Assembly: GCA_024654565.1 (NCBI GenBank) | Contig: JANLHM010000005.1 | Coordinates: forward strand, 9,239 to 73,238 | Direction: 5' to 3' | Source of the DNA: Nanobdellota archaeon | Lineage (GTDB): Archaea; Nanobdellota; Nanobdellia; Pacearchaeales; GW2011-AR1 | Length of the DNA: 64,000 nucleotides | In this document: in pieces, positions 1 to 64,000 of the stretch | Layout of the letters: the number at the start of each line of letters is the position of its first letter | Position numbering within the stretch: position 1 is the stretch's first letter | The notes under the pieces: model-generated | What the model saw: the letters and a program-made list of their open reading frames with translations, nothing else | The model's database searches: none | What the model was told of the DNA's origin: nothing | Position numbers and translations under genes: made by a program

Positions 1-3000
1 CACAGTAACCAACTTCAACCCACCTCTGATTTGGTGTCCCAAAACTTCCGTCACTTTGTGACCCGGGGTTTTCAGTTGCACAGACTCTAACAATTCCGTC
101 GTTATACACTGCGGGATCAATTAAATCTGAAAAGCCTTCTTGTGCATTAAGTCCAAGTAAATTGTATAAATTTGGACCACCTGAAGTACATTCTTCTTGA
201 GTTTTAATGTCAGTTGTATTTGCTTCAGACTGAAGATATTTTTCTTTTAAGTAATCAAGAGCAAAGTCAGTTGTTACACTTCCAAATCCACACTCTTCTT
301 GGTTGTTCACCCTAACACAAAGTTCTTTATATCCTTCGGGAGCTGTGAAGTCAATTGTTTCAGTTTCGTATCCTCCAACAGCGATGTACCCTGAATCAAC
401 TGTTCTTATTGGCGAAATATCTCTGTAAAAAGATGAGCCATCAGTTTTCAAGTAAACTTGATAGTAAGCTCCAGCATTGTTTCCTGCAAATATATGGAAA
501 AACACTTTATAGTGTGCCTGAGGAGGGTTTGTTACACTTGAAAAAGGAATTGCTTCAAAGTTTGCAGTAAATTGAGGTGGACTGTCTGACTGACTTAAAA
601 CGTTCAGGGCCCCTGCATACTGTGGGAAAGCGACTGAAATAAAGTTTTTACATACGGCAGTTCCAACTTCTTCTTGACTTCTTGCTTTAAATGCGTCATA
701 TGAACTTATTGCATAATTTTGAGTAAAAAAGTCTACCGAAGACTCTGCATTCTCAAGTGCCCCCTGTATTCCTCCAATGTATTCACCTCCTCCTTTTGAT
801 CCTCCACCAAATATTAAAGTGTCAAGCTTGGGAATAGTTAATTGGACAATAGGTAGGGCAGTTCTCCATATCAATTCACAACCATATATACTATAAATTT
901 CATCACAAATTCCGACAGTTTTCCCTTCATTTAAGCTTGTTTCAAGACAACTTTGATAAGACTTTGTAACTGAAATAAATCCGTCAAGTCCTGCTTTTAC
1001 CCCGGTTAAACAAACTGGAACATAAATTCCTTCATTCCAGTTTGGAAGGCAAAGTGCAACACTTCCAATTACTCCTGACTGAATAACATCCCTTACCGGG
1101 AAATCTCCTCCAAAGTCACACCTTGATGAAGGACATATTACTGGGTCGCAAGCATTGAACAAAATCTGACAGTCTGTTGGACTCATAACATCAGTACATT
1201 GAGTTGTGGGTAGGTCAACTGCTGGACTTCCCACATTTATTCTTTTCCCATCCCTATTCACATCGACTTGACTTACCCCATTCTTGTATGCTCTTGATGC
1301 AGTTTCAACAGCACTTACTGCTTTCCTTACTAAATTTGTGGCTTCAGAATCTTCAAGACCTGGAAACTGATTATATGGTTGACCTGTTCCAAGGTTTACA
1401 AGTTGACAAATTTCATCCTGTCCAAATGGACTGTATTCAACCACCCCATTTGAACCTGCATTACATAACCAGAAATTGTTCACCCTTGCAGACTGGTCAT
1501 AAGCTCTTGTTTGTGTTACTGAAATTGTTTGAGGGATATATACATACCAACCATTGTCGACGTCAAAAGGAACAACTGCAGGAAGACCTTTGTATGGCTC
1601 AGTTTCATAATACTTTATTTCAGGGTCTTTTATTGGAGTTTCATATGAATTTGCATCATACCTTTTGAAATAAAGTTGAGAAAACTCAACAGGAAGAGTT
1701 TCCTGTGACGCTCTTGATACCCCACTTTCTGAATAAATAACAAGTCCCGCACTATCTCTAACAATGTTAAGAGTTCCAAGAACTTTTTCTTCAAGAACAG
1801 CATAATAAACTTTTCCTTCTGTCGTTACAATTTTTTCTATTGGAGTTGTTGAAATGAATTCTCCTGCAAAAGGTTTTGTTGTGAAGTCTCTAGCAAGTTT
1901 ACCAGAATAAGGAGAAGATTTAGTTTCTTTACCGACAGTCAAAACTGTTACTTCATTAGGATTTAAATTGTCAGTACTTGCAGCCTCATTTAATTTAACT
2001 CTATTGTCCGAATTCACCTGAAGACTATAAAGAGCCGTGTATAACCTCTTTTGATAAGTCGTGTCACTTGGACTTTTACTCACAAGTTTTGAATAAAGTT
2101 CAATATTTCTCGCGTCTTCAAGAGTATAAACCCCGTCTTTAAACCTGTCAAGAGTCAACGAATCTTTTACTTTTGTTAAATTTATTTTTTCTAAAGAGTT
2201 ATCTGGATTAACTACTTCAGACGGTAACCCCCCTAAAACTTGTGGAGCATAATTTTCTATTAACTTTTCTTGGTTAACAACATCATTTCCTAAAAAACCT
2301 CCTTCATTTGTGACACCTTTTAAATTTTCGAGACTTTCAAAATTTTCACTTTGTTGACTCATAATCTCACTCATTTCTTCTACCTGAGTTTCAATTGCAT
2401 TTGAATTTTCAAAAAGACACGCTTCATTTGAAGAATAAACTCCTTCCCTCACCTTATCTTTACAAAACTGATACCACCCTTTTTCTCCATTCATAACTTG
2501 AGTTCTTGCTAAACTTTGTGTGCCCGAATTAAATATTAAATTTTTAAGGGTAAGCACTGCTCCCGTTCCCATACAAACGTCTTTCATAGTGTCAACAACT
2601 GTTCCAAGAGTGTTTGAGATACTTTCAAGTTTATTTGTAAGTGCTTTAGTTTCTTCTATTTGGCTTTTTATCTGGTCTGGAGACAACTGGATTAACCTTT
2701 TTTCAATCCCAATGTTAAAACTAAAATTAACTTCACTTGATTCTTTTATTTGGGTGTGTATTGAAACCTTTGCAACTCTTTTGAAATTTATTTTTGTTAT
2801 GGTAAAAACATATTCAGACCCTTCTATGTTATAAGGAGAGTTTAATTCAAGATTCCTATTTGGAGAACCTAAAAAAGCCCCTATTGAAGAAAATGCACTC
2901 CTATTTTTAAGATGAAGATTAATGTTTGCACTTTCTTGGTCATTAATTTCATTTAATCTAATAAATTCCTGATCTTCAACTTTTCCGCTTGCTTTTAAAA

Positions 3001-5110
3001 TCATTTCCTTTCCTGTTTCAACACTAGACCCCTCTAACTTTGAGATTAATTGTTGAACTTGTGTTGTTGGTTTTTGATTGATGAAGTTTCCTTCACTAAC
3101 TGTAACTGTTGTTCCATCCATCCAATTAATTCTGTCAGCAGACCAAAGCCATTTGACATTATACTTGAAATAAATCTCTCCTCCACTACCTATAGCGTTA
3201 CTAATTGAATAAATTTGCTCTCCTTCAGATTGTAAGTTAAACAAAGGCTCAAGGTAAATTGTATCCCCCTTTAACATTTTTATTGGTTCATCAATTGTAA
3301 CTCCATCTTTTCTTACAAGTATTTCTATTCCGTACTCCTCATGCAGTGGAATTTGAATTCCCTCAAAAGAAATCTGTTTATAATCTCCATTTATTAAAAA
3401 TGTTTTTGAAGAAATTCCGTCGTTAAAGTATGCAGGAATTCCGTCACAAGGTAAAGTCTCCAAATTTGAATTTGGGTAGTTTGATTTAAATAAATCACAA
3501 TACTTTTTCAGGTCTTCCATTTGGCCAAGTTCTAGAGACAAATCAATTGCTTCCTTTAGTGCTTTTTCCCCTAAGAAATATTCTGAACCATCGGGATAAA
3601 CTTCACTTGCAAAGTTGTCTTTAATTTTTTGATAGTCCTTTACAGCACTTCCATAGTATCCACTTAAAGTCTCGTTTCCAAACTTCATGTTTGTTCCAAC
3701 ACCAAAACTTATAATTTCAACTTGTGTTCCAAATACTTTTCTTGGACTTTTATATTCAATTATTTCATAGTTATTCCCGTCAAAAAGCCAGTCTGTAAAT
3801 CCAAGAAAAGCTCCAAAAGCAATTTTTAAGTAATCTGAAGCTGCTTCTGGGTGAAGTATTTTAATTTCGGTACCTCTTGCAGTAGACTTTAAAGTTGCGT
3901 CATCAAGTTTTTTATTTTCTGGAACTGCTCCTGGAACAGTCACTAAACCAATTAGTGAATTTTCTAAATTGTTTTTATTTTTTTGTGTTCCCACATAACC
4001 TAAGTAAACATTTTTGTCCCCGTCATCATTAAGGTATAACCAGTCACCAGCTTTGTATTCTTTTGTGACATTGTTGATACTAAGGTTTATTGTTGGTTCA
4101 ATTCTTAATACAAATGACTCTCTTCCTTTTTCATCACTTAAACAGGATAATTTTACAGTTTGTCTTAACCCTTCTTTTTCAGGGTCATCCGTAATGCTAC
4201 ACTTATCATCCAAAAATGTTTCTCCTCTTTTAACTTCAAAAACTTCTGAATTTACTTTTAAAACTGCACGAGTGTCTGCACCTTCAATTCCATCAAGCCT
4301 TAAGTAAGAAGAAGCAAAGCATCCAAATCCAGGAAGAAAAAATGATGAAGAAGTTTCTCCTATTTCCATATTTCTTGTGAGGATCTTTTCCTTTTCGACA
4401 GTTCCGAGGTTTCCAAGTGACCTGTCATAAACTCCTGAATAAATAGAAACTGTTGCATAATTGTCCCCCACTTCATCAGCTCTTAAGTAACCCATATTGT
4501 TAAAAAAGGCATACTGACCTTGACGCTCATCAAATTCAGCGTCGCTCATTAATGGGAGGTAAAGAGTTCTATCAACTGAACCAAAAGCGTCAATTGCACT
4601 GTACCTTATTCTTGCTTTCAAACTTCCTGAAACAAAGTCAGGTATTGTTGACTCAAGAGGATTTTTTTCAAGGTAAATAACAGCGTAACCAATGTCACTC
4701 CATCCTGCACCTGTAAGTTGTCTGTCAAGCCCTAGAGCAGGGTATGTTGGTAAAAATGCAATTGTTGAAACTTCATCCGGGTAATCCCCCCCAAAAGATA
4801 TTGAATCAATTGCAACAATTTTTACAGCCGGGTTTATTTTAAAAGCCTGAAGTTTACAAAAAACAGGAGTATCTTGTTCCTCTAAAATGTCACTTCTAAC
4901 TACAGGCGGGCTACAACCTCCCGGAGCAATCTGAATAATAAAATCTTGTCCAGTCTCACACATCCCACTATTAATCTCAAGCTCTTGAACTTCTGAACCT
5001 AAAAAAGAGCCTGTTCTTGAGTCAATAAACTTTTCTGAAACAGCGTATGAAGAAGCAAAGCCAAGAAAAACTGTTAAAACTACAAAAACTAAAAACAATT
5101 TTTTAGTCAT
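1..5110 (-). CDS. giant secreted/cell-surface protein, partial (1,703 codons in window; C-terminus lies beyond the left edge)
   Basis: Minus-strand frame opens with ATG at 5110 (MTKKLFLVFVVLTVFLGFASSYAVSEKF.., Sec-type signal) and stays open to position 2 (last residues ..GTPNQRWVEVGYC). It is missing from the ORF track only because it has no stop in the window; any in-frame stop would have produced a listed ORF. The ATG overlaps the TGA of the upstream gene (ATGA, 5107-5110). No family recognised; the distal third is Cys-dense. Confidence 0.8.
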   Translation of the reverse strand, partial: MTKKLFLVFVVLTVFLGFASSYAVSEKFIDSRTGSFLGSEVQELEINSGMCETGQDFIIQIAPGGCSPPVVRSDILEEQDTPVFCKLQAFKINPAVKIVAIDSISFGGDYPDEVSTIAFLPTYPALGLDRQLTGAGWSDIGYAVIYLEKNPLESTIPDFVSGSLKARIRYSAIDAFGSVDRTLYLPLMSDAEFDERQGQYAFFNNMGYLRADEVGDNYATVSIYSGVYDRSLGNLGTVEKEKILTRNMEIGETSSSFFLPGFGCFASSYLRLDGIEGADTRAVLKVNSEVFEVKRGETFLDDKCSITDDPEKEGLRQTVKLSCLSDEKGRESFVLRIEPTINLSINNVTKEYKAGDWLYLNDDGDKNVYLGYVGTQKNKNNLENSLIGLVTVPGAVPENKKLDDATLKSTARGTEIKILHPEAASDYLKIAFGAFLGFTDWLFDGNNYEIIEYKSPRKVFGTQVEIISFGVGTNMKFGNETLSGYYGSAVKDYQKIKDNFASEVYPDGSEYFLGEKALKEAIDLSLELGQMEDLKKYCDLFKSNYPNSNLETLPCDGIPAYFNDGISSKTFLINGDYKQISFEGIQIPLHEEYGIEILVRKDGVTIDEPIKMLKGDTIYLEPLFNLQSEGEQIYSISNAIGSGGEIYFKYNVKWLWSADRINWMDGTTVTVSEGNFINQKPTTQVQQLISKLEGSSVETGKEMILKASGKVEDQEFIRLNEINDQESANINLHLKNRSAFSSIGAFLGSPNRNLELNSPYNIEGSEYVFTITKINFKRVAKVSIHTQIKESSEVNFSFNIGIEKRLIQLSPDQIKSQIEETKALTNKLESISNTLGTVVDTMKDVCMGTGAVLTLKNLIFNSGTQSLARTQVMNGEKGWYQFCKDKVREGVYSSNEACLFENSNAIETQVEEMSEIMSQQSENFESLENLKGVTNEGGFLGNDVVNQEKLIENYAPQVLGGLPSEVVNPDNSLEKINLTKVKDSLTLDRFKDGVYTLEDARNIELYSKLVSKSPSDTTYQKRLYTALYSLQVNSDNRVKLNEAASTDNLNPNEVTVLTVGKETKSSPYSGKLARDFTTKPFAGEFISTTPIEKIVTTEGKVYYAVLEEKVLGTLNIVRDSAGLVIYSESGVSRASQETLPVEFSQLYFKRYDANSYETPIKDPEIKYYETEPYKGLPAVVPFDVDNGWYVYIPQTISVTQTRAYDQSARVNNFWLCNAGSNGVVEYSPFGQDEICQLVNLGTGQPYNQFPGLEDSEATNLVRKAVSAVETASRAYKNGVSQVDVNRDGKRINVGSPAVDLPTTQCTDVMSPTDCQILFNACDPVICPSSRCDFGGDFPVRDVIQSGVIGSVALCLPNWNEGIYVPVCLTGVKAGLDGFISVTKSYQSCLETSLNEGKTVGICDEIYSIYGCELIWRTALPIVQLTIPKLDTLIFGGGSKGGGEYIGGIQGALENAESSVDFFTQNYAISSYDAFKARSQEEVGTAVCKNFISVAFPQYAGALNVLSQSDSPPQFTANFEAIPFSSVTNPPQAHYKVFFHIFAGNNAGAYYQVYLKTDGSSFYRDISPIRTVDSGYIAVGGYETETIDFTAPEGYKELCVRVNNQEECGFGSVTTDFALDYLKEKYLQSEANTTDIKTQEECTSGGPNLYNLLGLNAQEGFSDLIDPAVYNDGIVRVCATENPGSQSDGSFGTPNQRWVEVGYC

Positions 5111-6951
5111 ATGAATTTAAGGCCAACCTCCTTTGCCTCAACTAAAGAATAAACTATCTGGAGTTCCTGAATGTTTGTTGGATTGTTATATCTTTCAACA
5201 CTTATTTCAAGAAGATTATTTTTTGATAAATCTGATTCAGAAAAAGAAATTTCTTTTTGACCGCCTGCAACTAAAACATTTGAAATGTCCTGCTCGGGAA
5301 TGTTTATAGTTTGACATTCTTTGTGGGTTATTCCAAAAATTCCTCCAATTCCTGAAGGAACGTCAACACACTGCTCCATTGTTGTTGCTTCAAACTTCAG
5401 ACTCGAATTGTCAAACACATAAACTCTTACCTCGTAAACTCCTTCACTTAAGTTTATCTTTTTGTTTTCAGGATAAAGAAGTGTATAAGACCCCCCTAAT
5501 TCTTCAGAACTAAATGTTACAACTGCTTTTTCTCTTGAATTAGTGTTACTTAATTTTAAGGCAATTTCTTTTTCATAAACTTTATCCATAACAATTGTCA
5601 AACTTCCCCCATTCACAGTTGAAAACACATTTGAACTTTCTCTGTAACCACTGCTCTTCACGATAACGTTTCCATTAACACACTGCGGGAAACTTCCTTC
5701 AACCTTTCCATTAATTGTTTCTCCAACTTCACATGATGAATCAAAACACTCGTAAGAAACATTTCCTTCAACAGGATTTAATTTCGAATCAACAATTTCA
5801 ACAGTTACATTTGATTTTGCAGCTTCAGAACATAAATTGACTCTTTCAGAAGGGCTTATTACCACATCCCCAAATTTTATCGGGACATTGTTGTCAATTA
5901 TGATTGGGAAAGGGAACTGAAACAATTCGTCATCTTGACTTAATTGGACTAAAACGGAATACTTCATGTCATAAACAAAGTGATATGGAACATAACAAAA
6001 TCCTAATATTCCTAAACCCGGTTCATTCCCTATTGGTTTAGCAACAAGAATTGGGGAGTCTGCTGGTTCAACTTCATAAGTTGAAGGCCAATTTTCAAAG
6101 TTAATTATTCTCACATCTGAGTCTATTGGTAGTTTGAGGTTAAAGTATTCATCACTTCCCCCAAAATTTTTCATAGCAAGGAAATTGTCCCTCGTTGCGT
6201 TTTTTAATTCACTAAAAATTTCGTCAGCATTCCATATTAAAGGAGCACATGACAATTCAAATCCGTCAACTGGGGCGTAAAGCCTTAAAAAATCAATTGA
6301 ATAATTTTCTAAAAACATGTCTCTTTTCTCAATATTATAAAACTCAACTGCATCATTATATAGGGCGCCCATTTTTGAATTAACTTCAACTCTGTGATTA
6401 GTTACAGTAAGTGTTTCACTTCCTTTTTCCATGTTAAGGTTCATCTTAAGGAACACCCTAACAGACCTGTCTAGAATTGAAACTTCAACTTCTGGAATTC
6501 CCCGCCTTATGTTATAACCCTCTTCTAAAAATGAATTTAAGTTGCAACTTTCTATCTGGGTTTCAATATAATCTGAAAGTTGATTCTCTAAGTCTCCCTT
6601 GGATGGAACTTGGTTTATTGGGAGGTTGTTTCCACTAACTGTGTTCCAATACGGAATTCTCCCCCCAAAAAAATTAAGTTCTGATGAAAAAGGCATATAA
6701 GTTGAACCTGGTACAAATGCCGGAGGTTCAATGTAACCTCCTTGAGCACCTAAAACCTTTATCCCTAGCTCAGTTTTTCCACTAACACAATCAAGAAACT
6801 CCGTTTCAACAGGTTGAAAAGTCGGCGAAACCCTTTCTGGAAAAAGGGTGTCTTTAAAGATAAAGTATGAAGCCCCTAAAACAATTATCACAAGCGCAAT
6901 TATTACAAAAATTGTTATCTGTCCCCCCTTATTCCCCCCTTTATGAACCAT
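5107..6951 (-). CDS. large pilin-like protein (class III signal peptide-like N-terminus), function unknown
   Basis: 614-aa ORF. N-terminus MVHKGGNKGGQITIFVIIALVIIVLG has a short basic segment, G-Q, then about 20 hydrophobic residues, as in archaeal prepilin-type signal peptides. The head region is paralogous to 27024..27803. Confidence 0.7.
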   Translation of the reverse strand: MVHKGGNKGGQITIFVIIALVIIVLGASYFIFKDTLFPERVSPTFQPVETEFLDCVSGKTELGIKVLGAQGGYIEPPAFVPGSTYMPFSSELNFFGGRIPYWNTVSGNNLPINQVPSKGDLENQLSDYIETQIESCNLNSFLEEGYNIRRGIPEVEVSILDRSVRVFLKMNLNMEKGSETLTVTNHRVEVNSKMGALYNDAVEFYNIEKRDMFLENYSIDFLRLYAPVDGFELSCAPLIWNADEIFSELKNATRDNFLAMKNFGGSDEYFNLKLPIDSDVRIINFENWPSTYEVEPADSPILVAKPIGNEPGLGILGFCYVPYHFVYDMKYSVLVQLSQDDELFQFPFPIIIDNNVPIKFGDVVISPSERVNLCSEAAKSNVTVEIVDSKLNPVEGNVSYECFDSSCEVGETINGKVEGSFPQCVNGNVIVKSSGYRESSNVFSTVNGGSLTIVMDKVYEKEIALKLSNTNSREKAVVTFSSEELGGSYTLLYPENKKINLSEGVYEVRVYVFDNSSLKFEATTMEQCVDVPSGIGGIFGITHKECQTINIPEQDISNVLVAGGQKEISFSESDLSKNNLLEISVERYNNPTNIQELQIVYSLVEAKEVGLKFI

Positions 6952-7004
6952 TGATAAACAATGAAAAACCCGTATATAAATATTTGTTTAGAAAAGACTT
7001 AATT

Positions 7005-7220
7005 TCAATAAATTCTCATCCTTCTTGCAAAAAACAAGAGATAGAAAAAATTGAGAATTAACAAAATTCCAGTAATTAAAATTAAAATGTCGTTGGCTGA
7101 GCCAGGTAAATTAAAGTCGCCTAAAAAAGGAATTTTTGTGTTGACAATATAAATTCCAAAAATAATATTTATAACCATTAAAATTCTTTTTTTTACATCC
7201 CTCCTATATACCGACCTCAT
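7005..7220 (-). CDS. small hydrophobic protein (hypothetical)
   Basis: 71-aa ORF with two hydrophobic stretches, same strand and about 50 nt upstream of the 614-aa gene. No homology recognised. Confidence 0.35.
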   Translation of the reverse strand: MRSVYRRDVKKRILMVINIIFGIYIVNTKIPFLGDFNLPGSANDILILITGILLILNFFYLLFFARRMRIY

Positions 7221-7244
7221 TAAAAGGAAAACAATCTTAAGTAT

Positions 7245-7535
7245 TTAATTCTTTTTCCTGCCTACTTTTTTCTTAACTCCCCCGATAATTTGACCCCAAT
7301 GGTCTTTGAGCCGTTCTATTTCTGGTTCATAAGGACTAACTTTTGACAAGTAGCACAAGCTTTTGAAAAGTTCTTCTGGAAGAGTTCTTGCTTCTGAAAA
7401 ATAGTTCTTTAGCGTTGAATAAGGAACTTCAAATCCGAACTGGTTAAGTGCCCTAAGAGAAGGACAGTTAAGTTTTTCCAAAACATGGACAATAAACTTT
7501 CTTTGCTCTCCTTTTTTGAATCTTACCCTTGACAT
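7245..7535 (-). CDS. hypothetical basic protein, possibly DNA-binding
   Basis: 96-aa ORF with Lys/Arg-rich ends (..GGVKKKVGRKKN). No competing ORF. No motif assigned. Confidence 0.5.
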   Translation of the reverse strand: MSRVRFKKGEQRKFIVHVLEKLNCPSLRALNQFGFEVPYSTLKNYFSEARTLPEELFKSLCYLSKVSPYEPEIERLKDHWGQIIGGVKKKVGRKKN

Positions 7536-7667
7536 CTCCCTTTATTTTTTATCAATAACTTCTTTTTACCAATAAAATCATTTATATTTTTACTTTTTAA
7601 CAATGGCCTCTTTTATTAATAATTTTTTGTTAATAAACTTTAAATATCCTTAACACTTAAATAAGTA

Positions 7668-7862
7668 ATGACTAAATTTAAGGGATTAAAAATTTTTCTT
7701 TTTTTAATTGCAATTTTGATTGCATTATGGAATTACTTTTTAAGAAGTTCATTAAACCTTCCTTATCTTTCAACTTTTGGCGTTTCAACCGTTTACATTA
7801 TTTCCGTAGGAGTTCTTATTCTCGGGGTAATCCTCCACTATATGACAAGGTATTCTTACTGA
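7668..7862 (+). CDS. small membrane protein (hypothetical)
   Basis: 64-aa ORF with two hydrophobic helices, divergent from 7245..7535. Confidence 0.4.
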   Translation: MTKFKGLKIFLFLIAILIALWNYFLRSSLNLPYLSTFGVSTVYIISVGVLILGVILHYMTRYSY

Positions 7863-7931
7863 TTCCCATTAATTTTAAAAAATTTCATAAAGAAAAAGGG
7901 TGTTAACTGCGGGACCGCGTCTCACAAAAAC

Positions 7932-7939
7932 TTTATAAA
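7932..7939 (+). promoter_or_regulatory. TATA-box-like element upstream of L44e
   Basis: tttataaa lies 29 nt before the ATG at 7961. This spacing fits an archaeal TATA box driving a leaderless or short-leader mRNA. Confidence 0.4.
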
Positions 7940-7960
7940 GCAATTTCCAGACCTATTCTT

Positions 7961-8272
7961 ATGAAAATTCCAAAAGGAACTCAAAGGTATTGCCCATATT
8001 GTAAGAAAAAAACTGAACAGAAAATAAAGATAGTCTCAACGGGTGGAAAAAGGGGAACCTTGAAAAGAGGGGGTATTGCTAGGGCAATGCTTCGTGGTCT
8101 TGGTGTTGGAATAGGAAATAAGGGTAAATGGGGTTCAAAACCAGCTGTTTCAAAATTCAAAAGAAAATCAAAAACAACAAAAAAGACAAACATTATGTAC
8201 ACATGTAAGGCGTGTGGAAAATCAAAATATCAGAAAAAAGGGAAAAGGGCAGGAAGAGTAATACAGGAATAA
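7961..8272 (+). CDS. rpl44e: 50S ribosomal protein L44e (eL42)
   Basis: 103 aa, very basic. Two CxxC pairs (CPYCKK .. CKACGK) and the overall pattern of archaeal L44e. Confidence 0.9.
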   Translation: MKIPKGTQRYCPYCKKKTEQKIKIVSTGGKRGTLKRGGIARAMLRGLGVGIGNKGKWGSKPAVSKFKRKSKTTKKTNIMYTCKACGKSKYQKKGKRAGRVIQE

Positions 8273-8273
8273 A

Positions 8274-8816
8274 ATGGCACAAGCAAAAAGAAAAAAGAAA
8301 TTTTTCAATGTGGAAATTCCCCTAATAAGGAAGGAAACTCAGCTTCAGGCTTATGAAATTAAGGAACTTGGAAACAGATACATCAAGTATGACTTGACAA
8401 GAATTCTTAAGGGAAAATCTGCAATTTTAACAATTAAAACCCATGTCCATGAAGATGAAGTAATTACAATTCCGATTGAATTAAGAGTTTTACCCTTTTA
8501 CTTAAGAAGAATGGTTAGAAGGGGAACAAATTACATAGAAGACTCTTTCTCAACAAACTCAAAAGACTTTCAGATGAGAATAAAACCATTTTTAATTACA
8601 AGAAGAAAAGTTTCACGTGCAGTAAGAAAAGCCCTTAGAAATAAAACAAAAGAAGAATTGGAAAGGTGGGCAAAAGAATTGACTGCTGAAAACATGTTTG
8701 ACGACGTTCTTAAAGGAAAGATTCAAAAGGAACTTTCAGTAAAGCTTAAAAAAATTTATCCTTTATCTCTTTGTGAAATCAGGGTTTTAAAAGTTGAAAA
8801 AGAAAATTCAAAATAA
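8274..8816 (+). CDS. rps3ae: 30S ribosomal protein S3Ae (eS1)
   Basis: 180 aa. ..YLRRMVRRGTNYIED.. and C-terminal ..KIYPLSLCEIRVLKV match conserved S3Ae blocks. Starts 2 nt after the L44e stop. Confidence 0.85.
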   Translation: MAQAKRKKKFFNVEIPLIRKETQLQAYEIKELGNRYIKYDLTRILKGKSAILTIKTHVHEDEVITIPIELRVLPFYLRRMVRRGTNYIEDSFSTNSKDFQMRIKPFLITRRKVSRAVRKALRNKTKEELERWAKELTAENMFDDVLKGKIQKELSVKLKKIYPLSLCEIRVLKVEKENSK

Positions 8817-8866
8817 GGCCCCACAACAACTTTTAAAAAACATTGATTTCTTAAAAAGTTAGTTAT

Positions 8867-8938
8867 GCCTGCATAGCTCAGTGGTAGAGCAACTCACTTG
8901 TAATGAGTAGGTCGGGAGTTCAACTCTCTCTGCAGGCT
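8867..8938 (+). tRNA. tRNA-Thr (anticodon UGU)
   Basis: Hand-folded cloverleaf: GCCTGCA/TGCAGGC acceptor, GCTC/GAGC D stem, ACTCA-CTTGTAA-TGAGT anticodon arm, GGGAG-TTCAACT-CTCTC T arm. No encoded CCA. Confidence 0.9.
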
Positions 8939-9068
8939 TAATATTTAAACGAGCGACCGTTAAAGGTCGGGCGAGCGACTTGTGTTGTCATCAATTGATA
9001 TTATTTCGACGACACGAAGCGCGAGTGAGTTCAACTCTCTCTGCAGGCTTAATATTTAAACGAGCGAC
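8916..9068 (+). repeat. 42-nt direct repeat duplicating the tRNA-Thr 3' end plus 20 nt of flank
   Basis: gagttcaactctctctgcaggcttaatatttaaacgagcgac occurs at 8916-8957 and again, identical, at 9027-9068. A 69-nt spacer between them contains hairpins. Confidence 0.9.
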
Positions 9069-9100
9069 TGTCAAATTAAAAAATAAAAAGAATTCTTGAA

Positions 9101-9424
9101 TCACTTCAGTTTAACAGCTGTTCCATATGCAAGCATTTCGGAAGCTCCTTGCATAATCATTGAAGTCATGAATCTAAAACCTACAACTGCATCTGCACCT
9201 TTTGCAATTGCATCATTAACCATTCTGTTATAAGCTTCCTCTCTTGACTCGGAAATCATTTCTGTGTAAGTTTTTATTTCCCCACCAATGAGGTTTTTTA
9301 ATCCGGCACCAATATCACGACCAATGTTCCTTGCTCTTACAGTGTTCCCCCTCACAATTCCTAGATTTGTAACTATTCTTTTTCCGGGAATTTCATCAGT
9401 TGTTGAGACGATTATTTTTTTCAT
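9101..9424 (-). CDS. YbjQ/UPF0145 family protein
   Basis: 107 aa. ..TTDEIPGKRIV..LGIVRGNTVRARNIGRDIGAGLKNLIGGEI..Y..M....REEA..RM...A...GADAVVG.RF is the characteristic YbjQ (DUF74) pattern. Confidence 0.85.
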   Translation of the reverse strand: MKKIIVSTTDEIPGKRIVTNLGIVRGNTVRARNIGRDIGAGLKNLIGGEIKTYTEMISESREEAYNRMVNDAIAKGADAVVGFRFMTSMIMQGASEMLAYGTAVKLK

Positions 9425-9618
9425 CTTTTGGATTTTTTGCCCCCTTTTTCATATTTTATTTTTTCAATATTTTCTTCTTTTTTGTTTATGAGGATTATCC
9501 CCCCAAGAATTAAAATCGGAATTCCAAAAATTAAGAAAGTTATGTCCCAAATAAAAGAAGCCACAATCAAAAAAAGCCCGAAAACAGTAATAGACAAACC
9601 TGAATACATTTGTTTCAT
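9421..9618 (-). CDS. small membrane protein (hypothetical)
   Basis: 65-aa ORF with two hydrophobic helices and a basic tail. Its stop overlaps the YbjQ start by 4 nt, which suggests an operon. Confidence 0.5.
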   Translation of the reverse strand: MKQMYSGLSITVFGLFLIVASFIWDITFLIFGIPILILGGIILINKKEENIEKIKYEKGGKKSKR

Positions 9619-9641
9619 CTAACAACAATGAAACCCTTATT

Positions 9642-9720
9642 AATAAATTTTACTGGGGCTATGAATAAATTTTACTAAGCCGAGGAATAAATTTTACTAA
9701 AGAGGGGGGTAGATTTTACT
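9642..9720. promoter_or_regulatory. four tandem 22-bp repeats (iteron/operator-like array)
   Basis: aataaattttact starts at 9642, 9664 and 9686, with a degenerate copy ggtagattttact at 9708, giving an exact 22-bp period. The array fills the gap between the wHTH regulator gene and the 9618 start. Confidence 0.7.
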
Positions 9721-9724
9721 AAGG

Positions 9725-10060
9725 CTATATCTTTTTTTTAAGGGTTGAAATCCAATTGTCAACGGTATCTGAAACAACTTTTTTTACAATTTCCCTGTCC
9801 TTAATGCTGTAAAGGAAAAGGTAACCTCCGACTGACTGGTTTATTTGTGAACGCACAACAAGATTTTTTTCATGAAGATTTTTTATTGACCTTTGAATTG
9901 TTGACTTGTCAAGCTTTAGCTTCTTTGAAAGTTCTTCAGTTGTAAATTTTCCAGAGTTTTGGGAGAGGAATTTTAGAAGTTTAAATTCAGACTTCGTTAA
10001 TCCAAGAACACACTTTATAATTTCATCGAGGTTAAACTTTTTACATGCAAAGTCTATCAT
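9725..10060 (-). CDS. winged-helix transcriptional regulator (TrmB/MarR-like)
   Basis: 111 aa. LTKSEFKLLKFLSQNSGKFTTEELSKKLKLDKSTIQRSIKNLHEKNLV is a typical wHTH. Starts 6 nt downstream of the thioredoxin gene on the same strand. Confidence 0.65.
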   Translation of the reverse strand: MIDFACKKFNLDEIIKCVLGLTKSEFKLLKFLSQNSGKFTTEELSKKLKLDKSTIQRSIKNLHEKNLVVRSQINQSVGGYLFLYSIKDREIVKKVVSDTVDNWISTLKKKI

Positions 10061-10066
10061 TATAAA

Positions 10067-10396
10067 TTAAATTTTTTCCAGGAAATGGTCAATTCTTGAT
10101 TTTAGTTGTTCTTCCCCCATGTACCCAACAATCCTTCCGACTTCTTTTTTCCCATTAACAATGACAAGAGCTGGAATTCCTTGTATTTCAAACTGCATTG
10201 CAATCATTTCTTCGTTTTCGGTGTTGAGTCTTGCAAAATTCAATCTCCCTTTATACTCTTCACTAATTTTTTCAAAAACAGGTTTTAACATTTTACATGG
10301 TCCGCACCAGTCTGCATAAAAGTCAATTATTACTGGGACTTCTGACTCAAGAACTTCTTCTTGAAAGTTTTCCATTGTTAAATTTTTTACAATCAT
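10067..10396 (-). CDS. trxA: thioredoxin
   Basis: 109 aa with the WCGPC active site and the thioredoxin-fold pattern (..IDFYADWCGPCKML.P....). Confidence 0.9.
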   Translation of the reverse strand: MIVKNLTMENFQEEVLESEVPVIIDFYADWCGPCKMLKPVFEKISEEYKGRLNFARLNTENEEMIAMQFEIQGIPALVIVNGKKEVGRIVGYMGEEQLKSRIDHFLEKI

Positions 10397-10410
10397 TTTA
10401 TTTTTGAGGA

Positions 10411-10500
10411 TTATTTTTATTTAATTTTATTTAATTTTATTTAATTTTATTTAATTTTATTTAATTTTGCTTTTTTAATTTTGTTTAATTCTTTTTAATT
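10411..10500. repeat. 10-bp tandem repeat tract (phased A/T tracts) upstream of trx
   Basis: ttaattttat occurs four times perfectly (10421-10460), flanked by degenerate copies on both sides, period 10 bp. Confidence 0.8.
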
Positions 10501-10635
10501 ACTGCATAAAATAAGCAGTACTTTATAAACTCTTTTAACAACTGCAAAGAACCTTCAAAATTTTGCAGTTTCAAAAACAAGAAAAGGGACTATCAAATTG
10601 CAAAATTAAAAAAAATCAAAAAAGCATGGGGAAAA

Positions 10636-11196
10636 TTAGTTTTCCATACTTTCAGCAAGTTTGTCTGAAAGAAAAATTTGAGCAATATTTTTTGGAAGAT
10701 TTGAAAACTGCCCTGCAATATACGGACCAAATTTTTCGCCCTCAGGAGAATTAAATTCGTTTACGTCCTCTAAAAAAACTACAAGAACATTTTCTGGTCC
10801 TTCTTCTTTTTCTCCATTAAGGAGACCACTGAGTTTTTTGTCTGAATACTCAATTGACTTCATAAACTCTTCAAAAAGTTCTTTTTCAATCAAAAGCATG
10901 TTTTCAAAATCAAGTTTTGAAATTCCGGTTTCACTTGCAATTAAAACAAGGTTAAGAATTTTTTTCCTTCTTCTTCTTAAGAGCTCGTGAAACAAAGTAA
11001 CTGCATTTTCAAGTTGCTTTTTTGTTTTGATTAAGACATCAGAAAAAGAATTTTCCTCTTTTGACGCTACAGATTTTTTTTCTTCAAGGTAACAAGAGAC
11101 CTCTTTCACAAAATTTTTTGGAATTGGTTGAAGTTTTTCAGAATATCTCTCTTTTTTAGCAGCCTCATAAATATCTTTATAGGTAATCATTTGCAA
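10636..11196 (-). CDS. GINS complex subunit, Gins51-like
   Basis: 186 aa. N-terminal ..YKDIYEAAKKERYSEKLQPIPKNFVKEV.. and C-terminal ..VVFLEDVNEFNSPEGEKFGPYIAGQFSNLPKNIAQIF.. resemble the A and B domains of archaeal Gins51. Pattern recalled from memory. Confidence 0.6.
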   Translation of the reverse strand: MQMITYKDIYEAAKKERYSEKLQPIPKNFVKEVSCYLEEKKSVASKEENSFSDVLIKTKKQLENAVTLFHELLRRRRKKILNLVLIASETGISKLDFENMLLIEKELFEEFMKSIEYSDKKLSGLLNGEKEEGPENVLVVFLEDVNEFNSPEGEKFGPYIAGQFSNLPKNIAQIFLSDKLAESMEN

Positions 11197-11245
11197 AAAA
11201 AGAAACTTTTCTTTTAATATGTTGCTGTACTACTCAAAAATTATT

Positions 11246-11914
11246 TCAAACTTTGTAAACAAAAACTTTGTTATAAGGAATGAACCAATTTGTTGCACTC
11301 TCTCTTGAAGCATTTTCCATTATTTTCCTGAAAAGACGTATTGAATTTCCATGGGCAGAAATTGCAACATTTACTTTATTCTTTTTTACATAAATTTTAA
11401 GCCATTTTATAAAAGATTTTACTCTTTTCTCAACATCTAAAAATGATTCTCCTTTTGGAACTTTGACACTATACCCTCTGTGAATTGCCTCAAATTCTTT
11501 TTCACCAAAAAACCTTTCGACTTGTCTTTTTAATTTGGGGTTTAAATTTTCAATTGCATCCCCTTCCTTCCTTAAGTCATAAGACCTTTTCCCCATTTCT
11601 TCTATAAATGATTTGTGACTCTTTCCCTCTAAAACCCCATAACTTCTTTCAATCATTCTGTCATCAACAATAACCTTTTTACATTCAGGATGAAGTTTAA
11701 TCACGTAATCAAGCGTTTCCTTTGACCTTGAAAGTGAAGTTCTTATTGCAACTTCGAACTTTTCATTTTTAAGTAATTTTCCTATCCTTTTTGCGTCAAG
11801 TTTCCCTCTAAACACCAAATGAGAGTCTTTCCATCCTGTAAACATTCCTTTAACGTTATAGTCTGTCCTTCCATGACGGAAAAGATAAATTTTAAACTCT
11901 TTTTTCCTCTTCAT
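11246..11914 (-). CDS. histidine phosphatase family protein (phosphoglycerate mutase-like)
   Basis: 222 aa. Has the RHG motif (YLFRHGRTDYN) and a distal His (ISAHGNSIR). Confidence 0.8.
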   Translation of the reverse strand: MKRKKEFKIYLFRHGRTDYNVKGMFTGWKDSHLVFRGKLDAKRIGKLLKNEKFEVAIRTSLSRSKETLDYVIKLHPECKKVIVDDRMIERSYGVLEGKSHKSFIEEMGKRSYDLRKEGDAIENLNPKLKRQVERFFGEKEFEAIHRGYSVKVPKGESFLDVEKRVKSFIKWLKIYVKKNKVNVAISAHGNSIRLFRKIMENASRESATNWFIPYNKVFVYKV

Positions 11915-11950
11915 CTATTAAGAATGTTTTTTTATTTTATAATTCTTCCT

Positions 11951-12010
11951 AATAAACCTAAATAAACTTAAAAACGCCTAAATAAACCTGAAAAAAACCT
12001 AAGTAAAAAG
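11951..12010. repeat. 10-bp phased A-tract array in a divergent promoter region
   Basis: aataaaccta/aataaactta/aaaacgccta/aataaacctg/aaaaaaacct/aagtaaaaag are in exact 10-nt register. Confidence 0.6.
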
Positions 12011-12118
12011 AATGTAATCCTTTAAATCTCCAAGAAAATGATTCAACCACAAAATTGAGGACTTTTGTAATTTTCACTTGAGAAAAAAATATTTAAACGT
12101 TTACCCTTTTAATTTTTA

Positions 12119-13333
12119 ATGTTCGGTAAACTAAAGGATAAACTAAAGTCATGGATTGGGAAAGTTTCACAAGAAAAGGAAGATGAAACAGTTAGGAAAA
12201 CTTCAAAAACAAAACTTAATGATAAGGAAGTGTCAACAAAAAAAGAGAAGACAGATAATAAGAAAAAAAGTAAGAAAGAGAGCAATAAAAAAGATAGGGT
12301 AAAGGATAATAAAAAAGATAAAACAAAAATTAAACCAATTGAAGAACATGAATTTGTTGAACCTGAAAAAAAAGTTTTTGATGAAAGCGAAAGAAAAGTA
12401 GGAACTCAAATCTTAAAAGATATAGAAAAAGAAATAGAGAAGGATATAGAAAAAGAAGAAAAAAAGTCTTTTTTTAAGAGCGTTTTCTCTGGGAAAAAAA
12501 TGATTTCGAGTGAAGACTTTAAGGAATATTCTGAAGACCTTGAAATGATTCTTCTTGAAAACAATGTTGCACTTGAAATTGCTGAAAAGATTATTTATGA
12601 TCTGAAAGAAAAAATTGTCGGAAAGGATTTAGAAAAAAAAGAAATCGCAACAATTATCACAAAAAGTTTAAAAGAAATTCTTTTGGAAGTCTTGGTTAAG
12701 CCTTTTGACCTCATTAAAGAAATTGAAGAGAAAAGTTCTCCTTACATCATTTTATTTTGTGGGGTAAACGGGGCAGGAAAAACGACAACAATTGCAAAAT
12801 TTGGAAAATTACTTCAAACAAAAAAAATTAGCGCGGTATTTGCAGCCGGGGACACTTTCAGAGCAGCTTCTATTGAGCAACTCAAAAAACATGGTGAAAA
12901 ATTAGGAATTAATGTGATAAATCATGAATATGGCTCCGACCCTGCTGCAGTAGGATATGATGCAATACAATATGCAAAAAAAAATAAAATTAAAGCGGTT
13001 TTAATTGACACAGCGGGAAGGATGCACACTGCAAAAAATTTACTTCGTGAAATGGAAAAAATAAAAAGAGTTTGTTCTCCAGATAGAGTTATTTTTTTAG
13101 GTGAAGCGATAACCGGAAATGACTCGGTTGAACAGGTTAAAGCATTTGATGAAACAATAGGTTTAGATGGGATCATATTAAGTAAGGCGGACATTGATGA
13201 AAAGGGTGGAACAGCCTTGTCTGTTGGGTACATCACTAAAAAACCCATATTGTTTTTAGGAACAGGTCAAAACTATGAAGACTTGGAAATTTTTGACAAA
13301 GAGAAATTTATTAAGAAACTGGGGTTGGATTAG
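12119..13333 (+). CDS. ftsY: signal recognition particle receptor FtsY
   Basis: 404 aa. Lys/Glu-rich N-terminal region followed by an NG domain with GVNGAGKTTT, DTAGR and SKAD GTPase motifs. Confidence 0.9.
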   Translation: MFGKLKDKLKSWIGKVSQEKEDETVRKTSKTKLNDKEVSTKKEKTDNKKKSKKESNKKDRVKDNKKDKTKIKPIEEHEFVEPEKKVFDESERKVGTQILKDIEKEIEKDIEKEEKKSFFKSVFSGKKMISSEDFKEYSEDLEMILLENNVALEIAEKIIYDLKEKIVGKDLEKKEIATIITKSLKEILLEVLVKPFDLIKEIEEKSSPYIILFCGVNGAGKTTTIAKFGKLLQTKKISAVFAAGDTFRAASIEQLKKHGEKLGINVINHEYGSDPAAVGYDAIQYAKKNKIKAVLIDTAGRMHTAKNLLREMEKIKRVCSPDRVIFLGEAITGNDSVEQVKAFDETIGLDGIILSKADIDEKGGTALSVGYITKKPILFLGTGQNYEDLEIFDKEKFIKKLGLD

Positions 13334-13336
13334 AGA

Positions 13337-13594
13337 TTAATGAACAATCTTGAACCTTTTAACACTAAAAATTGGTTCCTCAAAACCCTTAATATCCTCA
13401 AAATAATACTTTTTATTAACCACCCCCATTAATCTTATCCCATCGCCATAAGATGTACGAACAATTTCACGAATAATATAAGTCTTCCCTTCCTTAGGTA
13501 AATTTAGATCACCCATTCTGTAAGGATTTGTTTTTTCATCATGAAAATCATCATCAACACATTTTACCTCAAGACCTTTTTTGAATCTCCCCAT
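13337..13594 (-). CDS. hypothetical protein
   Basis: 85-aa ORF filling the gap between ftsY and srp54. No motif recognised. Confidence 0.45.
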   Translation of the reverse strand: MGRFKKGLEVKCVDDDFHDEKTNPYRMGDLNLPKEGKTYIIREIVRTSYGDGIRLMGVVNKKYYFEDIKGFEEPIFSVKRFKIVH

Positions 13595-13684
13595 TGTTTG
13601 ATAATTAAAAAATCATTTAAAAATATTTATATGTTATTGGTCCAAACCCAAAAACTTAATAACTTACAAAAAACTCTTAAAAAT

Positions 13685-15052
13685 ATGCTTGAAAGACTAG
13701 GAGAAGCACTGAAAAAAGCAACAGACAGGATATCAAATGCGATATTTTTAGATAAAAATTTAGTGGATACGGTCGTTCGTGAACTTCAAAGGGCATTGAT
13801 TGAAGCAGATGTAAATATCCATTTTGTAAAAGAAATTTCTGAAAGGTTAAGGAAAGTTGCATATGACGAAAAAATTAAAGGAATTGAAAAAAAAGAACAC
13901 TTAATTAAAACTCTTCATGATGAATTGTTGGGAATACTTGGTGAAAATAAAGAGCTAAAGTTAAAGGAAAAAGGGCAAACAGTCATGATGTTTGTTGGCC
14001 TTTATGCTTCAGGTAAAACAACAACTGTTGCAAAGCTTGGTAACTATTTTCAAAAAAGAGGTAAACGTGTTGCACTTGTGGGACTTGATGTCTGGCGTCC
14101 TGCCGCTAAAGAGCAACTTATGCAACTGGGGAAACAGAACAACCTTCATGTTTTTAGTGATTTAGAAGAAAAAGATCCAATTAAGATATGGAAGGGGAAC
14201 AAAAAAAATCTTGAGAAGTATGACTTAATTATTGTTGATACCGCGGGGAGGCATGACCTTGACAAGGAATTAGTTGAAGAAATAAAAAAATTGAATAAGG
14301 AAATAAAACCTGATGAAACAATTTTGGTTATTCCGGGGGACATTGGACAGGCTGCAAAAAATCAAGCAGAAAAGTTTTCAAGTTCTCTTAAAATTACGGG
14401 AGTTATAATCTCAAGGATGGACTCAACTGCAAAAGGTGGGGGAGCAATAAGTGCATGTGCTGAAACAAAGTCAGGAGTTTATTTTATAACAACAGGTGAA
14501 AAAATAAATGACATTGAAATTTTTAATCCTGAATCATTTTTATCCCGTCTCCTTGGAATGGGAGACCTCCAAGCATTAATTGAAAAGGTGAGGTCTGTCA
14601 CTGATGAAAAATCCCAAAAGAAAATTGAGGAAAATATAAAAGAAGGGAAGTTAACACTGGATGACGTTATTGAACAAGTTAAAGGAATGAATTCACTTGG
14701 AGGGTTTGATAAATTAAAGTCCATGGTTCCTGGTCTTGGAAGTGCAAAAATACCTGAGGGAGCACTTGAAACTCAACAGAAAAAAGTTGAGAAGTGGGAG
14801 CACATACTCAAATCAATGAATAAGTTTGAAAAAGAAAACCCGGAAATAATAAAAAAAGAAACTTCAAGAATAGGACGAATTGCTAAAGGTGCAGGAGTTA
14901 ACACTTCTGATGTACGTTCACTCTTAAAACAATATGATATGCTTCAAACAATGGTTAAAGAGTCATCCGACTTTGATATGTCTAATGGAATAAACCCCCG
15001 GCAACTTCAAAAGCTCATGAAAAAGTTTGGAAAAAAGAAGATGAAGTTTTAG
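13685..15052 (+). CDS. srp54: signal recognition particle protein SRP54
   Basis: GLYASGKTTT, DTAGRH and SRMDSTAKGG motifs plus a Met-rich M domain. Start set at the in-frame ATG 13685 (MLERLGEAL..). The 48 upstream codons of the track ORF are not SRP54-like and overlap the neighbouring gene. Confidence 0.9.
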   Translation: MLERLGEALKKATDRISNAIFLDKNLVDTVVRELQRALIEADVNIHFVKEISERLRKVAYDEKIKGIEKKEHLIKTLHDELLGILGENKELKLKEKGQTVMMFVGLYASGKTTTVAKLGNYFQKRGKRVALVGLDVWRPAAKEQLMQLGKQNNLHVFSDLEEKDPIKIWKGNKKNLEKYDLIIVDTAGRHDLDKELVEEIKKLNKEIKPDETILVIPGDIGQAAKNQAEKFSSSLKITGVIISRMDSTAKGGGAISACAETKSGVYFITTGEKINDIEIFNPESFLSRLLGMGDLQALIEKVRSVTDEKSQKKIEENIKEGKLTLDDVIEQVKGMNSLGGFDKLKSMVPGLGSAKIPEGALETQQKKVEKWEHILKSMNKFEKENPEIIKKETSRIGRIAKGAGVNTSDVRSLLKQYDMLQTMVKESSDFDMSNGINPRQLQKLMKKFGKKKMKF

Positions 15053-15092
15053 AATCCATAACGTTTTTAAAAGATTTCACCCATATAAAAAC

Positions 15093-15509
15093 ATGAAGAA
15101 AGAAACAAAATATAAGGCAATAATTTTTTTAATGATTCTTGCCGCAATCTCATCAGTAATTCTTTCATTTGTTTCACTTGAAGAAGCATGTGGGGGGACT
15201 CTAACCGACCCGACAGGATGCACTCTTATTCAGACATCCGAATATGAATCAATGTTTGGAATGAAGAATGCACACATAGGACTCATAATATTTCCAATAC
15301 TTGCAATACTAACTTTTCTTGAACTTAAGAGACCAAAAAAATATCAAAAAACTGCAATAACGCTGGGGATGGCGATAGGTTCACTCATTGCAATATACTT
15401 TTTGTATCTTCAGTTTTTTATATTAAAAGTAATATGTCAATATTGTATGGTTGTTGACATTGCTGTCTTGGCAAGTATGGCGCTGATTATATTTTGGGAT
15501 GAAAATTGA
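15093..15509 (+). CDS. vitamin K epoxide reductase (VKOR) family disulfide-forming membrane protein
   Basis: 138 aa with about 4 TM helices. Has a loop Cys pair (ACGGTLTDPTGC), then ..TSEYESMFGMKNAHIGL.. (the S-x-Y..G.P-like VKOR loop) and a CQYC redox motif at the start of the last helix. Confidence 0.7.
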   Translation: MKKETKYKAIIFLMILAAISSVILSFVSLEEACGGTLTDPTGCTLIQTSEYESMFGMKNAHIGLIIFPILAILTFLELKRPKKYQKTAITLGMAIGSLIAIYFLYLQFFILKVICQYCMVVDIAVLASMALIIFWDEN

Positions 15510-15558
15510 GTTATTCAATATCCAAAAATTTAATAAGTTCACTTTTCTTTAATTTACA

Positions 15559-15747
15559 ATGGTTTTAATTGTTAAGTCCAACATAAAAGGTGTGGTAAAA
15601 GAACTTCAAAAAGGTGTGGAAGACGTGACTTCTGTTGCCGAAGAAGTTGGAACAGCTCTTGAAATTAAAGTCGAAGAACTTTTAGAAAATGCCATAAAAA
15701 GAGCAAAAGCAAATGGAAGAAGAACCCTTCAGGCGAGGGATTTATGA
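15559..15747 (+). CDS. histone-fold / DUF1931-like small protein
   Basis: 62 aa. ..VEELLENAIKRAKANGRRTLQARDL resembles the terminal helix of archaeal histone-fold proteins. Confidence 0.5.
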   Translation: MVLIVKSNIKGVVKELQKGVEDVTSVAEEVGTALEIKVEELLENAIKRAKANGRRTLQARDL

Positions 15748-15799
15748 TTGAGAAACGTGGATTATTCATGCCGATTATAAGTGCTGAGCAGAGGGATTT

Positions 15800-15970
15800 A
15801 TGAAAGGAAAAATAAAATTTCCAATACTTGCAACAATACTTTTAATTTTTGCAGTGTTTTGGTTACTTAATGAATTAGAAGTTCTTATTTTGAACATCCC
15901 ATGGATTCCAATAGTCTTGATAATAATTTCAATTGGACTGATATTTAATAGATTCAGCAAAAATTATTAA
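15800..15970 (+). CDS. small membrane protein (56 aa, below the ORF-track cutoff)
   Basis: Hand translation gives MKGKIKFPILATILLIFAVFWLLNELEVLILNIPWIPIVLIIISIGLIFNRFSKNY. Two clean TM helices make it more protein-like than the antisense track ORF 15775..15960. Confidence 0.4.
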   Translation: MKGKIKFPILATILLIFAVFWLLNELEVLILNIPWIPIVLIIISIGLIFNRFSKNY

Positions 15971-16078
15971 ATATCTTTTGTAAAAAGACTTTTCATTATA
16001 TCTAACCCCATATATAATTTAAAATATAACCTCTTGACATTTCAAAACATTTTTAACTAAAATTTTCTTCCCAGTCTT

Positions 16079-16498
16079 ATGTATTTGAAAAAAAAGGTGA
16101 AGGGAAAACCCATTAAAGAAAAAAGGAAAGTCTCGACGAAGTTTGCAGGAATTCTTGCGTTGATCTCAATAGTTGGTTTCATTGAAATAATATTAACAAG
16201 TTTCTTTGAAATTTCAATTACAGAATACTCTGCATTTCTTTGGCTGACAATAATGGGTGCTGGACTTGTCCTTGCTTCAAAACCTAAATCGCTTTATGAA
16301 ACCTCAAAGAAAAAATTTGATGAAGGGAGTTTTTCACGACTTACAACATTTGTTTTGGGATTGATTGCAATTGTTTCTGCCGTTCTAAGCCTTCCTTTCA
16401 TAAATATAACTCACCCCATACTCTTTGCTTCAATGGGAATTATTTCAATAATTTCAATAATTTTTATTGTTGTCCAAACATGGTTTATAAAACATTGA
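16079..16498 (+). CDS. membrane protein (hypothetical)
   Basis: 139-aa ORF with about 4 hydrophobic helices and a basic N-terminus. Confidence 0.55.
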   Translation: MYLKKKVKGKPIKEKRKVSTKFAGILALISIVGFIEIILTSFFEISITEYSAFLWLTIMGAGLVLASKPKSLYETSKKKFDEGSFSRLTTFVLGLIAIVSAVLSLPFINITHPILFASMGIISIISIIFIVVQTWFIKH

Positions 16499-16585
16499 AG
16501 TATATATTCCATAATATATATTAGATAAGACACTTTCTCTGAATTTATGAATAATTTTTTATAGTTGTTAACTTTGGTTTGAATC

Positions 16586-17137
16586 ATGGGGGAATTTGAA
16601 GAGAATAAAGAGAGAATCAAATATAGAATTAAAGAAATTGTAAAAAAAGTTAATGACCCTAAATATGAGTTGTCATGGGAAAAAGGAGAACCAAAATTTA
16701 AAGACAAGGAAAACATTAAAAGGGGGGGGAATTCCCGAGCGCATGGGGCAAGGTTTGAATTGAAAGTTCGCCATGATTTGGAAGGAAAAGGAAAAATTGT
16801 TGACAAGTGGAATAACAACATTGACCTCTTAACCCAAAAATTAATTATTGCAAAAAAGAAGTTTAACCCTTTTAGAAAATTTATGACGATTGGAACCGGT
16901 TTTCCTGATTTTGTTGCAATTTCACATGTTCGCGACGGGCTTTACAGGGTTATAGGTGTTGAAGTTAAAGTTAATGGAATACTTTCAAAAGAAGAAAAGG
17001 AGAAGTGTAAGTTTTATCTTGAAAAAGAAATTTTTTCAGATATATGGGTTGCAAAAGAAAAAAGAGACTCCCGAAAAATAGAAATCGAATACATTGACTT
17101 TAGAGAGAAATATATGAAAGAAACTAATAAAACTTAA
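16586..17137 (+). CDS. PD-(D/E)xK nuclease, Holliday-junction resolvase (Hjc)-like
   Basis: 183 aa. ..GARFELKVRHDLEGKGKIV.., GFPDFVAI.. and IGVEVKVNG give the E / D / E-x-K arrangement of Hjc-type nucleases. Has an extra ~45-aa N-terminal extension. Confidence 0.5.
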   Translation: MGEFEENKERIKYRIKEIVKKVNDPKYELSWEKGEPKFKDKENIKRGGNSRAHGARFELKVRHDLEGKGKIVDKWNNNIDLLTQKLIIAKKKFNPFRKFMTIGTGFPDFVAISHVRDGLYRVIGVEVKVNGILSKEEKEKCKFYLEKEIFSDIWVAKEKRDSRKIEIEYIDFREKYMKETNKT

Positions 17138-17161
17138 AAATATAAATATACTTATTTACGG

Positions 17162-17884
17162 ATGAAGAAATTTGTTCTGATTACGTTTGTCTTCATAACC
17201 ACTATAAATTTTATCCTTGCGGGAAATATTTCTTTGTCTTACCCTCAAGAAGTTGAAGTTGGAGAAGAGTTTACAATTACTTTAAGCATGATTGACTTTC
17301 CTGAAGGAGGTTATGACATCAAATTTGATACTCACAACTCTATGGGAGAGAACCTTTTTAGAATCTTTGATGGCACTACCTGGAAATCGAGCAATTATTA
17401 CATTAATAACATAATTTCAAATAATGAAGAAAAAGATTTTTTAGTTAAAGTTTTAGAGTACGAAGGAAATATTGATTTTAGAATAAGAATTAGAAAAACT
17501 GGCGCAAGCGCTGTCTTCCTGGATTTTGAAGGGTGTTCAATTACTTCAATTCAAAGTTCAGGGGGAGGGGGTTCGGGAACAAATAACAATTCATCGACGA
17601 CAAACAATAATAACACCAATAGTGATCCCGAAGAGGAGGAAGAGGAAAATGAAGAAGAAGATTATATTAAAAAACTTTCTTCAAACATCCCTCTTGAAAA
17701 AGAGGTTAAAGAAGCAAACTTAACCCCCATAAACTTGAATCCAAAAAATATAAAAAGCTCTGAATCGAAAGAAAATTCAGGAAGTGTTGACTATTCAAAA
17801 TATTCTCTCGTGGCATTTTGTATATTGCTTCTCTTCCTTTACATAATAAAACCAAAAAACAAGAAAAATGAGTTCAAAACCTGA
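17162..17884 (+). CDS. C-terminally anchored surface protein
   Basis: 240 aa. Signal peptide, beta-rich domain, G/N/S/T low-complexity stretch plus DPEEEEEENEEED acidic linker, then a C-terminal hydrophobic helix with a KPKNKKNEFKT tail. Confidence 0.7.
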   Translation: MKKFVLITFVFITTINFILAGNISLSYPQEVEVGEEFTITLSMIDFPEGGYDIKFDTHNSMGENLFRIFDGTTWKSSNYYINNIISNNEEKDFLVKVLEYEGNIDFRIRIRKTGASAVFLDFEGCSITSIQSSGGGGSGTNNNSSTTNNNNTNSDPEEEEEENEEEDYIKKLSSNIPLEKEVKEANLTPINLNPKNIKSSESKENSGSVDYSKYSLVAFCILLLFLYIIKPKNKKNEFKT

Positions 17885-18287
17885 AAAACTAACAGCAATG
17901 ATGATTATAGAAGTCTTGGGAAGACCAAAAGAGCACCTCGTTGAGACTCTTGAAGACTTGTCAATGAAAGTAAATTCGGAGAAAGGACTCAAAATCTTAA
18001 ACAAAAAAATAAATGAACCTAACCTTGTAAAAGACCAAAAAGATCTTTTTACTGCTTTTGTTGAACTGGAGTTTGAAGTTGAAGAGGTGAACACTCTTGC
18101 AATGATTTTGTTCAAATATATGCCATCTCACATCGAAGTTCTTGAGCCAGAGAACTTTGTTTTTAAAAATTTTGAATTTAACGAGTTATTCAATGAGATT
18201 GTAAGAAGACTTCACAGATATGAAGAACTTGTAAGAGTTCTTCAGTTCCAGTTAGAAAAAGAGAAAAATGATAAGGAAAAAAAATAA
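17868..18287 (+). CDS. hypothetical cytoplasmic protein
   Basis: 139-aa ORF with a 17-nt overlap with the upstream gene. Coiled-coil-like C-terminus. No motif recognised. Confidence 0.5.
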   Translation: MSSKPEKLTAMMIIEVLGRPKEHLVETLEDLSMKVNSEKGLKILNKKINEPNLVKDQKDLFTAFVELEFEVEEVNTLAMILFKYMPSHIEVLEPENFVFKNFEFNELFNEIVRRLHRYEELVRVLQFQLEKEKNDKEKK

Positions 18288-18310
18288 ATTTTTTAAAGTA
18301 AATAATAAAA

Positions 18311-19354
18311 TTACCTTTTAAGGAGTGCACCCGAAGTCCTTCTTGCTTTTGAAAATTTAAAAAAGAAAAACCATATTAAAAATAGTGCGGCCGCTCCTAG
18401 AAGTATCCACCCAATAGTTGACCAGCTTGAACTTTCTTCTGTTTTTGGGACACAATTTCCAGGACAACACTGAGCATCCTTTCCATCTATAAGACTTTCT
18501 TCACACTTTTCTTCATTTGTGCAAATGTCAAACCCTAGTTCAGAGCAAGTCCTTAAATCATTATTGTTTGACATGTTGTTCACAGTATTGTTTGAAAGGT
18601 TATTTTCTTCTGATTCATTATTTCCCCCTCCAAAAATAATTTCCCACCAATTCCCCCCATTTGTTTCATTTTCTTCTTCCTCTTCGGGATCTGTTCCATT
18701 GTAAAACGTTTCATTTGAATATGGTTCACCTTCTATTTCTGGAAGGTTTATGTAAACTAGGGAAGAATAAGTTTCATTCTCAAAAGTGTAAAAAACCTTT
18801 TGAAACTTTGTTCCCCCATAATTCACTAAATTTATTTTCTTTAATTCTCCTGAATTCAAACTTATTACTTCTTCAGGATACCCTTCAACGTTGTATGAGA
18901 TGTTTATCCTTAGGGGGTTTAGGTTCATTAATGAAAGGTCATAGGTATAATTTCCTGGAATTTTGAAAGGAGGTGAAACTTTAACAAAAGAAATTTTATC
19001 AAGAACAATAAACTCTTTTGTAACACTGTCTTCCCTAAACTCTTCCCCTACCCAGTATTTAGCCCCAATTATTCTAACTGAATAATTTCCTGGAGTTCTC
19101 CCTGTTGGGACTGTAGCTGAAACAATATAAGTATTTTCATCTATTTTAGAAAGGCTCATTTCTTCAAACTCAGTTAAACTGTTTTCCCTGTAAAACTTAA
19201 TATTTGAAAGGCTTATTGAATTGTAAAAGTTCCCCGAAACAACTCCAATAAAACTTTCTCCTCCTGAATAAGCTTCATTTGTTTCAATTGTGAGTGCCGA
19301 AACAATACTAAAAAGAACAATAAAAATAAAGAATGCACAAAACACTTTTTTCAT
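18311..19354 (-). CDS. C-terminally anchored surface protein with one Cys-rich module
   Basis: 347 aa. Signal peptide, beta-rich body, DPEEEEENE/Asn-rich linker, module CSELGFDICTNEEKCEESLIDGKDAQCC, then a TM helix and basic tail (..KFSKARRTSGALLKR). Confidence 0.7.
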   Translation of the reverse strand: MKKVFCAFFIFIVLFSIVSALTIETNEAYSGGESFIGVVSGNFYNSISLSNIKFYRENSLTEFEEMSLSKIDENTYIVSATVPTGRTPGNYSVRIIGAKYWVGEEFREDSVTKEFIVLDKISFVKVSPPFKIPGNYTYDLSLMNLNPLRINISYNVEGYPEEVISLNSGELKKINLVNYGGTKFQKVFYTFENETYSSLVYINLPEIEGEPYSNETFYNGTDPEEEEENETNGGNWWEIIFGGGNNESEENNLSNNTVNNMSNNNDLRTCSELGFDICTNEEKCEESLIDGKDAQCCPGNCVPKTEESSSWSTIGWILLGAAALFLIWFFFFKFSKARRTSGALLKR

Positions 19355-19395
19355 AAATAAACAAAATATCCTTTTCTTTTAAAGATTTCTTAATT

Positions 19396-21501
19396 TTATT
19401 TTCCTATTTCTTTTAATCTCTTAAGAACCGCGTCAAGTTCTTCAGGGGACTTCTTTGGAAGAGGTCTTTGAACTGGTCTAGATGGAGATGGCACCATTTT
19501 TCTTGGAATTGGAGACCCCATCTTCGGACTTCTTGAATATTCTGGGGGGAACCTTGGAGGAAATCCTCTTCCTGGAAGAGGTCTGTTTCCACTACTTCTT
19601 GCTTTTGACTTATCAAAATACTCTTTTATCTTATCCCTATAGAGAATTGCAACAACTATTAGTATCACGAGGGCAAACAAAACCCATATCCACCAATAAC
19701 TTCCCCCTGAAGAAGATGAAGACTCGATACAACACACTTGAGTTCCGCTACATGAAAATTCACTTGTTGATTCATATCCTGAGCCACATGATGAACTACA
19801 AAAACCTAAATTGTCTTCACAAGTAAACTCTTCAGCTTCTAATTCACAATTTCCAGGCTGAAGGCAACAGGACTCTCCGTAATTTAAGTCATCAGTATTA
19901 AGAACGCTTCCTCCCGAACAATACTGGATGTTAGAACAAACTGTTCCTCCTTCTGATGAACAAAATGTTTGTGTGGGTTCGGTGTCACAACACTTCAATG
20001 CTCCTACACATTCATATTGAGGAAGAAGACTTCCCCCTGAACTTGTACATTGGGAACTAAATCCACAGGTAAAATTTTCAAGCTCACATTCTGATTCCCC
20101 TCCGCCTGAACCCAAGTCACAACAAACTTTAGAATCTGAACACAATCCATTTGTAACAGTTCCTGAACATGAATCAATATTGTTAACACAGGCATTTCCT
20201 TGCTCTGAACAAGTTTCATCCTCCTCAATTGGAGTCGGGTCACAGCAGACTGTACCCGCTGAACAACTGTATTCACTTCTTAACATTCCGCTACATGAAG
20301 TGTCAACGCCTATACAACCAAATCCAGCTTGGGAACAAGTGAGTCCTCCGACACCGCCCCCTCTTGGCCAGATTGAATAAAGTATGAAAGCATTTGAAAG
20401 AATGTTGTCGTTATCCCAACATCCATTTTCCCCTTGATAAGTAAGAAGCCATGTTTTTGAATTTTGTTTTTCTGGAAGAGTATTTACTCCCTGAAATGGT
20501 AAAAGGGCTAGTGCAGTGTCATAATACTTTCCCCTTCCCCCTGCAATTTCCCAATAATATTGGTCAAACACATGTTTTTGTTTTGTTAAAATTTCAGTTT
20601 TATGTTCGATTTTATTTGTTAACATATACAAAAATGATGAAGGGAAGGTATTCTGATTAACAGAAGCGAGGCTTGTTAAATAAGGAATAAACCTTAAAAC
20701 AGACTCATCCAATGAATCTAAAACTAAAGTTGTCCAAAGAGTTCCAAGGTAATTGCAACTTCCTGCACTCTTAAAGCAGAATGAACTTATTTTTTCAGTT
20801 GTGTCTCCTCCGCTTGATGCAGAGTGCACTTCGTCAGAAAGGTGGTAAGTTTGAGAAGTCTTTTCTCTATAAACTAAAGTAGTAATAAAATCTTTGCCAC
20901 ATGAAATCTGAAAAGTTCGGTCAAAACAATTTCCATTAATTTTAAACCAATAGTCATTGTTTGCTCTGGTCAAACATGCACCTGCGTTAGAACTTAATTT
21001 TTTATTTTCTGCGATGTCAAAAGTGTATTCGTCATACGGATTAAAAGATGAGCCCTGTCTTGGAACAAGGACAGTGCATGTCAAAGCTTGCTCTCCTCCT
21101 CCACTGTTATCAATCTGAAGGAACCAATCTAAATCTGTTGAAATTCCTTCCTGACTAAGAAGCCAAGCTTTTGGAAGAGTAATGTTTTCATCTACACTGT
21201 CTAGTGCAAGAACTGCTTTTGCAGTTGTTTCAAGGTCACAAGAAGATTGACCTTTATTCTTTGGCCAACACTCTCCATCCCCAAGAGTATCATTCAATAA
21301 AGAATCTTTACATTCTCCAACTGAAAGAAGCGAAAATATTTTTTGTTCAATAGTTAAATTTGAACAGGTTTCGTTTCCAATTTGATTTTCAAGACATAAA
21401 TATGCCTCTTCAACCTGATCAGATTCCGCAGAATGAACTCCCGCAATTAGAAAGACTGAAATTAAAACAGTAACAGCGAGTATCCCTACCTCTTTTCTCA
21501 T
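19396..21501 (-). CDS. type I membrane surface protein: alpha/alpha-toroid-like domain, five 6-Cys modules, TM helix, Pro-rich cytoplasmic tail
   Basis: 701 aa. Signal peptide (..AGVHSAES). QW-type motif WLLTYQGENGCW as in prenyltransferase/squalene-cyclase repeats. Residues 389-591 hold five tandem C-x6-C-x5/6-C-x8-12-C-x5-CC modules. TM helix WWIWVLFALVILIVVAILY. Tail rich in PxxP. Confidence 0.75.
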   Translation of the reverse strand: MRKEVGILAVTVLISVFLIAGVHSAESDQVEEAYLCLENQIGNETCSNLTIEQKIFSLLSVGECKDSLLNDTLGDGECWPKNKGQSSCDLETTAKAVLALDSVDENITLPKAWLLSQEGISTDLDWFLQIDNSGGGEQALTCTVLVPRQGSSFNPYDEYTFDIAENKKLSSNAGACLTRANNDYWFKINGNCFDRTFQISCGKDFITTLVYREKTSQTYHLSDEVHSASSGGDTTEKISSFCFKSAGSCNYLGTLWTTLVLDSLDESVLRFIPYLTSLASVNQNTFPSSFLYMLTNKIEHKTEILTKQKHVFDQYYWEIAGGRGKYYDTALALLPFQGVNTLPEKQNSKTWLLTYQGENGCWDNDNILSNAFILYSIWPRGGGVGGLTCSQAGFGCIGVDTSCSGMLRSEYSCSAGTVCCDPTPIEEDETCSEQGNACVNNIDSCSGTVTNGLCSDSKVCCDLGSGGGESECELENFTCGFSSQCTSSGGSLLPQYECVGALKCCDTEPTQTFCSSEGGTVCSNIQYCSGGSVLNTDDLNYGESCCLQPGNCELEAEEFTCEDNLGFCSSSCGSGYESTSEFSCSGTQVCCIESSSSSGGSYWWIWVLFALVILIVVAILYRDKIKEYFDKSKARSSGNRPLPGRGFPPRFPPEYSRSPKMGSPIPRKMVPSPSRPVQRPLPKKSPEELDAVLKRLKEIGK

Positions 21502-21579
21502 TCTTAAACTATATCAACTGTCCTTTTAAATATTTCTCAACTTTATTGTTTATTTATATTTTGAAGATAAAGAAAACTT

Positions 21580-23118
21580 TTACTTATTTTTATTTTCTAA
21601 AAAGTTTTTTCTAACAGTGTAATTGACGGGATTCTTCAACCTTATTTCTTCCTGATTTGGAACTGCCCCAAGACCATTGTAAAATTCACTTGAAAAATTT
21701 GGAGGCATCAATGGTTTTCTTTTGTAGCTCCATTCCAGCTGAGAACCGATATACCCTTTTTTTAGGGGAACTTCATTTTTGTCATTCCATTCATAAATTC
21801 TTTTTTCAAGTTCTTCTTTTTCCATCCCGATACTTCTAAAAAAATTAATGAGTGCAAAAACTGCTCTTTTCTTTCCATCTCCCACACCTTCAAGAATTTT
21901 AAGAATTACAGGAGGGAACTCTGAGTCTTTTAAGTTCTCAAGTTTTACTGATTTATAATTTTGATATTTCCCTTCTGCTTTTTTTTCATAATCTTTGTCT
22001 AGCCCCGCTGACTTAATCCAATCAAGAGCTTGCATAACAAACTCTGCAGATTCATTTTCTTCTGAAGGAGGCATAAAGTCCTTTATTTTTATTCTCAATG
22101 GATCTGCATCACTAAGTTTAAAATTTTTAAGTTCCTCGTAACTAAGTACAACACTTACAAGAGCTGACTTTTCATGAAGGGAATAAGGCATTCTAAAAAG
22201 ATGCCTTGGTGAAACAAGAACAAGGTCAAGACCCATAAGAGAATAAAGGTCTTTTTCTTCACGAGTGAAGTTTTCAGGGTTTTTTATTGAATTGAGATCA
22301 CACCTTTCACACTCAAGAAATTTGTCAAGAGGTTTAAATTTGAGTTCATTTTTACATTTGTAACACTTTGGAAGGCTTCCTCTTGTTCCCATCCTGAACT
22401 TCCTTATTTCAAAAATTTGACACTTTTCACACCTGAATTCAACATTACGATATTCTTGAGAGAAATTTCTGCACTTTTTACATATAAACCCGGTTTTCAA
22501 ACTTTTGGCAAAATCCTTTTCAAAATCAACATCCAGTTTTGACTTTAAAATTGAAGCAGAATAGTTTTTCATGTAAAGAACTAAACTTCGAGGGAGTTCC
22601 GGGAAAAGGTCTTTCGTTTCAAGACCGTTTATATTTTTTGGGAATGACTTCCATGGTAAAAGTATATGGAACCCTTTAGAACCACTGAATTTAATCCCTA
22701 CATTTTTTATTCCATGCTGGTTAAAGGATTCAACAATTGATTCAGCTGCTAGTTTTGAATATTTTATCCCGTGTTCACAGTCTATATCAATAAGGAGGTC
22801 CCAACCGACTCGGAGTTCATCAGCATCTTTTTTGTCCATTCCGGTTTTTATTTTTAGTGGGTCTTTCCAGAGTTCTTCTGAACAATGAAATGAAGTTGCA
22901 CCTCTTTTTGCAAGACCTAAAACATCCCCCCTAAACTGTAAAGTGTCGGGTCTCTTTCCAAAACCTTCAAAATATCTTGGAGAAATTTCCCTATTTTTTG
23001 AAAATTTAAAAATTGAATCTTGAACATCCGACCTTGAATAATAAAACTGGGTGATTTTCCTTATATTTTTTTCTTTTTGACTTTGCATTCCACCCGGTTT
23101 AGTCTCTATTTCTTCCAT
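21580..23118 (-). CDS. priS: DNA primase catalytic subunit PriS with Zn-ribbon insert and fused PriL-CTD-like domain
   Basis: 512 aa. AEP motifs DLLIDID, SGSKGFHILLPW and LVSPRHLFRMPYSLHEKS. Four CxxC pairs. The C-terminal ~110 aa (FPPVILKILEG..KRAVFALINFFRSIGMEKEE..PPNFSS) resemble the PriL C-terminal domain. Confidence 0.8.
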   Translation of the reverse strand: MEEIETKPGGMQSQKEKNIRKITQFYYSRSDVQDSIFKFSKNREISPRYFEGFGKRPDTLQFRGDVLGLAKRGATSFHCSEELWKDPLKIKTGMDKKDADELRVGWDLLIDIDCEHGIKYSKLAAESIVESFNQHGIKNVGIKFSGSKGFHILLPWKSFPKNINGLETKDLFPELPRSLVLYMKNYSASILKSKLDVDFEKDFAKSLKTGFICKKCRNFSQEYRNVEFRCEKCQIFEIRKFRMGTRGSLPKCYKCKNELKFKPLDKFLECERCDLNSIKNPENFTREEKDLYSLMGLDLVLVSPRHLFRMPYSLHEKSALVSVVLSYEELKNFKLSDADPLRIKIKDFMPPSEENESAEFVMQALDWIKSAGLDKDYEKKAEGKYQNYKSVKLENLKDSEFPPVILKILEGVGDGKKRAVFALINFFRSIGMEKEELEKRIYEWNDKNEVPLKKGYIGSQLEWSYKRKPLMPPNFSSEFYNGLGAVPNQEEIRLKNPVNYTVRKNFLENKNK

Positions 23119-23197
23119 TCAAAAATAAGGTCCTAAAAGATTTATATAATTAGTTATGAATGAAAATCCTTATATAATTCGTTATAGATAAAAAATT

Positions 23198-23416
23198 ATG
23201 ACAAATTTTGAATATAACAGACTAAATTACCGAAATACCCCTCTAAATTTTTATGTGAACCCATTTACAATGAAATACCTTCTAGAGAAATTTGAAAGTG
23301 ATGGGAACAATAAAAATTATAAGTTTAACAGTGCATGGAACGAGATAATGGATATGCAAAGAAGTACATATGAAGATTATTCAAACGGAAAAAAGAAAAA
23401 GAAAAGATATAATTAG
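23198..23416 (+). CDS. hypothetical protein
   Basis: 72-aa ORF between primase and PCNA. No motif recognised. Confidence 0.35.
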   Translation: MTNFEYNRLNYRNTPLNFYVNPFTMKYLLEKFESDGNNKNYKFNSAWNEIMDMQRSTYEDYSNGKKKKKRYN

Positions 23417-23436
23417 TATGTGTAATTTAATAATAA

Positions 23437-23697
23437 ATGAAAAAAATTTTCAAGAAAAAACTGTTATCTACCCTTACTTTTTCAGCCGTTGCATCAATAC
23501 TCTTAATATTACATGGGATCTTTTTTGATTTTGACTTTTCCCAGATAAGTCGAATTACAATTGAAGGATTTTTGTTTACTTTTATACTCACTTTCTTAGC
23601 ATTAATTATTTTGGAGAAAATTTTCGATCTTGAAGAGCATGAAGAGATAGTTAAACTAAGGGAAAGAGTTTCTAAACTTGAAAAAAATAAAAGTTAA
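23437..23697 (+). CDS. small membrane protein (hypothetical)
   Basis: 86-aa ORF with two hydrophobic helices and a charged C-terminal helix. Confidence 0.45.
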   Translation: MKKIFKKKLLSTLTFSAVASILLILHGIFFDFDFSQISRITIEGFLFTFILTFLALIILEKIFDLEEHEEIVKLRERVSKLEKNKS

Positions 23698-23752
23698 TAG
23701 TTCTCTTTAAAAGCATCAAAATACTTAAAAAAGGAACCAAACTTGAATAAAC

Positions 23753-24481
23753 ATGAAACTTAAACTTGAGGACTCAACACTTTTTACAAAATCGATTGAA
23801 TTGATGTCGGAATTAGTTCTTGAAGTGAGGGTAAAGTTGAGCGAATTTGGGCTTTCTGTTGTCGCAATTGACCCGGGAAACATTTCGATGGTTTCACTTA
23901 AAATTCCAAAAAGTGCATTTAAGGAGTTTGAGTCTGGGGAAGAAGTTTTAGGAATAAACCTTGAGCAATTTAAAAAAATACTCAGAAGATGTGGAAAAAC
24001 AAGTTCACTTATACTTGAAAAAAAAGAAAATAACCTTGAAATAAAAATTGAGGACAAAATAAAAAGAACATTTAACCTTAATTTAATTGAAGTTGAAAGA
24101 GAAGACAAGGAATTTCCTGAACACCTTGAATTTTCTTCTAAAGTAACAATTAACTCCCCTGACTTAATCGACGCTATTGAAGACTCCTTAGTCGTTTCAG
24201 ACGCGTGTTCATTTATAATTGAAGAAAAAAAATTTATAATTGAAGCAAAAGAAACTAATTCTTCAAAAACAGAATTTTCAACGGATGAAGTTGAAATTGA
24301 GGCTGAAGACTGTCGTTCAAGGTACAGCCTTGAATATCTTCAGAAGTTTACAAAAGCAGGAAAAAGTTTTCCAAAAACAATCTTAAAATTTTCAGAAGAC
24401 CATCCTTTAAGAATTGATTTTATTTCTGAACACTTGTCTTTAAGTTTCTTACTTGCTCCAAGAGTTGAGACCGAAGACTAA
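23753..24481 (+). CDS. pcn: DNA polymerase sliding clamp PCNA
   Basis: 242 aa. Typical archaeal PCNA length and blocks (..LSVVAIDPGNISMVSLKIP.., ..RYSLEYLQKFTKAGK.., ..PLRIDF..). Confidence 0.9.
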   Translation: MKLKLEDSTLFTKSIELMSELVLEVRVKLSEFGLSVVAIDPGNISMVSLKIPKSAFKEFESGEEVLGINLEQFKKILRRCGKTSSLILEKKENNLEIKIEDKIKRTFNLNLIEVEREDKEFPEHLEFSSKVTINSPDLIDAIEDSLVVSDACSFIIEEKKFIIEAKETNSSKTEFSTDEVEIEAEDCRSRYSLEYLQKFTKAGKSFPKTILKFSEDHPLRIDFISEHLSLSFLLAPRVETED

Positions 24482-24654
24482 CACTTTAGAAAAAAAAGAG
24501 TATTGATTAGGAGTGTTGTAAAACATGATTAGTATCGCAAAATATGGTTTATGCAACCTAAGGGAGATTTATTCCCTATGGTCTTTACCCCTTACAATTA
24601 ATTTTATCAAATGTAAAGGGTAAGATTTATAAAGCTCTTTTTCCTAAAGAAAAT

Positions 24655-25659
24655 ATGGTTTACATATATAAAAAAAGCGCAGGGAAAAAGAATTATTATT
24701 ACCTAAGAATATCAAAAAGAAAAGGGAAAAAAATAATTACAAAAGACCTTGCTTATTTAGGCGGGACTATAAAAGAAGCAAGAAAAAAGCTTTCAAATTT
24801 GTCTTCCCATAAAGAAGAGATAAGAAAAGCATACAGAAATTTGAACATTTTTTTAGATACAAATTATTACCTTGAAAAAATAAAAGACCTAAAATTAAAA
24901 AAGAATGAATTTCTGGGTAAAAAGTTGGAAGAAATTGAGGCCTGTAGACTCCATTTTCAAGAAAAATTTCAAAATCTGGATAAATTGACAAAAAGAGAGA
25001 TTATGAAAAATTTCCTAATTGAATTTGCATATAACTCAACCTCAATCGAGGGAAATACCATAAATTTGGAAGAAGCTAAACATCTTTTACAAGAAGGGTT
25101 GACACCAAAGGATAAAACTCTTAGAGAGATATATGATTTAAAAAATACTGAAAGTGTTTTTTTTGAATTATACGAATCAAATTTCAAAGAAGAATTAACA
25201 CACAATTCCATAATCAAAATTCATGAAAAGCTCATGGAAAATGTTGATGCAAGAAAAGGATACAGAAATTCTGATGTTAGGGTTATAAGAAGTAATTTTG
25301 ATGCTTCCCCTGCACCATATGTGAAGACTGACATGGATTTATTGTTAAAATGGTATAAAAATAATGAGAAAAAAATTCACCCTTTTGTTCTTTCAACAAT
25401 ATTTCACCATAAATTTGAAAAGATTCATCCATTTATGGATGGAAATGGAAGAACTGGCAGAATGATTATGAATCTTATTCTTTTGAAAAAGGGATATCCC
25501 CCAATAGTAATAAGGAAAAAATTCAGGAAAGAATATTTAGATTCCATGAGAATTGCAGATAAAAGTAATTTAAATTCCTCAAAAAAAGAAGATTACCTAA
25601 ATCTTGTTCAATTTAGTGCAAACGAATTAACTGAAAATTATTGGAATTTATTTTTATAA
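24655..25659 (+). CDS. Fic-domain protein (AMPylase family) with internal inhibitory motif
   Basis: HPFMDGNGRTGR matches the Fic motif HxFx(D/E)GNGRxxR. Upstream STSIEGN fits the [ST]xxxE[GN] auto-inhibition helix. Confidence 0.9.
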   Translation: MVYIYKKSAGKKNYYYLRISKRKGKKIITKDLAYLGGTIKEARKKLSNLSSHKEEIRKAYRNLNIFLDTNYYLEKIKDLKLKKNEFLGKKLEEIEACRLHFQEKFQNLDKLTKREIMKNFLIEFAYNSTSIEGNTINLEEAKHLLQEGLTPKDKTLREIYDLKNTESVFFELYESNFKEELTHNSIIKIHEKLMENVDARKGYRNSDVRVIRSNFDASPAPYVKTDMDLLLKWYKNNEKKIHPFVLSTIFHHKFEKIHPFMDGNGRTGRMIMNLILLKKGYPPIVIRKKFRKEYLDSMRIADKSNLNSSKKEDYLNLVQFSANELTENYWNLFL

Positions 25660-25674
25660 AATTTAATTAATGTT

Positions 25675-26898
25675 TTATTTCTTCGGGAGAAGGGTGAAAG
25701 TTGAGTAATTTCCGTCGACAACTTCTTTTGCAAGTCTTTTGACAGCTTCAAGTTTTACTGCCTTAATTCTTTTAGGAAAATTATAAAATTCCTCAGCATT
25801 TCCAAAATTAATTTCACTCATTGCAAGACCAAATTCTTCATTTTCGCATGATTCAAGGTCCAAAAGAGAATCTCCGAGAAGTTTCTCTTTTGAAGAATTC
25901 AATTCACTTTTCTTCAGGTTTTTTGAAACATCAAAAAATTCTTCAATAATTGCTTTTTTAACCTTAGGAATATTGTTTTTTGAGCATCCAAATTCAAACT
26001 TAGAAAAGGAATAGAATGGAGTATCTTCAACATCTCCATCAGAACTGTAAACTATTGCCTCATTATGTCTTAATCGCCGATATAACCTTGAGGAAGTGCC
26101 CCCATTTAATACCCAGTACAGAACAATTGAGGAGTATATTTCTTTTTCAGTTGATAAAGGGGAATAATGTAAAAAAGCAAATCTTGACTGCTCAATATCT
26201 TTCTTATATTCAACAATGTGAGAAATTTTCTTTTTTATCTCGGGAACTTCTTTTTTTTGGAAAGTTTCTTTTTTGAAAGATTTTTCTATTTTTTTCTTTA
26301 ATTTCTTAAAATCATAATTTCCAACAACTGAAACAATCAAGTTATTGGGAGAAAAAACTTCTCTATATTTTTTAAACAAGTCATTTCTTTTAAATTTCTT
26401 CAAATTTTCTTTTGTCCCAATAAGAGGGATAGAGAAAGGAGGAAGGTATAATGTACTTTCCATTTTTTCAGAAACATATTGCTCTGGGCTGTCATTCACC
26501 ATGTCCATCTCTTCAAACACGACTTTTCTTTCTTTTTCAATATCTTTTTCATTGAAAAGGGAATTTTTGACAATGTCTATAAGTATGTCTAAACTCCTAT
26601 TTGTAAATTTACTTGGCGACTTAATCCACACCTTTACATAAGCACTTGAAGTGGCTGCATTAAATTCCCCTCCTGATTCTTCAATCTCTAAATCGAATTC
26701 TTCCCCAGTTTTACTTTTTGTTCCTTTAAGTAAAAGGTGCTCCATAAGGTGAGTCAAACCTTTTTCTTTTTCACTTTCATAGACCGCCCCAATTTTTGAA
26801 GTAATAGAAACAAAACAAACAGGAAAATCCCTTTTCTCAAAAAGTAGGGTAACTCCATTAGGAAGAACTTCACGCCTAAAATTTTTTCTTAAATCCAT
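25675..26898 (-). CDS. M16 (pitrilysin/insulinase) family zinc peptidase
   Basis: 407 aa with the HxxEH inverted zincin motif (GLTHLMEHLLLKG). Confidence 0.85.
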   Translation of the reverse strand: MDLRKNFRREVLPNGVTLLFEKRDFPVCFVSITSKIGAVYESEKEKGLTHLMEHLLLKGTKSKTGEEFDLEIEESGGEFNAATSSAYVKVWIKSPSKFTNRSLDILIDIVKNSLFNEKDIEKERKVVFEEMDMVNDSPEQYVSEKMESTLYLPPFSIPLIGTKENLKKFKRNDLFKKYREVFSPNNLIVSVVGNYDFKKLKKKIEKSFKKETFQKKEVPEIKKKISHIVEYKKDIEQSRFAFLHYSPLSTEKEIYSSIVLYWVLNGGTSSRLYRRLRHNEAIVYSSDGDVEDTPFYSFSKFEFGCSKNNIPKVKKAIIEEFFDVSKNLKKSELNSSKEKLLGDSLLDLESCENEEFGLAMSEINFGNAEEFYNFPKRIKAVKLEAVKRLAKEVVDGNYSTFTLLPKK

Positions 26899-27023
26899 TT
26901 TACAAAAAAGATTTTGAAATTATATAAAATTAATGTTTTTGCGACTTCGAAAAAAATATTTTGGAACAAACTACTTCTTCCCAAAATTATTGAAATATTT
27001 ATAAATACAAAAATCCTTAGAAA

Positions 27024-27803
27024 ATGATGAAAGGGGTTGAAAGAAAAAAGGGACAAGTAACAATATTTGTTATAATTGCTCTCGTTATAATTGTTTTTGG
27101 GACCCTTATGTACTTTTTTTATCCAGGAATAAACTCATCAGAGTCAGGAATTGATGAAAATCCAAGGGCTTATATGCAAAATTGCGTTGAAGACCTCCTT
27201 CAAGAAAAAATTGATTTAATAAGCTCTCAAGGTGGAAGTATTGAACCTGATTCAAGTTATACTTACGACGGAGAACCTATTGAATACCTTTGTTACACAA
27301 GTAGACTTTCTGACCCTTGTACTGTGCAAAGAGCCTTTTTGGTAAGTCACATTGAGAGCGAAATAAAAGAAAGTACAGAAGACAAAGTTAATGAATGTTT
27401 TACAAAGATGGAAAGTGATTACCGAGCTAGGGGATATACTCTAACTCTTAACAGAGGAAACCTTCGAGCAACTCTTGCTCCAGGAAGGGCTATTCTTTTT
27501 AGTGATTCAAGACTTACTTTAACAAAAGACTCAACTCAAAATTATGAAAGTTTTGATATAGTTGTGAACAATAATCTTTTTGAACTCGCTTCACTTGCGA
27601 GAACGGTGATAGATTGGGAAAGTACCTATGGAATTGCTGACCCTTTTTACTTTATGACTTGGTACAAAGACAAATTCAACATAAAGAAAGTTTCACCTGA
27701 TGGGGGGAAAACAGCGATATGGACAATAGAAGACACAAATTCAGGGGACACTTTCAGATTTGCTGTAACTGAAAGCGAAATTTCTCTCGGAATAGGAATA
27801 TAA
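27024..27803 (+). CDS. pilin-like protein (class III signal peptide-like N-terminus), paralog of the 5107..6951 head region
   Basis: 259 aa. MMKGVERKKGQVTIFVIIALVIIVFG.. and the shared block ..NCVEDLLQEKIDLISSQGGSIEP... Confidence 0.7.
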   Translation: MMKGVERKKGQVTIFVIIALVIIVFGTLMYFFYPGINSSESGIDENPRAYMQNCVEDLLQEKIDLISSQGGSIEPDSSYTYDGEPIEYLCYTSRLSDPCTVQRAFLVSHIESEIKESTEDKVNECFTKMESDYRARGYTLTLNRGNLRATLAPGRAILFSDSRLTLTKDSTQNYESFDIVVNNNLFELASLARTVIDWESTYGIADPFYFMTWYKDKFNIKKVSPDGGKTAIWTIEDTNSGDTFRFAVTESEISLGIGI

Positions 27804-27804
27804 G

Positions 27805-29595
27805 ATGAAAAAGAGTGTGACAAAGACAAGACTTTTAGGAATTCTTTTAGCTTTTGCTTTTATTTTAATTACATTAAACTTTGTTTCTGCAGAAAACAAT
27901 GTTTGTTGTGAAAGAATCAAAACTAATTCTGACGGAAGTGGAGGCCAATGGTGTCAAATGGCTCCAGTTGAAGCTTGTGACACTTCAGATGGTTTACGAA
28001 CTGCTCCAACTTCATGTCAATCGACCGAGTTTTGTTCAGTAGGAACTTGTGTAGACATTCAAAAGGGACTTTGTGAAAGTGGAGTTTCAAGTGTAGTTTG
28101 TGGAGAGAGTGGAGGATTTTTTGATGAAAGAAGTCCTTCTGAAATCCCAAGTTGTAAATTAGGTTGTTGTGTCCTTGGACAAAATGGAGCAAACCTTGCA
28201 ACTGAAGTAAGATGTAGTGAAATGTCTTCACTTTATGGAGTGAACATTAACTTTAACCCTGGGATCACTTCTGAACTTCTCTGCCTTGCAACTGCAGGTG
28301 GAGCTGAAAAAGGGGCATGTGTATATGAAACTGAAACAGTAAGAACTTGTTCAATGCTCTCAAGGTCTGAATGTAACGACCTTCAGGGAAACATTTCAAC
28401 AGCAAACATCCCTGAATTTTATGAAGGATATTTATGTTCAAGTGCTGAGCTTCAAGGGGTTGATTGTGGGCCAAGTGAGGAAACAACATGTATTATAGGA
28501 GAAGATGAAATTTATTTTGTTGACACTTGCGGAAACACCGCTAACATTTATGATTCAAGTCGTCAGAGTGACCCATTATATTGGTCAAAAATAATTCAAA
28601 AAGAAGATTCTTGTGGGGCTGGAAACAGTAACGCTAATTCAGCTTCATGTGGAAATTGTAATTTTTATTCAGGAAGTACATGTAAAGAATATGTAAGGGG
28701 AGAAACTGCTCAACCAGCATATGGAGACTTTATATGTAAAGACCTTGGATGTAAATACGAAGAAGTTAGTTACCAACATGGAGAACAATGGTGTGGTGAA
28801 GCACCAGGAACCCCTAAGTTAACTGACCCCACTCAAACGGGGAATTATGTTTTTAATGGAAATTCTGATGCACAAGACACTAAAAAAGAAAACCTTCCTG
28901 GTTCAGTGTTCACAAAGCTCACATGCTTTAATGGAGAAATAACTGTTGACAATTGTTATGACGGTAGACAAAAAGTTTGTATTGAAGACGAAATAAACGG
29001 ATTCAAAAATGCGGCGTGTATGCCTAATTCGTGGCAGGAATGTTATGGTATAACCAATGAAGGAGATTGTATGGACAGGAATGCAAGAAAGTGTAATTGG
29101 TTACCTGAAGCTTATCCTTTCCCAACTGCCAGTTCATCTGAAGTTCCAAAGACGAGCCCAAATGATATATTTGCGGACTATTGGAGTGGTAGTGGAAGCC
29201 AGTATATACTTGCTGGAGCTTGCGTTCCACTTAATGCCCCTGGTTTTGACTTTTGGAAAGGAGAAGGAAACGGGGAAGCAATAAGTTCTCTTGGGACGAT
29301 AGTTTGCGAATATGACATCAGATGGAGTGTAGCTAACGGATATTACTTTGAAGAAGGTAAAGGACGAGAGTGTTTAACCAGTGCTGAAGAAGGGGGCGAC
29401 GGAGGACGTAAAATAAGAAATGACTGGCTTGACATAAACCTTGCAAGATGTCTTCAAATAGGGGACTCAGGACCAAAGTTAAATTACTTAGGATACCCTG
29501 GTGAGTCTCAGATTATCGCAGAGAAAATTTTGGCAGGGGGCGTTAAGGGGCAACAAATCGCTTATGACGGAAAAACAATGACTGGTCGTACATAA
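27805..29595 (+). CDS. Cys-rich secreted protein
   Basis: 596 aa. Sec signal (..LNFVSAENN). 39 Cys by my count. No recognised domain. Starts 2 nt after the upstream stop. Confidence 0.75.
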   Translation: MKKSVTKTRLLGILLAFAFILITLNFVSAENNVCCERIKTNSDGSGGQWCQMAPVEACDTSDGLRTAPTSCQSTEFCSVGTCVDIQKGLCESGVSSVVCGESGGFFDERSPSEIPSCKLGCCVLGQNGANLATEVRCSEMSSLYGVNINFNPGITSELLCLATAGGAEKGACVYETETVRTCSMLSRSECNDLQGNISTANIPEFYEGYLCSSAELQGVDCGPSEETTCIIGEDEIYFVDTCGNTANIYDSSRQSDPLYWSKIIQKEDSCGAGNSNANSASCGNCNFYSGSTCKEYVRGETAQPAYGDFICKDLGCKYEEVSYQHGEQWCGEAPGTPKLTDPTQTGNYVFNGNSDAQDTKKENLPGSVFTKLTCFNGEITVDNCYDGRQKVCIEDEINGFKNAACMPNSWQECYGITNEGDCMDRNARKCNWLPEAYPFPTASSSEVPKTSPNDIFADYWSGSGSQYILAGACVPLNAPGFDFWKGEGNGEAISSLGTIVCEYDIRWSVANGYYFEEGKGRECLTSAEEGGDGGRKIRNDWLDINLARCLQIGDSGPKLNYLGYPGESQIIAEKILAGGVKGQQIAYDGKTMTGRT

Positions 29596-29611
29596 AAAAA
29601 ATTAAAGAAAA

Positions 29612-31855
29612 ATGAACAAATTGTATAAAGAAGAAAAAGGAAGGGAATCGATTGCACTTAGTCAGATATTTATTTTGTTAATTGGAGTTTTCGCTTTTGT
29701 TTGGATGATTGGTGGAATTCCGGGGGTAAGTGCTGAGGAGGGGGAGTTTATCGGAACAGCTTGTAATGATGGCAACGGAAATACCGGGACATGTCAAACA
29801 GTTGATCCAAATACTGCCTGTTCGGGTGGAACATTTGTTTCTGGAAAATGTCCTGGAAGTTCGAATATTCAATGTTGTATTCCGAAAAAACCTGCTAATA
29901 ATAATCAAAATACAGGGGACGACTTTGAATTTAATAGACAAATGATGAAATTTTTATTTGAGATGGGTGAAAATGCCGTTAGTCCTAAACTGGGAATGGG
30001 AAATTCTAATGTCCCAATAAACAATCCTGACTTGGCTAAAGATTTGAAAAATAAAACAGAAGAATTTAATGGAACAGGTCTTAACTTCTTGGGGGGATTT
30101 GGAAACCTTGGAGGAGCAGTAGTGAATAGTCTTGGAGCAATTGGTGCTTCATATGGAGCAAACAGATTATTTTCATATATTGCTGATGAAATTGATGCGA
30201 ATGGTCCTTGGACTATAGGGCTTGAGGCATTGGGAGCAGGTACTGGAGCATTTGCTTTCTTATATTTTGTGGCATCGGTTAATCCTATTTTAGCATTGGT
30301 TGCTGCAGGAGTTGCAATTCTTTTGGCCATACTTTTTGGAGAAACAGTTGAAGAACAAGGAGTTGCCGTATTTTATTGTCTTCCATGGGATGCTCAAACA
30401 GGTGGACAATATTGTGATTTGTGTAACAATCAAGAAGTTCCGTGTTCAGAATATCAATGTAAAAGTTTGGGGCAAGCTTGTGAATTTGAACCAAGTTCAG
30501 AAGAAAGAGAAGGTGGACCTTCTTGTTTCTTTAATAACACTAATGACATTGATCCCCCAGTAATCATGCCTAATTCGGATGTTTTAACTGTTGATTACGT
30601 TTATGAAGACCCAGCTTCAGTTTCTTATCCTGACAGAGGAACAAAAATAATTAATACAGAAGAAAGTGACGGATGTTTAACCCCCTTCAGTCGAGTTACG
30701 TTTGGAGTTAAACTTAATGAACTTGCAAAATGTAAAATAAGTTTTGACAGAAGAGGTTCATACAATGAGATGTCAAACTACTTTGGAAGAGCAGGACGTG
30801 ATTACAACCACACTCAAACATTATTAATTCCTGAACTTGATACTTCTCTAGGTCAAGACAATCAGATTTTTGCTTATGTAAGGTGTCAAGACGCTAACGG
30901 GAACTCTAACCCTGCAAATTATGTATTCCAAATGTGTGTTCAGGAAGGTCCTGATTTAAAAGCCCCAGAAATTTATGGAACAAGTATAAAAAATGACTCA
31001 AAAGTTGCATTCAGTGTAATGAGTGCTCCTGTTGACTTCTATATAAATGAACCTGCAAACTGTAAATGGTCTTTTACCCCTGGAAGGCCTTATGGCACAA
31101 TGGAAAACAATATGTCTTGTTCAACTGACCCAACACAAATTAATTTGAGACTAAGTTACACATGTTCATCAAATTTGACAGGACTAAGACAAGACGAAAA
31201 AACAAATTATTATGTCAAGTGTCAAGACGTTTCTGAAAGATTAAACACGAATGTTCAAGATTATGTTTATACTCTTTCAAGTTCAAGAGCACTTTCAATA
31301 ACATCTGCCTCTCCAAATAACACTGTAATAAAAGACTCAACAAACCCTGCAAGAATAACTCTAAGAGCAACAACTTTCGGAGGAACTTATGACGGAAGTG
31401 CATTGTGTTACTACAGTAACACTGGTTATGAAGGTAGTTACATAGTGTTTGACAACTCCTCTTCAACTTCTCATTCAACAGACATATACCTTAATTCTGG
31501 AAATTACAATTACTCAATAAAGTGCCATGACTTTGGAGGAAATGCTGAAACAGTTAAGATACAATTTGATGTAGAAATTGATTCAGTTGCCCCCCTTATT
31601 TCAAGAGCATATTACGATGAAGGAAATATGAAAATAATTACTAACGAAAAAGCAGAGTGTCAGTTTTCAACAAGCAGTTGTGAGTATGTTTTTGGAGATG
31701 GGGTCGCATTTAATTCAGTTGATGGATTTAATCACAAGATTGGTTGGCAAACAGAGTCAACTCTTTACATAAAGTGTCAAGACATTTATGGAAATCAACC
31801 AGCTTCTGCAAGTGAATGTAGTATGACGGCTAGAGGGTATAACTATCAAATTTAA
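29612..31855 (+). CDS. membrane-associated Cys-rich surface protein with four tandem ~100-aa repeats
   Basis: 747 aa. N-terminal hydrophobic helix, 6-Cys module (CNDGNGNTGTCQTVDPNTACSGGTFVSGKCPGSSNIQCC), Gly-rich hydrophobic segment (residues ~155-245), then four repeats ending Y[VI][KR]C[QH]D..GN. Confidence 0.75.
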   Translation: MNKLYKEEKGRESIALSQIFILLIGVFAFVWMIGGIPGVSAEEGEFIGTACNDGNGNTGTCQTVDPNTACSGGTFVSGKCPGSSNIQCCIPKKPANNNQNTGDDFEFNRQMMKFLFEMGENAVSPKLGMGNSNVPINNPDLAKDLKNKTEEFNGTGLNFLGGFGNLGGAVVNSLGAIGASYGANRLFSYIADEIDANGPWTIGLEALGAGTGAFAFLYFVASVNPILALVAAGVAILLAILFGETVEEQGVAVFYCLPWDAQTGGQYCDLCNNQEVPCSEYQCKSLGQACEFEPSSEEREGGPSCFFNNTNDIDPPVIMPNSDVLTVDYVYEDPASVSYPDRGTKIINTEESDGCLTPFSRVTFGVKLNELAKCKISFDRRGSYNEMSNYFGRAGRDYNHTQTLLIPELDTSLGQDNQIFAYVRCQDANGNSNPANYVFQMCVQEGPDLKAPEIYGTSIKNDSKVAFSVMSAPVDFYINEPANCKWSFTPGRPYGTMENNMSCSTDPTQINLRLSYTCSSNLTGLRQDEKTNYYVKCQDVSERLNTNVQDYVYTLSSSRALSITSASPNNTVIKDSTNPARITLRATTFGGTYDGSALCYYSNTGYEGSYIVFDNSSSTSHSTDIYLNSGNYNYSIKCHDFGGNAETVKIQFDVEIDSVAPLISRAYYDEGNMKIITNEKAECQFSTSSCEYVFGDGVAFNSVDGFNHKIGWQTESTLYIKCQDIYGNQPASASECSMTARGYNYQI

Positions 31856-31943
31856 GGAATAAATTTTATTCAATAAACTTTTCTGTTTTTAATTTTTTGA
31901 ATTTGACCCCCATACTTATAAAGTTATACTCATTTAGAAAAAG

Positions 31944-32202
31944 ATGTTTGAAATATCCACCTATAACAAAAAAATAAAGAAAGAACTTGAAAAATATATT
32001 TCAATAAGACTTGGAATAAGTAAAAAACTTAACAAACTTAAAGAAAATCCAAGAAAAGAATCTGGTGCACATCCTCTTCACGGAAGGTTAACTGGAAAAA
32101 TAGTCCTGTTGGCTCGGCTCGAATATAAGGCTAATTTATAAAATATTAGATTCAGAAAAATTAATTATAGTGGAAGCTGTTGGTTCCCACAAAATTTACT
32201 AA
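31944..32202 (+). pseudogene. RelE/ParE-superfamily toxin gene interrupted by a frameshift
   Basis: Frame 0 gives ..AHPLHGRLTGKIV.. and stops at 32141. The +1 frame from 32104 gives ..CWLGSNIRLIYKILDSEKLIIVEAVGSHKIY*, the canonical RelE C-terminus. The frame switch lies between 32104 and 32110. Confidence 0.55.
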
Positions 32203-32215
32203 AATAGTTTTTAAG

Positions 32216-32389
32216 TTAAATATTTACCTTAATTAATTTTGAACCCATTCTTTCAAGAGTCTCACTTTCATTAATTTGTTCCATTAACCCTTTACTTTGT
32301 AGAATCTCAATTGTTGACTTTATTCCTTCTATTTGTCTCATAAAGTCGCTCAATTCTTCATAGGTGATATTTAATTCTTTTTTATTCAT
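32216..32389 (-). CDS. small antitoxin-like protein (57 aa, below track cutoff)
   Basis: Hand translation gives MNKKELNITYEELSDFMRQIEGIKSTIEILQSKGLMEQINESETLERMGSKLIKVNI. The ..TIEIL.S..LM..I.. segment resembles Phd/YefM-type antitoxin C-terminal regions. Convergent with the RelE pseudogene. Confidence 0.35.
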   Translation of the reverse strand: MNKKELNITYEELSDFMRQIEGIKSTIEILQSKGLMEQINESETLERMGSKLIKVNI

Positions 32390-32509
32390 ATTTAAAAAAC
32401 ATTAAATGAGTTTATAAAACTTTTTAGAATTGCCTCAAATTTACTTGTTTAAATGTCTCAAATTTAATTTTTCGCGAACCTTTAAAAATTACAGTAACAT
32501 AGTTTATGT

Positions 32510-32923
32510 ATGAGTAAAAAAGGGGAGATTAAACTTTCATTTGGAATGATTTTTTCAATAATTTTGATAATTGTTTTTTTAGGGTTCGCATTTTTTGCAA
32601 TACAAAAGTTTTTAGGGCTTCAAAAGGAGGTCACAACTCAAAAGTTTTATGAATCTCTTCAAAGTGATGTAAACAGTGTTTGGTCAAGTACTGAAGCCTC
32701 GACAAGAGTGGAATATATTGTTCCGGGAGACATAAAACAAGTTTGTTTTAAAGGCTCATCTAGTGAAAACGTTTATTTTTACACGGACCGGCCAAAACCA
32801 GGTAAACACATAGAACACTTAGACCTTCCCGAAGACTCATTTTGTTTTCCAGTGAGCAAAGGAAAAGCAAAGTTCACTTTAGAAAAAAATTATGGGGAGA
32901 ACCTTGTAAGGGTGAAGGAGTAA
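32510..32923 (+). CDS. pilin-like protein (class III signal peptide-like N-terminus)
   Basis: 137 aa. MSKKGEIKLSFGMIFSIILIIVFLGFAFFAIQ.. Confidence 0.6.
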   Translation: MSKKGEIKLSFGMIFSIILIIVFLGFAFFAIQKFLGLQKEVTTQKFYESLQSDVNSVWSSTEASTRVEYIVPGDIKQVCFKGSSSENVYFYTDRPKPGKHIEHLDLPEDSFCFPVSKGKAKFTLEKNYGENLVRVKE

Positions 32924-32940
32924 GATGAAAAAAAAGATTT

Positions 32941-33120
32941 TTACGGTTTTTTGATTTGCCCATTAATTAAAACGTTTTGTTGAACACTCCAACTGTTGTC
33001 TTTATTTCTTTTCATATAATCAGTCCAGTAATCTATAAATTTTAGCCTCTCTTCAAAATTCCTTTCTTTTTCTTTTTCAAGCTCTTTTAAGTTTACATTA
33101 ATTTCTTTTATTTTTCCCAT
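32941..33120 (-). CDS. small hypothetical protein (59 aa, below track cutoff)
   Basis: Hand translation gives MGKIKEINVNLKELEKEKERNFEERLKFIDYWTDYMKRNKDNSWSVQQNVLINGQIKKP. Its start overlaps the end of the nucleotidyltransferase gene by 13 nt. Confidence 0.3.
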   Translation of the reverse strand: MGKIKEINVNLKELEKEKERNFEERLKFIDYWTDYMKRNKDNSWSVQQNVLINGQIKKP

Positions 33121-33701
33121 TTTTCTAAAAACCTCATTTTTTTGCTAACATTTAGCTTATTTAATGAATCAATCAACTCCTCTTTATTAATTTTTTCTTT
33201 GAAAAGGTTATACAAATGCCTTGCGTCTTCAATATCTTTTTGGGATCCAAGAAAAAGCTTGTAGGCAATTTGAAGTTCAAGTGGAGATATAAAAAAAATT
33301 TCAGAACCAATCAAAACCTTTATTTTATGAAGATAAGAAAATCGATCCAATTCATTTTTTATAAATTTTAATTCAATATTAGGGATGGGATTTTTATTTT
33401 TTGCAAACCTTATTGCATGCTCCCCAAGCATATCAAATGCCTCTTCATATTTAGAAGTATTAATGCACCAAAAACCATTTTTTTGTAGGTTTTCCCACAA
33501 GTTTAGAAAATTGACTTTGTCCAATTTAGGAATTAAAAGGTCAACATCTTCTGTTGCACGAGATCTTCCCATAAGAATTGACACATAACCTGAAACAATA
33601 ACATATTCCTTTAAGGAGGAAATAAAATCTAAAACAAACTTATCAAGATTATTCAAAGTTTTCTCAATTTTTATTTCCCCTTTTTTTGAGTTGTAATCCA
33701 T
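33108..33701 (-). CDS. Pol-beta-superfamily nucleotidyltransferase-fold protein
   Basis: 197 aa. VSGYVSILMGRSRATEDVDLLI fits the hG[GS]x9-13Dh[DE]h minimal NTase motif. Confidence 0.5.
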   Translation of the reverse strand: MDYNSKKGEIKIEKTLNNLDKFVLDFISSLKEYVIVSGYVSILMGRSRATEDVDLLIPKLDKVNFLNLWENLQKNGFWCINTSKYEEAFDMLGEHAIRFAKNKNPIPNIELKFIKNELDRFSYLHKIKVLIGSEIFFISPLELQIAYKLFLGSQKDIEDARHLYNLFKEKINKEELIDSLNKLNVSKKMRFLEKWEK

Positions 33702-33803
33702 AAATGTAAAAAGACTTACTTGATTTAAACTTTACTCTTAACCCAATTATAGATACAAATGTCTTCTCACAAAATTTAAAAGTTAAGAAACTGTTATTTA
33801 AAC

Positions 33804-34736
33804 ATGATTAAAAAAGGGGGATTTCTTGACATTTCATTTTCATGGATTTTTGCTTTTCTAGTTGGGGCAATTATTCTTTTTGTGGCAATTTATTTTGTGA
33901 CTCAATTCGGGGAAGGGAAAACAAATCAAAGTTCAGCTGAATCTGGTACAAAACTCCTTAATTTATTACTCCCACTTGAAACAGGAGTTGAATCGGGAAA
34001 GTCAGTAAGTATAACTTTTCCTGTAAAAACTCGAATAAACCACTTCTGTCAAGTTTCAGGAACTTTTGGAAAAGAAAGTATATCTATTCAAGAATTTATA
34101 AGAAATAAATGGACTCTTTCAGGTGTGAACATTTCTTCTGAAGGGGAATACCTCTTTTTTCCAAAAACAATTGAAGGAAAAGAGTTTTTTGCTTTTTCAA
34201 TGTCATACGAATCTCCATTCAAAATTGCAAACCTCATTTACATTACTGATGCAGATAAATTCTATTGCTTTTCAGGGGCTCCTTTGAATATTGAAGAAGA
34301 ACTTCAAAACTTTAACAATGAAAAATTTAAGTTTGACAGTTGCTCGGGAGAAAATGAATGGATTCAAGTTTGTTTTAGCGGGGGAAGCAATTGCGACATT
34401 GAAGTAAACGTTAACAGGAAAGAAGTAAAGAAAGACGACAAAATATATTATTTTGAAGGAAATTCACTTATGTACGCTGCAATTTTTTCGGATAAAGAAG
34501 TTTATGAGTGTGAAATTCAAAGACTTATGAAAAGAGGGGTTAAACTCTCAGAAATTTATCAAGAGAAGTCTTTGAATTTAAGAAGTGTAGGGTGTGAATC
34601 TGACCTCGCTTCTGAATTTGCAGGGTTACAAAATACATTTTCATCGGTCAGGGATTCAGAAGACTTAACAAGTTTAGCTAGTGTTTCAAATGAAATGAAC
34701 AACGTAAACAGATTTTCGAGGTGTACACTGTGGTAA
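33804..34736 (+). CDS. pilin-like protein (class III signal peptide-like N-terminus)
   Basis: 310 aa. MIKKGGFLDISFSWIFAFLVGAIILFVAIYF... Ten Cys in the extracellular part. Confidence 0.65.
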   Translation: MIKKGGFLDISFSWIFAFLVGAIILFVAIYFVTQFGEGKTNQSSAESGTKLLNLLLPLETGVESGKSVSITFPVKTRINHFCQVSGTFGKESISIQEFIRNKWTLSGVNISSEGEYLFFPKTIEGKEFFAFSMSYESPFKIANLIYITDADKFYCFSGAPLNIEEELQNFNNEKFKFDSCSGENEWIQVCFSGGSNCDIEVNVNRKEVKKDDKIYYFEGNSLMYAAIFSDKEVYECEIQRLMKRGVKLSEIYQEKSLNLRSVGCESDLASEFAGLQNTFSSVRDSEDLTSLASVSNEMNNVNRFSRCTLW

Positions 34737-35245
34737 GTAAAAAAGCCCAGGTGAAGGTTCAACAGATGGCTTTTATGATAATTGCTTTAACCCTCTTTTT
34801 TGCGCTTGTCGGATTATTTGCCTTGTCTTTTGCGTTTTCAGGAATTAAAGAATCTAAAGCCCTCCTTGATGAAGAAGAGGCAACACTATTAGTCGGGAAA
34901 CTTTCAAATGCCCCTGAACTTTCATGTGGGAATGCCTTTCAGGAAAGTAGATCAAACTGTATTGACATGGATAAAGCCGTCATCTTAAAGGAAAGAATAA
35001 ACGACTACAAAAACTTCTGGGGAGTTGAAGGGATAACCGTTCTTGTTCTTTCGTCAAGTTTAACTAATGAATGCACCATAAACAATTACCCCGAATGTGG
35101 AAGACTTACAGTGTTGTCAAGTGGAAACTTAGGAATTGACAAATCTGACTTTGTTTCTCTATGCCGAAAAGAAAAAAAGGGGGAAACATTTTATGACAAG
35201 TGTGAACTGGGGGAACTGATAGTAAGAATTTCAAATGAACAATAA
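34721..35245 (+). CDS. pilin-like protein (start codon uncertain)
   Basis: Track ORF starts at GTG 34721. ..VSKKAQVKVQQMAFMIIALTLFFALVGLFALSF.. Overlaps the upstream stop. Confidence 0.55.
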   Translation: MYTVVSKKAQVKVQQMAFMIIALTLFFALVGLFALSFAFSGIKESKALLDEEEATLLVGKLSNAPELSCGNAFQESRSNCIDMDKAVILKERINDYKNFWGVEGITVLVLSSSLTNECTINNYPECGRLTVLSSGNLGIDKSDFVSLCRKEKKGETFYDKCELGELIVRISNEQ

Positions 35246-35705
35246 AAAAGCTCAGTCTGAAATGGTAGGGTTTGCAATAATTGTGATAATTGTTGCAGTT
35301 TTGATACTTGTCTTTATTTCCCTTTCATTGAACAAAAATTCAAATGAATTTCTTGACAGCTCAAAAACAGATTCATTTATCCAAGCAACACTTCAATTTA
35401 CTACTAATTGCGAGATAAATGGAAACAATTTGTCTTACCTTAAATTGATTGGTTCTTGTGAAGAAGAAAGAACTTGCGACAACGGGATTAACTCTTGCCA
35501 GGTTTTGAATTTGACTTCAGTTAGTCTTGTTGAAAATGGTTGGAGAGTTGGAGAGGATTTACCTGTAAAAGGATACAAATTTGAAGTAAAGTCTGAGGGA
35601 ATAAACCTTGTTGAACTTTTTAGAGGAAATGAAACAGGGAGCACAAAGGGTTCAAGACAGACTTTTAGTGGAGGAGTTGAAATTTCTTTAGTCACTTATT
35701 ACTAA
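35235..35705 (+). CDS. pilin-like protein (class III signal peptide-like N-terminus)
   Basis: 156 aa. MNNKKAQSEMVGFAIIVIIVAVLILVFISL.. Overlaps the upstream gene by 11 nt. Confidence 0.6.
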   Translation: MNNKKAQSEMVGFAIIVIIVAVLILVFISLSLNKNSNEFLDSSKTDSFIQATLQFTTNCEINGNNLSYLKLIGSCEEERTCDNGINSCQVLNLTSVSLVENGWRVGEDLPVKGYKFEVKSEGINLVELFRGNETGSTKGSRQTFSGGVEISLVTYY

Positions 35706-35708
35706 AAT

Positions 35709-36041
35709 TTATTTACTAAAAATTAATCCAATTTTCTCTAAAACGTTATTCTTTGTTTTGGGACTTTTTATTTCACCTATTTTTCCATATATTAAGCTCT
35801 TGTGCAAAGTGAAAACCATGTCTGTATAAATGAAAGAATTGAAACGAATATCACCCTTGCAATCTTCCCGTAAAAGTGAGACTTCATATTTTGTTAAAAC
35901 TCTACGCTTAGTTGTTATTTGACAGAGAATTGAATTTTCTCCTTCCAGAGAACAAAGCACTAATGCTGGTCTTTTCTTTAACTTTTTTAAATCACTAAAT
36001 GGGAAATCCACAAGAACTATATCAAACTTATTTAACTTCAT
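35709..36041 (-). CDS. PemK/MazF-family toxin
   Basis: 110 aa. ..FDIVLVDFPFSDLKKLKKRPALVL.. is the typical MazF N-terminal pattern. Confidence 0.8.
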   Translation of the reverse strand: MKLNKFDIVLVDFPFSDLKKLKKRPALVLCSLEGENSILCQITTKRRVLTKYEVSLLREDCKGDIRFNSFIYTDMVFTLHKSLIYGKIGEIKSPKTKNNVLEKIGLIFSK

Positions 36042-36289
36042 TGCAAATAAGAAAAAGCCTCTTCATCCTCTTTTGAAGACCATGATTCACCCATTAACCT
36101 TTCATCTGCAAGAAATCTTGCGTTCTCCCAGTCTTCAGCCGTTATTTTCTCCATTTCTGAAATTCTTTTCTCTATAATTTTTCTAACAAAAGAACTCCAT
36201 TTAATATCAGAAAATTTTTTCATTTTTTTATAAACCTCATCATCTATTGAAAGGGTAATATTTGTCATGGTAAGAATGAGTGGTGGCAC
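36038..36289 (-). CDS. antitoxin partner of the MazF-like toxin
   Basis: 83-aa ORF. ATGA overlap with the toxin start. N-terminal ..ITLSIDDEVYKKMKKF.. is RHH/AbrB-like. Confidence 0.6.
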   Translation of the reverse strand: MPPLILTMTNITLSIDDEVYKKMKKFSDIKWSSFVRKIIEKRISEMEKITAEDWENARFLADERLMGESWSSKEDEEAFSYLQ

Positions 36290-36325
36290 TTATTTAAATA
36301 TTTTGTCGTTTTATCCTTTTTTAAC

Positions 36326-36667
36326 CTAAATCTTAAAGTGAATAACCATCTCATCTACCACAATTATTGGTTTGTGACAAGTTCTCCCATTAACTTTTTC
36401 CTTAACAAGCTCAATAAACCCGAATCTTTCAAGGATCTTAATGTCATCCATCACTGCCTTAAATGGTCTTTTTAGGGTCTTCGACAGAGCATAAATTGAA
36501 GAGGGATTTTTGTATTTAATGGTGTCAAGAATACGCGCTTTTTCTTTAGAGAGGACCTTTTTTAGTGAAGAAATGCCATCAAAATTATATTTCTCTTTTC
36601 CCTTAATGAATATAAAACTCCCTTCAGATTCTTTTAACAACACTTCCCTTATTTTTGTTTTTACCAC
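36326..36667 (-). CDS. predicted winged-helix DNA-binding protein
   Basis: 113 aa. ..KARILDTIKYKNPSSIYALSKTLKRPFKAVMDDIKILERFGFIEL.. is HTH-like. Confidence 0.45.
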   Translation of the reverse strand: MVKTKIREVLLKESEGSFIFIKGKEKYNFDGISSLKKVLSKEKARILDTIKYKNPSSIYALSKTLKRPFKAVMDDIKILERFGFIELVKEKVNGRTCHKPIIVVDEMVIHFKI

Positions 36668-36759
36668 TTTTTAAATTGGATTTCAAAGTTTATATAATTT
36701 TAATAATTCTTAAAAAGATTACAAAATATTTTTATACTTTTAATGATTTTTCAGAGTTA

Positions 36760-37077
36760 ATGGATTATACTGTTTACACTACTGAAAAGTTTGACGAGGG
36801 GTTGAAAAGGTTATCTTTAAATGAACAAGAAAGAATTCAAAAGATATTTTTGCAATTAAAAAGTAACCCATATGTAGGGGATCAGTTGCAGATAAGAATT
36901 TTAAGGGAAAAAAGAATCAAAGAAAAGAGAATTTACTACTTAGTTTTTGATGATTTGGGAGCTGTTTTAATTGTCGCAATGAGCAACAAAAAAGCCCAAC
37001 AAAAGACCATTGATTACATCCTTGAGTATATTGAAGACTATAGAAATTATATGAAAAAATTATTAAAAATGAGTTAA
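36760..37077 (+). CDS. RelE/ParE-like toxin, paralog of 41709..42047
   Basis: Start set at the in-frame ATG 36760 (MDYTVYTTEKFDEGLKRL..). ..RIYYLVFDDLGAVLIVAMSNKKAQQKTIDYI.. parallels ..RFYFIVEGHKLKILSV..RMSNKKDQQKVINEI.. in the other copy. Confidence 0.55.
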   Translation: MDYTVYTTEKFDEGLKRLSLNEQERIQKIFLQLKSNPYVGDQLQIRILREKRIKEKRIYYLVFDDLGAVLIVAMSNKKAQQKTIDYILEYIEDYRNYMKKLLKMS

Positions 37078-37229
37078 GCCACTCTTTTTATTCTTCCAGC
37101 TTTTGCATCTTCCAAGCTTTCTTTAAATTGCCTGACTAAACCCCAATCAACTTCTTTTACCCCTCTTAATAACTTTAATTCGTTTAACAGACTTTCATAT
37201 TCGCTTCTTGGTATTTTGACCATTTCCAT
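37074..37229 (-). CDS. small antitoxin-like protein (51 aa, below track cutoff)
   Basis: Hand translation gives MEMVKIPRSEYESLLNELKLLRGVKEVDWGLVRQFKESLEDAKAGRIKRVA. The ..SLEDAKAGRIKRV end resembles Phd/YefM-type antitoxins. Its stop overlaps the stop of the convergent toxin gene. Confidence 0.35.
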   Translation of the reverse strand: MEMVKIPRSEYESLLNELKLLRGVKEVDWGLVRQFKESLEDAKAGRIKRVA

Positions 37230-37416
37230 TAAAAAGGTAAAGAAATAAAGTTTTTAATTCTTTCGAAAAGTAATCTAATTTCCATTAAATAAAATCCTTT
37301 TTGGATAAAAATCTCTTATTCCAAACTCTCATTTACAATATATATCATTTTTGGATATATATAAAATTAGCGTTTTTACTAAACCCCCTAAAATCTGTAA
37401 CTTTATGAAAAAGACA

Positions 37417-37432
37417 GCGAAACCTTTATAAA
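37417..37432 (+). promoter_or_regulatory. BRE/TATA-like promoter about 300 nt upstream of the S-layer gene
   Basis: gcgaaa-cc-tttataaa is purine-rich BRE-like followed by a consensus-like archaeal TATA box. Confidence 0.4.
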
Positions 37433-37727
37433 TGAAACCTCTAAAAATGAGGGTTATCCACTCAAAACCAAAAGTTTTGCTACAAAGCTTTTTAAAGAAA
37501 AATTGGCTTAGTCCCTTACACTCAATTGAGGGTGGTCTTATAGGGAATAAGAGCCGAAAATCAAGCGTTTGCAAAACACGAACGCAAAACGGCATACTGC
37601 TCTATAAGCGCTAAGAAAGTTCCCCTATAGCTTTTTTAGTAAACTTTCAGGGTTGCATACGCAACCTTTTGGGGCCCCTAAAAACGGCTTCAAAATAGAA
37701 GTAGAAAGGAGGATATAAAAACAAAAA

Positions 37728-40355
37728 ATGAAATTAAATTTCAAAAAAATCTCAGCAGTTTTTGGTGCAATTGTAATGACAGGTGCTACTTTAGGTTTCG
37801 CTGCAGCTGCAGCTTACCCGGCTCCTTTTGTACAAAGCGGTGCGGCTAACGTTGCTATCGTTTATGGTACAGGAGAAGGAGTTAGCTCACTTGACATGGT
37901 TTCAGTTACAGGAGTACAAACTTCTTTAGCTAGCTATGTTACAGGCGAAAGTACTACAATTGATGGTGAGTCTATTAGTTTGGCAAGTGGTTCTGATTTA
38001 TACTTGAATGATGACCTTGCGGAAAACATTCAAACTATAACAAAGTCAAACCTTCCAAACACATTAGCGGACGGAACATTCACTGATGACGGAGGTACTG
38101 ACTATGATTATGAACAAACAATCTCAATTGGTACTAACACAGCAAACAATGTTGCTTTCAGTGACTCGGACAATGACTTTAATGACCCTGCTATAATAAT
38201 GGATTTATCAACTAGTACTGCAAACTACGCTTACAGATGGTCTGTAACTTTCGACAATGCTGTTGCTTTTAACGCAACAGACTCAGAAGGTGAAGAATTA
38301 GTTCTTTTCGGTAAAACATATACTGTCGGAACTGATACTGACGCAGACACTCTTGTATTACTTGGAGGTTCTGATTCAACATTGATTAATGTTGGAGAAT
38401 CAAAAACTCTTACAGTTGGTGGCGAAAATTATGTAGTTGTACTTACTGGAATTAGTAGTGCAACAACAGCTGAAGCAGGAATAACTGTTAATGGTGAATC
38501 TAAGACATTTACTCAAGGCCAAACTAAAAAAGTGGCTGGAGTTGATGTTTATATGAAAACTGTTTTCAGAACTGGAGACAACACTGGATACATTGAAGTT
38601 CAAGTGGGAGCAGACAAATTAATTTTTGAAAGCGGAAACGCTGTTCAAGAAGGGTCAGACAGTACAGACATTGATGGAACTCTTGTAACAATTACAGGAG
38701 GAGTTAATGCTACGACTGCTATGACTATTGCTGTTGCTGCTGAAGACAACGATGCAAACCACATCTTGATGGGAGAATCATTTACTGACCCAGTATTTGG
38801 AACTTTAAGTTTAGTTTTTGAAGGTGCAAATAATGCCCCTGTGATTGTTAATCACAAGGACACTTCATCTGACAGAAACATGCTTGAAATTTCAAAAGGT
38901 GGAGACAGAGAACTTCAATTGACGTTCACTGACTCAGCTGGCAAAACTGCGACAGTTCCATTTACTTATCAAGATGCTTTGCAAGATGATAGTAGTAATG
39001 ATATAGAAGTCGTTGAAGGAGCCACACTTACAGTGGATGAATATTTCCTCTTGAATAGTGGAAATTACCAGCACTTGATGCAGTTAACTAAGGTTGACTC
39101 AGATCAATCTGGCCAAGTTACTTTCAAAGACCTATTGACTGGAACAAGTTACGGAACAAACTCTGGAACTAACCATTCTGTAGCTCAGACTGTATACATT
39201 TCTAACCAAGCGTATACGATTACAAGAGTAAGTGACACAAGTGTAAACATAACTTCTAGCGATATTGCGACAAACAAGGCGGTTTTCCCTTACATTGAAC
39301 TTGTAGGTGGAGAGGACCATAGATTTGCATTTACTGATGAAGTTGCTATTGGAGATACAGTTACTGCTGTAGCAAACGATACTGCAGTAAATGGTTTGAT
39401 ATATGACCTTCCTACAGGAAGTGTTCAATTTAGAATCGCTGATGCAGGTGTTTTGGATGCAAATACAACTACTGTGGACTATGATATTGACGAAGCAGGA
39501 AGTTGGACAAATATTGCTGCTTTAACTGGAGACGGAACTAGTGAAGAACTATCTTTTGCTGTTGGAACAGTAGTTTACAACTTTGACTTAAGTGTTGCAG
39601 ATTCAACTGCTGCTGTGCTTACAATAGTAAATGCGTCTATAGACACCGGTTTTAGTGCTGGACTTAACCCCGCAGATGAACAGACATCGCCAGGTATTTT
39701 GTTTGTGGAAGACGAAGATAAATCTGAATCTATTACTACAACAAAGAATGCTGTGTTATTGAATACGAGTGATAGTGGAACTTACTCAACAGTTTTAGCT
39801 CCATTGTTCTCAAATACTGTAAGCACTGAATATGATACTGAGACATTCGATGACTCTGACTTTGTTGGTTACCTAACTAACTTTGGTACATACGTCGTGA
39901 GAGACAGTTCAGATACAAATCAAGCTTTCGCAAGTTTGACTTACCCTGAACAACCAATGTACTTCGACGTTAGTTTCGCAGAATCTGACTCTGTTTCATC
40001 GTCTGGTGGACTTGGAGACGTTCTTGTAATGGACTCTGAAGTTTCAAATGTTTCTACTAAGAACTTAGTGATTGTAGGTGGTAGTTGTATTAACTCAGCT
40101 GCTGCAACTGCATTAGGTGTTTCACAACACACATGTGGTGCTGCTTTCACATCTTCTACAGGAGTAAGTGCTGGACAATTCTTGATCAAAGGTGTTCAAG
40201 ATGCATTTAGTGAAGGCAAACTTGCTCTAGTTGTTGCTGGTTATGAAGCTGCGGATACTCAAAACGCTGCTACATACCTAGTAAATAGAGACGTTGACAC
40301 TTCGTCAAGTTACATGGGAACATCTGCTACAGAAGCAACTTTAGTTGTTGCATAA
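37728..40355 (+). CDS. putative S-layer / major cell-surface protein
   Basis: 875 aa. Signal peptide (MKLNFKKISAVFGAIVMTGATLGFAAAAAYPAPF..). T/S/D/A/G/V-rich, with only two Cys, both near the C-terminus. Codons biased to GCT/GGT/GTT/ACT. Followed by a long poly-T tract. The ends (..YPAPFVQSG..AIVYG.. and ..NLVIVGGSCINSAAA..KLALVVAGYEAADTQNAATYL) recall euryarchaeal S-layer protein termini; this resemblance is tentative and from memory. Confidence 0.75.
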   Translation: MKLNFKKISAVFGAIVMTGATLGFAAAAAYPAPFVQSGAANVAIVYGTGEGVSSLDMVSVTGVQTSLASYVTGESTTIDGESISLASGSDLYLNDDLAENIQTITKSNLPNTLADGTFTDDGGTDYDYEQTISIGTNTANNVAFSDSDNDFNDPAIIMDLSTSTANYAYRWSVTFDNAVAFNATDSEGEELVLFGKTYTVGTDTDADTLVLLGGSDSTLINVGESKTLTVGGENYVVVLTGISSATTAEAGITVNGESKTFTQGQTKKVAGVDVYMKTVFRTGDNTGYIEVQVGADKLIFESGNAVQEGSDSTDIDGTLVTITGGVNATTAMTIAVAAEDNDANHILMGESFTDPVFGTLSLVFEGANNAPVIVNHKDTSSDRNMLEISKGGDRELQLTFTDSAGKTATVPFTYQDALQDDSSNDIEVVEGATLTVDEYFLLNSGNYQHLMQLTKVDSDQSGQVTFKDLLTGTSYGTNSGTNHSVAQTVYISNQAYTITRVSDTSVNITSSDIATNKAVFPYIELVGGEDHRFAFTDEVAIGDTVTAVANDTAVNGLIYDLPTGSVQFRIADAGVLDANTTTVDYDIDEAGSWTNIAALTGDGTSEELSFAVGTVVYNFDLSVADSTAAVLTIVNASIDTGFSAGLNPADEQTSPGILFVEDEDKSESITTTKNAVLLNTSDSGTYSTVLAPLFSNTVSTEYDTETFDDSDFVGYLTNFGTYVVRDSSDTNQAFASLTYPEQPMYFDVSFAESDSVSSSGGLGDVLVMDSEVSNVSTKNLVIVGGSCINSAAATALGVSQHTCGAAFTSSTGVSAGQFLIKGVQDAFSEGKLALVVAGYEAADTQNAATYLVNRDVDTSSSYMGTSATEATLVVA

Positions 40356-40375
40356 GTAAACAGAAAAGCCAAAAA

Positions 40376-40405
40376 TTTATTTTTTTCTTTTTTTTTCTTT
40401 TTTTT
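40376..40405 (+). terminator. poly-T archaeal terminator tract after the S-layer gene
   Basis: tttatttttttctttttttttctttttttt begins 20 nt after the stop codon. Confidence 0.5.
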
Positions 40406-40831
40406 ACCCCTAGTAGATACTTTGAAAAAGTATCTCGGGGTACACCTGTGGTGTGAACCCCGCTCGGCGGGAGCTTTCTTTTTCCCAATGGAAAAAACCC
40501 CTTGAATTCTGACACCCAACGTATGCTCAGAAGAGACATATGTCACTAGTACCGAAAAATAGTTTCAACAAGTTTCTCAGTTTATTTGTCTCCAAAATTA
40601 CTAAACGCAAATTTTTCCGACGGTAAATCTAATAGTCAAAGATAAATATTTGGGTTGTTAATCATTTTGAAAGCTTAAAGAATTAGTTTATACGCAAAGC
40701 CTGCAAAGCAAAAAATTCTACATATAAAAAGAAGGTGCATATGCCCCCATGTTATACGATTCTGACACCTAACGGAAAGTTTATACACTACGTTTTACTA
40801 CAAAATACAACGTTTTAATGCAATTTAAAAA

Positions 40832-41068
40832 ATGGTAAAAACAACTGTTGACATTCCCGAAGAAGAAAATAGAATTTTAAATGTTGTGAAAGGGAAATAT
40901 GGATTTAGAAATAAGGAAGAGGCTCTTATTTTCATATTGAGGGGATTTATGGACAAATTGGAACCCGAAATAAGACCTGAATACATTGAGAAACTTGAAC
41001 AAATAAGAAGAGATGAGGGAATTCCTTTCAAAAATATTGGTGAATTAAGAAAAATAATTGAGAGCTAA
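40832..41068 (+). CDS. antitoxin (RHH-like) of a RelE-type pair
   Basis: 78 aa. MVKTTVDIPEEENRILNVVKGKYGFRNKEEALIFIL... The toxin gene starts 1 nt after its stop. Confidence 0.6.
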   Translation: MVKTTVDIPEEENRILNVVKGKYGFRNKEEALIFILRGFMDKLEPEIRPEYIEKLEQIRRDEGIPFKNIGELRKIIES

Positions 41069-41069
41069 A

Positions 41070-41336
41070 ATGAATTATGAAATAAGACCTCACTTACAAA
41101 AAGTTCCCAATAAACTTTCAAAGAAAGATAAAATTTTGTACGGTCAAGTTTTAAATAAAATTGGAGAGGTGGCAAATTCGGATCCTGAACACTATAAAAA
41201 TCTTAGATATGATCTGAAGGATTCAAAGAGAGTTCACGTTGGCAGTTTTGTCTTGGTTTTTCAATTTGATAAGAAAAACAATAAAATTATCAAAGATAAT
41301 TTTGACCACCATGATAAAATTTATGTCAAAAGATAG
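41070..41336 (+). CDS. RelE/ParE-superfamily toxin
   Basis: Start set at ATG 41070 (MNYEIRPHLQK..). The C-terminal ..RVHVGSFVLVFQFDKKNNKIIKDNFDHHDKIY fits the RelE-family end pattern. Confidence 0.65.
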   Translation: MNYEIRPHLQKVPNKLSKKDKILYGQVLNKIGEVANSDPEHYKNLRYDLKDSKRVHVGSFVLVFQFDKKNNKIIKDNFDHHDKIYVKR

Positions 41337-41413
41337 TTTACGCGGGAGCTTTCTCTAATTTTTCATTAAAAAGTTTAGATAAAGATTTACAAATATATTT
41401 TAAAATAATCTTA

Positions 41414-41680
41414 ATGATGGGAAAAAGGGCCAAATCTAAAAAAACTAGAAGGCACAGTGGAAGAGTTACCCCCAATTTTGCAATAAAAGGAAAATATTCT
41501 AAGTTGATTGAAGATGCGCTAGAACCTCAAGAGATGTGGGATGACTGGAGTGATTACAGAGATGGTATGAGAAATTGGTCAAAAAAAGAACTTAATGACA
41601 ATCCAAAAGAGATTAGATTGGGAAAGGTTTATTCGCTTGAAGAAATTCAAAAAGAGATTAATGAGAGATATTTAAAATAA
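41414..41680 (+). CDS. hypothetical protein
   Basis: 88-aa ORF with a basic N-terminus. No motif recognised. Confidence 0.4.
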   Translation: MMGKRAKSKKTRRHSGRVTPNFAIKGKYSKLIEDALEPQEMWDDWSDYRDGMRNWSKKELNDNPKEIRLGKVYSLEEIQKEINERYLK

Positions 41681-41708
41681 AAAAACTTCATTTAAAAATT
41701 GAATAAAA

Positions 41709-42047
41709 TTAAAATTCTTCTTCTCCTATCTTCCTTAAAACAACCTTTATTTCATTAATTACTTTCTGTTGATCTTTTTTGTTGGACATTCTGACAAACC
41801 GAATTAATAAATCTTTAAGTTCTTCAACACTAAGAATTTTTAATTTATGCCCTTCAACAATAAAATAAAATCTAAACCCTTCAAATTTAATTTCCTTAAT
41901 TAAAAGTCCCCCAACATTCCCAACTATTTTCCCTTTATTGGGATTGTCTTTTAGGGTTTCGATAAAATCAATTATTTTATGGGATTCACCTTTAAACTTT
42001 TTCTGTATTTCTTTGAATAAAGAAGGAGCTATTTTAACCTTGGCCAT
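41709..42047 (-). CDS. RelE/ParE-like toxin, paralog of 36760..37077
   Basis: 112 aa. Shares ..F(Y)[FL][IV]V.. and the MSNKK[AD]QQK[TV]I.. C-terminal segment with the other copy. Confidence 0.55.
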   Translation of the reverse strand: MAKVKIAPSLFKEIQKKFKGESHKIIDFIETLKDNPNKGKIVGNVGGLLIKEIKFEGFRFYFIVEGHKLKILSVEELKDLLIRFVRMSNKKDQQKVINEIKVVLRKIGEEEF

Positions 42048-42241
42048 TTTTTATCCAACTCTTTTCTTGCTTCTTCTATTGTTAAATAACCTTCGTCATC
42101 CATTAAAAATGCCCTAATTTGTTCCTTTACAGCCAAGCTATAAATCCTTCTTAAAATTTTTTCATAACTTTCACTTTTATCTCCAAAAGAGGCTATCTTT
42201 TTTTTCAGCTCATCACTTAATTGTATTGTTGTTATACCCAT
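42029..42241 (-). CDS. RHH-type antitoxin
   Basis: 70 aa. MGITTIQLSDELKKKIASFG.. is a ribbon-helix-helix start. Overlaps the toxin start by 19 nt. Confidence 0.6.
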   Translation of the reverse strand: MGITTIQLSDELKKKIASFGDKSESYEKILRRIYSLAVKEQIRAFLMDDEGYLTIEEARKELDKKWPRLK

Positions 42242-42340
42242 TTTCTATATATTCTATAGTCCCTATAGCTTATAAACTTTTCTCACATTTTTATCTTGCC
42301 CTATCAAAATATTTATATATCATTGTATAATTAACTATAT

Positions 42341-42568
42341 ATGGAAGACCAGTCTACAATCCTCATAGAAAAAAGAGTAATTTCATTACTTAAAAAAGCA
42401 AAAGAACATCCTCGGCAGACCTATAGTGAAATTCTTGAAAGGATAATAAATTCTTATCTTAAAATAAAGGAAAGAGACCAATATGATAAATTTATTCATG
42501 AGGTTCAAAAACCCAAAATGAATGAACTTTGGAACAACAAAGAAGATGAAATCTGGGATAAAATTTAA
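42341..42568 (+). CDS. antitoxin partner of a MazF-like toxin
   Basis: 75-aa ORF immediately upstream of and overlapping the MazF-like gene. ..ILIEKRVISLLKKAKEHPRQTYSEILERII.. is RHH-like. Confidence 0.55.
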   Translation: MEDQSTILIEKRVISLLKKAKEHPRQTYSEILERIINSYLKIKERDQYDKFIHEVQKPKMNELWNNKEDEIWDKI

Positions 42569-42863
42569 TTTTGGAGATATTGTTTTAACAGAGGTGCAGT
42601 TTATTGACAGCCCTGAAATAAAGAGAAGACCTGCCTTGGTATTGTTTCAGGAATATGGGAACATTATTGTCGCCGGAATTACAAGCAACAAAAAAATGGA
42701 AGGAATAAAAATAACCCAAAAAGAAGGAATGATTAAAGAAAGTGTGATTAAACTAAACTACATATTCACAATTTCAGAAATGATGGTAAAGAGAAACCTA
42801 TTTAAAATTTCAACTGAAAAAAAAGATATGGTTAGAAATGAACTTTTCTTGAAAATAAGATAA
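42546..42863 (+). CDS. PemK/MazF-family toxin
   Basis: Start set at the in-frame ATG 42546 (MKSGIKFNFGDIVLTEVQFIDSPEIKRRPALVL..), the same N-terminal pattern as 35709..36041. Confidence 0.75.
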   Translation: MKSGIKFNFGDIVLTEVQFIDSPEIKRRPALVLFQEYGNIIVAGITSNKKMEGIKITQKEGMIKESVIKLNYIFTISEMMVKRNLFKISTEKKDMVRNELFLKIR

Positions 42864-42903
42864 CCTCCACAATACTTTTATACCTAAATTTCCAATTTAA
42901 TTA

Positions 42904-43491
42904 ATGATAAAAAGAATTCAAACTCACAAAGACAAGACTAAAAAAGACAAGAGAAACCAATTAATTCTTGCAGGAGTTTTGATAGTTGTTATGTTCGGTT
43001 CTGTTTTTGGAATAGTAGTGAACAGCTTTGGAGGAGGGGTGGAAGGAAGTACCATCACTTATAACGGATTTATATTTTTGAATGAAAATGGGTTTTATTC
43101 AACTCAAGTTGGAAACTATAGGTATTACTTTTCAAACAATCCTAAAGACATTGGCTCACTCCAGAGCAATGTATTTTTAGAAAAAAGCCTTCCTGACTAC
43201 TTTCAGGAAAGTGTTTACATTTCTTCACAGGACTACAATTCCTTTTCTGAAATAGAAGGAAACCTTTATCAATATGCACTTAAAATCGAGGAAGCCTGTA
43301 AAGAGGGGGACGTTTGTTACAATGAACTTCTTCCAAAAAAAACATGCCTTGACAACATGATTATAATAAAAGTTGCAGAAGAAAACAGAATTTATGAAGA
43401 AAGTAATTGTGTTTACATTGAGGGAAAAGAAAAAGATTTACTAAAAATGACTGACAAATTTTTGTTTAATATTATTGGAATAGACAAGTGA
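42904..43491 (+). CDS. N-terminally anchored extracellular protein (hypothetical)
   Basis: 195 aa. Basic N-terminus plus one TM helix (LILAGVLIVVMFGSVFGIVV). Confidence 0.55.
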   Translation: MIKRIQTHKDKTKKDKRNQLILAGVLIVVMFGSVFGIVVNSFGGGVEGSTITYNGFIFLNENGFYSTQVGNYRYYFSNNPKDIGSLQSNVFLEKSLPDYFQESVYISSQDYNSFSEIEGNLYQYALKIEEACKEGDVCYNELLPKKTCLDNMIIIKVAEENRIYEESNCVYIEGKEKDLLKMTDKFLFNIIGIDK

Positions 43492-43552
43492 ATAAATAAG
43501 ATTAATATAAACTTAATATAAAATTATAAAGAAAAAAAATTAGAAAAATAAA

Positions 43553-44218
43553 ATGGCAAAAAAAAGAGTAAAAAAAGAATCAAAAGAGGAAAAGAGTGAA
43601 AGACTTCAAGAAGAAAACTCGTCAAAAAAAAGGGAGAACAGTGAAAACAGTACTTTGAGGAATATTCTCCTAATTGGGGGGGTCATGATACTCCTCGTCA
43701 TTGGGCTTTACGTTTATACTCAAAATTCGGGAAAGTATTCGTATAAAAACATTGAATTTGAAAAAAATTTAATTGGAAACATCACATTCTATGAAACTCT
43801 CACACTTGCAAATAACTCAAAAGGGGAAGAATTTGGTTTTAGATTAAGGACAGACCCAAATGAGTTTAAACAAATCCCATTTGAAAATGTGGACAATCTT
43901 AGGATCATGAAGTTAAATGTTATTGCTTCTGAAGAAAACTATACCTTCAATTGTGGATATGGGGTGTTACCTGTTGCTAACCTAAACAGACTTTTCTTGG
44001 AAATGGGAGCTGAATTTGCAAAGGATGAAAATGCAACTTGCGACCCAGAAGGAAGGTATAACTATTTCACTTTAAAGTATGGGGATGAAAATTCAATAAA
44101 AGAAATTGGAAACAGATGTTATGACTTGGTTATAAAAGGGAATGACACAAAGTGTGATATACTCCCAGTAACTGAAAAACTTATGGTTGAACTTTATTCA
44201 AGATATTTAGATTTGTAA
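43553..44218 (+). CDS. N-terminally anchored extracellular protein (hypothetical)
   Basis: 221 aa. K/E-rich N-terminus plus one TM helix (ILLIGGVMILLVIGLYVY). Confidence 0.55.
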   Translation: MAKKRVKKESKEEKSERLQEENSSKKRENSENSTLRNILLIGGVMILLVIGLYVYTQNSGKYSYKNIEFEKNLIGNITFYETLTLANNSKGEEFGFRLRTDPNEFKQIPFENVDNLRIMKLNVIASEENYTFNCGYGVLPVANLNRLFLEMGAEFAKDENATCDPEGRYNYFTLKYGDENSIKEIGNRCYDLVIKGNDTKCDILPVTEKLMVELYSRYLDL

Positions 44219-44250
44219 AAGTTTAAAATGAAGTTTAATTGAAGTTAATT

Positions 44251-44799
44251 TTATTTCTTTTTTAGTGTAGAATGGTTATAAAGGTACTTCAGGTCAGTGT
44301 AGAAAGGGATTTCTTTTATCTTGAAAAACTTCACCTCAAAAAACCAGACTCCCACAACAAGAACAGTACTACCTGCATACCAAAGAAGCTTATGAAAGAA
44401 GTCAAAGTAGGGGGAAGCATTTACAAATAAAACTCCTAAAAATATTATTCTTATAATGTTTATTACAAGGAAAACTAAGAATGAAAAAAGAATCATTTTT
44501 ACTCTTTTTGAAATTTCAATTCCAGGTGTTGCCAAGTTTAATATGAAGAAAAGAAAGTAGGCTGAGCTTGCAACACACGCTCCAAAAATTTCAAGGGTGT
44601 AATCTCCTATTATTATTGAATCAAGTATTAAGAAGGCCTCAAAAAATATGTCAAGAAAATAAAAAACGGGGTATTTTGTTAAAGGGAGAAAAATGTCATA
44701 AATGACCTCAATAGCAAAGAAAGAAATAAATAAAACAAATAGATAACGAAATAAAATCTCTAACCCTTTTTTAAGTCTCTTATTCATCCCTTCCTTCAT
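44251..44799 (-). CDS. small exosortase/archaeosortase-superfamily protein (tentative)
   Basis: 182 aa, polytopic. Candidate catalytic residues appear in family-like contexts and order: Cys (IFGACVASSAYF), Arg (VINIIRIIFLG) and His (DFFHKLLWYAG). Confidence 0.5.
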   Translation of the reverse strand: MKEGMNKRLKKGLEILFRYLFVLFISFFAIEVIYDIFLPLTKYPVFYFLDIFFEAFLILDSIIIGDYTLEIFGACVASSAYFLFFILNLATPGIEISKRVKMILFSFLVFLVINIIRIIFLGVLFVNASPYFDFFHKLLWYAGSTVLVVGVWFFEVKFFKIKEIPFYTDLKYLYNHSTLKKK

Positions 44800-44834
44800 T
44801 AATATAGATAAAAAATATTATTTAAATAAACTTT

Positions 44835-44921
44835 GGTATAATTGATATACTGGATATAATGAGAACAATGGGTATAATTGATATACTGGATATAATGAGA
44901 ACAATGGGTACAATTGATATA
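44835..44921. repeat. 36-bp tandem repeat, 2.4 copies
   Basis: ggtataattgatatactggatataatgagaacaatg occurs at 44835-44870 and 44871-44906 (identical), with a partial copy at 44907-44921. Confidence 0.9.
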
Positions 44922-44944
44922 GGAAAAACGAGATAAAGGAAAAA

Positions 44945-46585
44945 TTAATGTTTTTTCAAAACCCTTCTTGCAACAATAATTATTACCACAAGTAAGATTA
45001 CGTTCAGTGCAACTATCCCAATTAACTGCCAGTTCCAACTCTTGAAACCAATGTCTTCAAATAATGAACCTTCTTCAACTGACAAAAGAACAGGTTTAGT
45101 AATTAAAGTCTGTCCATTTGAAGTTGCAACCAACTTAAATTCCCTTTCTCCTGCACTGTCCCCTTTAAGTTTTAGAGTCACAAGAACTTCTTTTGATTCT
45201 CCTCCCTCAAGAGTGAAAGTCTGAGGTTCAATTTCGATGAGGTTTGCCCATGAATTATACTCTTCAGCACTTAGTATGAAATTTGCAGATTTAGTGTCCT
45301 CATTTTTCAAATAAACTTTAATCACAACTTCACTTCCTTCTTTAGATTCGCCTGAAAAGAGTTCAGCGTTTAAAGTTGGAGCACTTACCGCACAATTTCC
45401 TTCAACTTTTAAGTATGCAGTGAATGTTTTGTCCGAAATATACCTATAGTCATCATTGTTTTCTCTATAATCATAATATGTTCTCATAGACAGAGAATAC
45501 ATTTTTTCAGATGCGTCTGATGGAACTCTAAATGACAAGGAAGTGGTAGTCATCTCACCAGAATCTAAATCACCAATTATCACATCCTCGACTTCAATTC
45601 CGAGTTCCTGGTTAAACAAAACAACTTTTATTTTATCTTCAAAGTCTTTTGTTCCAACATTGAAAACGTCCGCATGTAAATTCACATCCCTTCCACACTG
45701 AGCTACAAGGGGGTTATTTTGAAGGGAATATTCATCAATTATAACTCTCTTACCACTTGAACTTTCAGAAGCTATTTTTACTTCACCAAAGTATTTTGTG
45801 CTTCCAAGGTCATTTAGTCCATCTGAAAAATCAATACATGTTGTACTTTCTTTTCCATCAGGATATGCTTTAACAACAAAGTAATAATCTTCTCCTAATT
45901 CCACTTCACTTGGATTGACTCTAAATTCAAAAGTATATTTAGAGGATTTATCTCCCCCATCAATGTCTCCTGCTTCGTATTCTGCTTCATCAGGAGAAAT
46001 CCAAATCATGTCCTCAATTACATCTCTTGAAGTTCCTTTTTTAATAAGCCCTATCTGAAACATTACGTCTCTTAAATCTTTGTCATCATCTTCATTAAAT
46101 AGTCTTACTTCAACTGAAATCGGATCTAGGGGTTGCCATTCATCAATACTTCCCTCTCCATTATTCTTTACTTTAACTTCTAGTATAAGCTCTGAAGCAT
46201 TCATTGGACCTTCCTTACAGAACGACTTTACGTAATTAAGGCTGATTTCTTCTTCATCAAGAGGATCAGAAGAATTCACAAGACTAATTACATTCTCACT
46301 ATATTGTCCGATAGAAACTTCTGACAGGGAATTTAAAGTTGCAGTGAAAGATGTCGAATTGATGTTAGAAGTGTTTTCAGACATAACAATTGTAAAACGA
46401 TTATTTGTAATTGGAGACACATTAAAATTTTCTTCGGAATTAATTGTTATTGTTTCGTTCTGTCCAACCTTAGAGAAAACTGGAAGTGAACTTGGGGTAG
46501 TAGTGAAAGTGAAAGCACTCACTAAAACACTTAATGTCAAAACTAGTGCGAAAACTCCCGCAATTAACCTTAATCCTTTTTCCAT
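44945..46585 (-). CDS. surface protein with C-terminal aromatic motif + TM helix + basic tail
   Basis: 546 aa. Signal peptide (..LTLSVLVSAFT), beta-rich body, C-terminus ..FKSWNWQLIGIVALNVILLVVIIIVARRVLKKH. Confidence 0.75.
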   Translation of the reverse strand: MEKGLRLIAGVFALVLTLSVLVSAFTFTTTPSSLPVFSKVGQNETITINSEENFNVSPITNNRFTIVMSENTSNINSTSFTATLNSLSEVSIGQYSENVISLVNSSDPLDEEEISLNYVKSFCKEGPMNASELILEVKVKNNGEGSIDEWQPLDPISVEVRLFNEDDDKDLRDVMFQIGLIKKGTSRDVIEDMIWISPDEAEYEAGDIDGGDKSSKYTFEFRVNPSEVELGEDYYFVVKAYPDGKESTTCIDFSDGLNDLGSTKYFGEVKIASESSSGKRVIIDEYSLQNNPLVAQCGRDVNLHADVFNVGTKDFEDKIKVVLFNQELGIEVEDVIIGDLDSGEMTTTSLSFRVPSDASEKMYSLSMRTYYDYRENNDDYRYISDKTFTAYLKVEGNCAVSAPTLNAELFSGESKEGSEVVIKVYLKNEDTKSANFILSAEEYNSWANLIEIEPQTFTLEGGESKEVLVTLKLKGDSAGEREFKLVATSNGQTLITKPVLLSVEEGSLFEDIGFKSWNWQLIGIVALNVILLVVIIIVARRVLKKH

Positions 46586-46735
46586 TTTACTATTTCAGAG
46601 TTACATCCCTTTATAAAGTTTTATATTTTTTAGAATACAGGTTTATTTGGTTTTTTTGGGTTGTTTAATTAAATATGACCCCTAAATAAGAAAATATTTA
46701 TATATTACTTTCCCTTAAAATTAATATTATTAAAA

Positions 46736-47128
46736 ATGGTATTAAAATCTAGAGAAAACTCTATTGGGGCATGGGTCTTTTTGATCGGTATTGTAATAGC
46801 TATATTAATAGGAATTATAACTGCCTTTGTTTTGCCATGGGCAAAATTAATCCAATACAGTTCTCCACTTTATGGAATTTTAGTGATTTTGGGTCTTATT
46901 ATTGGGTTTAACATTAATGTTTCAGAAAAAGATGCTCAAACTTTCCTCGTGGTGGGGGCGGTTTTAGTAATTGTTAGTCGATTTGGGATGGAGAGTGTCA
47001 CAGGTTCATTAATCGGAATTGGTCTTGGGGATGCTGTTGCTTCAACCTTTTCGGCACTTCTTACCCTATTTGTTCCTGCAACAATAATTGTAGCAATAAA
47101 AACTGTTTTTTCGATCACAAGAATTTAA
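46736..47128 (+). CDS. membrane protein (hypothetical)
   Basis: 130-aa ORF with about 4 hydrophobic helices. Confidence 0.55.
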   Translation: MVLKSRENSIGAWVFLIGIVIAILIGIITAFVLPWAKLIQYSSPLYGILVILGLIIGFNINVSEKDAQTFLVVGAVLVIVSRFGMESVTGSLIGIGLGDAVASTFSALLTLFVPATIIVAIKTVFSITRI

Positions 47129-47757
47129 TTATTCTTTTCAAGGTTTTCCAGTTTCTCAAGATTGAGTATATTCCCGTCAGTTAAGTCCATTCTTGGGCAC
47201 GCAGTGTTTACCCAACAATCTATCTGAAAGTTTTCAAATTCACTGATGTTCAAATCATTTGCAATAAAGAGGTAAGCCTTTTTTCCTTTGAGATTTTGAG
47301 AATAATTTAGAGCACTCTTTAACCTTTGTTGACCAGGTTTATTTGTAACTAAAACCCCAATTTTTTTTGAAATTAAGTATTTTGAATACATTGCCCTTTC
47401 CTTTTTTTCCATTTTTTTAACATCAGCCTCAGAGATTTTTTCAATTGTCTCGTCCTCCAAAATATATGTTGGAAGTTTAGATTCATATGCTAAAGAAACT
47501 GAGTGAAATTTCGCCTGGCCAATTATAAGAATTGCCTCAGTATTCCTCGGAAATTTTGGATTTGAACACCCCAAAACTTGAGTTTTAGAAACAACATTCT
47601 TGTTGGTTATTTTTTCAATATTCCTTGCAATTTCAACAAATTGATTTGAATAACAAAGAGCAATATTTTTTTCAGGAATTTTTTCGTTAAGGAGTTTTTT
47701 TACCTTCTCGTAATCGGGAACTCCCCTTATTTTTGCAGTTATGAACAAAGTTTTCAT
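47125..47757 (-). CDS. dph2: diphthamide synthesis protein Dph2-like (unusually short)
   Basis: 210 aa. ..QVLGCSNP.., ..IIGQAKFHSVSL.., ..IGVLVTNKPGQQRL.. and ..IDCWVNTACPRMDL.. follow the Dph2 block order. Confidence 0.6.
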   Translation of the reverse strand: MKTLFITAKIRGVPDYEKVKKLLNEKIPEKNIALCYSNQFVEIARNIEKITNKNVVSKTQVLGCSNPKFPRNTEAILIIGQAKFHSVSLAYESKLPTYILEDETIEKISEADVKKMEKKERAMYSKYLISKKIGVLVTNKPGQQRLKSALNYSQNLKGKKAYLFIANDLNISEFENFQIDCWVNTACPRMDLTDGNILNLEKLENLEKNN

Positions 47758-47863
47758 AAAACAACTCTGAAAAGAGATTTTAAAAATGCTTTTGATTAAA
47801 AAAAATAAGTTTAGTCTTTAGATTATAAGAAATCAAGGGAATTAAACCGCGCAAAACAAAGGT

Positions 47864-48163
47864 TTAATCCTCGAATGAAGGTCCCCAATCTAAGACATCG
47901 CAGGAAAAGCATCTGTAAAGTCCATTTTTTAAGTCAGTTATTGCCGTATAAACTTCTTTTTTCCGATACCAAAAAACCGTTGTGTTCCCCCGAAAAAAAA
48001 CCTCAAATTTGGAATTTCTTATTTCCGCAAAGTCATATGCTTCCATTTTTTTTGGTCCATACTTTTTACTTTTTTCCCAAAGAAATTCATCAAGGCTTGA
48101 AACTATCCCCAGATTCTCAACAACCTGCAATTGAAGGCAATCAAGCCAAAACTTTTTATCCAT
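47864..48163 (-). CDS. hypothetical protein
   Basis: 99-aa ORF. No motif recognised. Confidence 0.4.
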   Translation of the reverse strand: MDKKFWLDCLQLQVVENLGIVSSLDEFLWEKSKKYGPKKMEAYDFAEIRNSKFEVFFRGNTTVFWYRKKEVYTAITDLKNGLYRCFSCDVLDWGPSFED

Positions 48164-48213
48164 TTAAAAAAAACAAAAACTCAAAAACTTATAAAACTTT
48201 TCTAAAAAAAGAC

Positions 48214-48606
48214 CTAATAGTCATCCATTAACTTTCTTCCTTCAGACTTCTCTTTAGGAACGTGCTTCTCAATCTTAGCAAAAGAAGGAGTCACAACAAT
48301 AATATTCTCTCCAAATCCTGCAATTGCCCCTTCAAGAGCATCAGCAGTTTTCTTTATTTTTGAGATTGCCCTTTTCAATTCAATTGGATCTTTTTTCTTT
48401 AAAATTCTTATATCAATAACTGCAATTGTGTAGCCTTCTCTTAATGCGTTAAGAATTTGAGTTGAATCTTCATAATCATTAAGGTTGAAAAGCTTCACTG
48501 AAACTTTATTTTCCTTTTTTTCTTGGTTTAAGTCAATCTCCAAGTATTCATCACCTGAGAACTCATCTTTACTTCCAAACATTTTTTTGAATTTTTCGAA
48601 TGCCAT
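48214..48606 (-). CDS. sepF: cell division protein SepF (archaeal type)
   Basis: 130 aa. ..VKLFNLNDYEDSTQILNALREGYTIAVIDIRILKKKDPIELKRAISKIKKTADALEGAIAGFGENIIVVTP.. fits the SepF/DUF552 pattern. ftsZ lies 3 kb away. Confidence 0.7.
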   Translation of the reverse strand: MAFEKFKKMFGSKDEFSGDEYLEIDLNQEKKENKVSVKLFNLNDYEDSTQILNALREGYTIAVIDIRILKKKDPIELKRAISKIKKTADALEGAIAGFGENIIVVTPSFAKIEKHVPKEKSEGRKLMDDY

Positions 48607-48699
48607 AGTAAATTTAGAGGGATGAGATTTATAAAGATTTCGGAGTTTTTTTATAAGTATTAATCAAAATTATCAGGATTAATCAAAAAAGAAATTTTT

Positions 48700-49020
48700 C
48701 TAATTTTTTTTGTTTTCTTTTAAGATTTCTTCCCTAATTTTTTTTGTTTCTTCAGAAAGCTTCTCTTCTTGAATTTCAAGTTTCTCAAGACGCATTTTAA
48801 TAAGCTTTTCCTTTGAGTTTAGCTCATCCTCAATTTTTTCTTTTGGAACTTTAAGCATTAACTGTCCAATAATCTTGTAAACATCCTCTTTTGAATTTTT
48901 AATTTCTTTAAGAGCAGAGATTGTTTCATTTAATTCCATACTAAAAGCCTGTTTTTGCATTAAAATTGCATTTAGGTTTTCCTGAAAGAACTGCATTTTT
49001 TGTATTTTATCTTTTTCCAT
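48700..49020 (-). CDS. pfdB: prefoldin beta subunit
   Basis: 106 aa with a coiled coil / beta hairpin / coiled coil pattern (..ALKEIKNSKEDVYKIIGQLMLKVPKEK..). Sits in the usual L37Ae-RpoP-prefoldin neighbourhood. Confidence 0.8.
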   Translation of the reverse strand: MEKDKIQKMQFFQENLNAILMQKQAFSMELNETISALKEIKNSKEDVYKIIGQLMLKVPKEKIEDELNSKEKLIKMRLEKLEIQEEKLSEETKKIREEILKENKKN

Positions 49021-49085
49021 TTTTGAAAATTTTGTTTAAATTATTTTTAAGCCAAAAATTACTTATTTGATTTAATCAAAATTAT

Positions 49086-49223
49086 TTATTCAGCTTTAAT
49101 AGTTTTAACTTTTCTTCTCGGTTTAAAGAAAATTTTTGAGTCACAGTGAGGACATTTAAATCTTTTTTTAAGGTCTTCACTTTTTATTTCTTTTCCGCAT
49201 TTGAAACATTTATATTCTGCCAT
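49086..49223 (-). CDS. rpoP: DNA-directed RNA polymerase subunit P (Rpo12)
   Basis: 45 aa, hand-translated (below track cutoff): MAEYKCFKCGKEIKSEDLKKRFKCPHCDSKIFFKPRRKVKTIKAE. CxxC..CxxC zinc ribbon plus the ..FKPR motif. Confidence 0.75.
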   Translation of the reverse strand: MAEYKCFKCGKEIKSEDLKKRFKCPHCDSKIFFKPRRKVKTIKAE

Positions 49224-49224
49224 T

Positions 49225-49443
49225 TTAATCAAGATAGAATGTGTTTGATGCAAATTTCTTCTCGCATCTGCTACACTTCCAAACTCCTTTTGAGATTCTT
49301 TTTACCCCTTCTTTTTCACAAAAAGGACACTTCTGCTTAACTTTTTGTTTGGTCTCAACTTTCACTAATTTGTCTCTTACTGTTTTTCCGTAACGAGCTC
49401 CAAACCTTCCAGCTGACTTTGTTTTCTTTGATTTTGTTGTCAT
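49225..49443 (-). CDS. rpl37ae: 50S ribosomal protein L37Ae (eL43)
   Basis: 72 aa. ..AGRFGARYG..R......E.......CPFC....VKR...G.W.C..C...F pattern. Confidence 0.9.
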   Translation of the reverse strand: MTTKSKKTKSAGRFGARYGKTVRDKLVKVETKQKVKQKCPFCEKEGVKRISKGVWKCSRCEKKFASNTFYLD

Positions 49444-49465
49444 TTTTTTGAATTTTACTTTTGAA

Positions 49466-49538
49466 TGGGGCTGCCCGGATTTGAACCGGGGTCGTCAGGT
49501 CCCAAACCTGAAAGGCTACCAGGCTACCCCACAGCCCC
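49466..49538 (-). tRNA. tRNA-Pro (anticodon UGG)
   Basis: The reverse complement GGGGCTGTGGGGTAGCCTGGTAGCCTTTCAGGTTTGGGACCTGACGACCCCGGTTCAAATCCGGGCAGCCCCA folds into a cloverleaf with anticodon loop TTTGGGA. Confidence 0.9.
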
Positions 49539-49582
49539 TTCCTTATTCACCTCTGGAACCTGAAATGATTTATAAATGTATT

Positions 49583-50305
49583 TTATTTTTTAGCCGATTT
49601 TGCAGGAGCTTTTGCTGGTGCTTTTGCTGGAGTTTTTGCAGCGGCTTTTTCAGGTGTCTTTGTTGAGGCTGTTTTTGCCGTTGCAGCTGCTGCAGGTGCA
49701 GATGCTACTGAGGCTGCTTCAGCTTCTTCTTTCTGCTTTGCTTCAACCTTCAGTTTCTTATCCTGTTCGTCCTTTACTTTATCGAAAAATTCTTTTAGTT
49801 CCTTTATTTTTTCAGGAGGTGTGACTGTTCTAGCTTCTTTAATCTCTTTGTCAAACTTTCCTTCTTCAATTAGGCGTTCAATTTCAACAGGATGCAAGTT
49901 TTCAATTAAAAGCCCCAGACTTACGCAACTTCCAGCAACAGTCTTAACTGCTGACTTTAAATCATTACAAAGTAAATTTTCCATTTTTGCCTTTGCAACA
50001 GAAATTATCTGCTCAATTGAAAGGTTTCCAACTTTTGTCTTCTTTTGAAGACCTGAACCCTTTGCGATTCCAGCTTCTTTTTTTAATAGGCCTGAAACTG
50101 GGGGTGAAAAAACCTGAACTTCAAAAGTTTTTTTAGAGATATCTACTTCGATTTCAACTGGAACTTGCATTCCTTTGAAAGAAGCTGTTGCCAAATTTAC
50201 CTGTTCAATTACTTTGTTTATTGGAACTCCTGCTGGCCCAAGTTTCTGACTAAGAGCAGGTCCTGGTTTCATTGCTCCTCCATCAACTAAAAGTTTTATG
50301 TTCAT
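49583..50305 (-). CDS. rpl11: 50S ribosomal protein L11 with ~80-aa Ala/Lys/Pro-rich C-terminal extension
   Basis: The N-terminal ~160 aa are canonical L11 (..GGAMKPGPALSQKLGPAGV..). The tail ends ..AKTPAKAPAKAPAKSAKK. Confidence 0.9.
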   Translation of the reverse strand: MNIKLLVDGGAMKPGPALSQKLGPAGVPINKVIEQVNLATASFKGMQVPVEIEVDISKKTFEVQVFSPPVSGLLKKEAGIAKGSGLQKKTKVGNLSIEQIISVAKAKMENLLCNDLKSAVKTVAGSCVSLGLLIENLHPVEIERLIEEGKFDKEIKEARTVTPPEKIKELKEFFDKVKDEQDKKLKVEAKQKEEAEAASVASAPAAAATAKTASTKTPEKAAAKTPAKAPAKAPAKSAKK

Positions 50306-50307
50306 TT

Positions 50308-50757
50308 TTATTCTCCTTCTGACTCTCTTCTTATAACTTTAACGTTATCTAATTTAATTGTGACAGGTAATGGGACGACTGCTCCCAAAAGGCTTACCAC
50401 TACTTCTTCTTTTTGCTTGTCTATTCTTAAAACTTTTGCTTTTTCTCCTTTAAGAGTTGAACTGATTATTTCAACAATGTCTCCCTCTTCTATTGAAACT
50501 GTTGCAGCACTTGTTTCGAGCATATTTTTTATTTCGTCATAAGTAATAGTTTTTCCGACGATTCCTTTTATGTAAGGAAGGTTGTAAACTGATTCTTCCG
50601 CAGAGTCTCTGTCTTCAGACTCTAAAATTATGTAACCACGTAGACCATGAGGCCTTAAAACAGAATAAACATTAATACTTTTTTTCTTCACTCTCTCTGC
50701 AATCATGTCAACCGCTGACTCTTCTTTATTTGTCTGAACTTTTATAATAAATATCAT
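50308..50757 (-). CDS. spt5: transcription elongation factor Spt5 (NusG)
   Basis: 149 aa. NGN domain plus a KOW motif (GDIVEIISSTLKGEKAKVLRID). Immediately upstream of rpl11. Confidence 0.85.
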   Translation of the reverse strand: MIFIIKVQTNKEESAVDMIAERVKKKSINVYSVLRPHGLRGYIILESEDRDSAEESVYNLPYIKGIVGKTITYDEIKNMLETSAATVSIEEGDIVEIISSTLKGEKAKVLRIDKQKEEVVVSLLGAVVPLPVTIKLDNVKVIRRESEGE

Positions 50758-50864
50758 TTTGTTTTTTTTGTTTTAATTTGGTTCTAACTACCCCCAACAC
50801 TTTAGAAGTAGTACTAATATTTAAGAGAAGTGCTTTATAAAGTTTTCTTTAGGTAAAACAAAAG

Positions 50865-51368
50865 TTATTTTAGAGTATAAACTCTCCCTTCAAAATAGAT
50901 AAAGTTTTGAACTTTGTCAAGTCCAACATCTCTTAAAAGTTCATAAGGAACTGCATGAGTTTTTGACCTCACTTCAAAAAGCATTTCTTTCATATTTCCT
51001 TCCATATACTCAGGGTATTCATCAAATTCATTAAAGAGAGTTAAGGCTGGAACCATTTTTGAAAAGATTTTAAGTTTTTCTTTATTGATTTTACATTTTT
51101 TCATCTTCTCAACAAGAAGGATAAAATTAGCACATATCTTACCAAACTCTTTCTCTCCAATTTTAGACTCAAGAGCTTTTTCAAAAGCTTCAACTTCTTT
51201 TGAATTGTAATAAAAATCAACCGCGCCATTTTTACAGACAAAAATTGTCTTTTTGAATCCAGTACCAATCAACTTGGGAAGGTCCTCTGATTCTCCCATA
51301 TACCACGCTTTTATTTTGTCGAGGTTGTAGAACCTTGTTACCTCATAAGAATATTCTTTCTTTTTCAT
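50865..51368 (-). CDS. hypothetical protein inserted between secE and spt5
   Basis: 167-aa ORF. Its start shares one nt with the secE stop (TAATG). No motif recognised. Confidence 0.55.
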   Translation of the reverse strand: MKKKEYSYEVTRFYNLDKIKAWYMGESEDLPKLIGTGFKKTIFVCKNGAVDFYYNSKEVEAFEKALESKIGEKEFGKICANFILLVEKMKKCKINKEKLKIFSKMVPALTLFNEFDEYPEYMEGNMKEMLFEVRSKTHAVPYELLRDVGLDKVQNFIYFEGRVYTLK

Positions 51369-51541
51369 TAAATGTGTTTTGCGACAGTCATCAAAAGAGC
51401 GATTATGAAACCAAAAACACCGAGTATTAAAATTCCTATTGCAGAAACTTTTGAAGTCATTTCAAACTCTTTTCTTGTCGGCTTTTTAAGAGTCTTCCAC
51501 ACTCTCACGCATTTGTGATAAAATGATTTTAAGCTTTCCAT
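51368..51541 (-). CDS. secE: preprotein translocase subunit SecE (Sec61 gamma)
   Basis: 57 aa, hand-translated (below track cutoff): MESLKSFYHKCVRVWKTLKKPTRKEFEMTSKVSAIGILILGVFGFIIALLMTVAKHI. Has the K.P...E motif plus a single C-terminal TM helix, in the conserved position between ftsZ and spt5. Confidence 0.7.
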   Translation of the reverse strand: MESLKSFYHKCVRVWKTLKKPTRKEFEMTSKVSAIGILILGVFGFIIALLMTVAKHI

Positions 51542-51581
51542 AGTTAAAGTAGAGAAGGAGAGTTTTTAAAATTAATTAATT

Positions 51582-52679
51582 TTACTCTAAAAATTCAATT
51601 CCAAGTTCTTCTTCCATCTCACGATGTCTTTTTGAATCGAAGTCTTCACCGTTCCCAAGAACTTGAGAACTTTTTACCCCAGTCACAATTAAAAGAACTC
51701 TTATTGATTTAGACATATCTGGAGAAATTTTTGCTCCCCAAATCATTTTAGCATCCTGACTTAATCTTCCTCCCACTGTTTGGATAATCTCTTTACATTC
51801 ATCAAGGCTCATATCATTTCCCCCAATTATGTTTACGAGTGCGCCCTTTGCCCCTGAGATGTCCACATCAAGGAGAGGGTTTTCTATTGCTTTACGAACG
51901 GCATCGCTTGCCCTTCTTTCAGTATCACTTTCTCCCATTCCTATTAAAGAAACACCCCCTTCAACCATTACGGCCTTTATATCCGCAAAGTCAAGGTTTA
52001 CAAGTCCTGAAGTTGTAACAAGTTCTGTTACCCCCTTAACTGCATTAGTTAAAATTTCATCCGCAATTTTGAAAGCGGTGTGAAGAGGAAGTTCAGGAGC
52101 TAGTTCCAAAAGTTTGTCATTTGGAATAACAATTAAAGTGTCCGTTATTGCTTCCATTCTTTCAAGGCCATAAACTGCATTCTCAATTCTTTTTGCACCT
52201 TCAATTGTAAAAGGCATTGTCACGACCCCAATAGTTAAAGCACCAAGTTTTTTGGCAATAGCTGAAACTACAGGTGCTGCTCCTGTACCAGTTCCACCAC
52301 CCATTCCGCATGTGATAAAAATCATGTCACTCCCCGAGAGCTTTTTCTTTATTTCAGCTTCAGACTCTTTAGCTGCTTCTTCACCAATCTTTGGATTACT
52401 TCCCGCGCCTAAACCTTGAGTTAATTCCTTTCCTAAAAGTATTTTTTGATCTGCATTAGTATAAAGTAAATCCTGTGCATCAGTATTCATCGCAATAAGT
52501 TCACCCCCCCTAATTCCAATTTCTTTCATACGGTTAAGAGAATTTCCTCCCCCTCCGCCAATACCCACAACTTTTATTCTTGTTGACTGTTTTTTCAGGA
52601 TTTCCTCTAGCTCTTTATCCACTTCCCTTGAATTAGAAAGGCTTGAACTAAAATCCAAACCAGAACTACTTTCTCCCAT
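51582..52679 (-). CDS. ftsZ: cell division GTPase FtsZ
   Basis: 365 aa with the [11 protein letters not shown] and [13 protein letters not shown] tubulin signature motifs. Confidence 0.95.
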
Positions 52680-52773
52680 ATGAATAAAATAACTAAATCT
52701 GTTTATAAAAATTGTTGTTCTTAAGATTTGGATTTTTTGTTATTCTCCCCTAAACTTATCAAAAAATTCTTTT

Positions 52774-53445
52774 TTATTTTTCTATCGCCTTAACTTCTTC
52801 ACTTTCTTTAAATTCCGTGTCAAGCCCAAACAACTCGTTATATTTCTCTTTAAAGAGCTCTGCAAATTGCTTCATTTCCTTAGAAATTGTAAGAATTAAC
52901 TTTTTACTCTGAACCTCAAACTTCAAATCCTGTTTAAAGAAAAATTCATTGATTGATTTTATTTTTTCATTTAGGTCCTCAATTTTCCTTAAAATTTTTA
53001 TTTTATACTCAACATTTTTCCCCGCAAGAGGACTGTTAAAATCAATTATCACTCTCCCACTTGAAACAGTCAAAACTTTTGCAAGTTTTCCATCCAAATT
53101 AAAAACACTTCCAGGAATTGGATTTAAATTGTGATTCTGGAAATTTTTCAAAGGAACTATCCTTATTGCTTTTGGGTCTCTTTTTCCAAATGCTTCTTCA
53201 GGAGGAAGTGAGATTTCATATTCCCCGACTTCCTTTCCCACTAAAAATTTATCGACGCCCTTAACAAACATCTCTTCACCCAATGGGAAAATGAAAGGTT
53301 TGGTTTCAACAGGGTGTGAATGACCTTCGTGAAGTTTTTCGAGTTCTTCCTTCACATTTGAATCAAAAACCCCTCCCCCTTTTATTCTTCCTGTAAACTC
53401 AATTTCAATAAAATCCTTTTTTTTCAAAACCATTGTATATTCCAA
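52774..53445 (-). CDS. FKBP-type peptidyl-prolyl isomerase with insert-in-flap domain (long archaeal type)
   Basis: 223 aa. ..GRIKGGGVFDSN.., ..FPLGEEMFVKGVDKFLVGKEVGE.. and ..SPLAGKNVEYKIKI.. blocks. Confidence 0.85.
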   Translation of the reverse strand: MEYTMVLKKKDFIEIEFTGRIKGGGVFDSNVKEELEKLHEGHSHPVETKPFIFPLGEEMFVKGVDKFLVGKEVGEYEISLPPEEAFGKRDPKAIRIVPLKNFQNHNLNPIPGSVFNLDGKLAKVLTVSSGRVIIDFNSPLAGKNVEYKIKILRKIEDLNEKIKSINEFFFKQDLKFEVQSKKLILTISKEMKQFAELFKEKYNELFGLDTEFKESEEVKAIEK

Positions 53446-53495
53446 TCAGAATAAAGAGTTTATAAAATTAATCGGAATGAAGGAAATTCTAAAAA

Positions 53496-53503
53496 TTTAT
53501 AAA
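53496..53503 (+). promoter_or_regulatory. TATA-box-like element upstream of aIF5A
   Basis: tttataaa lies 29 nt before ATG 53525, which supports the shorter start. Confidence 0.35.
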
Positions 53504-53524
53504 GGCCGATTTTTTTCATACTTT

Positions 53525-53914
53525 ATGGTATTAAAAATAATAAATGCAACCGAAATAAGGGTGGGAACAAATATCACTCTTGACGGGAATTTCTTCACCG
53601 TAAAAAAGATGGATATTTCAAAAACAGGTAAACACGGACATGCAAAGTGCCGAATTGAAGCAGAAAACATGATCTCTGAGTCAAAGAAGGTTTTTGTTGT
53701 TCCGGGTCATGAGAGGTTTGAAGTCCCGATTGTTAACAAAAACAAAGGACAGGTTCTTTCTATAAATGAAGGGACCGCAAGTATTATGGATTTAGAATCT
53801 TTTGAGACAATTGAAGTCTCAGTCCCATCTGAACTAAAGGGACAAGTTGGTATTAACGACAACGTTGAATACTGGGATGTTGAAGGAACACTAATTTTGA
53901 AAAGAAAAGTTTAA
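53525..53914 (+). CDS. eif5a: translation initiation factor 5A (aIF5A)
   Basis: Hypusination loop SKTGKHGHAK. Start set at the in-frame ATG 53525 (MVLKIINATEIR..), 129 aa. Confidence 0.9.
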   Translation: MVLKIINATEIRVGTNITLDGNFFTVKKMDISKTGKHGHAKCRIEAENMISESKKVFVVPGHERFEVPIVNKNKGQVLSINEGTASIMDLESFETIEVSVPSELKGQVGINDNVEYWDVEGTLILKRKV

Positions 53915-53960
53915 ACCTAAGACATAAATCTTTAAATATAAAATTTTATCTCTATTTTTA

Positions 53961-54314
53961 ATGAAAAAAGAATATTGGATTGCGTTAATTAAGTCTGGGG
54001 GAAATTATTATGTTCTGTCCTCAAAAGAAGGGGAAGTAAACGTAAGGAACACTGAAAAAGAGAGGATTGAAGAATTTCATAAAAAGTACAATGGAAATGA
54101 CTCCATTGCAGGAATTATAAACAACATTCAATTTCAACCATCAATAATTCAAATGTCTATTGAAGAAATGGGGGGAAAACTTTTTGACCTTGATGAAGGA
54201 GTAAGGGTAAACAAAGTTTCCTCAGTTTCTGGTAGTTTTTATGGAATTGGGTGTAACCGCGACAAAAAAAATATTGAAATGATATTTGAAAAAGGCACAA
54301 AAGTAAATCCCTAA
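53961..54314 (+). CDS. hypothetical protein
   Basis: 117-aa ORF. No motif recognised. Confidence 0.5.
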   Translation: MKKEYWIALIKSGGNYYVLSSKEGEVNVRNTEKERIEEFHKKYNGNDSIAGIINNIQFQPSIIQMSIEEMGGKLFDLDEGVRVNKVSSVSGSFYGIGCNRDKKNIEMIFEKGTKVNP

Positions 54315-54369
54315 AATAAACAAAATTTGCTTCAAAAACCTTTAAAAACCATTTCTTTCTCGTATAACA

Positions 54370-54534
54370 ATGGGAACAAAAATACCAGAGGCACAAAACA
54401 GGCTTTTCAAAAATATGTTTGTTTGTCAAAAATGTGGAAACAAGATGAGATCAGACCCACAGAAAATTCTTAAGGGTAAAGTTAAATGTAGAAAGTGTGA
54501 CAAAAGTCAATTTAGAATTTTAAAGAAAAAGTAA
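54370..54534 (+). CDS. rpl40e: 50S ribosomal protein L40e
   Basis: 54 aa, hand-translated (below track cutoff): MGTKIPEAQNRLFKNMFVCQKCGNKMRSDPQKILKGKVKCRKCDKSQFRILKKK. Fits the L40e zinc-ribbon pattern (A..R.f...iC.kC......kCRKC....R..KK). Confidence 0.75.
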   Translation: MGTKIPEAQNRLFKNMFVCQKCGNKMRSDPQKILKGKVKCRKCDKSQFRILKKK

Positions 54535-54596
54535 TTTGATTTTAGAAACCACCACGCTTATAAACTATTTTTACGAAGTACACGTAAGGTGTTAAA

Positions 54597-56003
54597 ATGA
54601 GCGTAATGTTTTGGGATTTGACTTTACTTGCAATTTTTGTTGTAGCAATTTCAATTTTTTTGTATATAGAGAGAAAGAAGATAAAGAGAGAGGGGCTTCT
54701 TTTACTTTACCACACAAAGTGGGGCGTTAAACTAATTGAGAGTTTCGGTAAAAAACATAAAAAAGGACTTAAAGTCTTGAGTTACCTTTCTGTTTTTACT
54801 GGGTATGCCTTAATGATTCTTATGATTTACTTCTTTGCAGAAATTTTAAGAGTTTACCTTTTTAGGCCAGACATTGTCAGCGCAATAAAAATTCCCCCCA
54901 TAACCCCATTAATTCCATATCTACCTCAGATTTTCAAATTGAATTTTTTACCTCCATTTTACTTTTCTTATTGGATAATAATCCTTGCAATAGTTGCAAT
55001 TACCCATGAATTCTTTCACGGAATTTTTGCTAAAATTGCAAAAGTTAAAACAAAGACAACTGGATTTGGGTTTTTCCCGTTCTTCCTTCCAATATTCCTT
55101 GCTGCATTCGTAAGTCTTGATGAAAAAGCCATGGCTAAAAAAACTAACTTTGAACAAAGAGCAGTACTTTCTGCTGGAACTTTTGCAAATATTTTAACTG
55201 CAATTTTGGGGGTAATCCTTATGGCCTTATTCTTTTCACTTTCTTTTTCACCCTCAGGAGTTGTTTACAATGACTATGCCTATAACATTGTTCCCCTAAA
55301 CGAAATAAACTCAATAAACGGGGTCCCCGTTGAAAACCTGTCATATGACCTTTTAAGCAACCTCACAAATTCAAATGAAATGAACACCATCACTTCTGGA
55401 AACACAACTTTCCTTGGAATAAAAGGAGTAGTCCCTAATTTTGAATCCGTTGCACTCTATTATGACTCTCCTGCAATACGAGAAAACTTAAGCGGAGTAA
55501 TTACAAAAATAGGCGGGAAAAAAGTAACAAGCGTTGAAGAACTTTCTTCAATAATAGAAGAACACTTCCCAGGAGACAAAGTAGTCTTTTCAATTTACAA
55601 TGGAACTCAAGAATATGAAAAAGAAATTACTCTAGGAAGTTCACCTGATGGAAACGCATGGATAGGAATTTCATTCTCTAATCAAAGACCTTCTGGATTA
55701 ATGGGTTCTATCACTAGTTTTATCTCTTCATACAAAGAACCAAATGTTTACTACGCTTCAAACTTTGCTGCCGCGCAATTTATTTATGACCTTCTTTGGT
55801 GGCTTGTTTTAATCTCATTCAGTGTTGCGCTTGTGAATATGCTTCCCGTTGGTATTTTTGATGGGGGGAGGTTCTTCTACTTAACAATCCTCGCAATAAC
55901 GAAGTCTGAAAAAAGAGCAGAACAGTCATTTAAATTTATGACTTCACTCTTCTTAGTTCTGCTTTTGCTTTTAATGGTTTTCTGGGCAAAAAGTTATTTT
56001 TAA
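54597..56003 (+). CDS. M50 site-2 protease family membrane metalloprotease with PDZ-like insert
   Basis: 468 aa. HEFFHG (HExxH) in a TM helix, NMLPVGIFDGGRFFY near the C-terminus, and a soluble central segment. Confidence 0.85.
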   Translation: MSVMFWDLTLLAIFVVAISIFLYIERKKIKREGLLLLYHTKWGVKLIESFGKKHKKGLKVLSYLSVFTGYALMILMIYFFAEILRVYLFRPDIVSAIKIPPITPLIPYLPQIFKLNFLPPFYFSYWIIILAIVAITHEFFHGIFAKIAKVKTKTTGFGFFPFFLPIFLAAFVSLDEKAMAKKTNFEQRAVLSAGTFANILTAILGVILMALFFSLSFSPSGVVYNDYAYNIVPLNEINSINGVPVENLSYDLLSNLTNSNEMNTITSGNTTFLGIKGVVPNFESVALYYDSPAIRENLSGVITKIGGKKVTSVEELSSIIEEHFPGDKVVFSIYNGTQEYEKEITLGSSPDGNAWIGISFSNQRPSGLMGSITSFISSYKEPNVYYASNFAAAQFIYDLLWWLVLISFSVALVNMLPVGIFDGGRFFYLTILAITKSEKRAEQSFKFMTSLFLVLLLLLMVFWAKSYF

Positions 56004-56155
56004 AAATATGAGAGATTATTAATACAAACTCTCTTGTAAAAATAATTTACAAAAATAATAAAACTCTTCAAAAAAAGGTTTCAGAGCTTGAAGTGATAAT
56101 TAAAGAATTTTAATTCCTCCATAATTCTTTTAAACACATGAATTTTCGTTCATAA

Positions 56156-57214
56156 ATGAAGCCTGTTGAACTTTCTAAAGAAAAGCAAGAACAACTTAAT
56201 GAAATTCAGAAAAAGATACTTACAAGGCAAGGTTACAGACTTGTTGGAAACCACTCCGCTGTAAAAATATGCGAATGGACAAAGAAAAGTCTTCGTGGGG
56301 AAGGAAATTGTTATAAATGCACTTTTTACGGAATAAGGAGTCATCAGTGTCTTCAGATGACAACTTCCATGTTTTGTGCTTCAAGATGTAAATTCTGCTG
56401 GAGAGGACAAAAAGCCCCTGTCGGTAAAGAGTGGTACGGTCCAATTGACTCACCTGAACACATAATTAACCATTCAATTGAAGAGCACTTAAAACTTTTA
56501 ATAGGATTCAAAAGCAATAAGAAAGCAAGTGAAAACAAAAAAGAAGAATTAAAAGACATTCGTCATGTTGCACTTTCTCTTACCGGTGAACCAATAACTT
56601 ACCCGTTAATAAATGAAATTCTTGATGGGTTTCACAAAAGAAGGATTTCAACATTTTTAGTAACTAATGCACAATTTCCAGAACAAATTGAAAAAATAAA
56701 AAAGGCTACTCAATTGTATTTAAGTATTGACGCCCCTACAAAAGAAAAATTGAAAACTATCGACAGACCCTTGTTTGACGACTATTGGGAAAGAATGAAC
56801 AAATGCCTGGATTTACTTTCAACAAGAAAGTACAGAACTTGTATTAGATTGACTATGATTAACAAGGAAAATATGGACAACTATACGGAATATGCGAAAC
56901 TTATTCACAGGGGTTCACCTGACTTCATAGAACTTAAGTCTTATATGTGGGTTGGAGAAAGTCAGAAATATTACAAAGTTGAAAACATGCCATATATGGA
57001 GATGATGAAAGAATTCACAAAAAAACTTTTGGAATACTTGCCCGAATATGAATACCTCTCACGCCATGAACCCTCTAGAGCAATTCTCCTTGGAAAGAAG
57101 TCATTAAATAAAAAACACTGGATAAATTTTCCTAAGTTTTTTGATTTAATTGAATCTGGGGAAGATTTTGAGGCAGTTGATTATTGCTCGGAAAACATGG
57201 AACCCAATAAATAA
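56156..57214 (+). CDS. taw1: tRNA 4-demethylwyosine synthase Taw1 (TYW1-type radical SAM)
   Basis: 352 aa. ..IRSHQCLQMTTSMFCASRCKFCWRG.. contains CxxxCxxC preceded by an auxiliary Cys cluster, the TYW1/Taw1 pattern. Confidence 0.8.
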   Translation: MKPVELSKEKQEQLNEIQKKILTRQGYRLVGNHSAVKICEWTKKSLRGEGNCYKCTFYGIRSHQCLQMTTSMFCASRCKFCWRGQKAPVGKEWYGPIDSPEHIINHSIEEHLKLLIGFKSNKKASENKKEELKDIRHVALSLTGEPITYPLINEILDGFHKRRISTFLVTNAQFPEQIEKIKKATQLYLSIDAPTKEKLKTIDRPLFDDYWERMNKCLDLLSTRKYRTCIRLTMINKENMDNYTEYAKLIHRGSPDFIELKSYMWVGESQKYYKVENMPYMEMMKEFTKKLLEYLPEYEYLSRHEPSRAILLGKKSLNKKHWINFPKFFDLIESGEDFEAVDYCSENMEPNK

Positions 57215-57936
57215 TTATTTAGAACTTCAAGATTTTTTAAGTTCATATTTATCCTTCTTTCTAAATTCAGCTTTCCAGGAGTTTCGGTTGCAACAGAAAG
57301 CTTTGCTTTTCCCATTGAGAAAAACCTGTCTTCAAGAGAATGGTCATGAACATTTATTATGAGCCCCTTTCCATCTGACTTGTCCCCGTATATTCTTTTT
57401 GCCTTCCATTTTCTCTCGTTTGAAAATAATTTTCTGTAAATTTTTTTCGTATCTTTTTCAAAAATATACGAGTATACCTTAGAAATATCAAGGTCTTCAT
57501 GCATTGAAAGGAAAACTTCAAAATTTTTATTTTTAACTTCTTCATGGAACATTTGAATCTCTTTATAATTTTCACTCTTCAGAGTTTTTTTGTTTAGACA
57601 ATTTAAGTCCCTTCCTTTATCATTAAATCTTCTCTTCAAAACAAAACCACTTGGATTTAATATAGGAAAAATTTGATAGTGAATCTCCTTTTTAAAAAAT
57701 TTAGGATTTTCTAAAATTTTAAGCACAGAATATGGGCCTGCAATTTCATCTCCATGGATTCCTGCAACAATACAAAATTTCTTAGAACCTTTTTTATTTA
57801 TGTCTACCTTATAGATTGGAAAACTTTCATCTAAAATCTTTGACTTTTTATAACCGATTACCTTTGACGAATAATTATTAATTTTATTTAACCTTAACAA
57901 TTCTTTAACAAAATCAAAATAAATTTTATTTTCCAT
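57181..57936 (-). CDS. M14-like zinc hydrolase (succinylglutamate desuccinylase/aspartoacylase family)
   Basis: 251 aa. CIVAGIHGDEIAGP (HxxE zinc site) and a later ..SMHEDL... Has a 34-nt convergent overlap with taw1. Confidence 0.55.
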   Translation of the reverse strand: MENKIYFDFVKELLRLNKINNYSSKVIGYKKSKILDESFPIYKVDINKKGSKKFCIVAGIHGDEIAGPYSVLKILENPKFFKKEIHYQIFPILNPSGFVLKRRFNDKGRDLNCLNKKTLKSENYKEIQMFHEEVKNKNFEVFLSMHEDLDISKVYSYIFEKDTKKIYRKLFSNERKWKAKRIYGDKSDGKGLIINVHDHSLEDRFFSMGKAKLSVATETPGKLNLERRINMNLKNLEVLNNYLLGSMFSEQ

Positions 57937-57967
57937 AAATAATCCTTAATTTAAATTTTTAAATAAT

Positions 57968-58216
57968 CTATTCTTCTAAATACTTCTCTTCCTTCCTCTT
58001 CAAAGCTTCAACTCTTTTTATATCAATTTTTTTATAAGTGTAATCCTCTGAAATGGAAATAATTATTCCTTTTTTTACTCGGAGCTCTAAATCGGATTCT
58101 TTATTTATGTGACCCCTTCCGACAAGAATTTCTGATTTATCCCCATTAACTAAAAGAGCAACTCCAACTCCTCCGGGGCCCCATTTATATTTTATAAGGT
58201 AATAATGTTCATTCAT
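57968..58216 (-). CDS. hypothetical protein
   Basis: 82-aa ORF overlapping the upstream gene end by 8 nt. No motif recognised. Confidence 0.4.
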   Translation of the reverse strand: MNEHYYLIKYKWGPGGVGVALLVNGDKSEILVGRGHINKESDLELRVKKGIIISISEDYTYKKIDIKRVEALKRKEEKYLEE

Positions 58217-58796
58217 GGTATTTTAAATCATTGCCTTTTGCCATACAAAGTAAAATGTCCTCAACTTTTTGACCATTTAGTCCGTCGTAGCGAATCACCT
58301 GGGGATGTTTAAAACTTTCATTCGTTTTATTTGTGGGCATTATCACAACTCCATTCTTTCTCCATTTAAGCCATTTTAAAATGTAATCAGGAAAGTCATC
58401 AAACAAAACTTTTCCATAAACAAGCCCTTTATCTCTTGTAATAGTTATATCTATTTCCTCGCCAAAATGTTTTTCTATACACTTCTTTTTTCCAGACCAT
58501 GCAGCAGGATTACCTTTTGGTCCTTGAGTTAAAATCACATTCCTAAATCCAAATTCTTTAGTTAAAGCAAAAAATTCATGAACAGCATATATTGGGGGCA
58601 AATTTTCCCACCAACTTTCGGAACTTTTAATTAATTTAATTCTATTTTCAATGTAAGGAGGATTATTGTTAAAATTAAAATCAACCTCTTTCTCCTCGGG
58701 TGAGCGAAGTAGTTCAAGGTCCTTTTTCAACTGGCCTTCATAATCAAATAAAGTTCCGTCCATGTCATAAAGAGCAATTAAATCGTGTTTGCTCAT
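58209..58796 (-). CDS. HAD-superfamily 5'(3')-deoxyribonucleotidase-like hydrolase
   Basis: DMDGTLFDY (DxDxT motif I). Start set at ATG 58796 (MSKHDL..), giving an ATGA overlap with the upstream stop. Confidence 0.6.
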   Translation of the reverse strand: MSKHDLIALYDMDGTLFDYEGQLKKDLELLRSPEEKEVDFNFNNNPPYIENRIKLIKSSESWWENLPPIYAVHEFFALTKEFGFRNVILTQGPKGNPAAWSGKKKCIEKHFGEEIDITITRDKGLVYGKVLFDDFPDYILKWLKWRKNGVVIMPTNKTNESFKHPQVIRYDGLNGQKVEDILLCMAKGNDLKYHE

Positions 58797-59143
58797 AAAT
58801 AAACAATTCCTTCCTTTGTCAAAGCACAAAATCTTATTCCTACGGGGATATTAATCAAAGCTGACACAAGAGCCATATGCTCTTTTCCGTCGCCAGACGC
58901 TATTGAAAGAGCAACTTCCATCCCTTCAAACTTTCCCTTAAGTTTTTTTAAAAGGTCGTCTTTAAGTTCAACAAGTTTTTTATCTAAATCTACTTTAACA
59001 AATTCAAACTTTTTTTCATGGGTAAAGTCTTTTGCAAATTCACTTCCAACCAAAACTATTTTATCCCAATCTCCAAATTTCATTAAACCTGACACTTGAG
59101 CCCATGTTCCTTCACCTTTAGACAATAATGCAATTAGTTCCAT
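58793..59143 (-). CDS. hypothetical protein
   Basis: 116-aa ORF, translationally coupled to the HAD gene. No motif recognised. Confidence 0.5.
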   Translation of the reverse strand: MELIALLSKGEGTWAQVSGLMKFGDWDKIVLVGSEFAKDFTHEKKFEFVKVDLDKKLVELKDDLLKKLKGKFEGMEVALSIASGDGKEHMALVSALINIPVGIRFCALTKEGIVYL

Positions 59144-59144
59144 T

Positions 59145-59408
59145 TTATTGTTTAATTTTAATTGTGAATTTTTTATTAGGGCTAACTTCTCCTGTTTCTA
59201 TTAACTTTTGTGCCAGAGTCTTCACTTCTCGATAAACTTGGGGATTATTTCCCACATTTGATTCCTCAATTGTTAAAAGATATCCGTAATCTCCAACATT
59301 AAAATACCTATCAGACTTTTCATGAAGGACCTCAACTTTACATTGGGCGGATTTTATAACTTTTTTATCTAAGGGGTCTATTTTTATTTTGTAATACTTT
59401 ACTTCCAT
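59145..59408 (-). CDS. hypothetical protein
   Basis: 87-aa ORF whose stop lies 1 nt before the start of the next gene on the strand (58793..59143). No motif recognised. Confidence 0.45.
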   Translation of the reverse strand: MEVKYYKIKIDPLDKKVIKSAQCKVEVLHEKSDRYFNVGDYGYLLTIEESNVGNNPQVYREVKTLAQKLIETGEVSPNKKFTIKIKQ

Positions 59409-59505
59409 ATCAAAAAAATAACAAATTTACTTTTTAAGGATTATTGGTGTTAAGTAGATAACAGAAACTACAAATCTTTTTAATAATGACTTTCCAAAAA
59501 GCGGT

Positions 59506-60489
59506 ATGAGTGGTGAAAATAAAGTTCTTGAGACTACAAAATTAATAATTGAAAATCCTAAATATGTTTTTATAAATAATAAAAATGTTGAAGAACTTGC
59601 AGAAAAGTGGTCAAAAGAAAATTTAGAAATTCCTGGCTGGGAAATGCCGGTATACCTTTCTGGAAAAACGGAAGAAGTTATAGACTCTTTTTTTCTTGGG
59701 GATTCAATAAATTTCGCATATACTGATTTTGACACTGGAGAAAAATGGTCAAGTGAATATAAAGGAAAAGAATGGAAAGGAGCTTTTGGGATGTGGGCTT
59801 CATTAAAAAAAGCGATAGAAGAAGGAATGCCCATTCTTGACGGGAATTACTTAAAAGAAATATCTGAAAAAGAGATGAGAAAAATCTTTGAAGGAAACTT
59901 TGAAATCCCGATGTTCAATGAAAGATTAAATATTTTTAGGGAAATTGGGAATGTTTTAAGTGAAAAATATGACGGTCATTTTTATAATTTGATTGAAGAA
60001 TCTAATGGAAAACTTTTCAGCAATGGAAAAGGAATTGTTGAAAAATTAACTTCGGATTTTCCTTCCTTTGATGATTCTGTGGTTTACAAAGGGAAAAAAG
60101 TAAGGTTTGACAAAAGAGCTCAGCTTGCTCCGGGAACTTTATATGGAAGATTTCGTGCACAGGGTGAAACTTTATTTTGGGATGTTGATGAATTGACAGT
60201 CTTTTCAGATTACGTTTTACCAAAAGGACTTAGGGATTTGAAAATTTTGACTTATGAAAAATCTTTAGAAGAAAAAGTTGATAATCAAAATCTAATTGAA
60301 GCTGCGAGTCTTGAAGAACTTGAAATAAGAGCTTCAACAATTCACGCAGCAAAAAGAATTCAGGATAAAATAAATGAATACAGAAAAGGTGAAAATCCGG
60401 TTAACGCTCTTCACATTGATTACAAACTTTGGGCTGAATCAAGAGTCAAACCAGGATTTCATCATTTGACAAAAACTATTGCTTATTGA
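59506..60489 (+). CDS. queuosine salvage protein (DUF2419/Qng1-like), tentative
   Basis: 327 aa. ..DSINFAYTDF.., ..FDKRAQLAPGTLYGRF.. and ..LTVFSDYVLPKGLRDLKIL.. resemble conserved DUF2419 blocks as I remember them. Confidence 0.5.
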   Translation: MSGENKVLETTKLIIENPKYVFINNKNVEELAEKWSKENLEIPGWEMPVYLSGKTEEVIDSFFLGDSINFAYTDFDTGEKWSSEYKGKEWKGAFGMWASLKKAIEEGMPILDGNYLKEISEKEMRKIFEGNFEIPMFNERLNIFREIGNVLSEKYDGHFYNLIEESNGKLFSNGKGIVEKLTSDFPSFDDSVVYKGKKVRFDKRAQLAPGTLYGRFRAQGETLFWDVDELTVFSDYVLPKGLRDLKILTYEKSLEEKVDNQNLIEAASLEELEIRASTIHAAKRIQDKINEYRKGENPVNALHIDYKLWAESRVKPGFHHLTKTIAY

Positions 60490-61545
60490 TAATGATTTTT
60501 ACACCAACTTTCAATTTGTTCATAAATCCTCTTTTAGTTTCTTCTTTCTTTAAAAAAATTATCAAAATATCAACAAAAGATAAGTAGTGGAACACTTGCA
60601 AAAGAAAAAATATCATTTGAAGCTTTTAGTGGCTCTATGCTGAAATTCTCGCCGAAGCTTGAATCTTACACAAGAGCTCTATCGACGTCATCTTATTTGA
60701 CGGCTTTTGTTATCTCGTTTTGCGGATGGCTTCGAGCTTAGATGCATTCAGCTCTTATCCATTCAGTGCGTAGCTATGCGGCCTGCCATGTGACAACCGC
60801 TCACCAGAGGCACCCAAGTACCGTTCCTCTCGTACTAGATACTTGTTCCACTCAGACAACGACACACCTAGTAGATATCATACAAACTGTCTCGCGACGT
60901 TCTTAACCCAGCTAACGATCCCTTTTAATGCGTGAACTCCGACACCCTTGGCCGCTTCTGCACGGCCAGGATAGGGAGAGCCGACAGCGAAATACCAAAC
61001 CGCCCCGTCAATACGGACTATCGGGGGCGACCAGCTTATTACCCTTGGGGTAACTTTTCTATCAGACACGGCATCTATTAAAAATGCACGTGGGTTCACT
61101 AGGCCCTACTTTCGTATCTGCATTTCTTGCTTTTCAAAATACAGTTAGACAGACTTTTGCCCTTGCACTCATCCCTAGATTTCCAAGCTAGGTGAGTCTG
61201 TCTTTGGGTCCACCCGATATCTTTTCGGATGGGCACCGCCCCAGTCAAACTGCCCGCCTGTTGCTGTCCTCATAAAGAGTAAGCAATCTTAGCAAAAATG
61301 GGTAGTATTACAAGTTTGCTCCATCGCCACCAAAATGACGACTTCGACGCTCCTACCTATGCTATGCGTTTTTGATAAAATCACAACAACAAGTTGCAGT
61401 AAAGTTCCACAAGGTCTCCGCTTCCCACTAGGCGTCTCCGGTCTGTGCACCGGAAATATATTTTCAGAGGATTCTAACCAGGGACAGTAACAACCTCGTT
61501 AAACCATTCATGCACGTCACCATTCAGATGACAAGGCATTACGCT

Positions 61546-62286
61546 CAATTGTGTTATTCTGAATTTTAAAATAAAATTCAACTCTTTATGTCGCCATAAA
61601 GATCGGAGTACATCTTCACAAAATTAATTTGTGTCTAGCGTATACTCTCTGAGGATTCTAGATATTTTAGATTTGGTTTACGATTCATTTTTGAAATAAG
61701 TTTTGCGATTTCATCAAGTCCTTCTTTTGACAAATGTTTTTTATTATTCATCAAATTTATTACTTCAGAAAAGATTTTAAAATCTTTTTTCTTTGAAGTT
61801 TGAAGAGGATTTTCATTAAAAAATTTAATAATTTTATTTAAATTCTCTAAACCTCTTGTTCTAAATTCTTTCCTTGTTCCATGTTCATCTGTTCTATTAA
61901 TTTTTACATCTCCAAAACCAAAATAATCTTTGATTTTGTATAAAACAGCTTCATCTTTTTCATGTTGAACAATTCTAAATTCAGGTAGAACTTGCCATCC
62001 TAACTTCATTCCAGAAATTCGGTTTATGGATATATGAAAACATCCTTCGCCGTCTGTAAAACCAGAAATCCATGAACCATCTAGTCTTTCCTGCTGATTG
62101 TCCGCACTCATCTAATTTTCACGCGAACCAACTATAAAAATAATAGTTGTCGTTGTATAGTGAGATTCTCGGATGTTCCAGCATATAGCTAAATTTTCTC
62201 ATTTATTCGGTTTAATTTTTTTGTTTACCTTGACCCCTGAGCATTTTAATTTAATTAAAATGTAAGGCAGTTCAGTTTTCTGTTCA
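61546..62286 (-). mobile_element. group I-type intron (741 nt) in 23S rRNA carrying a homing endonuclease ORF
   Basis: The exon sequence ..CUCUUAAGGU | AGCGUAAUGCC.. is contiguous in other 23S rRNAs. The 5' exon ends in U and the insert ends in G. Insert nt 19-24, GCCUUA, pairs with the exon end UAAGGU, including the U-G wobble. Confidence 0.75.
61635..62111 (-). CDS. LAGLIDADG homing endonuclease (single-motif, I-CreI-like size)
   Basis: 158 aa with the motif WISGFTDGEGCF near the N-terminus. Lies entirely inside the rRNA insert. Confidence 0.9.
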   Translation of the reverse strand: MSADNQQERLDGSWISGFTDGEGCFHISINRISGMKLGWQVLPEFRIVQHEKDEAVLYKIKDYFGFGDVKINRTDEHGTRKEFRTRGLENLNKIIKFFNENPLQTSKKKDFKIFSEVINLMNNKKHLSKEGLDEIAKLISKMNRKPNLKYLESSESIR

Positions 62287-62319
<33 letters not shown>

Positions 62320-64000
62320 GATGGACCTTAGCTCCCTTGAAAAAGAGTTTGAGACACCACCACTGGGCAGGTCTCACCACGTATACAAGTCCTTTCGGAT
62401 TAGCACGTGGCTACGTTTTTGGTAAACAGTCGGGCCGTCCTTGTTACTTAGATCTACTAATGCGATTTACATTTCTGAAAACACAAAAATAGACATCCCT
62501 TCAGCCGAAGCTACAGGACTAACTTGCCGAATTCCCTTGATTAGTTTTATCCTACACGTCTTGGCCTTCTAAGCCAGAGCACCAGTGTCGGTTGTGGGTA
62601 CAGTTAATCAGTCCAAGAATATATTTTTTTCACTGGCTCCTGGAATCAGCGACGAATCCAAAAATTCTTTGCAGTCTTAGGATTACCCTCGTGCAATTTC
62701 TTTTTAAAATGCTCTCTCGAGCACTCGCTTATCCGGAAGCTAATATATTATGTAAGAACTAATTAGTACAGGAATATTAACCTGTCATCCATCGTCGTAT
62801 TCAGTTAAGGTACGACTTAGGTCCTGACTAACCCTTGGCTAACGTATATTGCCAAGGAAACCTTGCTCTTTCGACGTTTTCTATTCTCAAGAAAATCACA
62901 TCTTACTATTACCAGGATTCTCATTCGTTCCCGCTCCAACCTTTCTCTCGAAAAATCTTCTACGCAGAAACGACGCCTACTTACCAGAACACTCGTTCTC
63001 GAGTGCCTCCAAAGTATCGGTATCATGCTTAGCCCCGTCCATTTTCAGGGCTCTGAACCTCAATGGGTGAGCTGTTACGCTTTCTTTAAATGATAGCTGC
63101 TTCTGAGCTTACATCCCCGGTGTCTCAGGTTCAAAACACCTTTTGATACACTTAGCATGAATTTTGGGACCTTAACTTTGGTCTCCATTGTTTTGGTCTT
63201 GCGAATGTATCTTACATACACACGCTGTTTCTCAACTTACACAGTTAACAGATTCTGAGTTGGAAAAAATTCCGTAAGCATTAGCCCCTGCAAATTTTAT
63301 CCGTACTATACGCCGTTAACAAATTAGGTGAGACTATACGAAGGCATATTTCAGTAGGAACCAGCCATTGCCAGATTAGATAGGCTTTTCACCCCTATAC
63401 ACAAGTCATTCGAGTACATGTCCATAACACCGGTTCGGCCCTCCATCCTCCTTTCGGAAGACTTCAGCCTGCTCATATATAGATCATCTGGCTTCAGGTC
63501 TTACCCCTGTGACTTAAACGCATTTTCATACTTGCTTTCGCTTTGGTTACGGAATATAAATTCCTTAGCCTCGCCACAAAGGCAAACTCCCTGGCCCGTT
63601 TTTCAAAACGTACGCTGCAACCCTTTGTCTTACGACGTAAGAGCAGCAGCCAACTGTAACTGTCAGATTTCAAGTCTTTTAACTCTCTGTTAAGAGTACT
63701 TTTCAGCTTTCCCTCGCGGTACTAGTGCACTATCGGACTTTGGTTATATTTAGGGTTAGCACTTAATCGTGCTATATTCAGACGCCTAATTCAAGACGCC
63801 CTACTCATTTGAAGAACTTCATATTGTTTTCTTCTACGGGACTCTCACCCTCTAAGGTCTCACGTTCCAGTAAGTTTGAATCAACAACTTAGAAATTTAC
63901 CTTCACCACATCTCTATCCACTTTTCAATGGAAGATTCAGTTTGCCCTCTACCCTTTTCGCTCTCTGCTAATAAGAGTATCACTTTTGTTTTCTTTTCCT

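Follow-up and report, generated by a model that had tools for sequence, protein, structure and literature searches.

The window, the whole 64,000-nucleotide stretch of DNA that we analysed, comes from a DPANN archaeon of the Pacearchaeota type. At one end it carries two minus-strand ORFs, one of 614 amino acids (5107–6951), here called the partner, and one that stays open for 1,703 codons up to the window edge (1–5110), here called the giant. At a stop probability of 0.079 per codon, derived from the local base composition, open stretches of 1,703 and 614 codons have chance probabilities of about 10^-60.6 and 10^-21.8. The stop codon of the partner gene and the start codon of the giant gene share an ATGA overlap (5107–5110, minus strand), which couples the two translationally. 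The window holds the first 1,703 of 2,639 giant codons, comprising nearly the whole conserved body (residues 1 to ~1810), and is over this length 100% identical to the full-length protein P0001. An archaeal TATA box, TTTATATA, is located at 6973–6980 on the minus strand, −29 to −22 from the partner ATG, and one with the same spacing is present in about half of the orthologous loci, which suggests that the operon transcript is leaderless and starts from this box. Upstream on the same strand lie orf71 (7005–7220), a small membrane protein with two TM segments and ~65 residues in its family, and orf96 (7245–7535), a small basic protein. The DPANN origin proposed in the earlier note is borne out by the archaeal LSU rRNA at 60606–64000, which confirms an archaeal host, and by the homologues of both proteins, which originate from Pacearchaeota and Nanoarchaeota MAGs.

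The earlier note had called the giant an orphan, and this description has to be abandoned. An exhaustive phmmer search with the giant core yields 875 representative clusters at 50% identity, all of the giant type, and the family is sharply delimited. For the partner, over 1,900 homologues were found, and at least 538 species-representative genomes encode it. Full-length collinear homologues of the giant with 50–78% identity are found on many independent contigs; the long ORF is therefore neither chimeric nor interrupted. A chimeric or interrupted ORF is what the note had named as fatal to its reading. The note had also proposed extending the ORF to full length, which gives the 2,639 residues of P0001, and examining co-occurrence: in 80/80 loci with enough downstream DNA to assess, the next gene after the partner gene belongs to the giant family. 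The 4-nt ATGA overlap is identical in 47 of these loci, and the junction falls between −4 and +9 nt in 60. With its family profile, orf71 is recovered immediately upstream and in the same orientation from 59 of 75 loci, and also from the window, making this small protein the third conserved member of the module. For orf96, which has no family match, tblastn places a homologue upstream on the same strand in ~24 loci, and its part in the module is uncertain. In relatives with 34–49% identity the pair occupies a fixed housekeeping neighbourhood (S3Ae ... TFIIB, S8e, LSM). Genes for VKOR and thioredoxin are located near the locus.

Nothing but the unusual size of the giant could point to an assembly chimera or to a virus or integrated element; PHROG matches are confined to its SLT domain. 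The collinear homologues on independent contigs, the conserved synteny with ribosomal and transcription genes and the absence of viral fold matches effectively refute this explanation, whose probability is close to nil.

The partner begins with MVHKGGNKGGQITIFVIIALVIIVLG. Its class III signal peptide and hydrophobic helix (6844–6951, minus strand) have a predicted processing site between G10 and Q11 (Q11 codon at 6919–6921). Positions +2 to +22 are hydrophobic, and AF2 models residues 9–36 as a helix. In the full-length members among the 120 homologues listed, the sequence [KR]-[GA]-Q-[VIL]-T-[IV]-F, with a hydrophobic helix of ~20 residues after it, is essentially invariant. The pattern x-[GA]-Q-[VILF]-T occurs within the first 70 residues of 98 of the 120 homologues listed; Q at +1, T at +3 and F at +5 are invariant among these matches, and K or R occupies −2 in 86. 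The 22 remaining sequences are mostly minor variants (atypical −2, Ser at −1, Ser or Ala at +3), and two are N-terminally truncated. The window protein, in which the site reads NKGG/QITIF, itself has an atypical −2 residue (KGGQ). Confirmed EppA sites in M. maripaludis pilins are KGQV, KGQI and KGQL (PMC4371748). Judged by sequence, the partner N-terminus qualifies as a class III (prepilin-like) signal of the EppA subtype with predicted processing; this puts the class III layout that the earlier note had recognised on firmer ground.

The model places a linker (residues 37–45) behind the N-terminal helix, and after this linker a ~310-residue α/β head (residues ~46–360; 5872–6816, minus strand) with invariant Cys, His, Glu and Asp residues. 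The partner has 10 invariant Cys in total. Residues ~375–614 (5110–5829, minus strand) form C-terminal β-sandwich “stalk” domains in the AF2 model (pLDDT 82), which Foldseek relates to Gram-positive pilins, SpaC and SlaB. The first ~200 residues of the head are common to a 259-residue paralogue (27024–27803), which heads a conserved, pilin-like cluster of its own; the small window ORFs of that cluster have class-III-like N-termini.

These features bear on the idea that the partner is a minor modular type IV pilin, cleaved and polymerised, with the giant at the pilus tip in the manner of PilY1. This is a special case of the tether explanation given below, with distinct predictions. It would account for the KGQ[VI] motif with its invariant Gln at +1, as at EppA-type pilin sites, and for the ~70 N-terminal residues that partner and paralogue have in common, as the pilins of one system share their α1 helix; the class-III-like ORFs in the paralogue's cluster and the parallel with PilY1, likewise a large Sec-exported protein beside pilin-like genes, point the same way. 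Against it, PilB/PilC-type genes and a prepilin peptidase were found near neither cluster: the window ORFs scanned include no A24 prepilin peptidase and no gene for a pilus ATPase or platform (T2SSE/T2SSF), and none of these genes was seen in five annotated relatives over a distance of 10 kb. Such genes may lie elsewhere in the genome. Moreover, the modelled helix is set off by the linker rather than packed on a β-sheet, Foldseek returns no type IV pilin for the partner, position +5 is an invariant Phe and not Glu, and the giant has no Pfam match to PilY1/PilC. We consider the pilus-tip arrangement decidedly unlikely.

The giant N-terminus, MTKKLFLVFVVLTVFLGFASSYAVS, is the sole TM-like or hydrophobic segment in all 2,639 residues, which upholds the Sec-type signal claimed for it earlier. 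This signal peptide covers residues 1 to ~25 (5036–5110, minus strand) and ends in ...GFASSYA/VS; about 80 orthologues have an equivalent K/R-rich n-region, hydrophobic stretch and SA-type end. The body that follows contains a conserved N-terminal region with 6 conserved Cys (residues ~51–600; 3311–4960), delimited by the conservation profile and BLAST blocks, a variable insertion site (residues ~620–715; 2966–3253) with an occupancy of 0.2–0.5, and the most conserved part, a Cys-rich core predicted to be largely helical (residues ~1300–1450; 761–1213), all on the minus strand. The Cys-dense motif quoted in the earlier note is present and lies in this core, and the giant has 28 conserved Cys in total. 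The body model is mixed α/β and of moderate confidence (pLDDT 68.6). Body residues 715–1810 have no fold match in the PDB at E ≤ 1e-3, S-layer proteins included, and neither a sequence nor a fold relative of the ~1,800-residue body was detected. Pfam and NCBIfam show neither PilY1/PilC β-propeller or vWA domains nor RHS/YD or FHA repeats in the giant.

A purely structural role, in which the pair would form an S-layer or obligatory wall layer similar to SlaA/SlaB with the enzymes as accessories, has to be weighed here. The pair is near-universal, apparently single-locus and placed in a housekeeping neighbourhood behind a strong promoter, and Foldseek links the partner stalk to SlaB (8qox_B). 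That link is a generic β-sandwich match with a TM score of 0.12–0.16, however, and the mixed α/β, Cys-rich body resembles no S-layer protein in the PDB. At 44945–46585 the window has a match to NF033506, the curated “putative S-layer protein” of Pacearchaeota (E = 2e-118), and it also encodes an 875-residue ORF whose positional counterpart in the syntenic L085 cluster carries S_layer_C. Neither partner nor giant matches an S-layer family, and they do not qualify as archaeal S-layer proteins; a structural envelope role is highly improbable.

Across the family, a constant, anchorless, Cys-rich body of ~1,800 residues is joined to a variable C-terminal extension of 6 to 1,211 residues. The earlier note could assign no motif to the giant. 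This holds within the window and fails past its edge, where an SLT domain and a Cys/His domain are located. The SLT domain of P0001 (PF01464, residues 2300–2381, E = 1.4e-9) has the motifs ...MYKESSCNPLADSGSSYGLMQIN...RRYNGWG, as in Family 1 lytic transglycosylases (GH23). The signature of that family is a catalytic Glu in E-S, followed by GLMQ and then a Y-N-x-G-type motif; by these motifs the domain is a predicted Family 1 enzyme. The C-terminal domain (residues ~2455–2639), a candidate papain-fold peptidase of the NlpC/P60 type, has an invariant Cys and His and a near-invariant Asp in an alignment of 13 sequences. Its Pfam matches are below threshold, to NLPC_P60 in 3 of the 13 (best E = 0.09) and to Amidase_6 in 2 (E = 0.0085), and a PDB profile search with this domain gave no match. 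Among 50 extensions, SLT is found in 15, and glucosaminidase, M15_4 and SLT_2 in single cases. Further giant members carry Amidase_3, M23, YkuD or Hydrolase_2, and ankyrin or LRR domains also occur in the extensions of relatives. In P0035 and P0066 the SLT domain is not C-terminal and occupies the insertion site of the body. The motif pair ES...G[LIVMA][MLF]Q is intact in 26 of 28 SLT-bearing members, and its second half reads GLMQ or GIMQ wherever the pair matches. A recognisable wall-lytic domain is missing from about half of the family, so the conserved body must serve more than the delivery of a hydrolase.

The giant might be released as a free bacteriolysin for antibacterial action or scavenging, and the partner, perhaps with orf71, would then assist in its export, folding or disulfide formation. 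The coupled operon fits the partner as a tether and also fits such a chaperone or maturation role. The giant lacks an anchor, its many conserved Cys could need a dedicated maturation factor, and bacteria-killing archaeal peptidoglycan hydrolases are documented and prominent in Nanoarchaeota (PMC12352652). A diffusible lysin would have no need of a conserved body of ~1,800 residues, however, and the many giants without a recognisable hydrolase domain are hard to reconcile with this role. The β-sandwich stalk of the partner is typical of surface-displayed proteins, and no chaperone or oxidoreductase motif was found in the partner. A free lysin therefore appears unlikely.

The explanation we favour, with a probability of about 50%, is that the giant, which has no anchor, is tethered to the cell surface by the partner and digests bacterial murein there. 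Gene structure, conservation, coupling, signal motifs and domain content are observed; contact between the two proteins, surface location, signal processing and the bacterial peptidoglycan target are our inference. The genes would constitute a surface module that Pacearchaeota-type DPANN archaea inherit vertically, in which a leaderless transcript from the TATA box encodes the 614-residue protein and then, through the ATGA overlap, the 2,639-residue protein, with the gene for the ~65-residue two-TM protein just upstream. The partner would enter the membrane by its class III signal and, like pilins and bindosome proteins, retain the hydrophobic helix at its N-terminus, and outside the cell would display its disulfide-rich α/β head on the β-sandwich stalk. 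The giant, rich in conserved Cys and devoid of an anchor of its own, would be exported through Sec and be held at the surface by the partner, which may itself be anchored in the membrane or form part of a pilus-like fibre; the two would be in direct contact at roughly 1:1 stoichiometry. The constant body may provide scaffold and reach, although the scaffold role is a guess given the moderate-confidence model and the lack of a fold match. The interchangeable C-terminal extension would be the working end, here the SLT lytic transglycosylase together with a Cys/His domain that may be papain-like, which would bind and locally digest bacterial murein for attachment, feeding or killing. A more far-reaching proposal, which we put forward tentatively and regard as doubtful, is that the two-TM protein, the prepilin-like partner and the giant form an undescribed surface apparatus, with the partner processed by a prepilin peptidase and perhaps at the tip of a pilus-like fibre, that presents an anchorless “lance” of 2–3 kaa and acts as the core host-contact or attack organelle of Pacearchaeota-type MAGs from at least 538 species. 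As part of this tentative proposal, the lance would have a fold without known relatives and interchangeable murein-lytic heads. If it is true, bacteria rather than archaea would be the usual partners or prey.

Large extracellular murein-transglycosylase proteins of Pace- and Woesearchaeota have been reported as fam00969 (Castelle 2021, PMC8204110), and the same protein type was reported by Vigneron et al. 2022 (PMC9723730). The giant, whose named homologues in Pacearchaeota and Nanoarchaeota are annotated “transglycosylase SLT domain-containing protein”, is almost certainly a member of this fam00969-type family, matched by its published description and not by a family list: both have a size of up to ~3,000 residues, the same taxon, a secretion signal, SLT/GH23 and an action on bacterial walls that has been proposed. 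In those papers SLT is the defining feature of the family, whereas here SLT is present in ~30% of members and is one of several swappable domains, and a pilin-like partner gene before the giant is unmentioned in them (PMC8204110, PMC9723730). The giant thus belongs to a family that appears known yet never characterised, and its invariant partner appears undescribed. The earlier note could not map the pairing to a described system, which agrees with our literature search, in which none was found.

The body always shares its core-chromosome locus with a prepilin-like protein, to which it is usually coupled in translation, together with a small membrane protein. We know of no Pacearchaeota cultured with a host, and whether they depend on bacteria or on archaea is an open question; among genomic hints, the SLT-bearing giants have so far been the chief one in favour of bacterial hosts. 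Their meaning changes when the hydrolase is seen as an accessory that can be exchanged while the body stays constant. For genome mining, we suggest that this lifestyle is better marked by the conserved pair than by SLT alone. The three proteins also provide a concrete target for localisation, expression of the lytic head and modelling of the complex.

Several known systems resemble parts of this module. The partner is similar to the EppA-dependent Epd pilins of M. maripaludis in its short basic N-region, the [KR]-G preceding Gln at +1 and the hydrophobic helix (KGQV/KGQI), and differs from them in having no pilin fold match and no adjacent assembly genes seen. The Sulfolobus bindosome, in which large non-pilin sugar-binding proteins are displayed in the envelope via class III signals, is a precedent for such a signal on a large non-pilin protein. 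Unlike these class III proteins, the partner, whose processing is predicted, has 614 residues with a large head and stalk, and Phe instead of Glu at +5. SlaA/SlaB of the Sulfolobales likewise combine a membrane-anchored β-sandwich stalk protein with a co-transcribed, far larger anchorless partner, but the SlaB anchor is a C-terminal TM segment and that of our partner is N-terminal and pilin-like, the fold match is generic, and the window encodes S-layer candidates apart from this pair. PilY1 is presented by pilin-like proteins for adhesion, and its tip complex with minor pilins in bacterial type IVa pili is comparable in that a large Sec-exported non-pilin accompanies pilin-like proteins; the giant has no sequence or domain homology to PilY1, is archaeal, is two to three times larger and carries lytic enzymes. 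Polymorphic toxins (CdiA, Rhs, MafB) and virion lysins (T7 gp16, tape-measure/Tal proteins with SLT/M23) resemble the giant in that the part for delivery is conserved and the enzyme at the C-terminus can be exchanged, and in the use of SLT, M23 and amidase “warheads” to breach murein. The giant differs in lacking RHS/YD, haemagglutinin and phage-tail domains as well as an immunity gene, in giving no viral fold match, and in its location in the core chromosome.

Two genes on the minus strand make up the pair considered here. The first encodes the partner, a 614-aa pilin-like protein (5107-6951, -) with the N-terminus MVHKGGNKGGQITIFVIIALVIIVLG, and its TGA overlaps the ATG of the second in an ATGA (5107-5110, -). 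The second encodes the giant, whose frame (1-5110, -) stays open for 1,703 codons up to the window edge and begins with a Sec-type signal peptide. The window has a G+C content of ~33%; its local composition predicts 0.079 stops per codon, so a frame of this length would stay open by chance with a probability of about 10^-60.6. ORF analysis confirms what the earlier note had read from the sequence, namely the two-ORF layout, the overlap, the frame open to the edge and the Sec signal of the giant. The translational coupling and the co-occurrence of the two families also hold in other genomes. Our locus set comprises 80 loci fetched via the partner and three via giant homologues. The junction is the identical ATGA overlap in 47 of 80 loci and lies between -4 and +9 nt in 60, and a giant-family gene is the next gene after the partner, on the same strand, in 80 of the 80 loci with enough downstream DNA.

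A canonical TATA box (TTTATATA) lies at 6973-6980, spanning exactly positions -29 to -22 relative to the start codon of the partner, and is found at the same distance in about half of the loci. This position implies that the transcript of the pair would be leaderless. Many of the loci without that TATA box have an SD-like GGAGGTGA and a 45-aa ORF ahead of the partner. This ORF (MKKYLLLIEDEKLWEKFK..., for example L023:3677-3814 and L037:9877-10014) lies between the partner and a two-TM gene in 26 of 75 loci and is absent from the window; our guess is that it may encode a ribbon-helix-helix-like regulator. The two-TM proteins themselves form a family of ~65-71 aa, and 59 of the 75 loci encode a member immediately before the partner and in the same orientation. 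The window member, orf71 (7005-7220, -), was not mentioned in the earlier note and probably belongs to the module as its third component. A small basic protein, orf96 (7245-7535, -), is retained in about 24 loci, again upstream. In relatives that are only 34-49% identical, the pair keeps its housekeeping neighbors (S3Ae ... TFIIB, S8e, LSM), and on this gene order it is part of the core chromosome. An origin as an artefact or a mobile element, against which this conserved neighborhood speaks, has negligible probability.

Neither protein is an orphan, the label that the earlier note had given to the giant. More than 1,900 homologues of the partner exist; their length hardly varies (600-635 aa), and relatives occur in at least 538 species-representative genomes. 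In this family the N-terminal consensus is [KR]-[GA]-Q-[VIL]-T-[IV]-F-[IV]-I-[IL]-A..., in which Gln +1, Thr +3 and Phe +5 are invariant. In Methanococcus maripaludis pilins the experimentally confirmed EppA sites are KGQV, KGQI and KGQL, and EppA needs Gln +1 (PMC4371748). This agreement makes the predicted class III signal of the partner well supported at the motif level. Also invariant in the family are 10 Cys and many His, Glu, Asp and Tyr residues. An AF2 model of the partner (pLDDT 82) consists of a helix at residues 9-36, a linker, an alpha/beta head of ~310 aa and C-terminal beta-sandwich domains. The pilin-like assignment is supported at the level of the EppA-type N-terminal motif only. 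Foldseek matched only the sandwich stalk, generically and at low TM (Gram-positive pilins, SpaC, SlaB and teneurin, 0.1-0.17). Comparison of the partner with the giant gave no relationship.

The giant matches at least 86 proteins, and its own full-length form, P0001 (2,639 aa, with a murein lytic transglycosylase, or SLT, domain), is among the matches listed; named relatives come from Pacearchaeota/Nanoarchaeota MAGs. An exhaustive phmmer census queried with the best-conserved core segment (aa 1290-1460), clustered at 50% identity, returned 875 clusters at E <= 1e-3, 770 of them at E <= 1e-30. The family is sharply delimited. Among 150 matches listed, the core lies at about residues 1100-1500 in full-length hits (~1,800-3,400 aa) and elsewhere in shorter, probably truncated entries. 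BLAST and MAFFT delimit a conserved body from aa 1 to ~1810, with a variable insert at ~620-715, 28 conserved cysteines and maximal conservation at 1300-1450. Variable sequence follows from approximately residue 1810 onward, and this extension ranges from 6 to 1,211 aa in 53 complete orthologues from different species. A Pfam scan of 50 of these extensions found SLT in 15 and SLT_2, Glucosaminidase, Peptidase_M15_4, DUF1615 and Ankyrin repeats in one each; Amidase_3, M23, YkuD, Hydrolase_2, LRR or FGE-sulfatase/GDSL domains occur in other family members. In two members SLT sits at the mid-body variable site rather than at the C-terminus, and 26 of the 28 SLT-bearing members retain the ES...GLMQ catalytic motifs intact.

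Since the body ends near aa 1810 and these domains lie in the extension, the window holds essentially the whole conserved body, and the recognizable enzymes are encoded past its edge. Pfam, NCBIfam and PDB sequence searches with the in-window portions of the two proteins gave no match, and the SLT domain is the sole match in PHROGs. The absence of an assignable motif from the giant, as first reported, is thus true of the in-window part but not of full-length P0001, which carries SLT. The terminal domain of P0001 recurs in 13 loci, with Cys and His invariant and Asp nearly so; against Pfam it reaches NlpC/P60 and Amidase_6 at sub-threshold level only, and a PDB search with its profile gave no match. 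In an AF2 model (mean pLDDT 68.6), residues 715-1810 of the body are mixed alpha/beta with a largely helical Cys-rich core. Foldseek with this region against PDB and BFVD returned nothing at E <= 1e-3, the best hits, weaker than that value, being Fn3/CARDB-like sandwiches.

The signal peptide is the sole hydrophobic segment of the giant. In the simplest model, to which we assign a probability of about 0.5, both proteins would be made from a single leaderless, translationally coupled message; the giant would be exported without an anchor, and the partner, retaining its N-terminal membrane or filament helix beneath a stalk-and-head architecture, would tether it at the cell surface. In this model the conserved body would serve as a scaffold and give reach, and the exchangeable enzymes at the C-terminus would have bacterial peptidoglycan as their substrate. 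To our knowledge, these archaea make no peptidoglycan of their own. A giant freely released as a bacteriolysin, with the partner as its maturation helper, is rather unlikely. The body is retained even in the roughly half of members without a recognizable hydrolase, and its role must go further than carrying such enzymes.

The tether model includes, as a special case, a pilus-tip complex, which we consider unlikely. A second pilin-like gene (27024-27803, +; 259 aa, start ...RKKGQVTIFVIIALVIIVFG) has the signal KKGQVTIF, of the same kind as that of the partner, and is a paralogue of the partner's first ~200 residues (BLAST E = 5e-9; HMM E = 1.4e-16). It opens a cluster of seven genes (27024-35705, +; roughly 259, 596, 747, 149, 310, 175 and 156 aa) whose order is conserved in two relatives (loci L085 and L086) and which adjoins a candidate S-layer gene. 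Within 1 nt of its stop follows a very Cys-rich 596-aa protein with a Sec signal, then the 747-aa protein and four small ORFs with class-III-like N-termini in the window (MSKKGEIKLSF.., MIKKGGFLDISF.., ..KKAQVKVQQMAF.. and MNNKKAQSEMVGF..). The giant-family HMM does not match the large Cys-rich proteins of this cluster, so the predicted paralogy between the two modules is limited to the pilin-like gene. A scan of 20 window ORFs and of the genes within 10 kb in five annotated relatives turned up neither a pilus ATPase nor a platform protein or prepilin peptidase, and no pilus ATPase lies near the second cluster. Two other loci (L052:5711-6247 and L056:5202-5720) have an additional partner-like match, which shares 25-30% identity with the first ~200 residues, sits ~4 kb upstream of the main pair and is probably a short paralogue of the 27024-27803 kind placed near the pair.

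A structural envelope layer built from the pair is very unlikely, and we set this reading aside because the window has two separate S-layer candidates. One (44945-46585, -; 546 aa) matches the curated Pacearchaeota family NF033506 of NCBIfam, 'PACE-CTERM-PROT putative S-layer protein' (E = 2e-118). The other (37728-40355, +; 875 aa) is Thr/Ser/Asp-rich with the C-terminus '...VVGG...LVVAGYEAADT', and counts as a candidate since the protein at the equivalent position in the syntenic L085 cluster carries PF05124 S_layer_C. Near the pair lie genes for a VKOR-family protein (15093-15509, +; PF07884, E = 3.7e-17) and a thioredoxin-like protein (10067-10396, -), which would fit extracytoplasmic disulfide formation in the many Cys-rich secreted proteins of the window. 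Two further secreted proteins (18311-19354, - and 19396-21501, -) have a signal peptide, a C-terminal TM and no family match, and the 701-aa one carries repeated Cys-rich modules (..CS.G..C.G...CC..). The window also encodes a Fic/DOC-domain protein (24655-25659, +) and a queuosine-salvage protein (59506-60489, +; PF10343, E = 3.7e-66; compare the bacterial-type queuosine pathway in DPANN, Castelle et al. 2021). The LSU rRNA at 60606-64000 (-) marks the window as archaeal; its match spans 3,395 nt against model positions 195-2987, and the excess of ~600 nt suggests that the 23S rRNA gene may contain an insertion or intron.

We found no description of the partner-giant pairing in the literature searched, where the constant-body, swappable-head architecture of the giant, the invariant prepilin-like partner, the small membrane protein of the module and the conserved promoter with translational coupling also appear undescribed. 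The giant itself is almost certainly a new member of a published, uncharacterized family, the large extracellular murein-transglycosylase proteins of Pace-/Woesearchaeota, for which binding or degradation of bacterial walls has been proposed (PMC8204110; PMC9723730; PMC11537232).

Follow-up and report, generated by a model that had tools for sequence, protein, structure and literature searches.

Pilin-like head proteins paired with secreted cysteine-rich proteins: a candidate cell-surface apparatus of Pacearchaeota-type DPANN archaea

Small pilin-like proteins encoded together with a large surface protein occur in the bacterial minor-pilin/PilY1 tip complexes, e.g., FimU-PilVWXE with PilY1 of Pseudomonas or the three paralogous minor-pilin and PilY1 clusters of Myxococcus xanthus. 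A second kind of pairing is represented by CdiB/CdiA, in which a polymorphic giant surface or toxin protein comes with a dedicated partner. PilY is also mentioned in a publication whose model of archaeal type IV pilus loci includes at least five minor pilins, large adhesins and S-layer-like proteins (PMC4858521). Closest to the genes described here are the pilins and minor pilins of Methanococcus maripaludis processed by EppA (DUF361; “TFF system 1”), which combine a short basic leader ending in Gly/Ala, a Gln at +1 and a hydrophobic helix and which have also been reported in some DPANN (PMC3875500; PMC4858521; bioRxiv 10.64898/2026.04.22.720090); the leaders of the EppA-processed Methanococcus pilins comprise 5–13 aa, end in Gly and are followed by the conserved +1 Gln (PMC3875500). 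Moreover, Sulfolobus bindosome substrates and other non-pilus class III proteins are globular and extracellular and use a prepilin-type N-terminus for surface retention and not for a long filament, and such proteins were also found in genomes without a recognisable filament locus (bioRxiv 10.64898/2026.04.22.720090).

Here, we followed up an original prediction made on a 64,000-nt stretch of DNA from a Nanobdellota archaeon (the window), according to which a pilin-like head gene followed by large Cys-rich secreted proteins occurs there in two paralogous copies. Much of archaeal diversity belongs to the DPANN archaea, which live attached to other cells, and to our knowledge no host of Pacearchaeota is known. 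The proteins of DPANN attachment structures have been stated to be unknown (PMC11420986), and Pacearchaeota appear to be strongly host-attached and among the most reduced lineages (10.1101/2020.05.14.094862). The features of the two loci and their surroundings are as follows, arrows marking the predicted cleavage point of class III signals:

1–5110, minus strand: giant, at least 1,703 aa with 29 Cys, secreted, open at the left edge of the window; its ATG overlaps the stop codon of head1 (ATGA)
5107–6951, minus strand: head1, 614 aa; N-terminal ~300 aa homologous to all of head2, followed by a C-terminal extension of ~310 aa
7005–7535, minus strand: two small genes upstream of head1, for a 96-aa soluble protein (7245–7535) and a 71-aa two-helix membrane protein (7005–7220)
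18311–21501, minus strand: two C-terminally anchored surface proteins of 347 aa (18311–19354) and 701 aa (19396–21501) on the far side of primase/PCNA; synteny in 34–42 loci
27024–27803, plus strand: head2, 259 aa, head family; class III-like signal (..RKKG↓QVTIF..), alpha/beta ectodomain, 4 invariant Cys
27805–29595, plus strand: c596, 596 aa with 39 Cys, Sec-secreted, no membrane anchor; starts 1 nt past the head2 stop
29612–31855, plus strand: c747, 747 aa with 27 Cys, surface protein
32510–32923, plus strand: 137-aa pilin-like protein (..KKG↓EIKLSFGMIFSIILII..); orthologues in the same position in 42 loci
33804–34736, plus strand: 310-aa pilin-like protein (..KKG↓GFLDISFSWIFA..), 8 conserved Cys; position kept in 45 loci
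34721–35245, plus strand: 174-aa pilin-like protein (..KKA↓QVKVQQMAFMII..), 6 invariant Cys; 16-nt overlap with the 310-aa gene
35235–35705, plus strand: 156-aa pilin-like protein (..KKA↓QSEMVGFAIIV..), 4 invariant Cys; 11-nt overlap with the 174-aa gene
36326–36667, minus strand: small DNA-binding protein of the HVO_A0114 family (Pfam PF25212, E=7.8e-15), directly after the cluster in about 40 loci
37728–40355, plus strand: S-layer-type protein of 875 aa, downstream neighbour; orthologues carry PF05124 S_layer_C, synteny in 35 loci

The N-termini of the two heads, GQVTIFVIIALVIIVFG and GQITIFVIIALVIIVLG, are indeed identical at 15 of 17 positions, and the C-x(n)-QGG[SY]IEP block aligns between head1 and head2; likewise, the open reading frames and residue counts predicted for head2, c596 including its 39 Cys, c747, head1 and the left-edge ORF were confirmed. 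A pairwise BLASTP alignment spans just the first 72 aa (38% identity, E=5e-9), as could be expected if two generic hydrophobic N-terminal helices matched by chance. Alignment of the family profiles by hhalign, however, extends far past the helix, covering residues 5–259 of head2 and 4–300 of head1 over 254 columns (probability 99.1%, E=7.2e-19), the head HMMs reciprocally recover each other in the window at E-values of 1e-14 to 1e-15, and head orthologues from other genomes align across 150–220 residues. Head1 and head2 are true paralogues, and the chance of a mere helix match is negligible. A third head copy was not found in the window by head HMM search. The head2 family comprises 238 full-length homologues (531 cluster representatives at E<1e-30 in the profile search) with Q11, T13, F15, I17, C54, C90, C99 and C125 as invariant residues; for head1, more than 1,930 homologues of about 610 aa were obtained, and an exact look-up of its sequence gave no record.

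In the AF2 model of head2 (pLDDT 88), a 23-residue helix (residues 10–32) is joined by a disordered, Pro-containing linker (34–42) to a separate two-lobed alpha/beta domain, an architecture that does not look like that of a canonical pilin. Foldseek returned no credible match for this model, with best query-normalised TM-scores of 0.15 in PDB, the value that also bounds its similarity to solved pilins, and 0.26 in BFVD. Nothing was found in PDB sequences by profile search with head2, c747 or c596. A relation of the head domain to the ectodomain of the 310-aa protein was considered and rejected, as no such relation was found.

The two heads are not the only pilin-like proteins of these loci. 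Directly after c747, where the module had been predicted to end at 31855, four further genes extend it to a cluster of seven genes reaching 35705, and all four encode proteins with a head-like N-terminal organisation. In the head2, head1, 137-, 174- and 156-aa families, K stands at -3, K/R at -2 and G/A(S) at -1, the leaders vary between 5 and 41 aa, and Gln occupies +1 in 47/47, 41/41 (head1), 36/36 (174 aa), 36/36 (156 aa) and 29/35 (137 aa) sequences; positions +1 to +8 of the presumed mature N-terminus are near-invariant within each of these families and more strongly conserved than the leader. The 137-aa family has G/A at -1 and K/R at -2, and its SFGMIFS core and two Cys are invariant. 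Q at +1, K at +3 and Q at +5 and +6 are found in all 36 orthologues of the 174-aa family, and Q at +1, E at +3, G at +6 and F at +7 in all 36 of the 156-aa family, the two families being alike at the N-terminus only. The 310-aa family, to which the N-terminal 82 columns of the 137-aa family are related, reads KKG followed by F, A or Y and LQISF in the orthologue N-termini. A hydrophobic segment follows the motif in head2, head1 and the 310-aa protein as computed, and in the others as judged by eye. Judged by these N-termini, all six proteins carry a putative class III (prepilin-type) signal, which supports the predicted pilin-like character. In line with an extracellular location, the invariant Cys of each family are even in number.

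TFF system 1 has this signature too, and there as well a number of such genes are lined up together with large adhesin-like secreted proteins and an S-layer-type gene. Unlike there, pilin models of Pfam and NCBIfam match none of the six proteins, the families examined lack the Glu at +5 that is typical of pilins from Methanococcus and bacteria, and the ectodomains represent new families, the head being an alpha/beta domain of ~230 aa without a structural relative found in PDB or BFVD. In fact, Pfam and NCBIfam searches gave nothing meaningful for any of the nine proteins of both loci: head2 and head1 hit no family at E≤1, and the other four pilin-like proteins and their orthologue sets, as well as the head1 orthologue set searched with Pfam, gave only noise. 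The bindosome substrates likewise use such an N-terminus, but are solute-binding proteins of known folds, whereas a domain of this sort is absent from the heads, whose partners are giant secreted proteins.

The pairing itself is strict. Of 105 head2-type genes, 103 have a c596- or c747-type gene as their next neighbour downstream on the same strand, at a median gap of 1 nt, c596 orthologues come after head2 in 81 cases, and a giant follows 73 head1 genes, so that the neighbourhood with large secreted proteins is conserved. The order head2–c596–c747 plus the four pilin-like genes (27024–35705) is near-invariant in 80 species-level genomes, with all seven genes present in 34 of the 41 loci for which enough downstream sequence was available. 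The cluster occurs in almost every genome sampled and is effectively single-copy, its components share 30–60% core identity, and it lies between primase/PCNA and the S-layer gene, which it adjoins in 35 loci. Paralogous modules are gained and lost between genomes, and orthologues of the 96- and 71-aa genes are found upstream of head1 in closer relatives (L005, L006 and about 10–15 metagenome loci). A/T-rich TATA-like boxes were seen by eye upstream of 27024, 32510 and 33804, the one of head2 (27024), TTTATAAATA, lying about 20–27 nt before the gene; at ~32% GC, this is weak evidence.

The cargo proteins carry ordinary Sec-type signal peptides and contain 27–68 Cys; neither c596 nor the giant has a membrane segment besides the signal peptide. 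About 30 Cys of c596 are invariant across orthologues, and a weak CoV_NSP4_N match in 12 of 36 of them (best E=7e-5) was treated as an artefact of cysteine composition. In c747, the signal peptide is followed by a variable six-Cys knot (aa ~50–91), a disordered linker, a hydrophobic helical region (aa ~169–243), a Cys-rich domain and, according to the AF2 model, four to five Ig-like domains, for which Foldseek reported only generic strings of Ig/Fn3/cadherin-type domains; Pfam Big_13 was matched by 19 of 35 c747 orthologues and LysM by one. The two proteins are fused into one in about a quarter of the genomes. In this Rosetta-stone fusion, seen in about 22 genomes, a head2' gene precedes a protein of 1,200–1,380 aa with one half resembling c596, a TM region and another half resembling c747.

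At the other locus, the giant is 44–48% identical to giants of 2,334 and 2,701 aa. Complete giants measure 1,774–3,007 aa and consist of a conserved core of ~1,800 aa and a variable C-terminal end, with an SLT-like region in at least ten and ankyrin repeats in one. In five orthologous giants (L005, L105, L091, L116, L144), SLT scores above the Pfam gathering threshold (26.9–52.5 bits versus a cut-off of 21.3); the closest relative, L087, has its SLT-like region from aa 2148, and the window copy ends at 1,703, inside the conserved core. The giant was rejected as a paralogue of c596 or c747, to which it has no detectable homology. Of the two module copies that the original prediction called paralogous, it is consequently the heads to which the term applies, and of the “divergent cargo”, the N-terminal module of c747 (6–13% identity at aa 60–150 versus 35–60% in the C-terminal 500 aa) and the C-terminal end of the giant do vary, whereas conserved orthologues exist for c596, for the 500 C-terminal residues of c747 and for the initial ~1,800 aa of the giant. 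Hypervariability is not a feature of the cargo.

Genes for a “large lytic murein transglycosylase” (GH23) have been reported in Woesearchaeota and Pacearchaeota MAGs and read as evidence of attack on, or symbiosis with, bacteria (PMC9723730; PMC11537232). Very probably these belong to the same family as the giants, secreted proteins of several thousand residues with an SLT/GH23 domain. The earlier reports scored the GH23 domain only, and the ~1,800-aa core, the distal variability with SLT in some members and the fixed coupling to a head were not found described in the literature searched. A conserved N-terminal bulk, an exchangeable C-terminal functional module and a small dedicated partner encoded next door are reminiscent of CdiB/CdiA, but homology is lacking, a single-helix pilin-like protein takes the place of the outer-membrane transporter as the partner, and no immunity gene is evident. 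Bacterial minor-pilin/PilY1 clusters resemble the present loci in that genes for four to five small pilin-like proteins accompany that of a large non-pilin adhesin, which these proteins are thought to hold at the tip, and in that paralogous module copies come with different large proteins. They differ in that no sequence or fold similarity exists, the cargo here is disulfide-rich, no pilus motor genes are linked, and neither c596, c747 and the giants nor their orthologue sets gave a Pfam match to DUF2341 or the PilY1 C-terminal domain.

Further differences from TFF system 1 are the obligatory pairing of each head with one giant Cys-rich protein and the lack of linked assembly genes: neither the window nor the 10 kb around 80 related loci revealed a pilus ATPase, platform protein or prepilin peptidase, using crude regular expressions and the precomputed Pfam lists of four loci. 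A secretion (T2SS E-type) ATPase with Walker A and Walker B motifs was found in none of 2,268 ORFs from the 80 loci and none appears in the precomputed Pfam lists of L001–L006, an A24-type peptidase neither within 10 kb of these loci by crude regular expression nor in the 64-kb window, and inspection by eye of window ORFs of at least 110 aa revealed no secretion ATPase or platform protein.

In our preferred reading, which we regard as somewhat better than an even bet, both loci encode components of a single cell-surface apparatus, lineage-wide among Pacearchaeota-type DPANN, in which pilin-like anchors expose adhesins or enzymes, rich in disulfides, to a host. Cleavage of the six proteins would take place behind K/R-G/A, and their conserved hydrophobic helices, starting with Gln, would remain in the membrane or join into a short pilus-like stem, an arrangement as in minor pilins and pseudopilins. 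Each head, translationally coupled to an anchorless, Sec-exported and disulfide-rich protein (c596 for head2, the giant for head1), could bind this partner and serve as a dedicated anchor or adaptor holding its own cargo at the cell surface. C747 would form a membrane-embedded stalk of Ig-like domains that works physically with c596, and its tip and the end of the giant (LysM, lytic transglycosylase, ankyrin) might contact and locally breach the partner cell, which the SLT and LysM modules suggest to be probably a bacterium with peptidoglycan. Of the dedicated surface apparatus with anchor or adaptor plus adhesins in the original prediction, the conserved head-cargo pairing is borne out, whereas the anchor or adaptor function is one that we infer and assembly machinery was not found nearby. 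Both outcomes named there as refuting it, similarity restricted to the hydrophobic helix and lack of a conserved neighbourhood in other genomes, were looked for, and neither was observed; the presumed DPANN context is correct. A bolder version would turn the clusters into a host-attachment and feeding apparatus, i.e., a pilin-like bundle without classical motor, with paralogous head adaptors and exchangeable giants that attach to bacterial peptidoglycan, cut it and deliver ankyrin repeats or other effector-like modules; this we consider doubtful.

Several of these observations could also be explained by a housekeeping envelope scaffold, in which permanent membrane-anchored parts serve to order the S-layer and pseudo-periplasmic space or to tether them and the heads are structural partners of large wall-like glycoproteins, with no specific role in host contact. 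The near-universal and effectively single-copy occurrence, the conservation of all component cores, the fixed synteny with primase, PCNA and S-layer gene and the conserved regulator that follows fit such a function as well as they fit host contact. Against it, the variable distal modules of the giants and c747 (SLT, LysM, ankyrin) are of a type employed on other cells or to attack them, paralogous modules come and go between genomes, and archaea have no peptidoglycan of their own as a substrate for the SLT domain, so that we judge a pure scaffold to be unlikely. The failure to find filament machinery nearby and the lack of pilin-model matches would also suit six ordinary type II membrane proteins with uncleaved signal anchors, in which K/R-G/A-Q merely reflects the positive-inside rule and lineage-specific conservation and has no link to type IV filaments, while the heads could still tether cargo. 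Consistently, one paper states that DPANN genomes lack type IV pilus components, and a FlaFind-style core pattern fits only the head families, in 38 of 47 and 29 of 41 sequences, and none of the other four. A topology rule alone is, however, insufficient to account for an invariant Gln right after G/A in four families with unrelated ectodomains and leaders of 5–41 aa, and the motif matches substrates of EppA-type peptidases, which makes uncleaved anchors improbable.

The tight translational coupling, the Cys content of the cargo and the four invariant Cys of the head raise another option, namely that the head is a dedicated export or folding helper of its Cys-rich neighbour, e.g., a membrane-tethered chaperone or disulfide-handling factor, and not a structural anchor. 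Yet, neither a CxxC motif nor a thioredoxin-like fold was found in the head by alignment, AF2 model and structure searches, the large extra C-terminal domain of head1 would be superfluous for such a role, and the anchorless cargo needs something that holds it at the cell; a helper of this kind therefore seems very unlikely to us.

A description of the head family or of the seven-gene cluster was not found in the literature searched, where only the GH23 domain of the giants had been noted before. At least eight protein families without a Pfam or NCBIfam model are defined here, among them the confidently modelled head domain, for whose fold neither the PDB nor the BFVD library offered a match. 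The near-universal set of seven genes beside the S-layer gene and the head1-giant pair, in which a pilin-like protein, the proposed anchor, is coupled to anchorless cargo, and the distal SLT, LysM and ankyrin modules, which point to bacterial partners, make it a testable question how these archaea hold on to and open a host. If the attachment and feeding reading were true, the clusters would represent an archaeal surface machine aimed at bacterial cell walls and would supply, for the first time, a list of the protein parts of a DPANN attachment structure.

Beyond the cluster, the 701-aa surface protein on the far side of primase/PCNA repeats the six-Cys module of c747. Besides the 701-aa and c747 families, the c596 family alone has this module, C-x-C-x-C-x-C-x-CC, which is missing from all 1,551 other ORFs.

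Each of the two pilin-like head proteins of the window, head1 and head2, is tightly coupled to an anchorless, disulfide-rich, Sec-exported protein. The open reading frames predicted at both loci were confirmed in the sequence, coordinates included:

5107-6951, minus strand: head1, 614 aa, 10 Cys
5110 to the left edge of the window, minus strand: the giant, a large secreted protein of at least 1,703 aa, 29 Cys
27024-27803, plus strand: head2, 259 aa, 4 Cys
27805-29595, plus strand: c596, Cys-rich large protein of 596 aa, 39 Cys
29612-31855, plus strand: c747, Cys-rich large protein of 747 aa, 27 Cys

The similar N-termini and the C...QGG[SY]IEP block described for the heads were likewise found in both proteins. 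Pairwise BLASTP aligned their first 72 residues only (38% identity, E=5e-9); a profile-profile alignment of the two families spanned 254 columns (probability 99.1%, E=7.2e-19) and matched the whole of head2 (5-259) to head1 4-300. In the window, translated in six frames, reciprocal HMM searches recovered exactly head1 and head2 as members of the family (E ~1e-14). Because of the profile alignment and these reciprocal matches, which exclude a chance resemblance, head1 and head2 are, as judged from their sequences, real paralogues. The paralogy between the loci is limited to the heads: in head1, the head domain is followed by a C-terminal extension of ~310 aa, and no homology of the giant to c596 or c747 could be detected.

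Both head families are large. For head2, we found 238 full-length homologues of ~250-285 aa, and among 1.84 billion cluster representatives its profile matched 531 at E<1e-30 (4,715 at E<1e-3); head1 has >1,930 homologues (length ~610 aa, ~45% identity). All named homologues of both heads are labelled 'hypothetical' and none carries a Pfam domain; profile searches of the head families against Pfam, NCBIfam and PDB sequences returned no match. AlphaFold2 modelled head2 with confidence (pLDDT 88, pTM 0.76) as a helix (10-32), a disordered linker around the conserved Pro34 and two helix-plus-sheet lobes. A Foldseek search of PDB and BFVD gave no credible match to this model. The window itself can be assigned to a Pacearchaeota-type DPANN archaeon because of its base composition (29-41% G+C), its archaeal genes (FtsY, SRP54, FtsZ, PCNA, primase, ribosomal proteins and an archaeal 23S rRNA) and the source names of the homologues, which are Pacearchaeota, Nanoarchaeota or 'Woesearchaeota' MAGs.

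Across 80 species-level genomes, the gene order around head2 is near-invariant. Genes for two surface proteins of 347 and 701 aa and for primase (all minus strand) and PCNA (plus) precede head2, c596, c747 and four further pilin-like genes (all plus), after which an HVO_A0114-type regulator (minus) and an S-layer protein (plus) follow. In the window, the four pilin-like genes, like head2, c596 and c747 (27024-31855), are each 30-50% identical to their orthologues:

32510-32923, plus strand: 137-aa pilin-like protein
33804-34736, plus strand: 310-aa pilin-like protein
34721-35245, plus strand: 174-aa pilin-like protein
35235-35705, plus strand: 156-aa pilin-like protein

The complete seven-gene set is present in 34 of the 41 loci with enough downstream sequence, and in most of the remaining seven the sequence ends before the cluster does; the linkage to the S-layer gene is fixed. 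Of 105 head2-type genes having downstream sequence, 103 have a c596-type (81) or c747-type (22) gene directly behind them on the same strand, with a median gap of 1 nt. The window's genome interrupts the cluster at three places. Between PCNA and head2 (24655-26898) lie a Fic/DOC-family gene (Pfam E=5e-22) and an opposite-strand gene for a 407-aa protein that is peptidase-like by eye, and this pair looks like a lineage-specific insertion, because head2 directly follows PCNA in almost all of the 80 related genomes. The other interruptions are:

31944-32141, plus strand: 65-aa open reading frame, resembling by eye a RelE/ParE-type toxin remnant
33108-33701, minus strand: 197-aa open reading frame, opposite to the cluster, no Pfam match

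A/T-rich TATA-like boxes, recognised by eye upstream of 27024, 32510 and 33804, suggest that the cluster may be read here as three transcription units.

Six proteins, i.e., head2, head1 and the 137-, 310-, 174- and 156-aa proteins, carry a prepilin-type signature at the sequence level. In all of these families except the 310-aa one, a poorly conserved leader of 5-41 aa ends in K, then K/R, then G/A, followed by a near-invariant Gln (47/47, 41/41, 36/36, 36/36 and 29/35 in the five families) and a strongly conserved hydrophobic N-terminus (consensus QVTIFIII, QMKLSFGMIFS, QMKIQQMAFM, QEEMVGFA); the 310-aa family shows KKG and then [F/A/Y]LQISF. This description matches the EppA-processed pilins of Methanococcus, whose leaders of 5-13 aa end in Gly before a conserved +1 Gln (PMC3875500), although the +5 Glu of the latter is lacking here. 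Because the ectodomains are mutually unrelated, apart from an N-terminal stretch common to the 137- and 310-aa families, the motif would represent a common signal and not common descent of the whole proteins. The number of invariant Cys is even in every family, in keeping with extracellular domains held by disulfide bonds. The signals of c596 and the giant, which lack any further membrane segment, are of the plain Sec kind; the N-terminus of c747 combines a Lys-rich n-region with a conserved core containing ALSQ and a ...VSA site and looks more like a Sec-type signal.

The apparatus could work like a minor-pilin/adhesin complex. We do not class it as a type IV pilus, because neither the window nor the 10 kb around each of the 80 loci yielded a pilus ATPase, platform protein or peptidase (by a crude regex, and in Pfam lists for four loci), the pilin-like proteins gave no match to pilin models of Pfam and NCBIfam, the modelled fold of head2 is not that of a canonical pilin, and one paper reports type IV pilus components to be missing from DPANN. 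Another describes 'system 1' loci in some DPANN, as well as class III proteins in genomes with the peptidase but without a filament locus (bioRxiv 10.64898/2026.04.22.720090).

Among the exported partners, c596 has ~30 invariant Cys and no domain recognisable by profile searches or by Pfam on its orthologues. Weak Pfam matches to the Cys-rich luminal N-terminal domain of coronavirus NSP4 (12 of 36 orthologues, best E=7e-5) are probably an artefact of the cysteine pattern. In the AlphaFold2 model of c747 (pLDDT 78.6), a small beta-rich six-Cys knot (aa 50-91) and a disordered linker precede three hydrophobic helices modelled with low confidence (169-242), a Cys-rich domain and four to five Ig-like sandwiches (pLDDT >90). 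Foldseek retrieved generic adhesion-molecule strings only; of 35 orthologues, 19 match Big_13 of Pfam and one matches LysM. The six-Cys module (~35 aa, C-x-C-x-C-x-C-x-CC) is repeated in the upstream 701-aa protein and occurs in 36/42 orthologues of the latter, 22/93 c747-type and 8/81 c596-type proteins and in 0/1,551 other open reading frames. The 347- and 701-aa proteins (18311-21501, minus strand), which are conserved, have C-terminal membrane anchors and lie in the same synteny block beyond primase/PCNA, may be part of the same apparatus. About one quarter of the genomes, the window not among them, contain one or two extra upstream modules, in which a divergent head2' precedes a large protein (1,200-1,380 aa; 60-68 Cys). 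By BLAST, the N-terminal half of this protein is c596-like and the C-terminal half c747-like, with a hydrophobic region in between, c596 taking the place of the variable N-terminal module of c747. Examples, besides ~20 further loci, are:

L013, 5092-9952: head2'-fusion module
L061, 4490-9435: head2'-fusion module
L054, 885-9906: two head2'-fusion modules in tandem

Because of this Rosetta-stone fusion, c596 and c747 would be expected to act together.

At the other locus, the giant directly follows head1 in 73 cases among 80 metagenomic loci; in the exceptions, the contig ends (six), the head gene is split (four) or no explanation is evident (one). Upstream lie the genes for ribosomal proteins S3Ae and L44e. 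In the window, the ATG of the giant overlaps the head1 stop as ATGA. Two small genes upstream of head1 (7005-7535, minus strand) recur in closer relatives and encode a soluble protein (96 aa, basic tail) and a membrane protein of two helices (71 aa). Complete giants measure 1,774-3,007 aa, of which the first ~1,800 aa are conserved and the rest is not (compared across about 40-65 giants); the part within the window comprises conserved core only, its distal end lying beyond the left edge. Five giants have, at differing positions, a lytic transglycosylase (SLT) domain that scores above the gathering threshold of Pfam, and an SLT-like region is present in ten, including that of L087; among the homologues found, the head1 of L087 is closest to that of the window (72% identity). 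In one giant (L091, 11833-19764), the SLT domain is followed by C-terminal ankyrin repeats (Ank_2, E=1e-24), an effector-like module that here belongs to a protein secreted by an archaeon. Earlier reports of 'large lytic murein transglycosylases' in Woesearchaeota and Pacearchaeota took these as a sign of bacterial interaction (PMC9723730; PMC11537232); the conserved core and the head partner of the giants are absent from these descriptions.

The original observation is real and significant and its gist stands, but its extent has to be redrawn, from two copies of one module to a seven-gene cluster plus a head1-giant pair. Likewise, the supposed variability of the cargo applies to c747 aa 60-150 (6-13% identity across orthologues) and to the end of the giant, but not to the C-terminal 500 aa of c747 (35-60%) or the first ~1,800 aa of the giant. 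Conserved widely across an uncultured lineage, the apparatus represents a variant of the pilin-like surface-protein theme that has not been described before, with a function that we infer. Its partner proteins offer an Ig-like stalk and, as variable modules at their distal ends, SLT, LysM and ankyrin domains. Each head could bind the product of the neighbouring gene and keep it at the surface, and the variable ends could touch a partner cell, probably a bacterium, and digest part of its envelope. Of the architectures described so far, a model of the archaeal type IV pilus that combines at least five minor pilins with two large adhesins and S-layer-like proteins (PMC4858521) comes closest. The minor-pilin/PilY1 tip complexes of bacteria are another analogue.

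The proteins could also form a housekeeping scaffold of the envelope or S-layer, in agreement with the universality and synteny of the genes, but the SLT, LysM and ankyrin modules and the gain and loss of paralogous modules between genomes agree less well with this. It is possible, too, that the N-termini are uncleaved signal anchors, which would however leave the invariant Gln after G/A in unrelated families unexplained, or that the head is a folding or export helper, a role for which it lacks both a redox motif and a thioredoxin-like fold.

Elsewhere in the window (44251-46585, minus strand), a 182-aa polytopic membrane protein without Pfam match adjoins a 546-aa secreted protein whose C-terminus has a hydrophobic tail and then basic residues, and by eye the pair resembles an archaeosortase-like enzyme and its substrate. 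The archaeal 23S rRNA gene (60606-64000, minus strand), cut at the right edge, contains a 158-aa open reading frame (61635-62111, minus strand) that by eye has a LAGLIDADG-like motif and probably encodes a homing endonuclease within an intron.

Follow-up and report, generated by a model that had tools for sequence, protein, structure and literature searches.

The 23S (large-subunit [LSU]) rRNA gene of a Woesearchaeota-like DPANN archaeon is interrupted by a 741-nucleotide (nt) insert, which we read, with a probability of about 0.92, as a mobile IB4-like group I intron at site L1931 that carries the gene of a homodimer-type, single-motif LAGLIDADG homing endonuclease in its P6a loop. The insert occupies positions 61546 to 62286 on the minus strand of the window, that is, of the whole 64,000-nt stretch of DNA analyzed here. 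The IB4 label is assigned by analogy with the LSU/1931 IB4 introns of the same phyla (Nawrocki 2018, PMC6125680). LSU 1931 is a classic intron site, and members of the IB4-like family are found there in many DPANN archaea and CPR bacteria as well as in other bacteria and in organelles. A group I intron had already been proposed in the initial annotation of this DNA, and the proposal is now supported by the ribozyme core, its covariation, a guide sequence that tracks the exon, and the Rfam matches of relatives lacking the open reading frame (ORF).

The Rfam model of archaeal LSU rRNA (LSU_rRNA_archaea, RF02540) matched positions 60606 to 64000 of the minus strand with 1876.8 bits; the 5' end of the gene is lost at the end of the window. 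Once the 741 nt are subtracted from this match, no room is left for another large insertion in the LSU gene. The 5' exon ends in ...GGUAACUAUGACCCUCUUAAGGU at 62287, the insert runs from UGAACAG at 62286 to ...CACAAUUG at 61546, and the 3' exon starts with AGCGUAAUGCCUUGUC at 61545 (all on the minus strand). The boundary is fixed: the last U of the exon differs from the last G of the insert and the first U of the insert differs from the first A of the 3' exon. The expected junction of the ligated exons is ...CUCUUAAGGU joined to AGCGUAAUGCC, and the intron-less site reads ACCCTCTTAAGGTAGCGTAATGCCTTG. Standard Escherichia coli numbering was taken from rrlB of strain K-12 (2904 nt), in which the corresponding sequence is GGTCCTAAGGT/AGCGAAATTCC, with AGCG directly after the junction and the last T before it at 1931. 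The insertion site thus directly follows the position equivalent to U1931 of E. coli, in the single-stranded stretch immediately 3' of helix 69 according to the Rfam LSU structure line. An rrl copy of E. coli O157, tried as the numbering reference, has 2898 nt and gave position 1925; it was replaced by K-12 rrlB. The initial annotation had placed a 741-nt insert after U1931 and suggested that an archaeal LSU model be used for the boundaries. With that model the insert lands between columns ...UAAgGU and AGCguA, and the placement agrees among the sequence, the Rfam LSU columns, and the K-12 rrlB numbering.

At the 5' splice site, the last six nt of the exon (UAAGGU; 62287-62292, minus strand) pair with an internal guide sequence, GCCUUA (62263-62268, minus strand; intron nt 19 to 24), to form P1 with a U.G wobble at the splice site. 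This pairing was described in the initial annotation and proved right, as the guide tracks the exon in relatives of the intron. At each of four insertion sites (L1931, L2593, L1923, and L1911), the guide can pair with the exon end, and the splice-site pair is U.G in every case. At L1931, the exon end TAAGGT goes with the guide GCCTTA, and the exon variant TATGGT (loci L048, L049, and L056) goes with GCCATA. About 20 loci at L2593 combine GACAGT with GCTGTC. The exon ends GACCCT and GAGGCT at L1923 are accompanied by GGGGTC and GGCCTC, respectively, and GGCCGT at L1911 is accompanied by GCGGCU. At the other end, the intron closes with the terminal (omega) G that had been claimed for it (61546, minus strand; intron nt 741). 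P10 is weak in the window copy (2 bp at most). By eye, AUUACG in several relatives pairs with exon CGUAAU as P10.

The splice sites also bear on a different kind of intron. In a classical archaeal bulge-helix-bulge (BHB) intron with a LAGLIDADG gene, as with I-DmoI, I-PorI, and I-Vdi141I, a splicing endonuclease excises the intron and a ligase joins the exons. Such an intron would suit an archaeal host, LAGLIDADG genes are frequent in archaeal rRNA BHB introns, and the ORF of the insert distantly resembles the archaeal intron enzyme 3e54 (E = 1.2e-9). We searched the junctions for two 3-nt bulges at the splice sites, with a 4-bp helix between them and flanking helices. The canonical register, however, gave one of four pairs in the central helix and none of four in the intron-side flanking helix, and no shifted register yielded two contiguous flanking pairs. 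The duplex between the two junctions (-6.7 kcal/mol) was no better than that of shuffled sequences (-7.7 ± 2.5 kcal/mol), so the earlier statement that the junctions form no BHB pairing held. With a complete and covarying group I core found instead, BHB splicing is an extremely improbable explanation.

That core was established by comparison. Relatives of the endonuclease were sought in one genome per species, which yielded 71 loci. Loci L001 to L020 come from DPANN and other archaea (53 to 82% protein identity), and the remaining loci are mostly from CPR bacteria, Omnitrophota, and other bacteria, with L063 (Micrarchaeota), L066 (Nanoarchaeota), and L070 (Woesearchaeota) being archaeal. One of the loci, L002, carries the label of the bacterium Scalindua; it is a duplicate of Woesearchaeota L001 that was mis-binned. 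The flanks of the ORF share a conserved scaffold, which runs from the internal guide sequence and (P2) through AAAAUCUGGCUAUAUGCUGGAAAAUCUGAGUAUCUCANNNUAC, a variable hairpin, and GUGAAAAUNNNAUGAGUGCAGACAAUCAGCAGGAAAG to the ORF, and beyond it through UAGAAUCCUCAGAGACUAUACGCCAGA, a hairpin, AAGAUAUAGUCCGA, and a stem-GCGA-stem element to UAACANNNUG. The scaffold holds the classical R (UCAGAGACUAUA) and S (AAGAUAUAGUCC) elements.

We aligned 38 cores (the window copy plus 37 relatives, including six that are naturally ORF-less) with the ORF body cut out and wrote the helices of the window copy onto the alignment. The controls were the same helices with their 3' partners slid by 1 to 3 columns and 500 shuffles. 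Across 57 pairs, 95.3% of positions were paired, versus 30.9 to 41.0% with slid partners. Double-sided (compensatory) changes occurred in 39 of the 57 pairs, the covariation score was 0.473 (0.06 to 0.10 when slid), and none of the 500 shuffles equaled any of the five measures. In 74 columns the 37 relatives are at least 90% conserved, and the window copy agrees with them in 69 of these. The five deviating columns are all paired positions in which pairing is retained: a U-A to C-G change in P5 (two columns), a C-G to G-C change in P7 (two columns) seen in the window copy alone (all 37 relatives have C-G), and a U-A to U.G change in P7 (one column). This is the pattern that selection on a working ribozyme would produce. 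A profile built from the alignment without the window copy gave two matches only in the 64-kb window, at 62197-62071 (E = 1e-25) and 61673-61579 (E = 4.6e-16). When the window core was aligned globally with the L070 core alone, the P2/P2.1 insert threw the 5' part out of register, and the 38-core alignment was used instead.

The helices are given here in window positions followed by intron nt, all on the minus strand. The P2 hairpin (CAUUUUAA/UUAAAAUG; 62242-62262, nt 25 to 45) has compensatory changes in six of seven predicted pairs among five sequences. Next to it lies a P2.1 domain closed by CUCA/UGAG (62198-62241, nt 46 to 89), which is limited to a subfamily made up of the window copy, L001, L004, L007, and L008. 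By eye, its closing pairs covary in the subfamily (CUCA/UGAG, CUCC/GGAG, CUCU/AGAG, and CUUC/GAAG). RNAalifold, run on the 5' extension, found P2 and not P2.1, so the support for P2.1 is the by-eye covariation in five sequences. P3 is formed by UUUAGC (62188-62193, nt 94 to 99) and GCUAGA (61634-61639, nt 648 to 653), the latter holding the UAG stop codon of the ORF; it is 99.6% paired, with compensatory changes in five of six pairs. P4 is invariant and 100% paired and agrees with the Rfam consensus. Its 5' strand, UGCUGG (62178-62183, nt 104 to 109), is followed by an A-rich J4/5, and its 3' strand, UCAGCA (62092-62097, nt 190 to 195), lies within ORF codons 5 to 7. In P5, UCCG (62170-62173, nt 114 to 117) pairs with CGGA within the ORF (62101-62104, nt 183 to 186), and two of four pairs show compensation. 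All seven pairs do so in P5a, which joins CUCACUA (62158-62164, nt 123 to 129) to UAG(A)UGAG (62107-62114, nt 173 to 180), the strand that holds the AUG of the ORF (62111-62109). P5b is a variable hairpin closed by UAC/GUG (62120-62157, nt 130 to 167).

P6 (GGA, 62089-62091, nt 196 to 198; UCC, 61653-61655, nt 632 to 634) is 100% paired, and P6a (CUAGAU, 62079-62084, nt 203 to 208; AUCUAG, 61658-61663, nt 624 to 629) has compensatory changes in all six pairs. The 5' strand of P7, G(A)GAGUAUA with a bulged A (61641-61649, nt 638 to 646), is preceded by J6/7 (UCA), and the 3' strand, UGUACUCC (61605-61612, nt 675 to 682), is preceded by J8/7 (AAGA). In the alignment, P7 is 98.4% paired, and four of its eight pairs are compensatory. 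All 38 sequences have the G-C pair that follows the bulged A (columns 193 and 257), the predicted guanosine site. P8 (CACAAA/UUUGUG; 61617-61633, nt 654 to 670) shows compensation in six of six pairs and P9 (UCUUUAUG/CAUAAAGA; 61583-61602, nt 685 to 704) in seven of eight, the latter with a GCGA tetraloop of the GNRA type (61591-61594). A P9.1 hairpin (UGAAUUUU/AAAAUUCA; 61560-61580, nt 707 to 727) is predicted from the single sequence only. Folding of P3 to P9, which the initial annotation had put forward as a check, therefore gave a full core from P1 to P9.1, including the P3/P7 pseudoknot and the bulged-A/G-C site. Three candidate helices were discarded. An early hand fold took GAGUGC/GUACUC as P7, with the ORF between the 3' strand of P3 and P8, whereas the comparison gives GAGUAUA/UGUACUC, downstream of the ORF body. 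A UCUGAG/CUCAGA helix has uncompensated mismatches in L006 and L012, and GAGUAUCUC as a small hairpin fails in relatives.

The generic Rfam group I model (Intron_gpI, RF00028; gathering score, 50 bits) gave no match to the whole insert at an E value of ≤10. The 3' half of the insert alone also gave no match, and the 5' half alone gave a weak but correctly placed one (62076-62266, minus strand; model positions 1 to 112, 3' truncated; 15.6 bits, E = 0.07). The same model matched ORF-less relatives over its full length: L021 (positions 1577 to 1846) scored 87.5 bits (E = 3e-22), and the Woesearchaeota L070 intron at L1931 (locus positions 1389 to 1702, 314 nt) scored 82.6 bits. In L021, the P3, P4, P6, P8, and P9 helices assigned by Rfam coincide with our placements. 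RF00028 likewise detects no archaeal group I intron, whereas subtype models (IB4 and IA3) detect 39 (Nawrocki 2018, PMC6125680). The miss on the window copy is therefore uninformative, since the model matches the ORF-less relatives and the same blind spot has been published. The initial annotation had named the failure of covariance models to find a group I core as evidence against its reading; such a failure occurs in a formal sense, for the generic model on the window copy, but the ORF-less relatives match it strongly.

The ORF (61635-62111, minus strand; intron nt 176 to 652) encodes a 158-amino-acid (aa) single-motif LAGLIDADG homing endonuclease; the initial annotation had claimed a single-motif LAGLIDADG ORF. 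It matches Pfam LAGLIDADG_1 (PF00961) in one stretch, residues 15 to 117 of 158, with 96.9 bits (cutoff, 23.1; E = 1.5e-27). The best matches in the PDB are individual domains of two-domain enzymes, namely I-PanMI (E = 1.6e-51), followed by I-AabMI and the I-OnuI family; 5gkk, a single-domain enzyme of 170 aa, matches with an E value of 5e-35. Its ISGFTDGEG motif lines up with ISGFVDGEG in I-PanMI, so that the acidic catalytic position of the 158-aa protein is retained. Metagenomes hold a very large number of family members: in a set of 5.8 billion proteins, 2877 match at an E value of ≤1e-3; the best 120 of these have 75 to 88% identity, the closest being at 88%.

The initial annotation had placed the ORF between a 175-nt 5' part and an 89-nt 3' part. 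The arithmetic is right, but the ORF is not separate from the RNA parts, as both of its ends extend into the ribozyme. Its AUG lies within the 3' strand of P5a, and codons 1 to 12 or so encode the 3' strand of P5, J5/4, the 3' strand of P4, P6, and P6a. The last nine or so codons and the stop encode the 3' strands of P6a and P6, J6/7, P7, and the 3' strand of P3, with the UAG inside the latter. The two ends, which lie in P5a'-P6a and P6a'-P3', thus double as protein code and ribozyme, and the ORF body (about 61664-62078) is an insertion in the L6a loop. ORF-less L070 retains AUGAGUGCAGAUAAUCAGCAGGAAAGACUAGAUAUAUUUUUUUAUCUAGAAUCCUCAGAGAC, that is, the first and last endonuclease codons joined by a 7-nt loop, and its two P6a strands make a simple hairpin. 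It follows that the terminal codons are ribozyme (P5a'-P6a and P6a'-P7) and that the gene body alone was inserted in L6a. The conserved termini of the protein (MSADNQQERL... and ...LESSE[T/S]IR) are imposed by the ribozyme and not by the protein. Upstream of the AUG, the 3' side of P5b (GUGAAAAU) resembles a Shine-Dalgarno sequence and may act as one.

A group I-derived insert could also have stopped splicing, and would then either be kept in the mature 23S rRNA, as in Simkania at L1931, or be removed without ligation, leaving fragmented rRNA. A related intron, that of Simkania at L1931, is described as unspliced in the title of Everett 1999 (cited in PMC11270868), and we keep a small probability for this explanation because of that case; the weak P10 of the window copy points the same way. 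On the other hand, the family-conserved core positions are all kept, with each deviation compensated, and the endonuclease ORF is intact. Transcript data are suggestive only. Contigs of ≥90% identity from three sediment metatranscriptomes had a word depth of 1e4 to 1e5 over the exons and of 0 to 11 over related intron pieces, and exon-exon joints were present among them. This pattern is consistent with splicing, in mixed communities of relatives, and is not proof of it. Together, these observations make loss of splicing unlikely compared with the functional intron that we favor. A soil run, probably of DNA, contained the exact intron-less junction from 61545 to 62287 beside low-depth intron pieces, and intron-minus alleles therefore exist as homing targets. 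In the public runs matched by the insert and its flanking exons, the conserved exons alone matched (word share, 0.16 to 0.23), the share of intron-only words was ≤0.11, and the neighboring protein genes were found in no public run searched.

The relations of the intron differ from those of its exons. The window exons are 84 to 89% identical to LSU genes of Woesearchaeota metagenome-assembled genomes (L007, L008, and L001). The closest fetched intron is that of L001 (83% identity), followed by that of Pacearchaeota L004 (82%), whose exons are just 77 to 80% identical; the introns of L007 and L008 are 78% identical, although their exons are the closest. This incongruence, drawn from pairwise identities, fits lateral homing. 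The insert could in principle be an assembly or binning artifact, in which an intron from another organism was joined via the conserved rRNA flanks. Regions of rRNA are prone to chimeric assembly, and the Scalindua locus, with the same span, identity, and flanks as Woesearchaeota L001, is a mis-binned example. We consider an artifact very improbable here, as the closest introns (78 to 83% identity) occupy the same LSU site in Woesearchaeota and Pacearchaeota, the groups that also have the exons nearest to those of this LSU gene, and the exons are continuous across both sides without a break. The conclusion on the element itself would be unaffected in any case.

Introns of this kind are known. 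Nawrocki, Jones & Eddy (2018, PMC6125680) listed 39 group I introns from archaea, and over a dozen of these are IB4 introns at LSU/1931 (IB4.2 to IB4.6, IB4.10, IB4.12, IB4.14, IB4.15, IB4.22 to IB4.25, and IB4.27), in Woesearchaeota, Pacearchaeota, Micrarchaeota, Nanohaloarchaeota, Thaumarchaeota, and Euryarchaeota. Several of these carry LAGLIDADG genes and have lengths of 681 to 743 nt (PMC6125680). The earlier remark that archaeal group I introns are uncommon is thus out of date, given the 39 catalogued in 2018. The window copy resembles the archaeal LSU/1931 IB4 introns (PMC6125680) in its host gene, position, host group, size, LAGLIDADG ORF, and manually identifiable P7. It differs from them in that its sequence is new (the endonuclease is at most 88% and the fetched introns at most 83% identical) and in an extra P2/P2.1 domain common to few relatives only. 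The kind of element, the site, and the host group were all described in 2018, and the window copy is a new sequence of a known kind.

Bacterial and organellar introns at L1931 are 654 to 700 nt long, encode single-motif endonucleases of 143 to 167 aa, and have a complex P5 region, with ORFs that reach the ribozyme core from a peripheral loop (Haugen 2007, PMC1995217). The window copy shares with them the site, a similar size, a single-motif endonuclease, a complex P5 region, and an ORF that enters the core, and the bacterial L1931 relatives that we fetched have the whole core in common with it, their endonucleases being 44 to 49% identical. In contrast, the introns of Haugen 2007 (PMC1995217) belong to another host domain and were described without P2, whereas the window copy has both P2 and P2.1. 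A 2024 study of CPR bacteria (PMC11270868) reported group I introns that carry single-domain LAGLIDADG_1 genes at 23S positions 1917, 1931, 1952, 2593, and others, and showed that one such enzyme, I-ShaI, cleaves its own insertion site and dimerizes. The CPR loci fetched here have the same ribozyme scaffold as the window copy, but their hosts are bacterial. The archaeal BHB introns of I-DmoI, I-PorI, and I-Vdi141I likewise combine 23S domains IV/V of archaea with a LAGLIDADG homing endonuclease; there, however, a protein endonuclease acts on the BHB motif, whereas the window copy has a ribozyme core and no BHB.

The comparisons and the general chemistry of group I introns suggest how the element would work. 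The RNA is predicted to fold, with comparative support throughout, into P1 (exon UAAGGU with guide GCCUUA and the U.G pair at the splice site), the extra P2/P2.1 domain, a P4-P5-P5a-P5b-P6-P6a stack, the P3/P7 pseudoknot with P8, and P9 with its GNRA loop. By analogy with group I chemistry, exogenous guanosine, bound at the P7 G-C pair by the bulged A, would attack after U1931. The terminal G would then take the place of the guanosine, and the freed 3'-OH of the exon would attack the 3' splice site, so that the rRNA is ligated and the intron is released. As is typical of its family, the 158-aa protein would dimerize, and the dimer would cut intron-less 23S genes near L1931; repair would then copy the intron in, that is, homing would occur.

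A broader joint reading is also possible, and we put it forward tentatively, as one somewhat apt to fail. A single ribozyme-plus-endonuclease scaffold, in which about 12 codons at the start of the endonuclease gene and about 9 at its end are locked in as P5a'-P6a and P6a'-P3', may have been retargeted to at least four 23S sites (L1911, L1923, L1931, and L2593) by changes in the guide and in endonuclease specificity alone while moving among DPANN archaea, CPR bacteria, and other bacteria. The window copy, whose intron is closer to those of Pacearchaeota than its rRNA is to theirs, would then have been mobile recently, and the AUG buried in P5a would make translation of the endonuclease and folding of the ribozyme mutually exclusive, a switch between homing and splicing.

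For annotation, the true 23S rRNA of this archaeon is obtained only after the 741 nt are removed, and the 158-aa ORF should be annotated as an intron-encoded homing endonuclease and not as a cellular gene. The generic Rfam model overlooks the ORF-bearing members of the family. The window copy adds one more well-resolved DPANN group I intron, with helix-by-helix coordinates and comparative support.

The ribozyme scaffold of the window intron, which interrupts the 23S (LSU) rRNA gene at site L1931, also occurs at three further 23S sites in bacteria and archaea. Among the loci found in our scan for relatives of the window endonuclease (L001 to L071), these sites are L2593 (loci L032, L034-L036, L039-L043, L045, L046, L050-L056, L060, and L071), L1923 (L005, L047, L058, L061, L063, and L066), and L1911 (L023 and L062). 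The scaffold copies at all three contain the MSADNQQER-coding P5'-P4'-P6 segment, and in every case the guide sequence, which pairs with the end of the 5' exon in P1, is altered to fit the insertion site. Their endonucleases are related (32-45% identical). Loci L005 and L066 carry tandem group I introns at L1923 and L1931, separated by the 8-nt micro-exon CTTAAGGT (at about 2378-2386 in L005 and about 3010-3018 in L066). A further intron lies directly upstream in several CPR loci as well (L025, L028, L048, and L056).

At L1931 in a Woesearchaeota MAG, the window intron has a twin that lacks the ORF (L070:1389-1702, 314 nt; 82.6 bits against Rfam Intron_gpI). This twin retains ~12 codons from the start of the endonuclease gene and ~9 from its end, linked in a P6a hairpin, and this arrangement shows where the gene body was inserted or lost. 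In the window intron and its relatives, a conserved sequence, (G)GUGAAAAU, forms the 3' side of P5b (62120-62122 in the window) and looks like a Shine-Dalgarno sequence; it lies 8-9 nt upstream of the endonuclease start codon (AUG; 62111-62109 in the window). In the folded ribozyme, this putative signal and the AUG are both base-paired, suggesting competition between endonuclease translation and ribozyme folding.

Downstream of the LSU gene, whose end is at 60606, lies an opposite-strand protein-coding ORF of 327 aa (59506-60489) rather than a 5S rRNA gene. No 16S or 5S gene was found within the 64-kb window, so the rRNA genes appear to be unlinked; the 5' end of the LSU gene is cut by the window edge. 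Two intron-less tRNA genes are present, tRNA-Thr(TGT) at 8867-8938 (+) and tRNA-Pro(TGG) at 49466-49538 (-). The G+C content across the whole window is about 29-41%, which is typical for DPANN genomes.

In soil run X1, probably a metagenome, one contig (depth, 12) contains the exact exon-exon joint 61545/62287, skipping the 741 nt of the intron. Low-depth contigs of related intron sequence accompany it in the same run, indicating that intron-minus and intron-plus alleles coexist in the environment. The 2.3-kb contig L002 (VSDH01000063.1), which binning assigned to the bacterium 'Candidatus Scalindua sediminis', contains an archaeal LSU fragment whose intron and flanks match those of Woesearchaeota locus L001 in span and identity; the contig is very likely mis-binned. 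The intron of Pacearchaeota MAG L004 is 82% identical to that of the window and its LSU exons only 77-80%, whereas the MAGs with the rRNA closest to the window (L007 and L008) have introns only 78% identical to it. This mismatch between intron and exon identities is a hint that the intron was transferred laterally.
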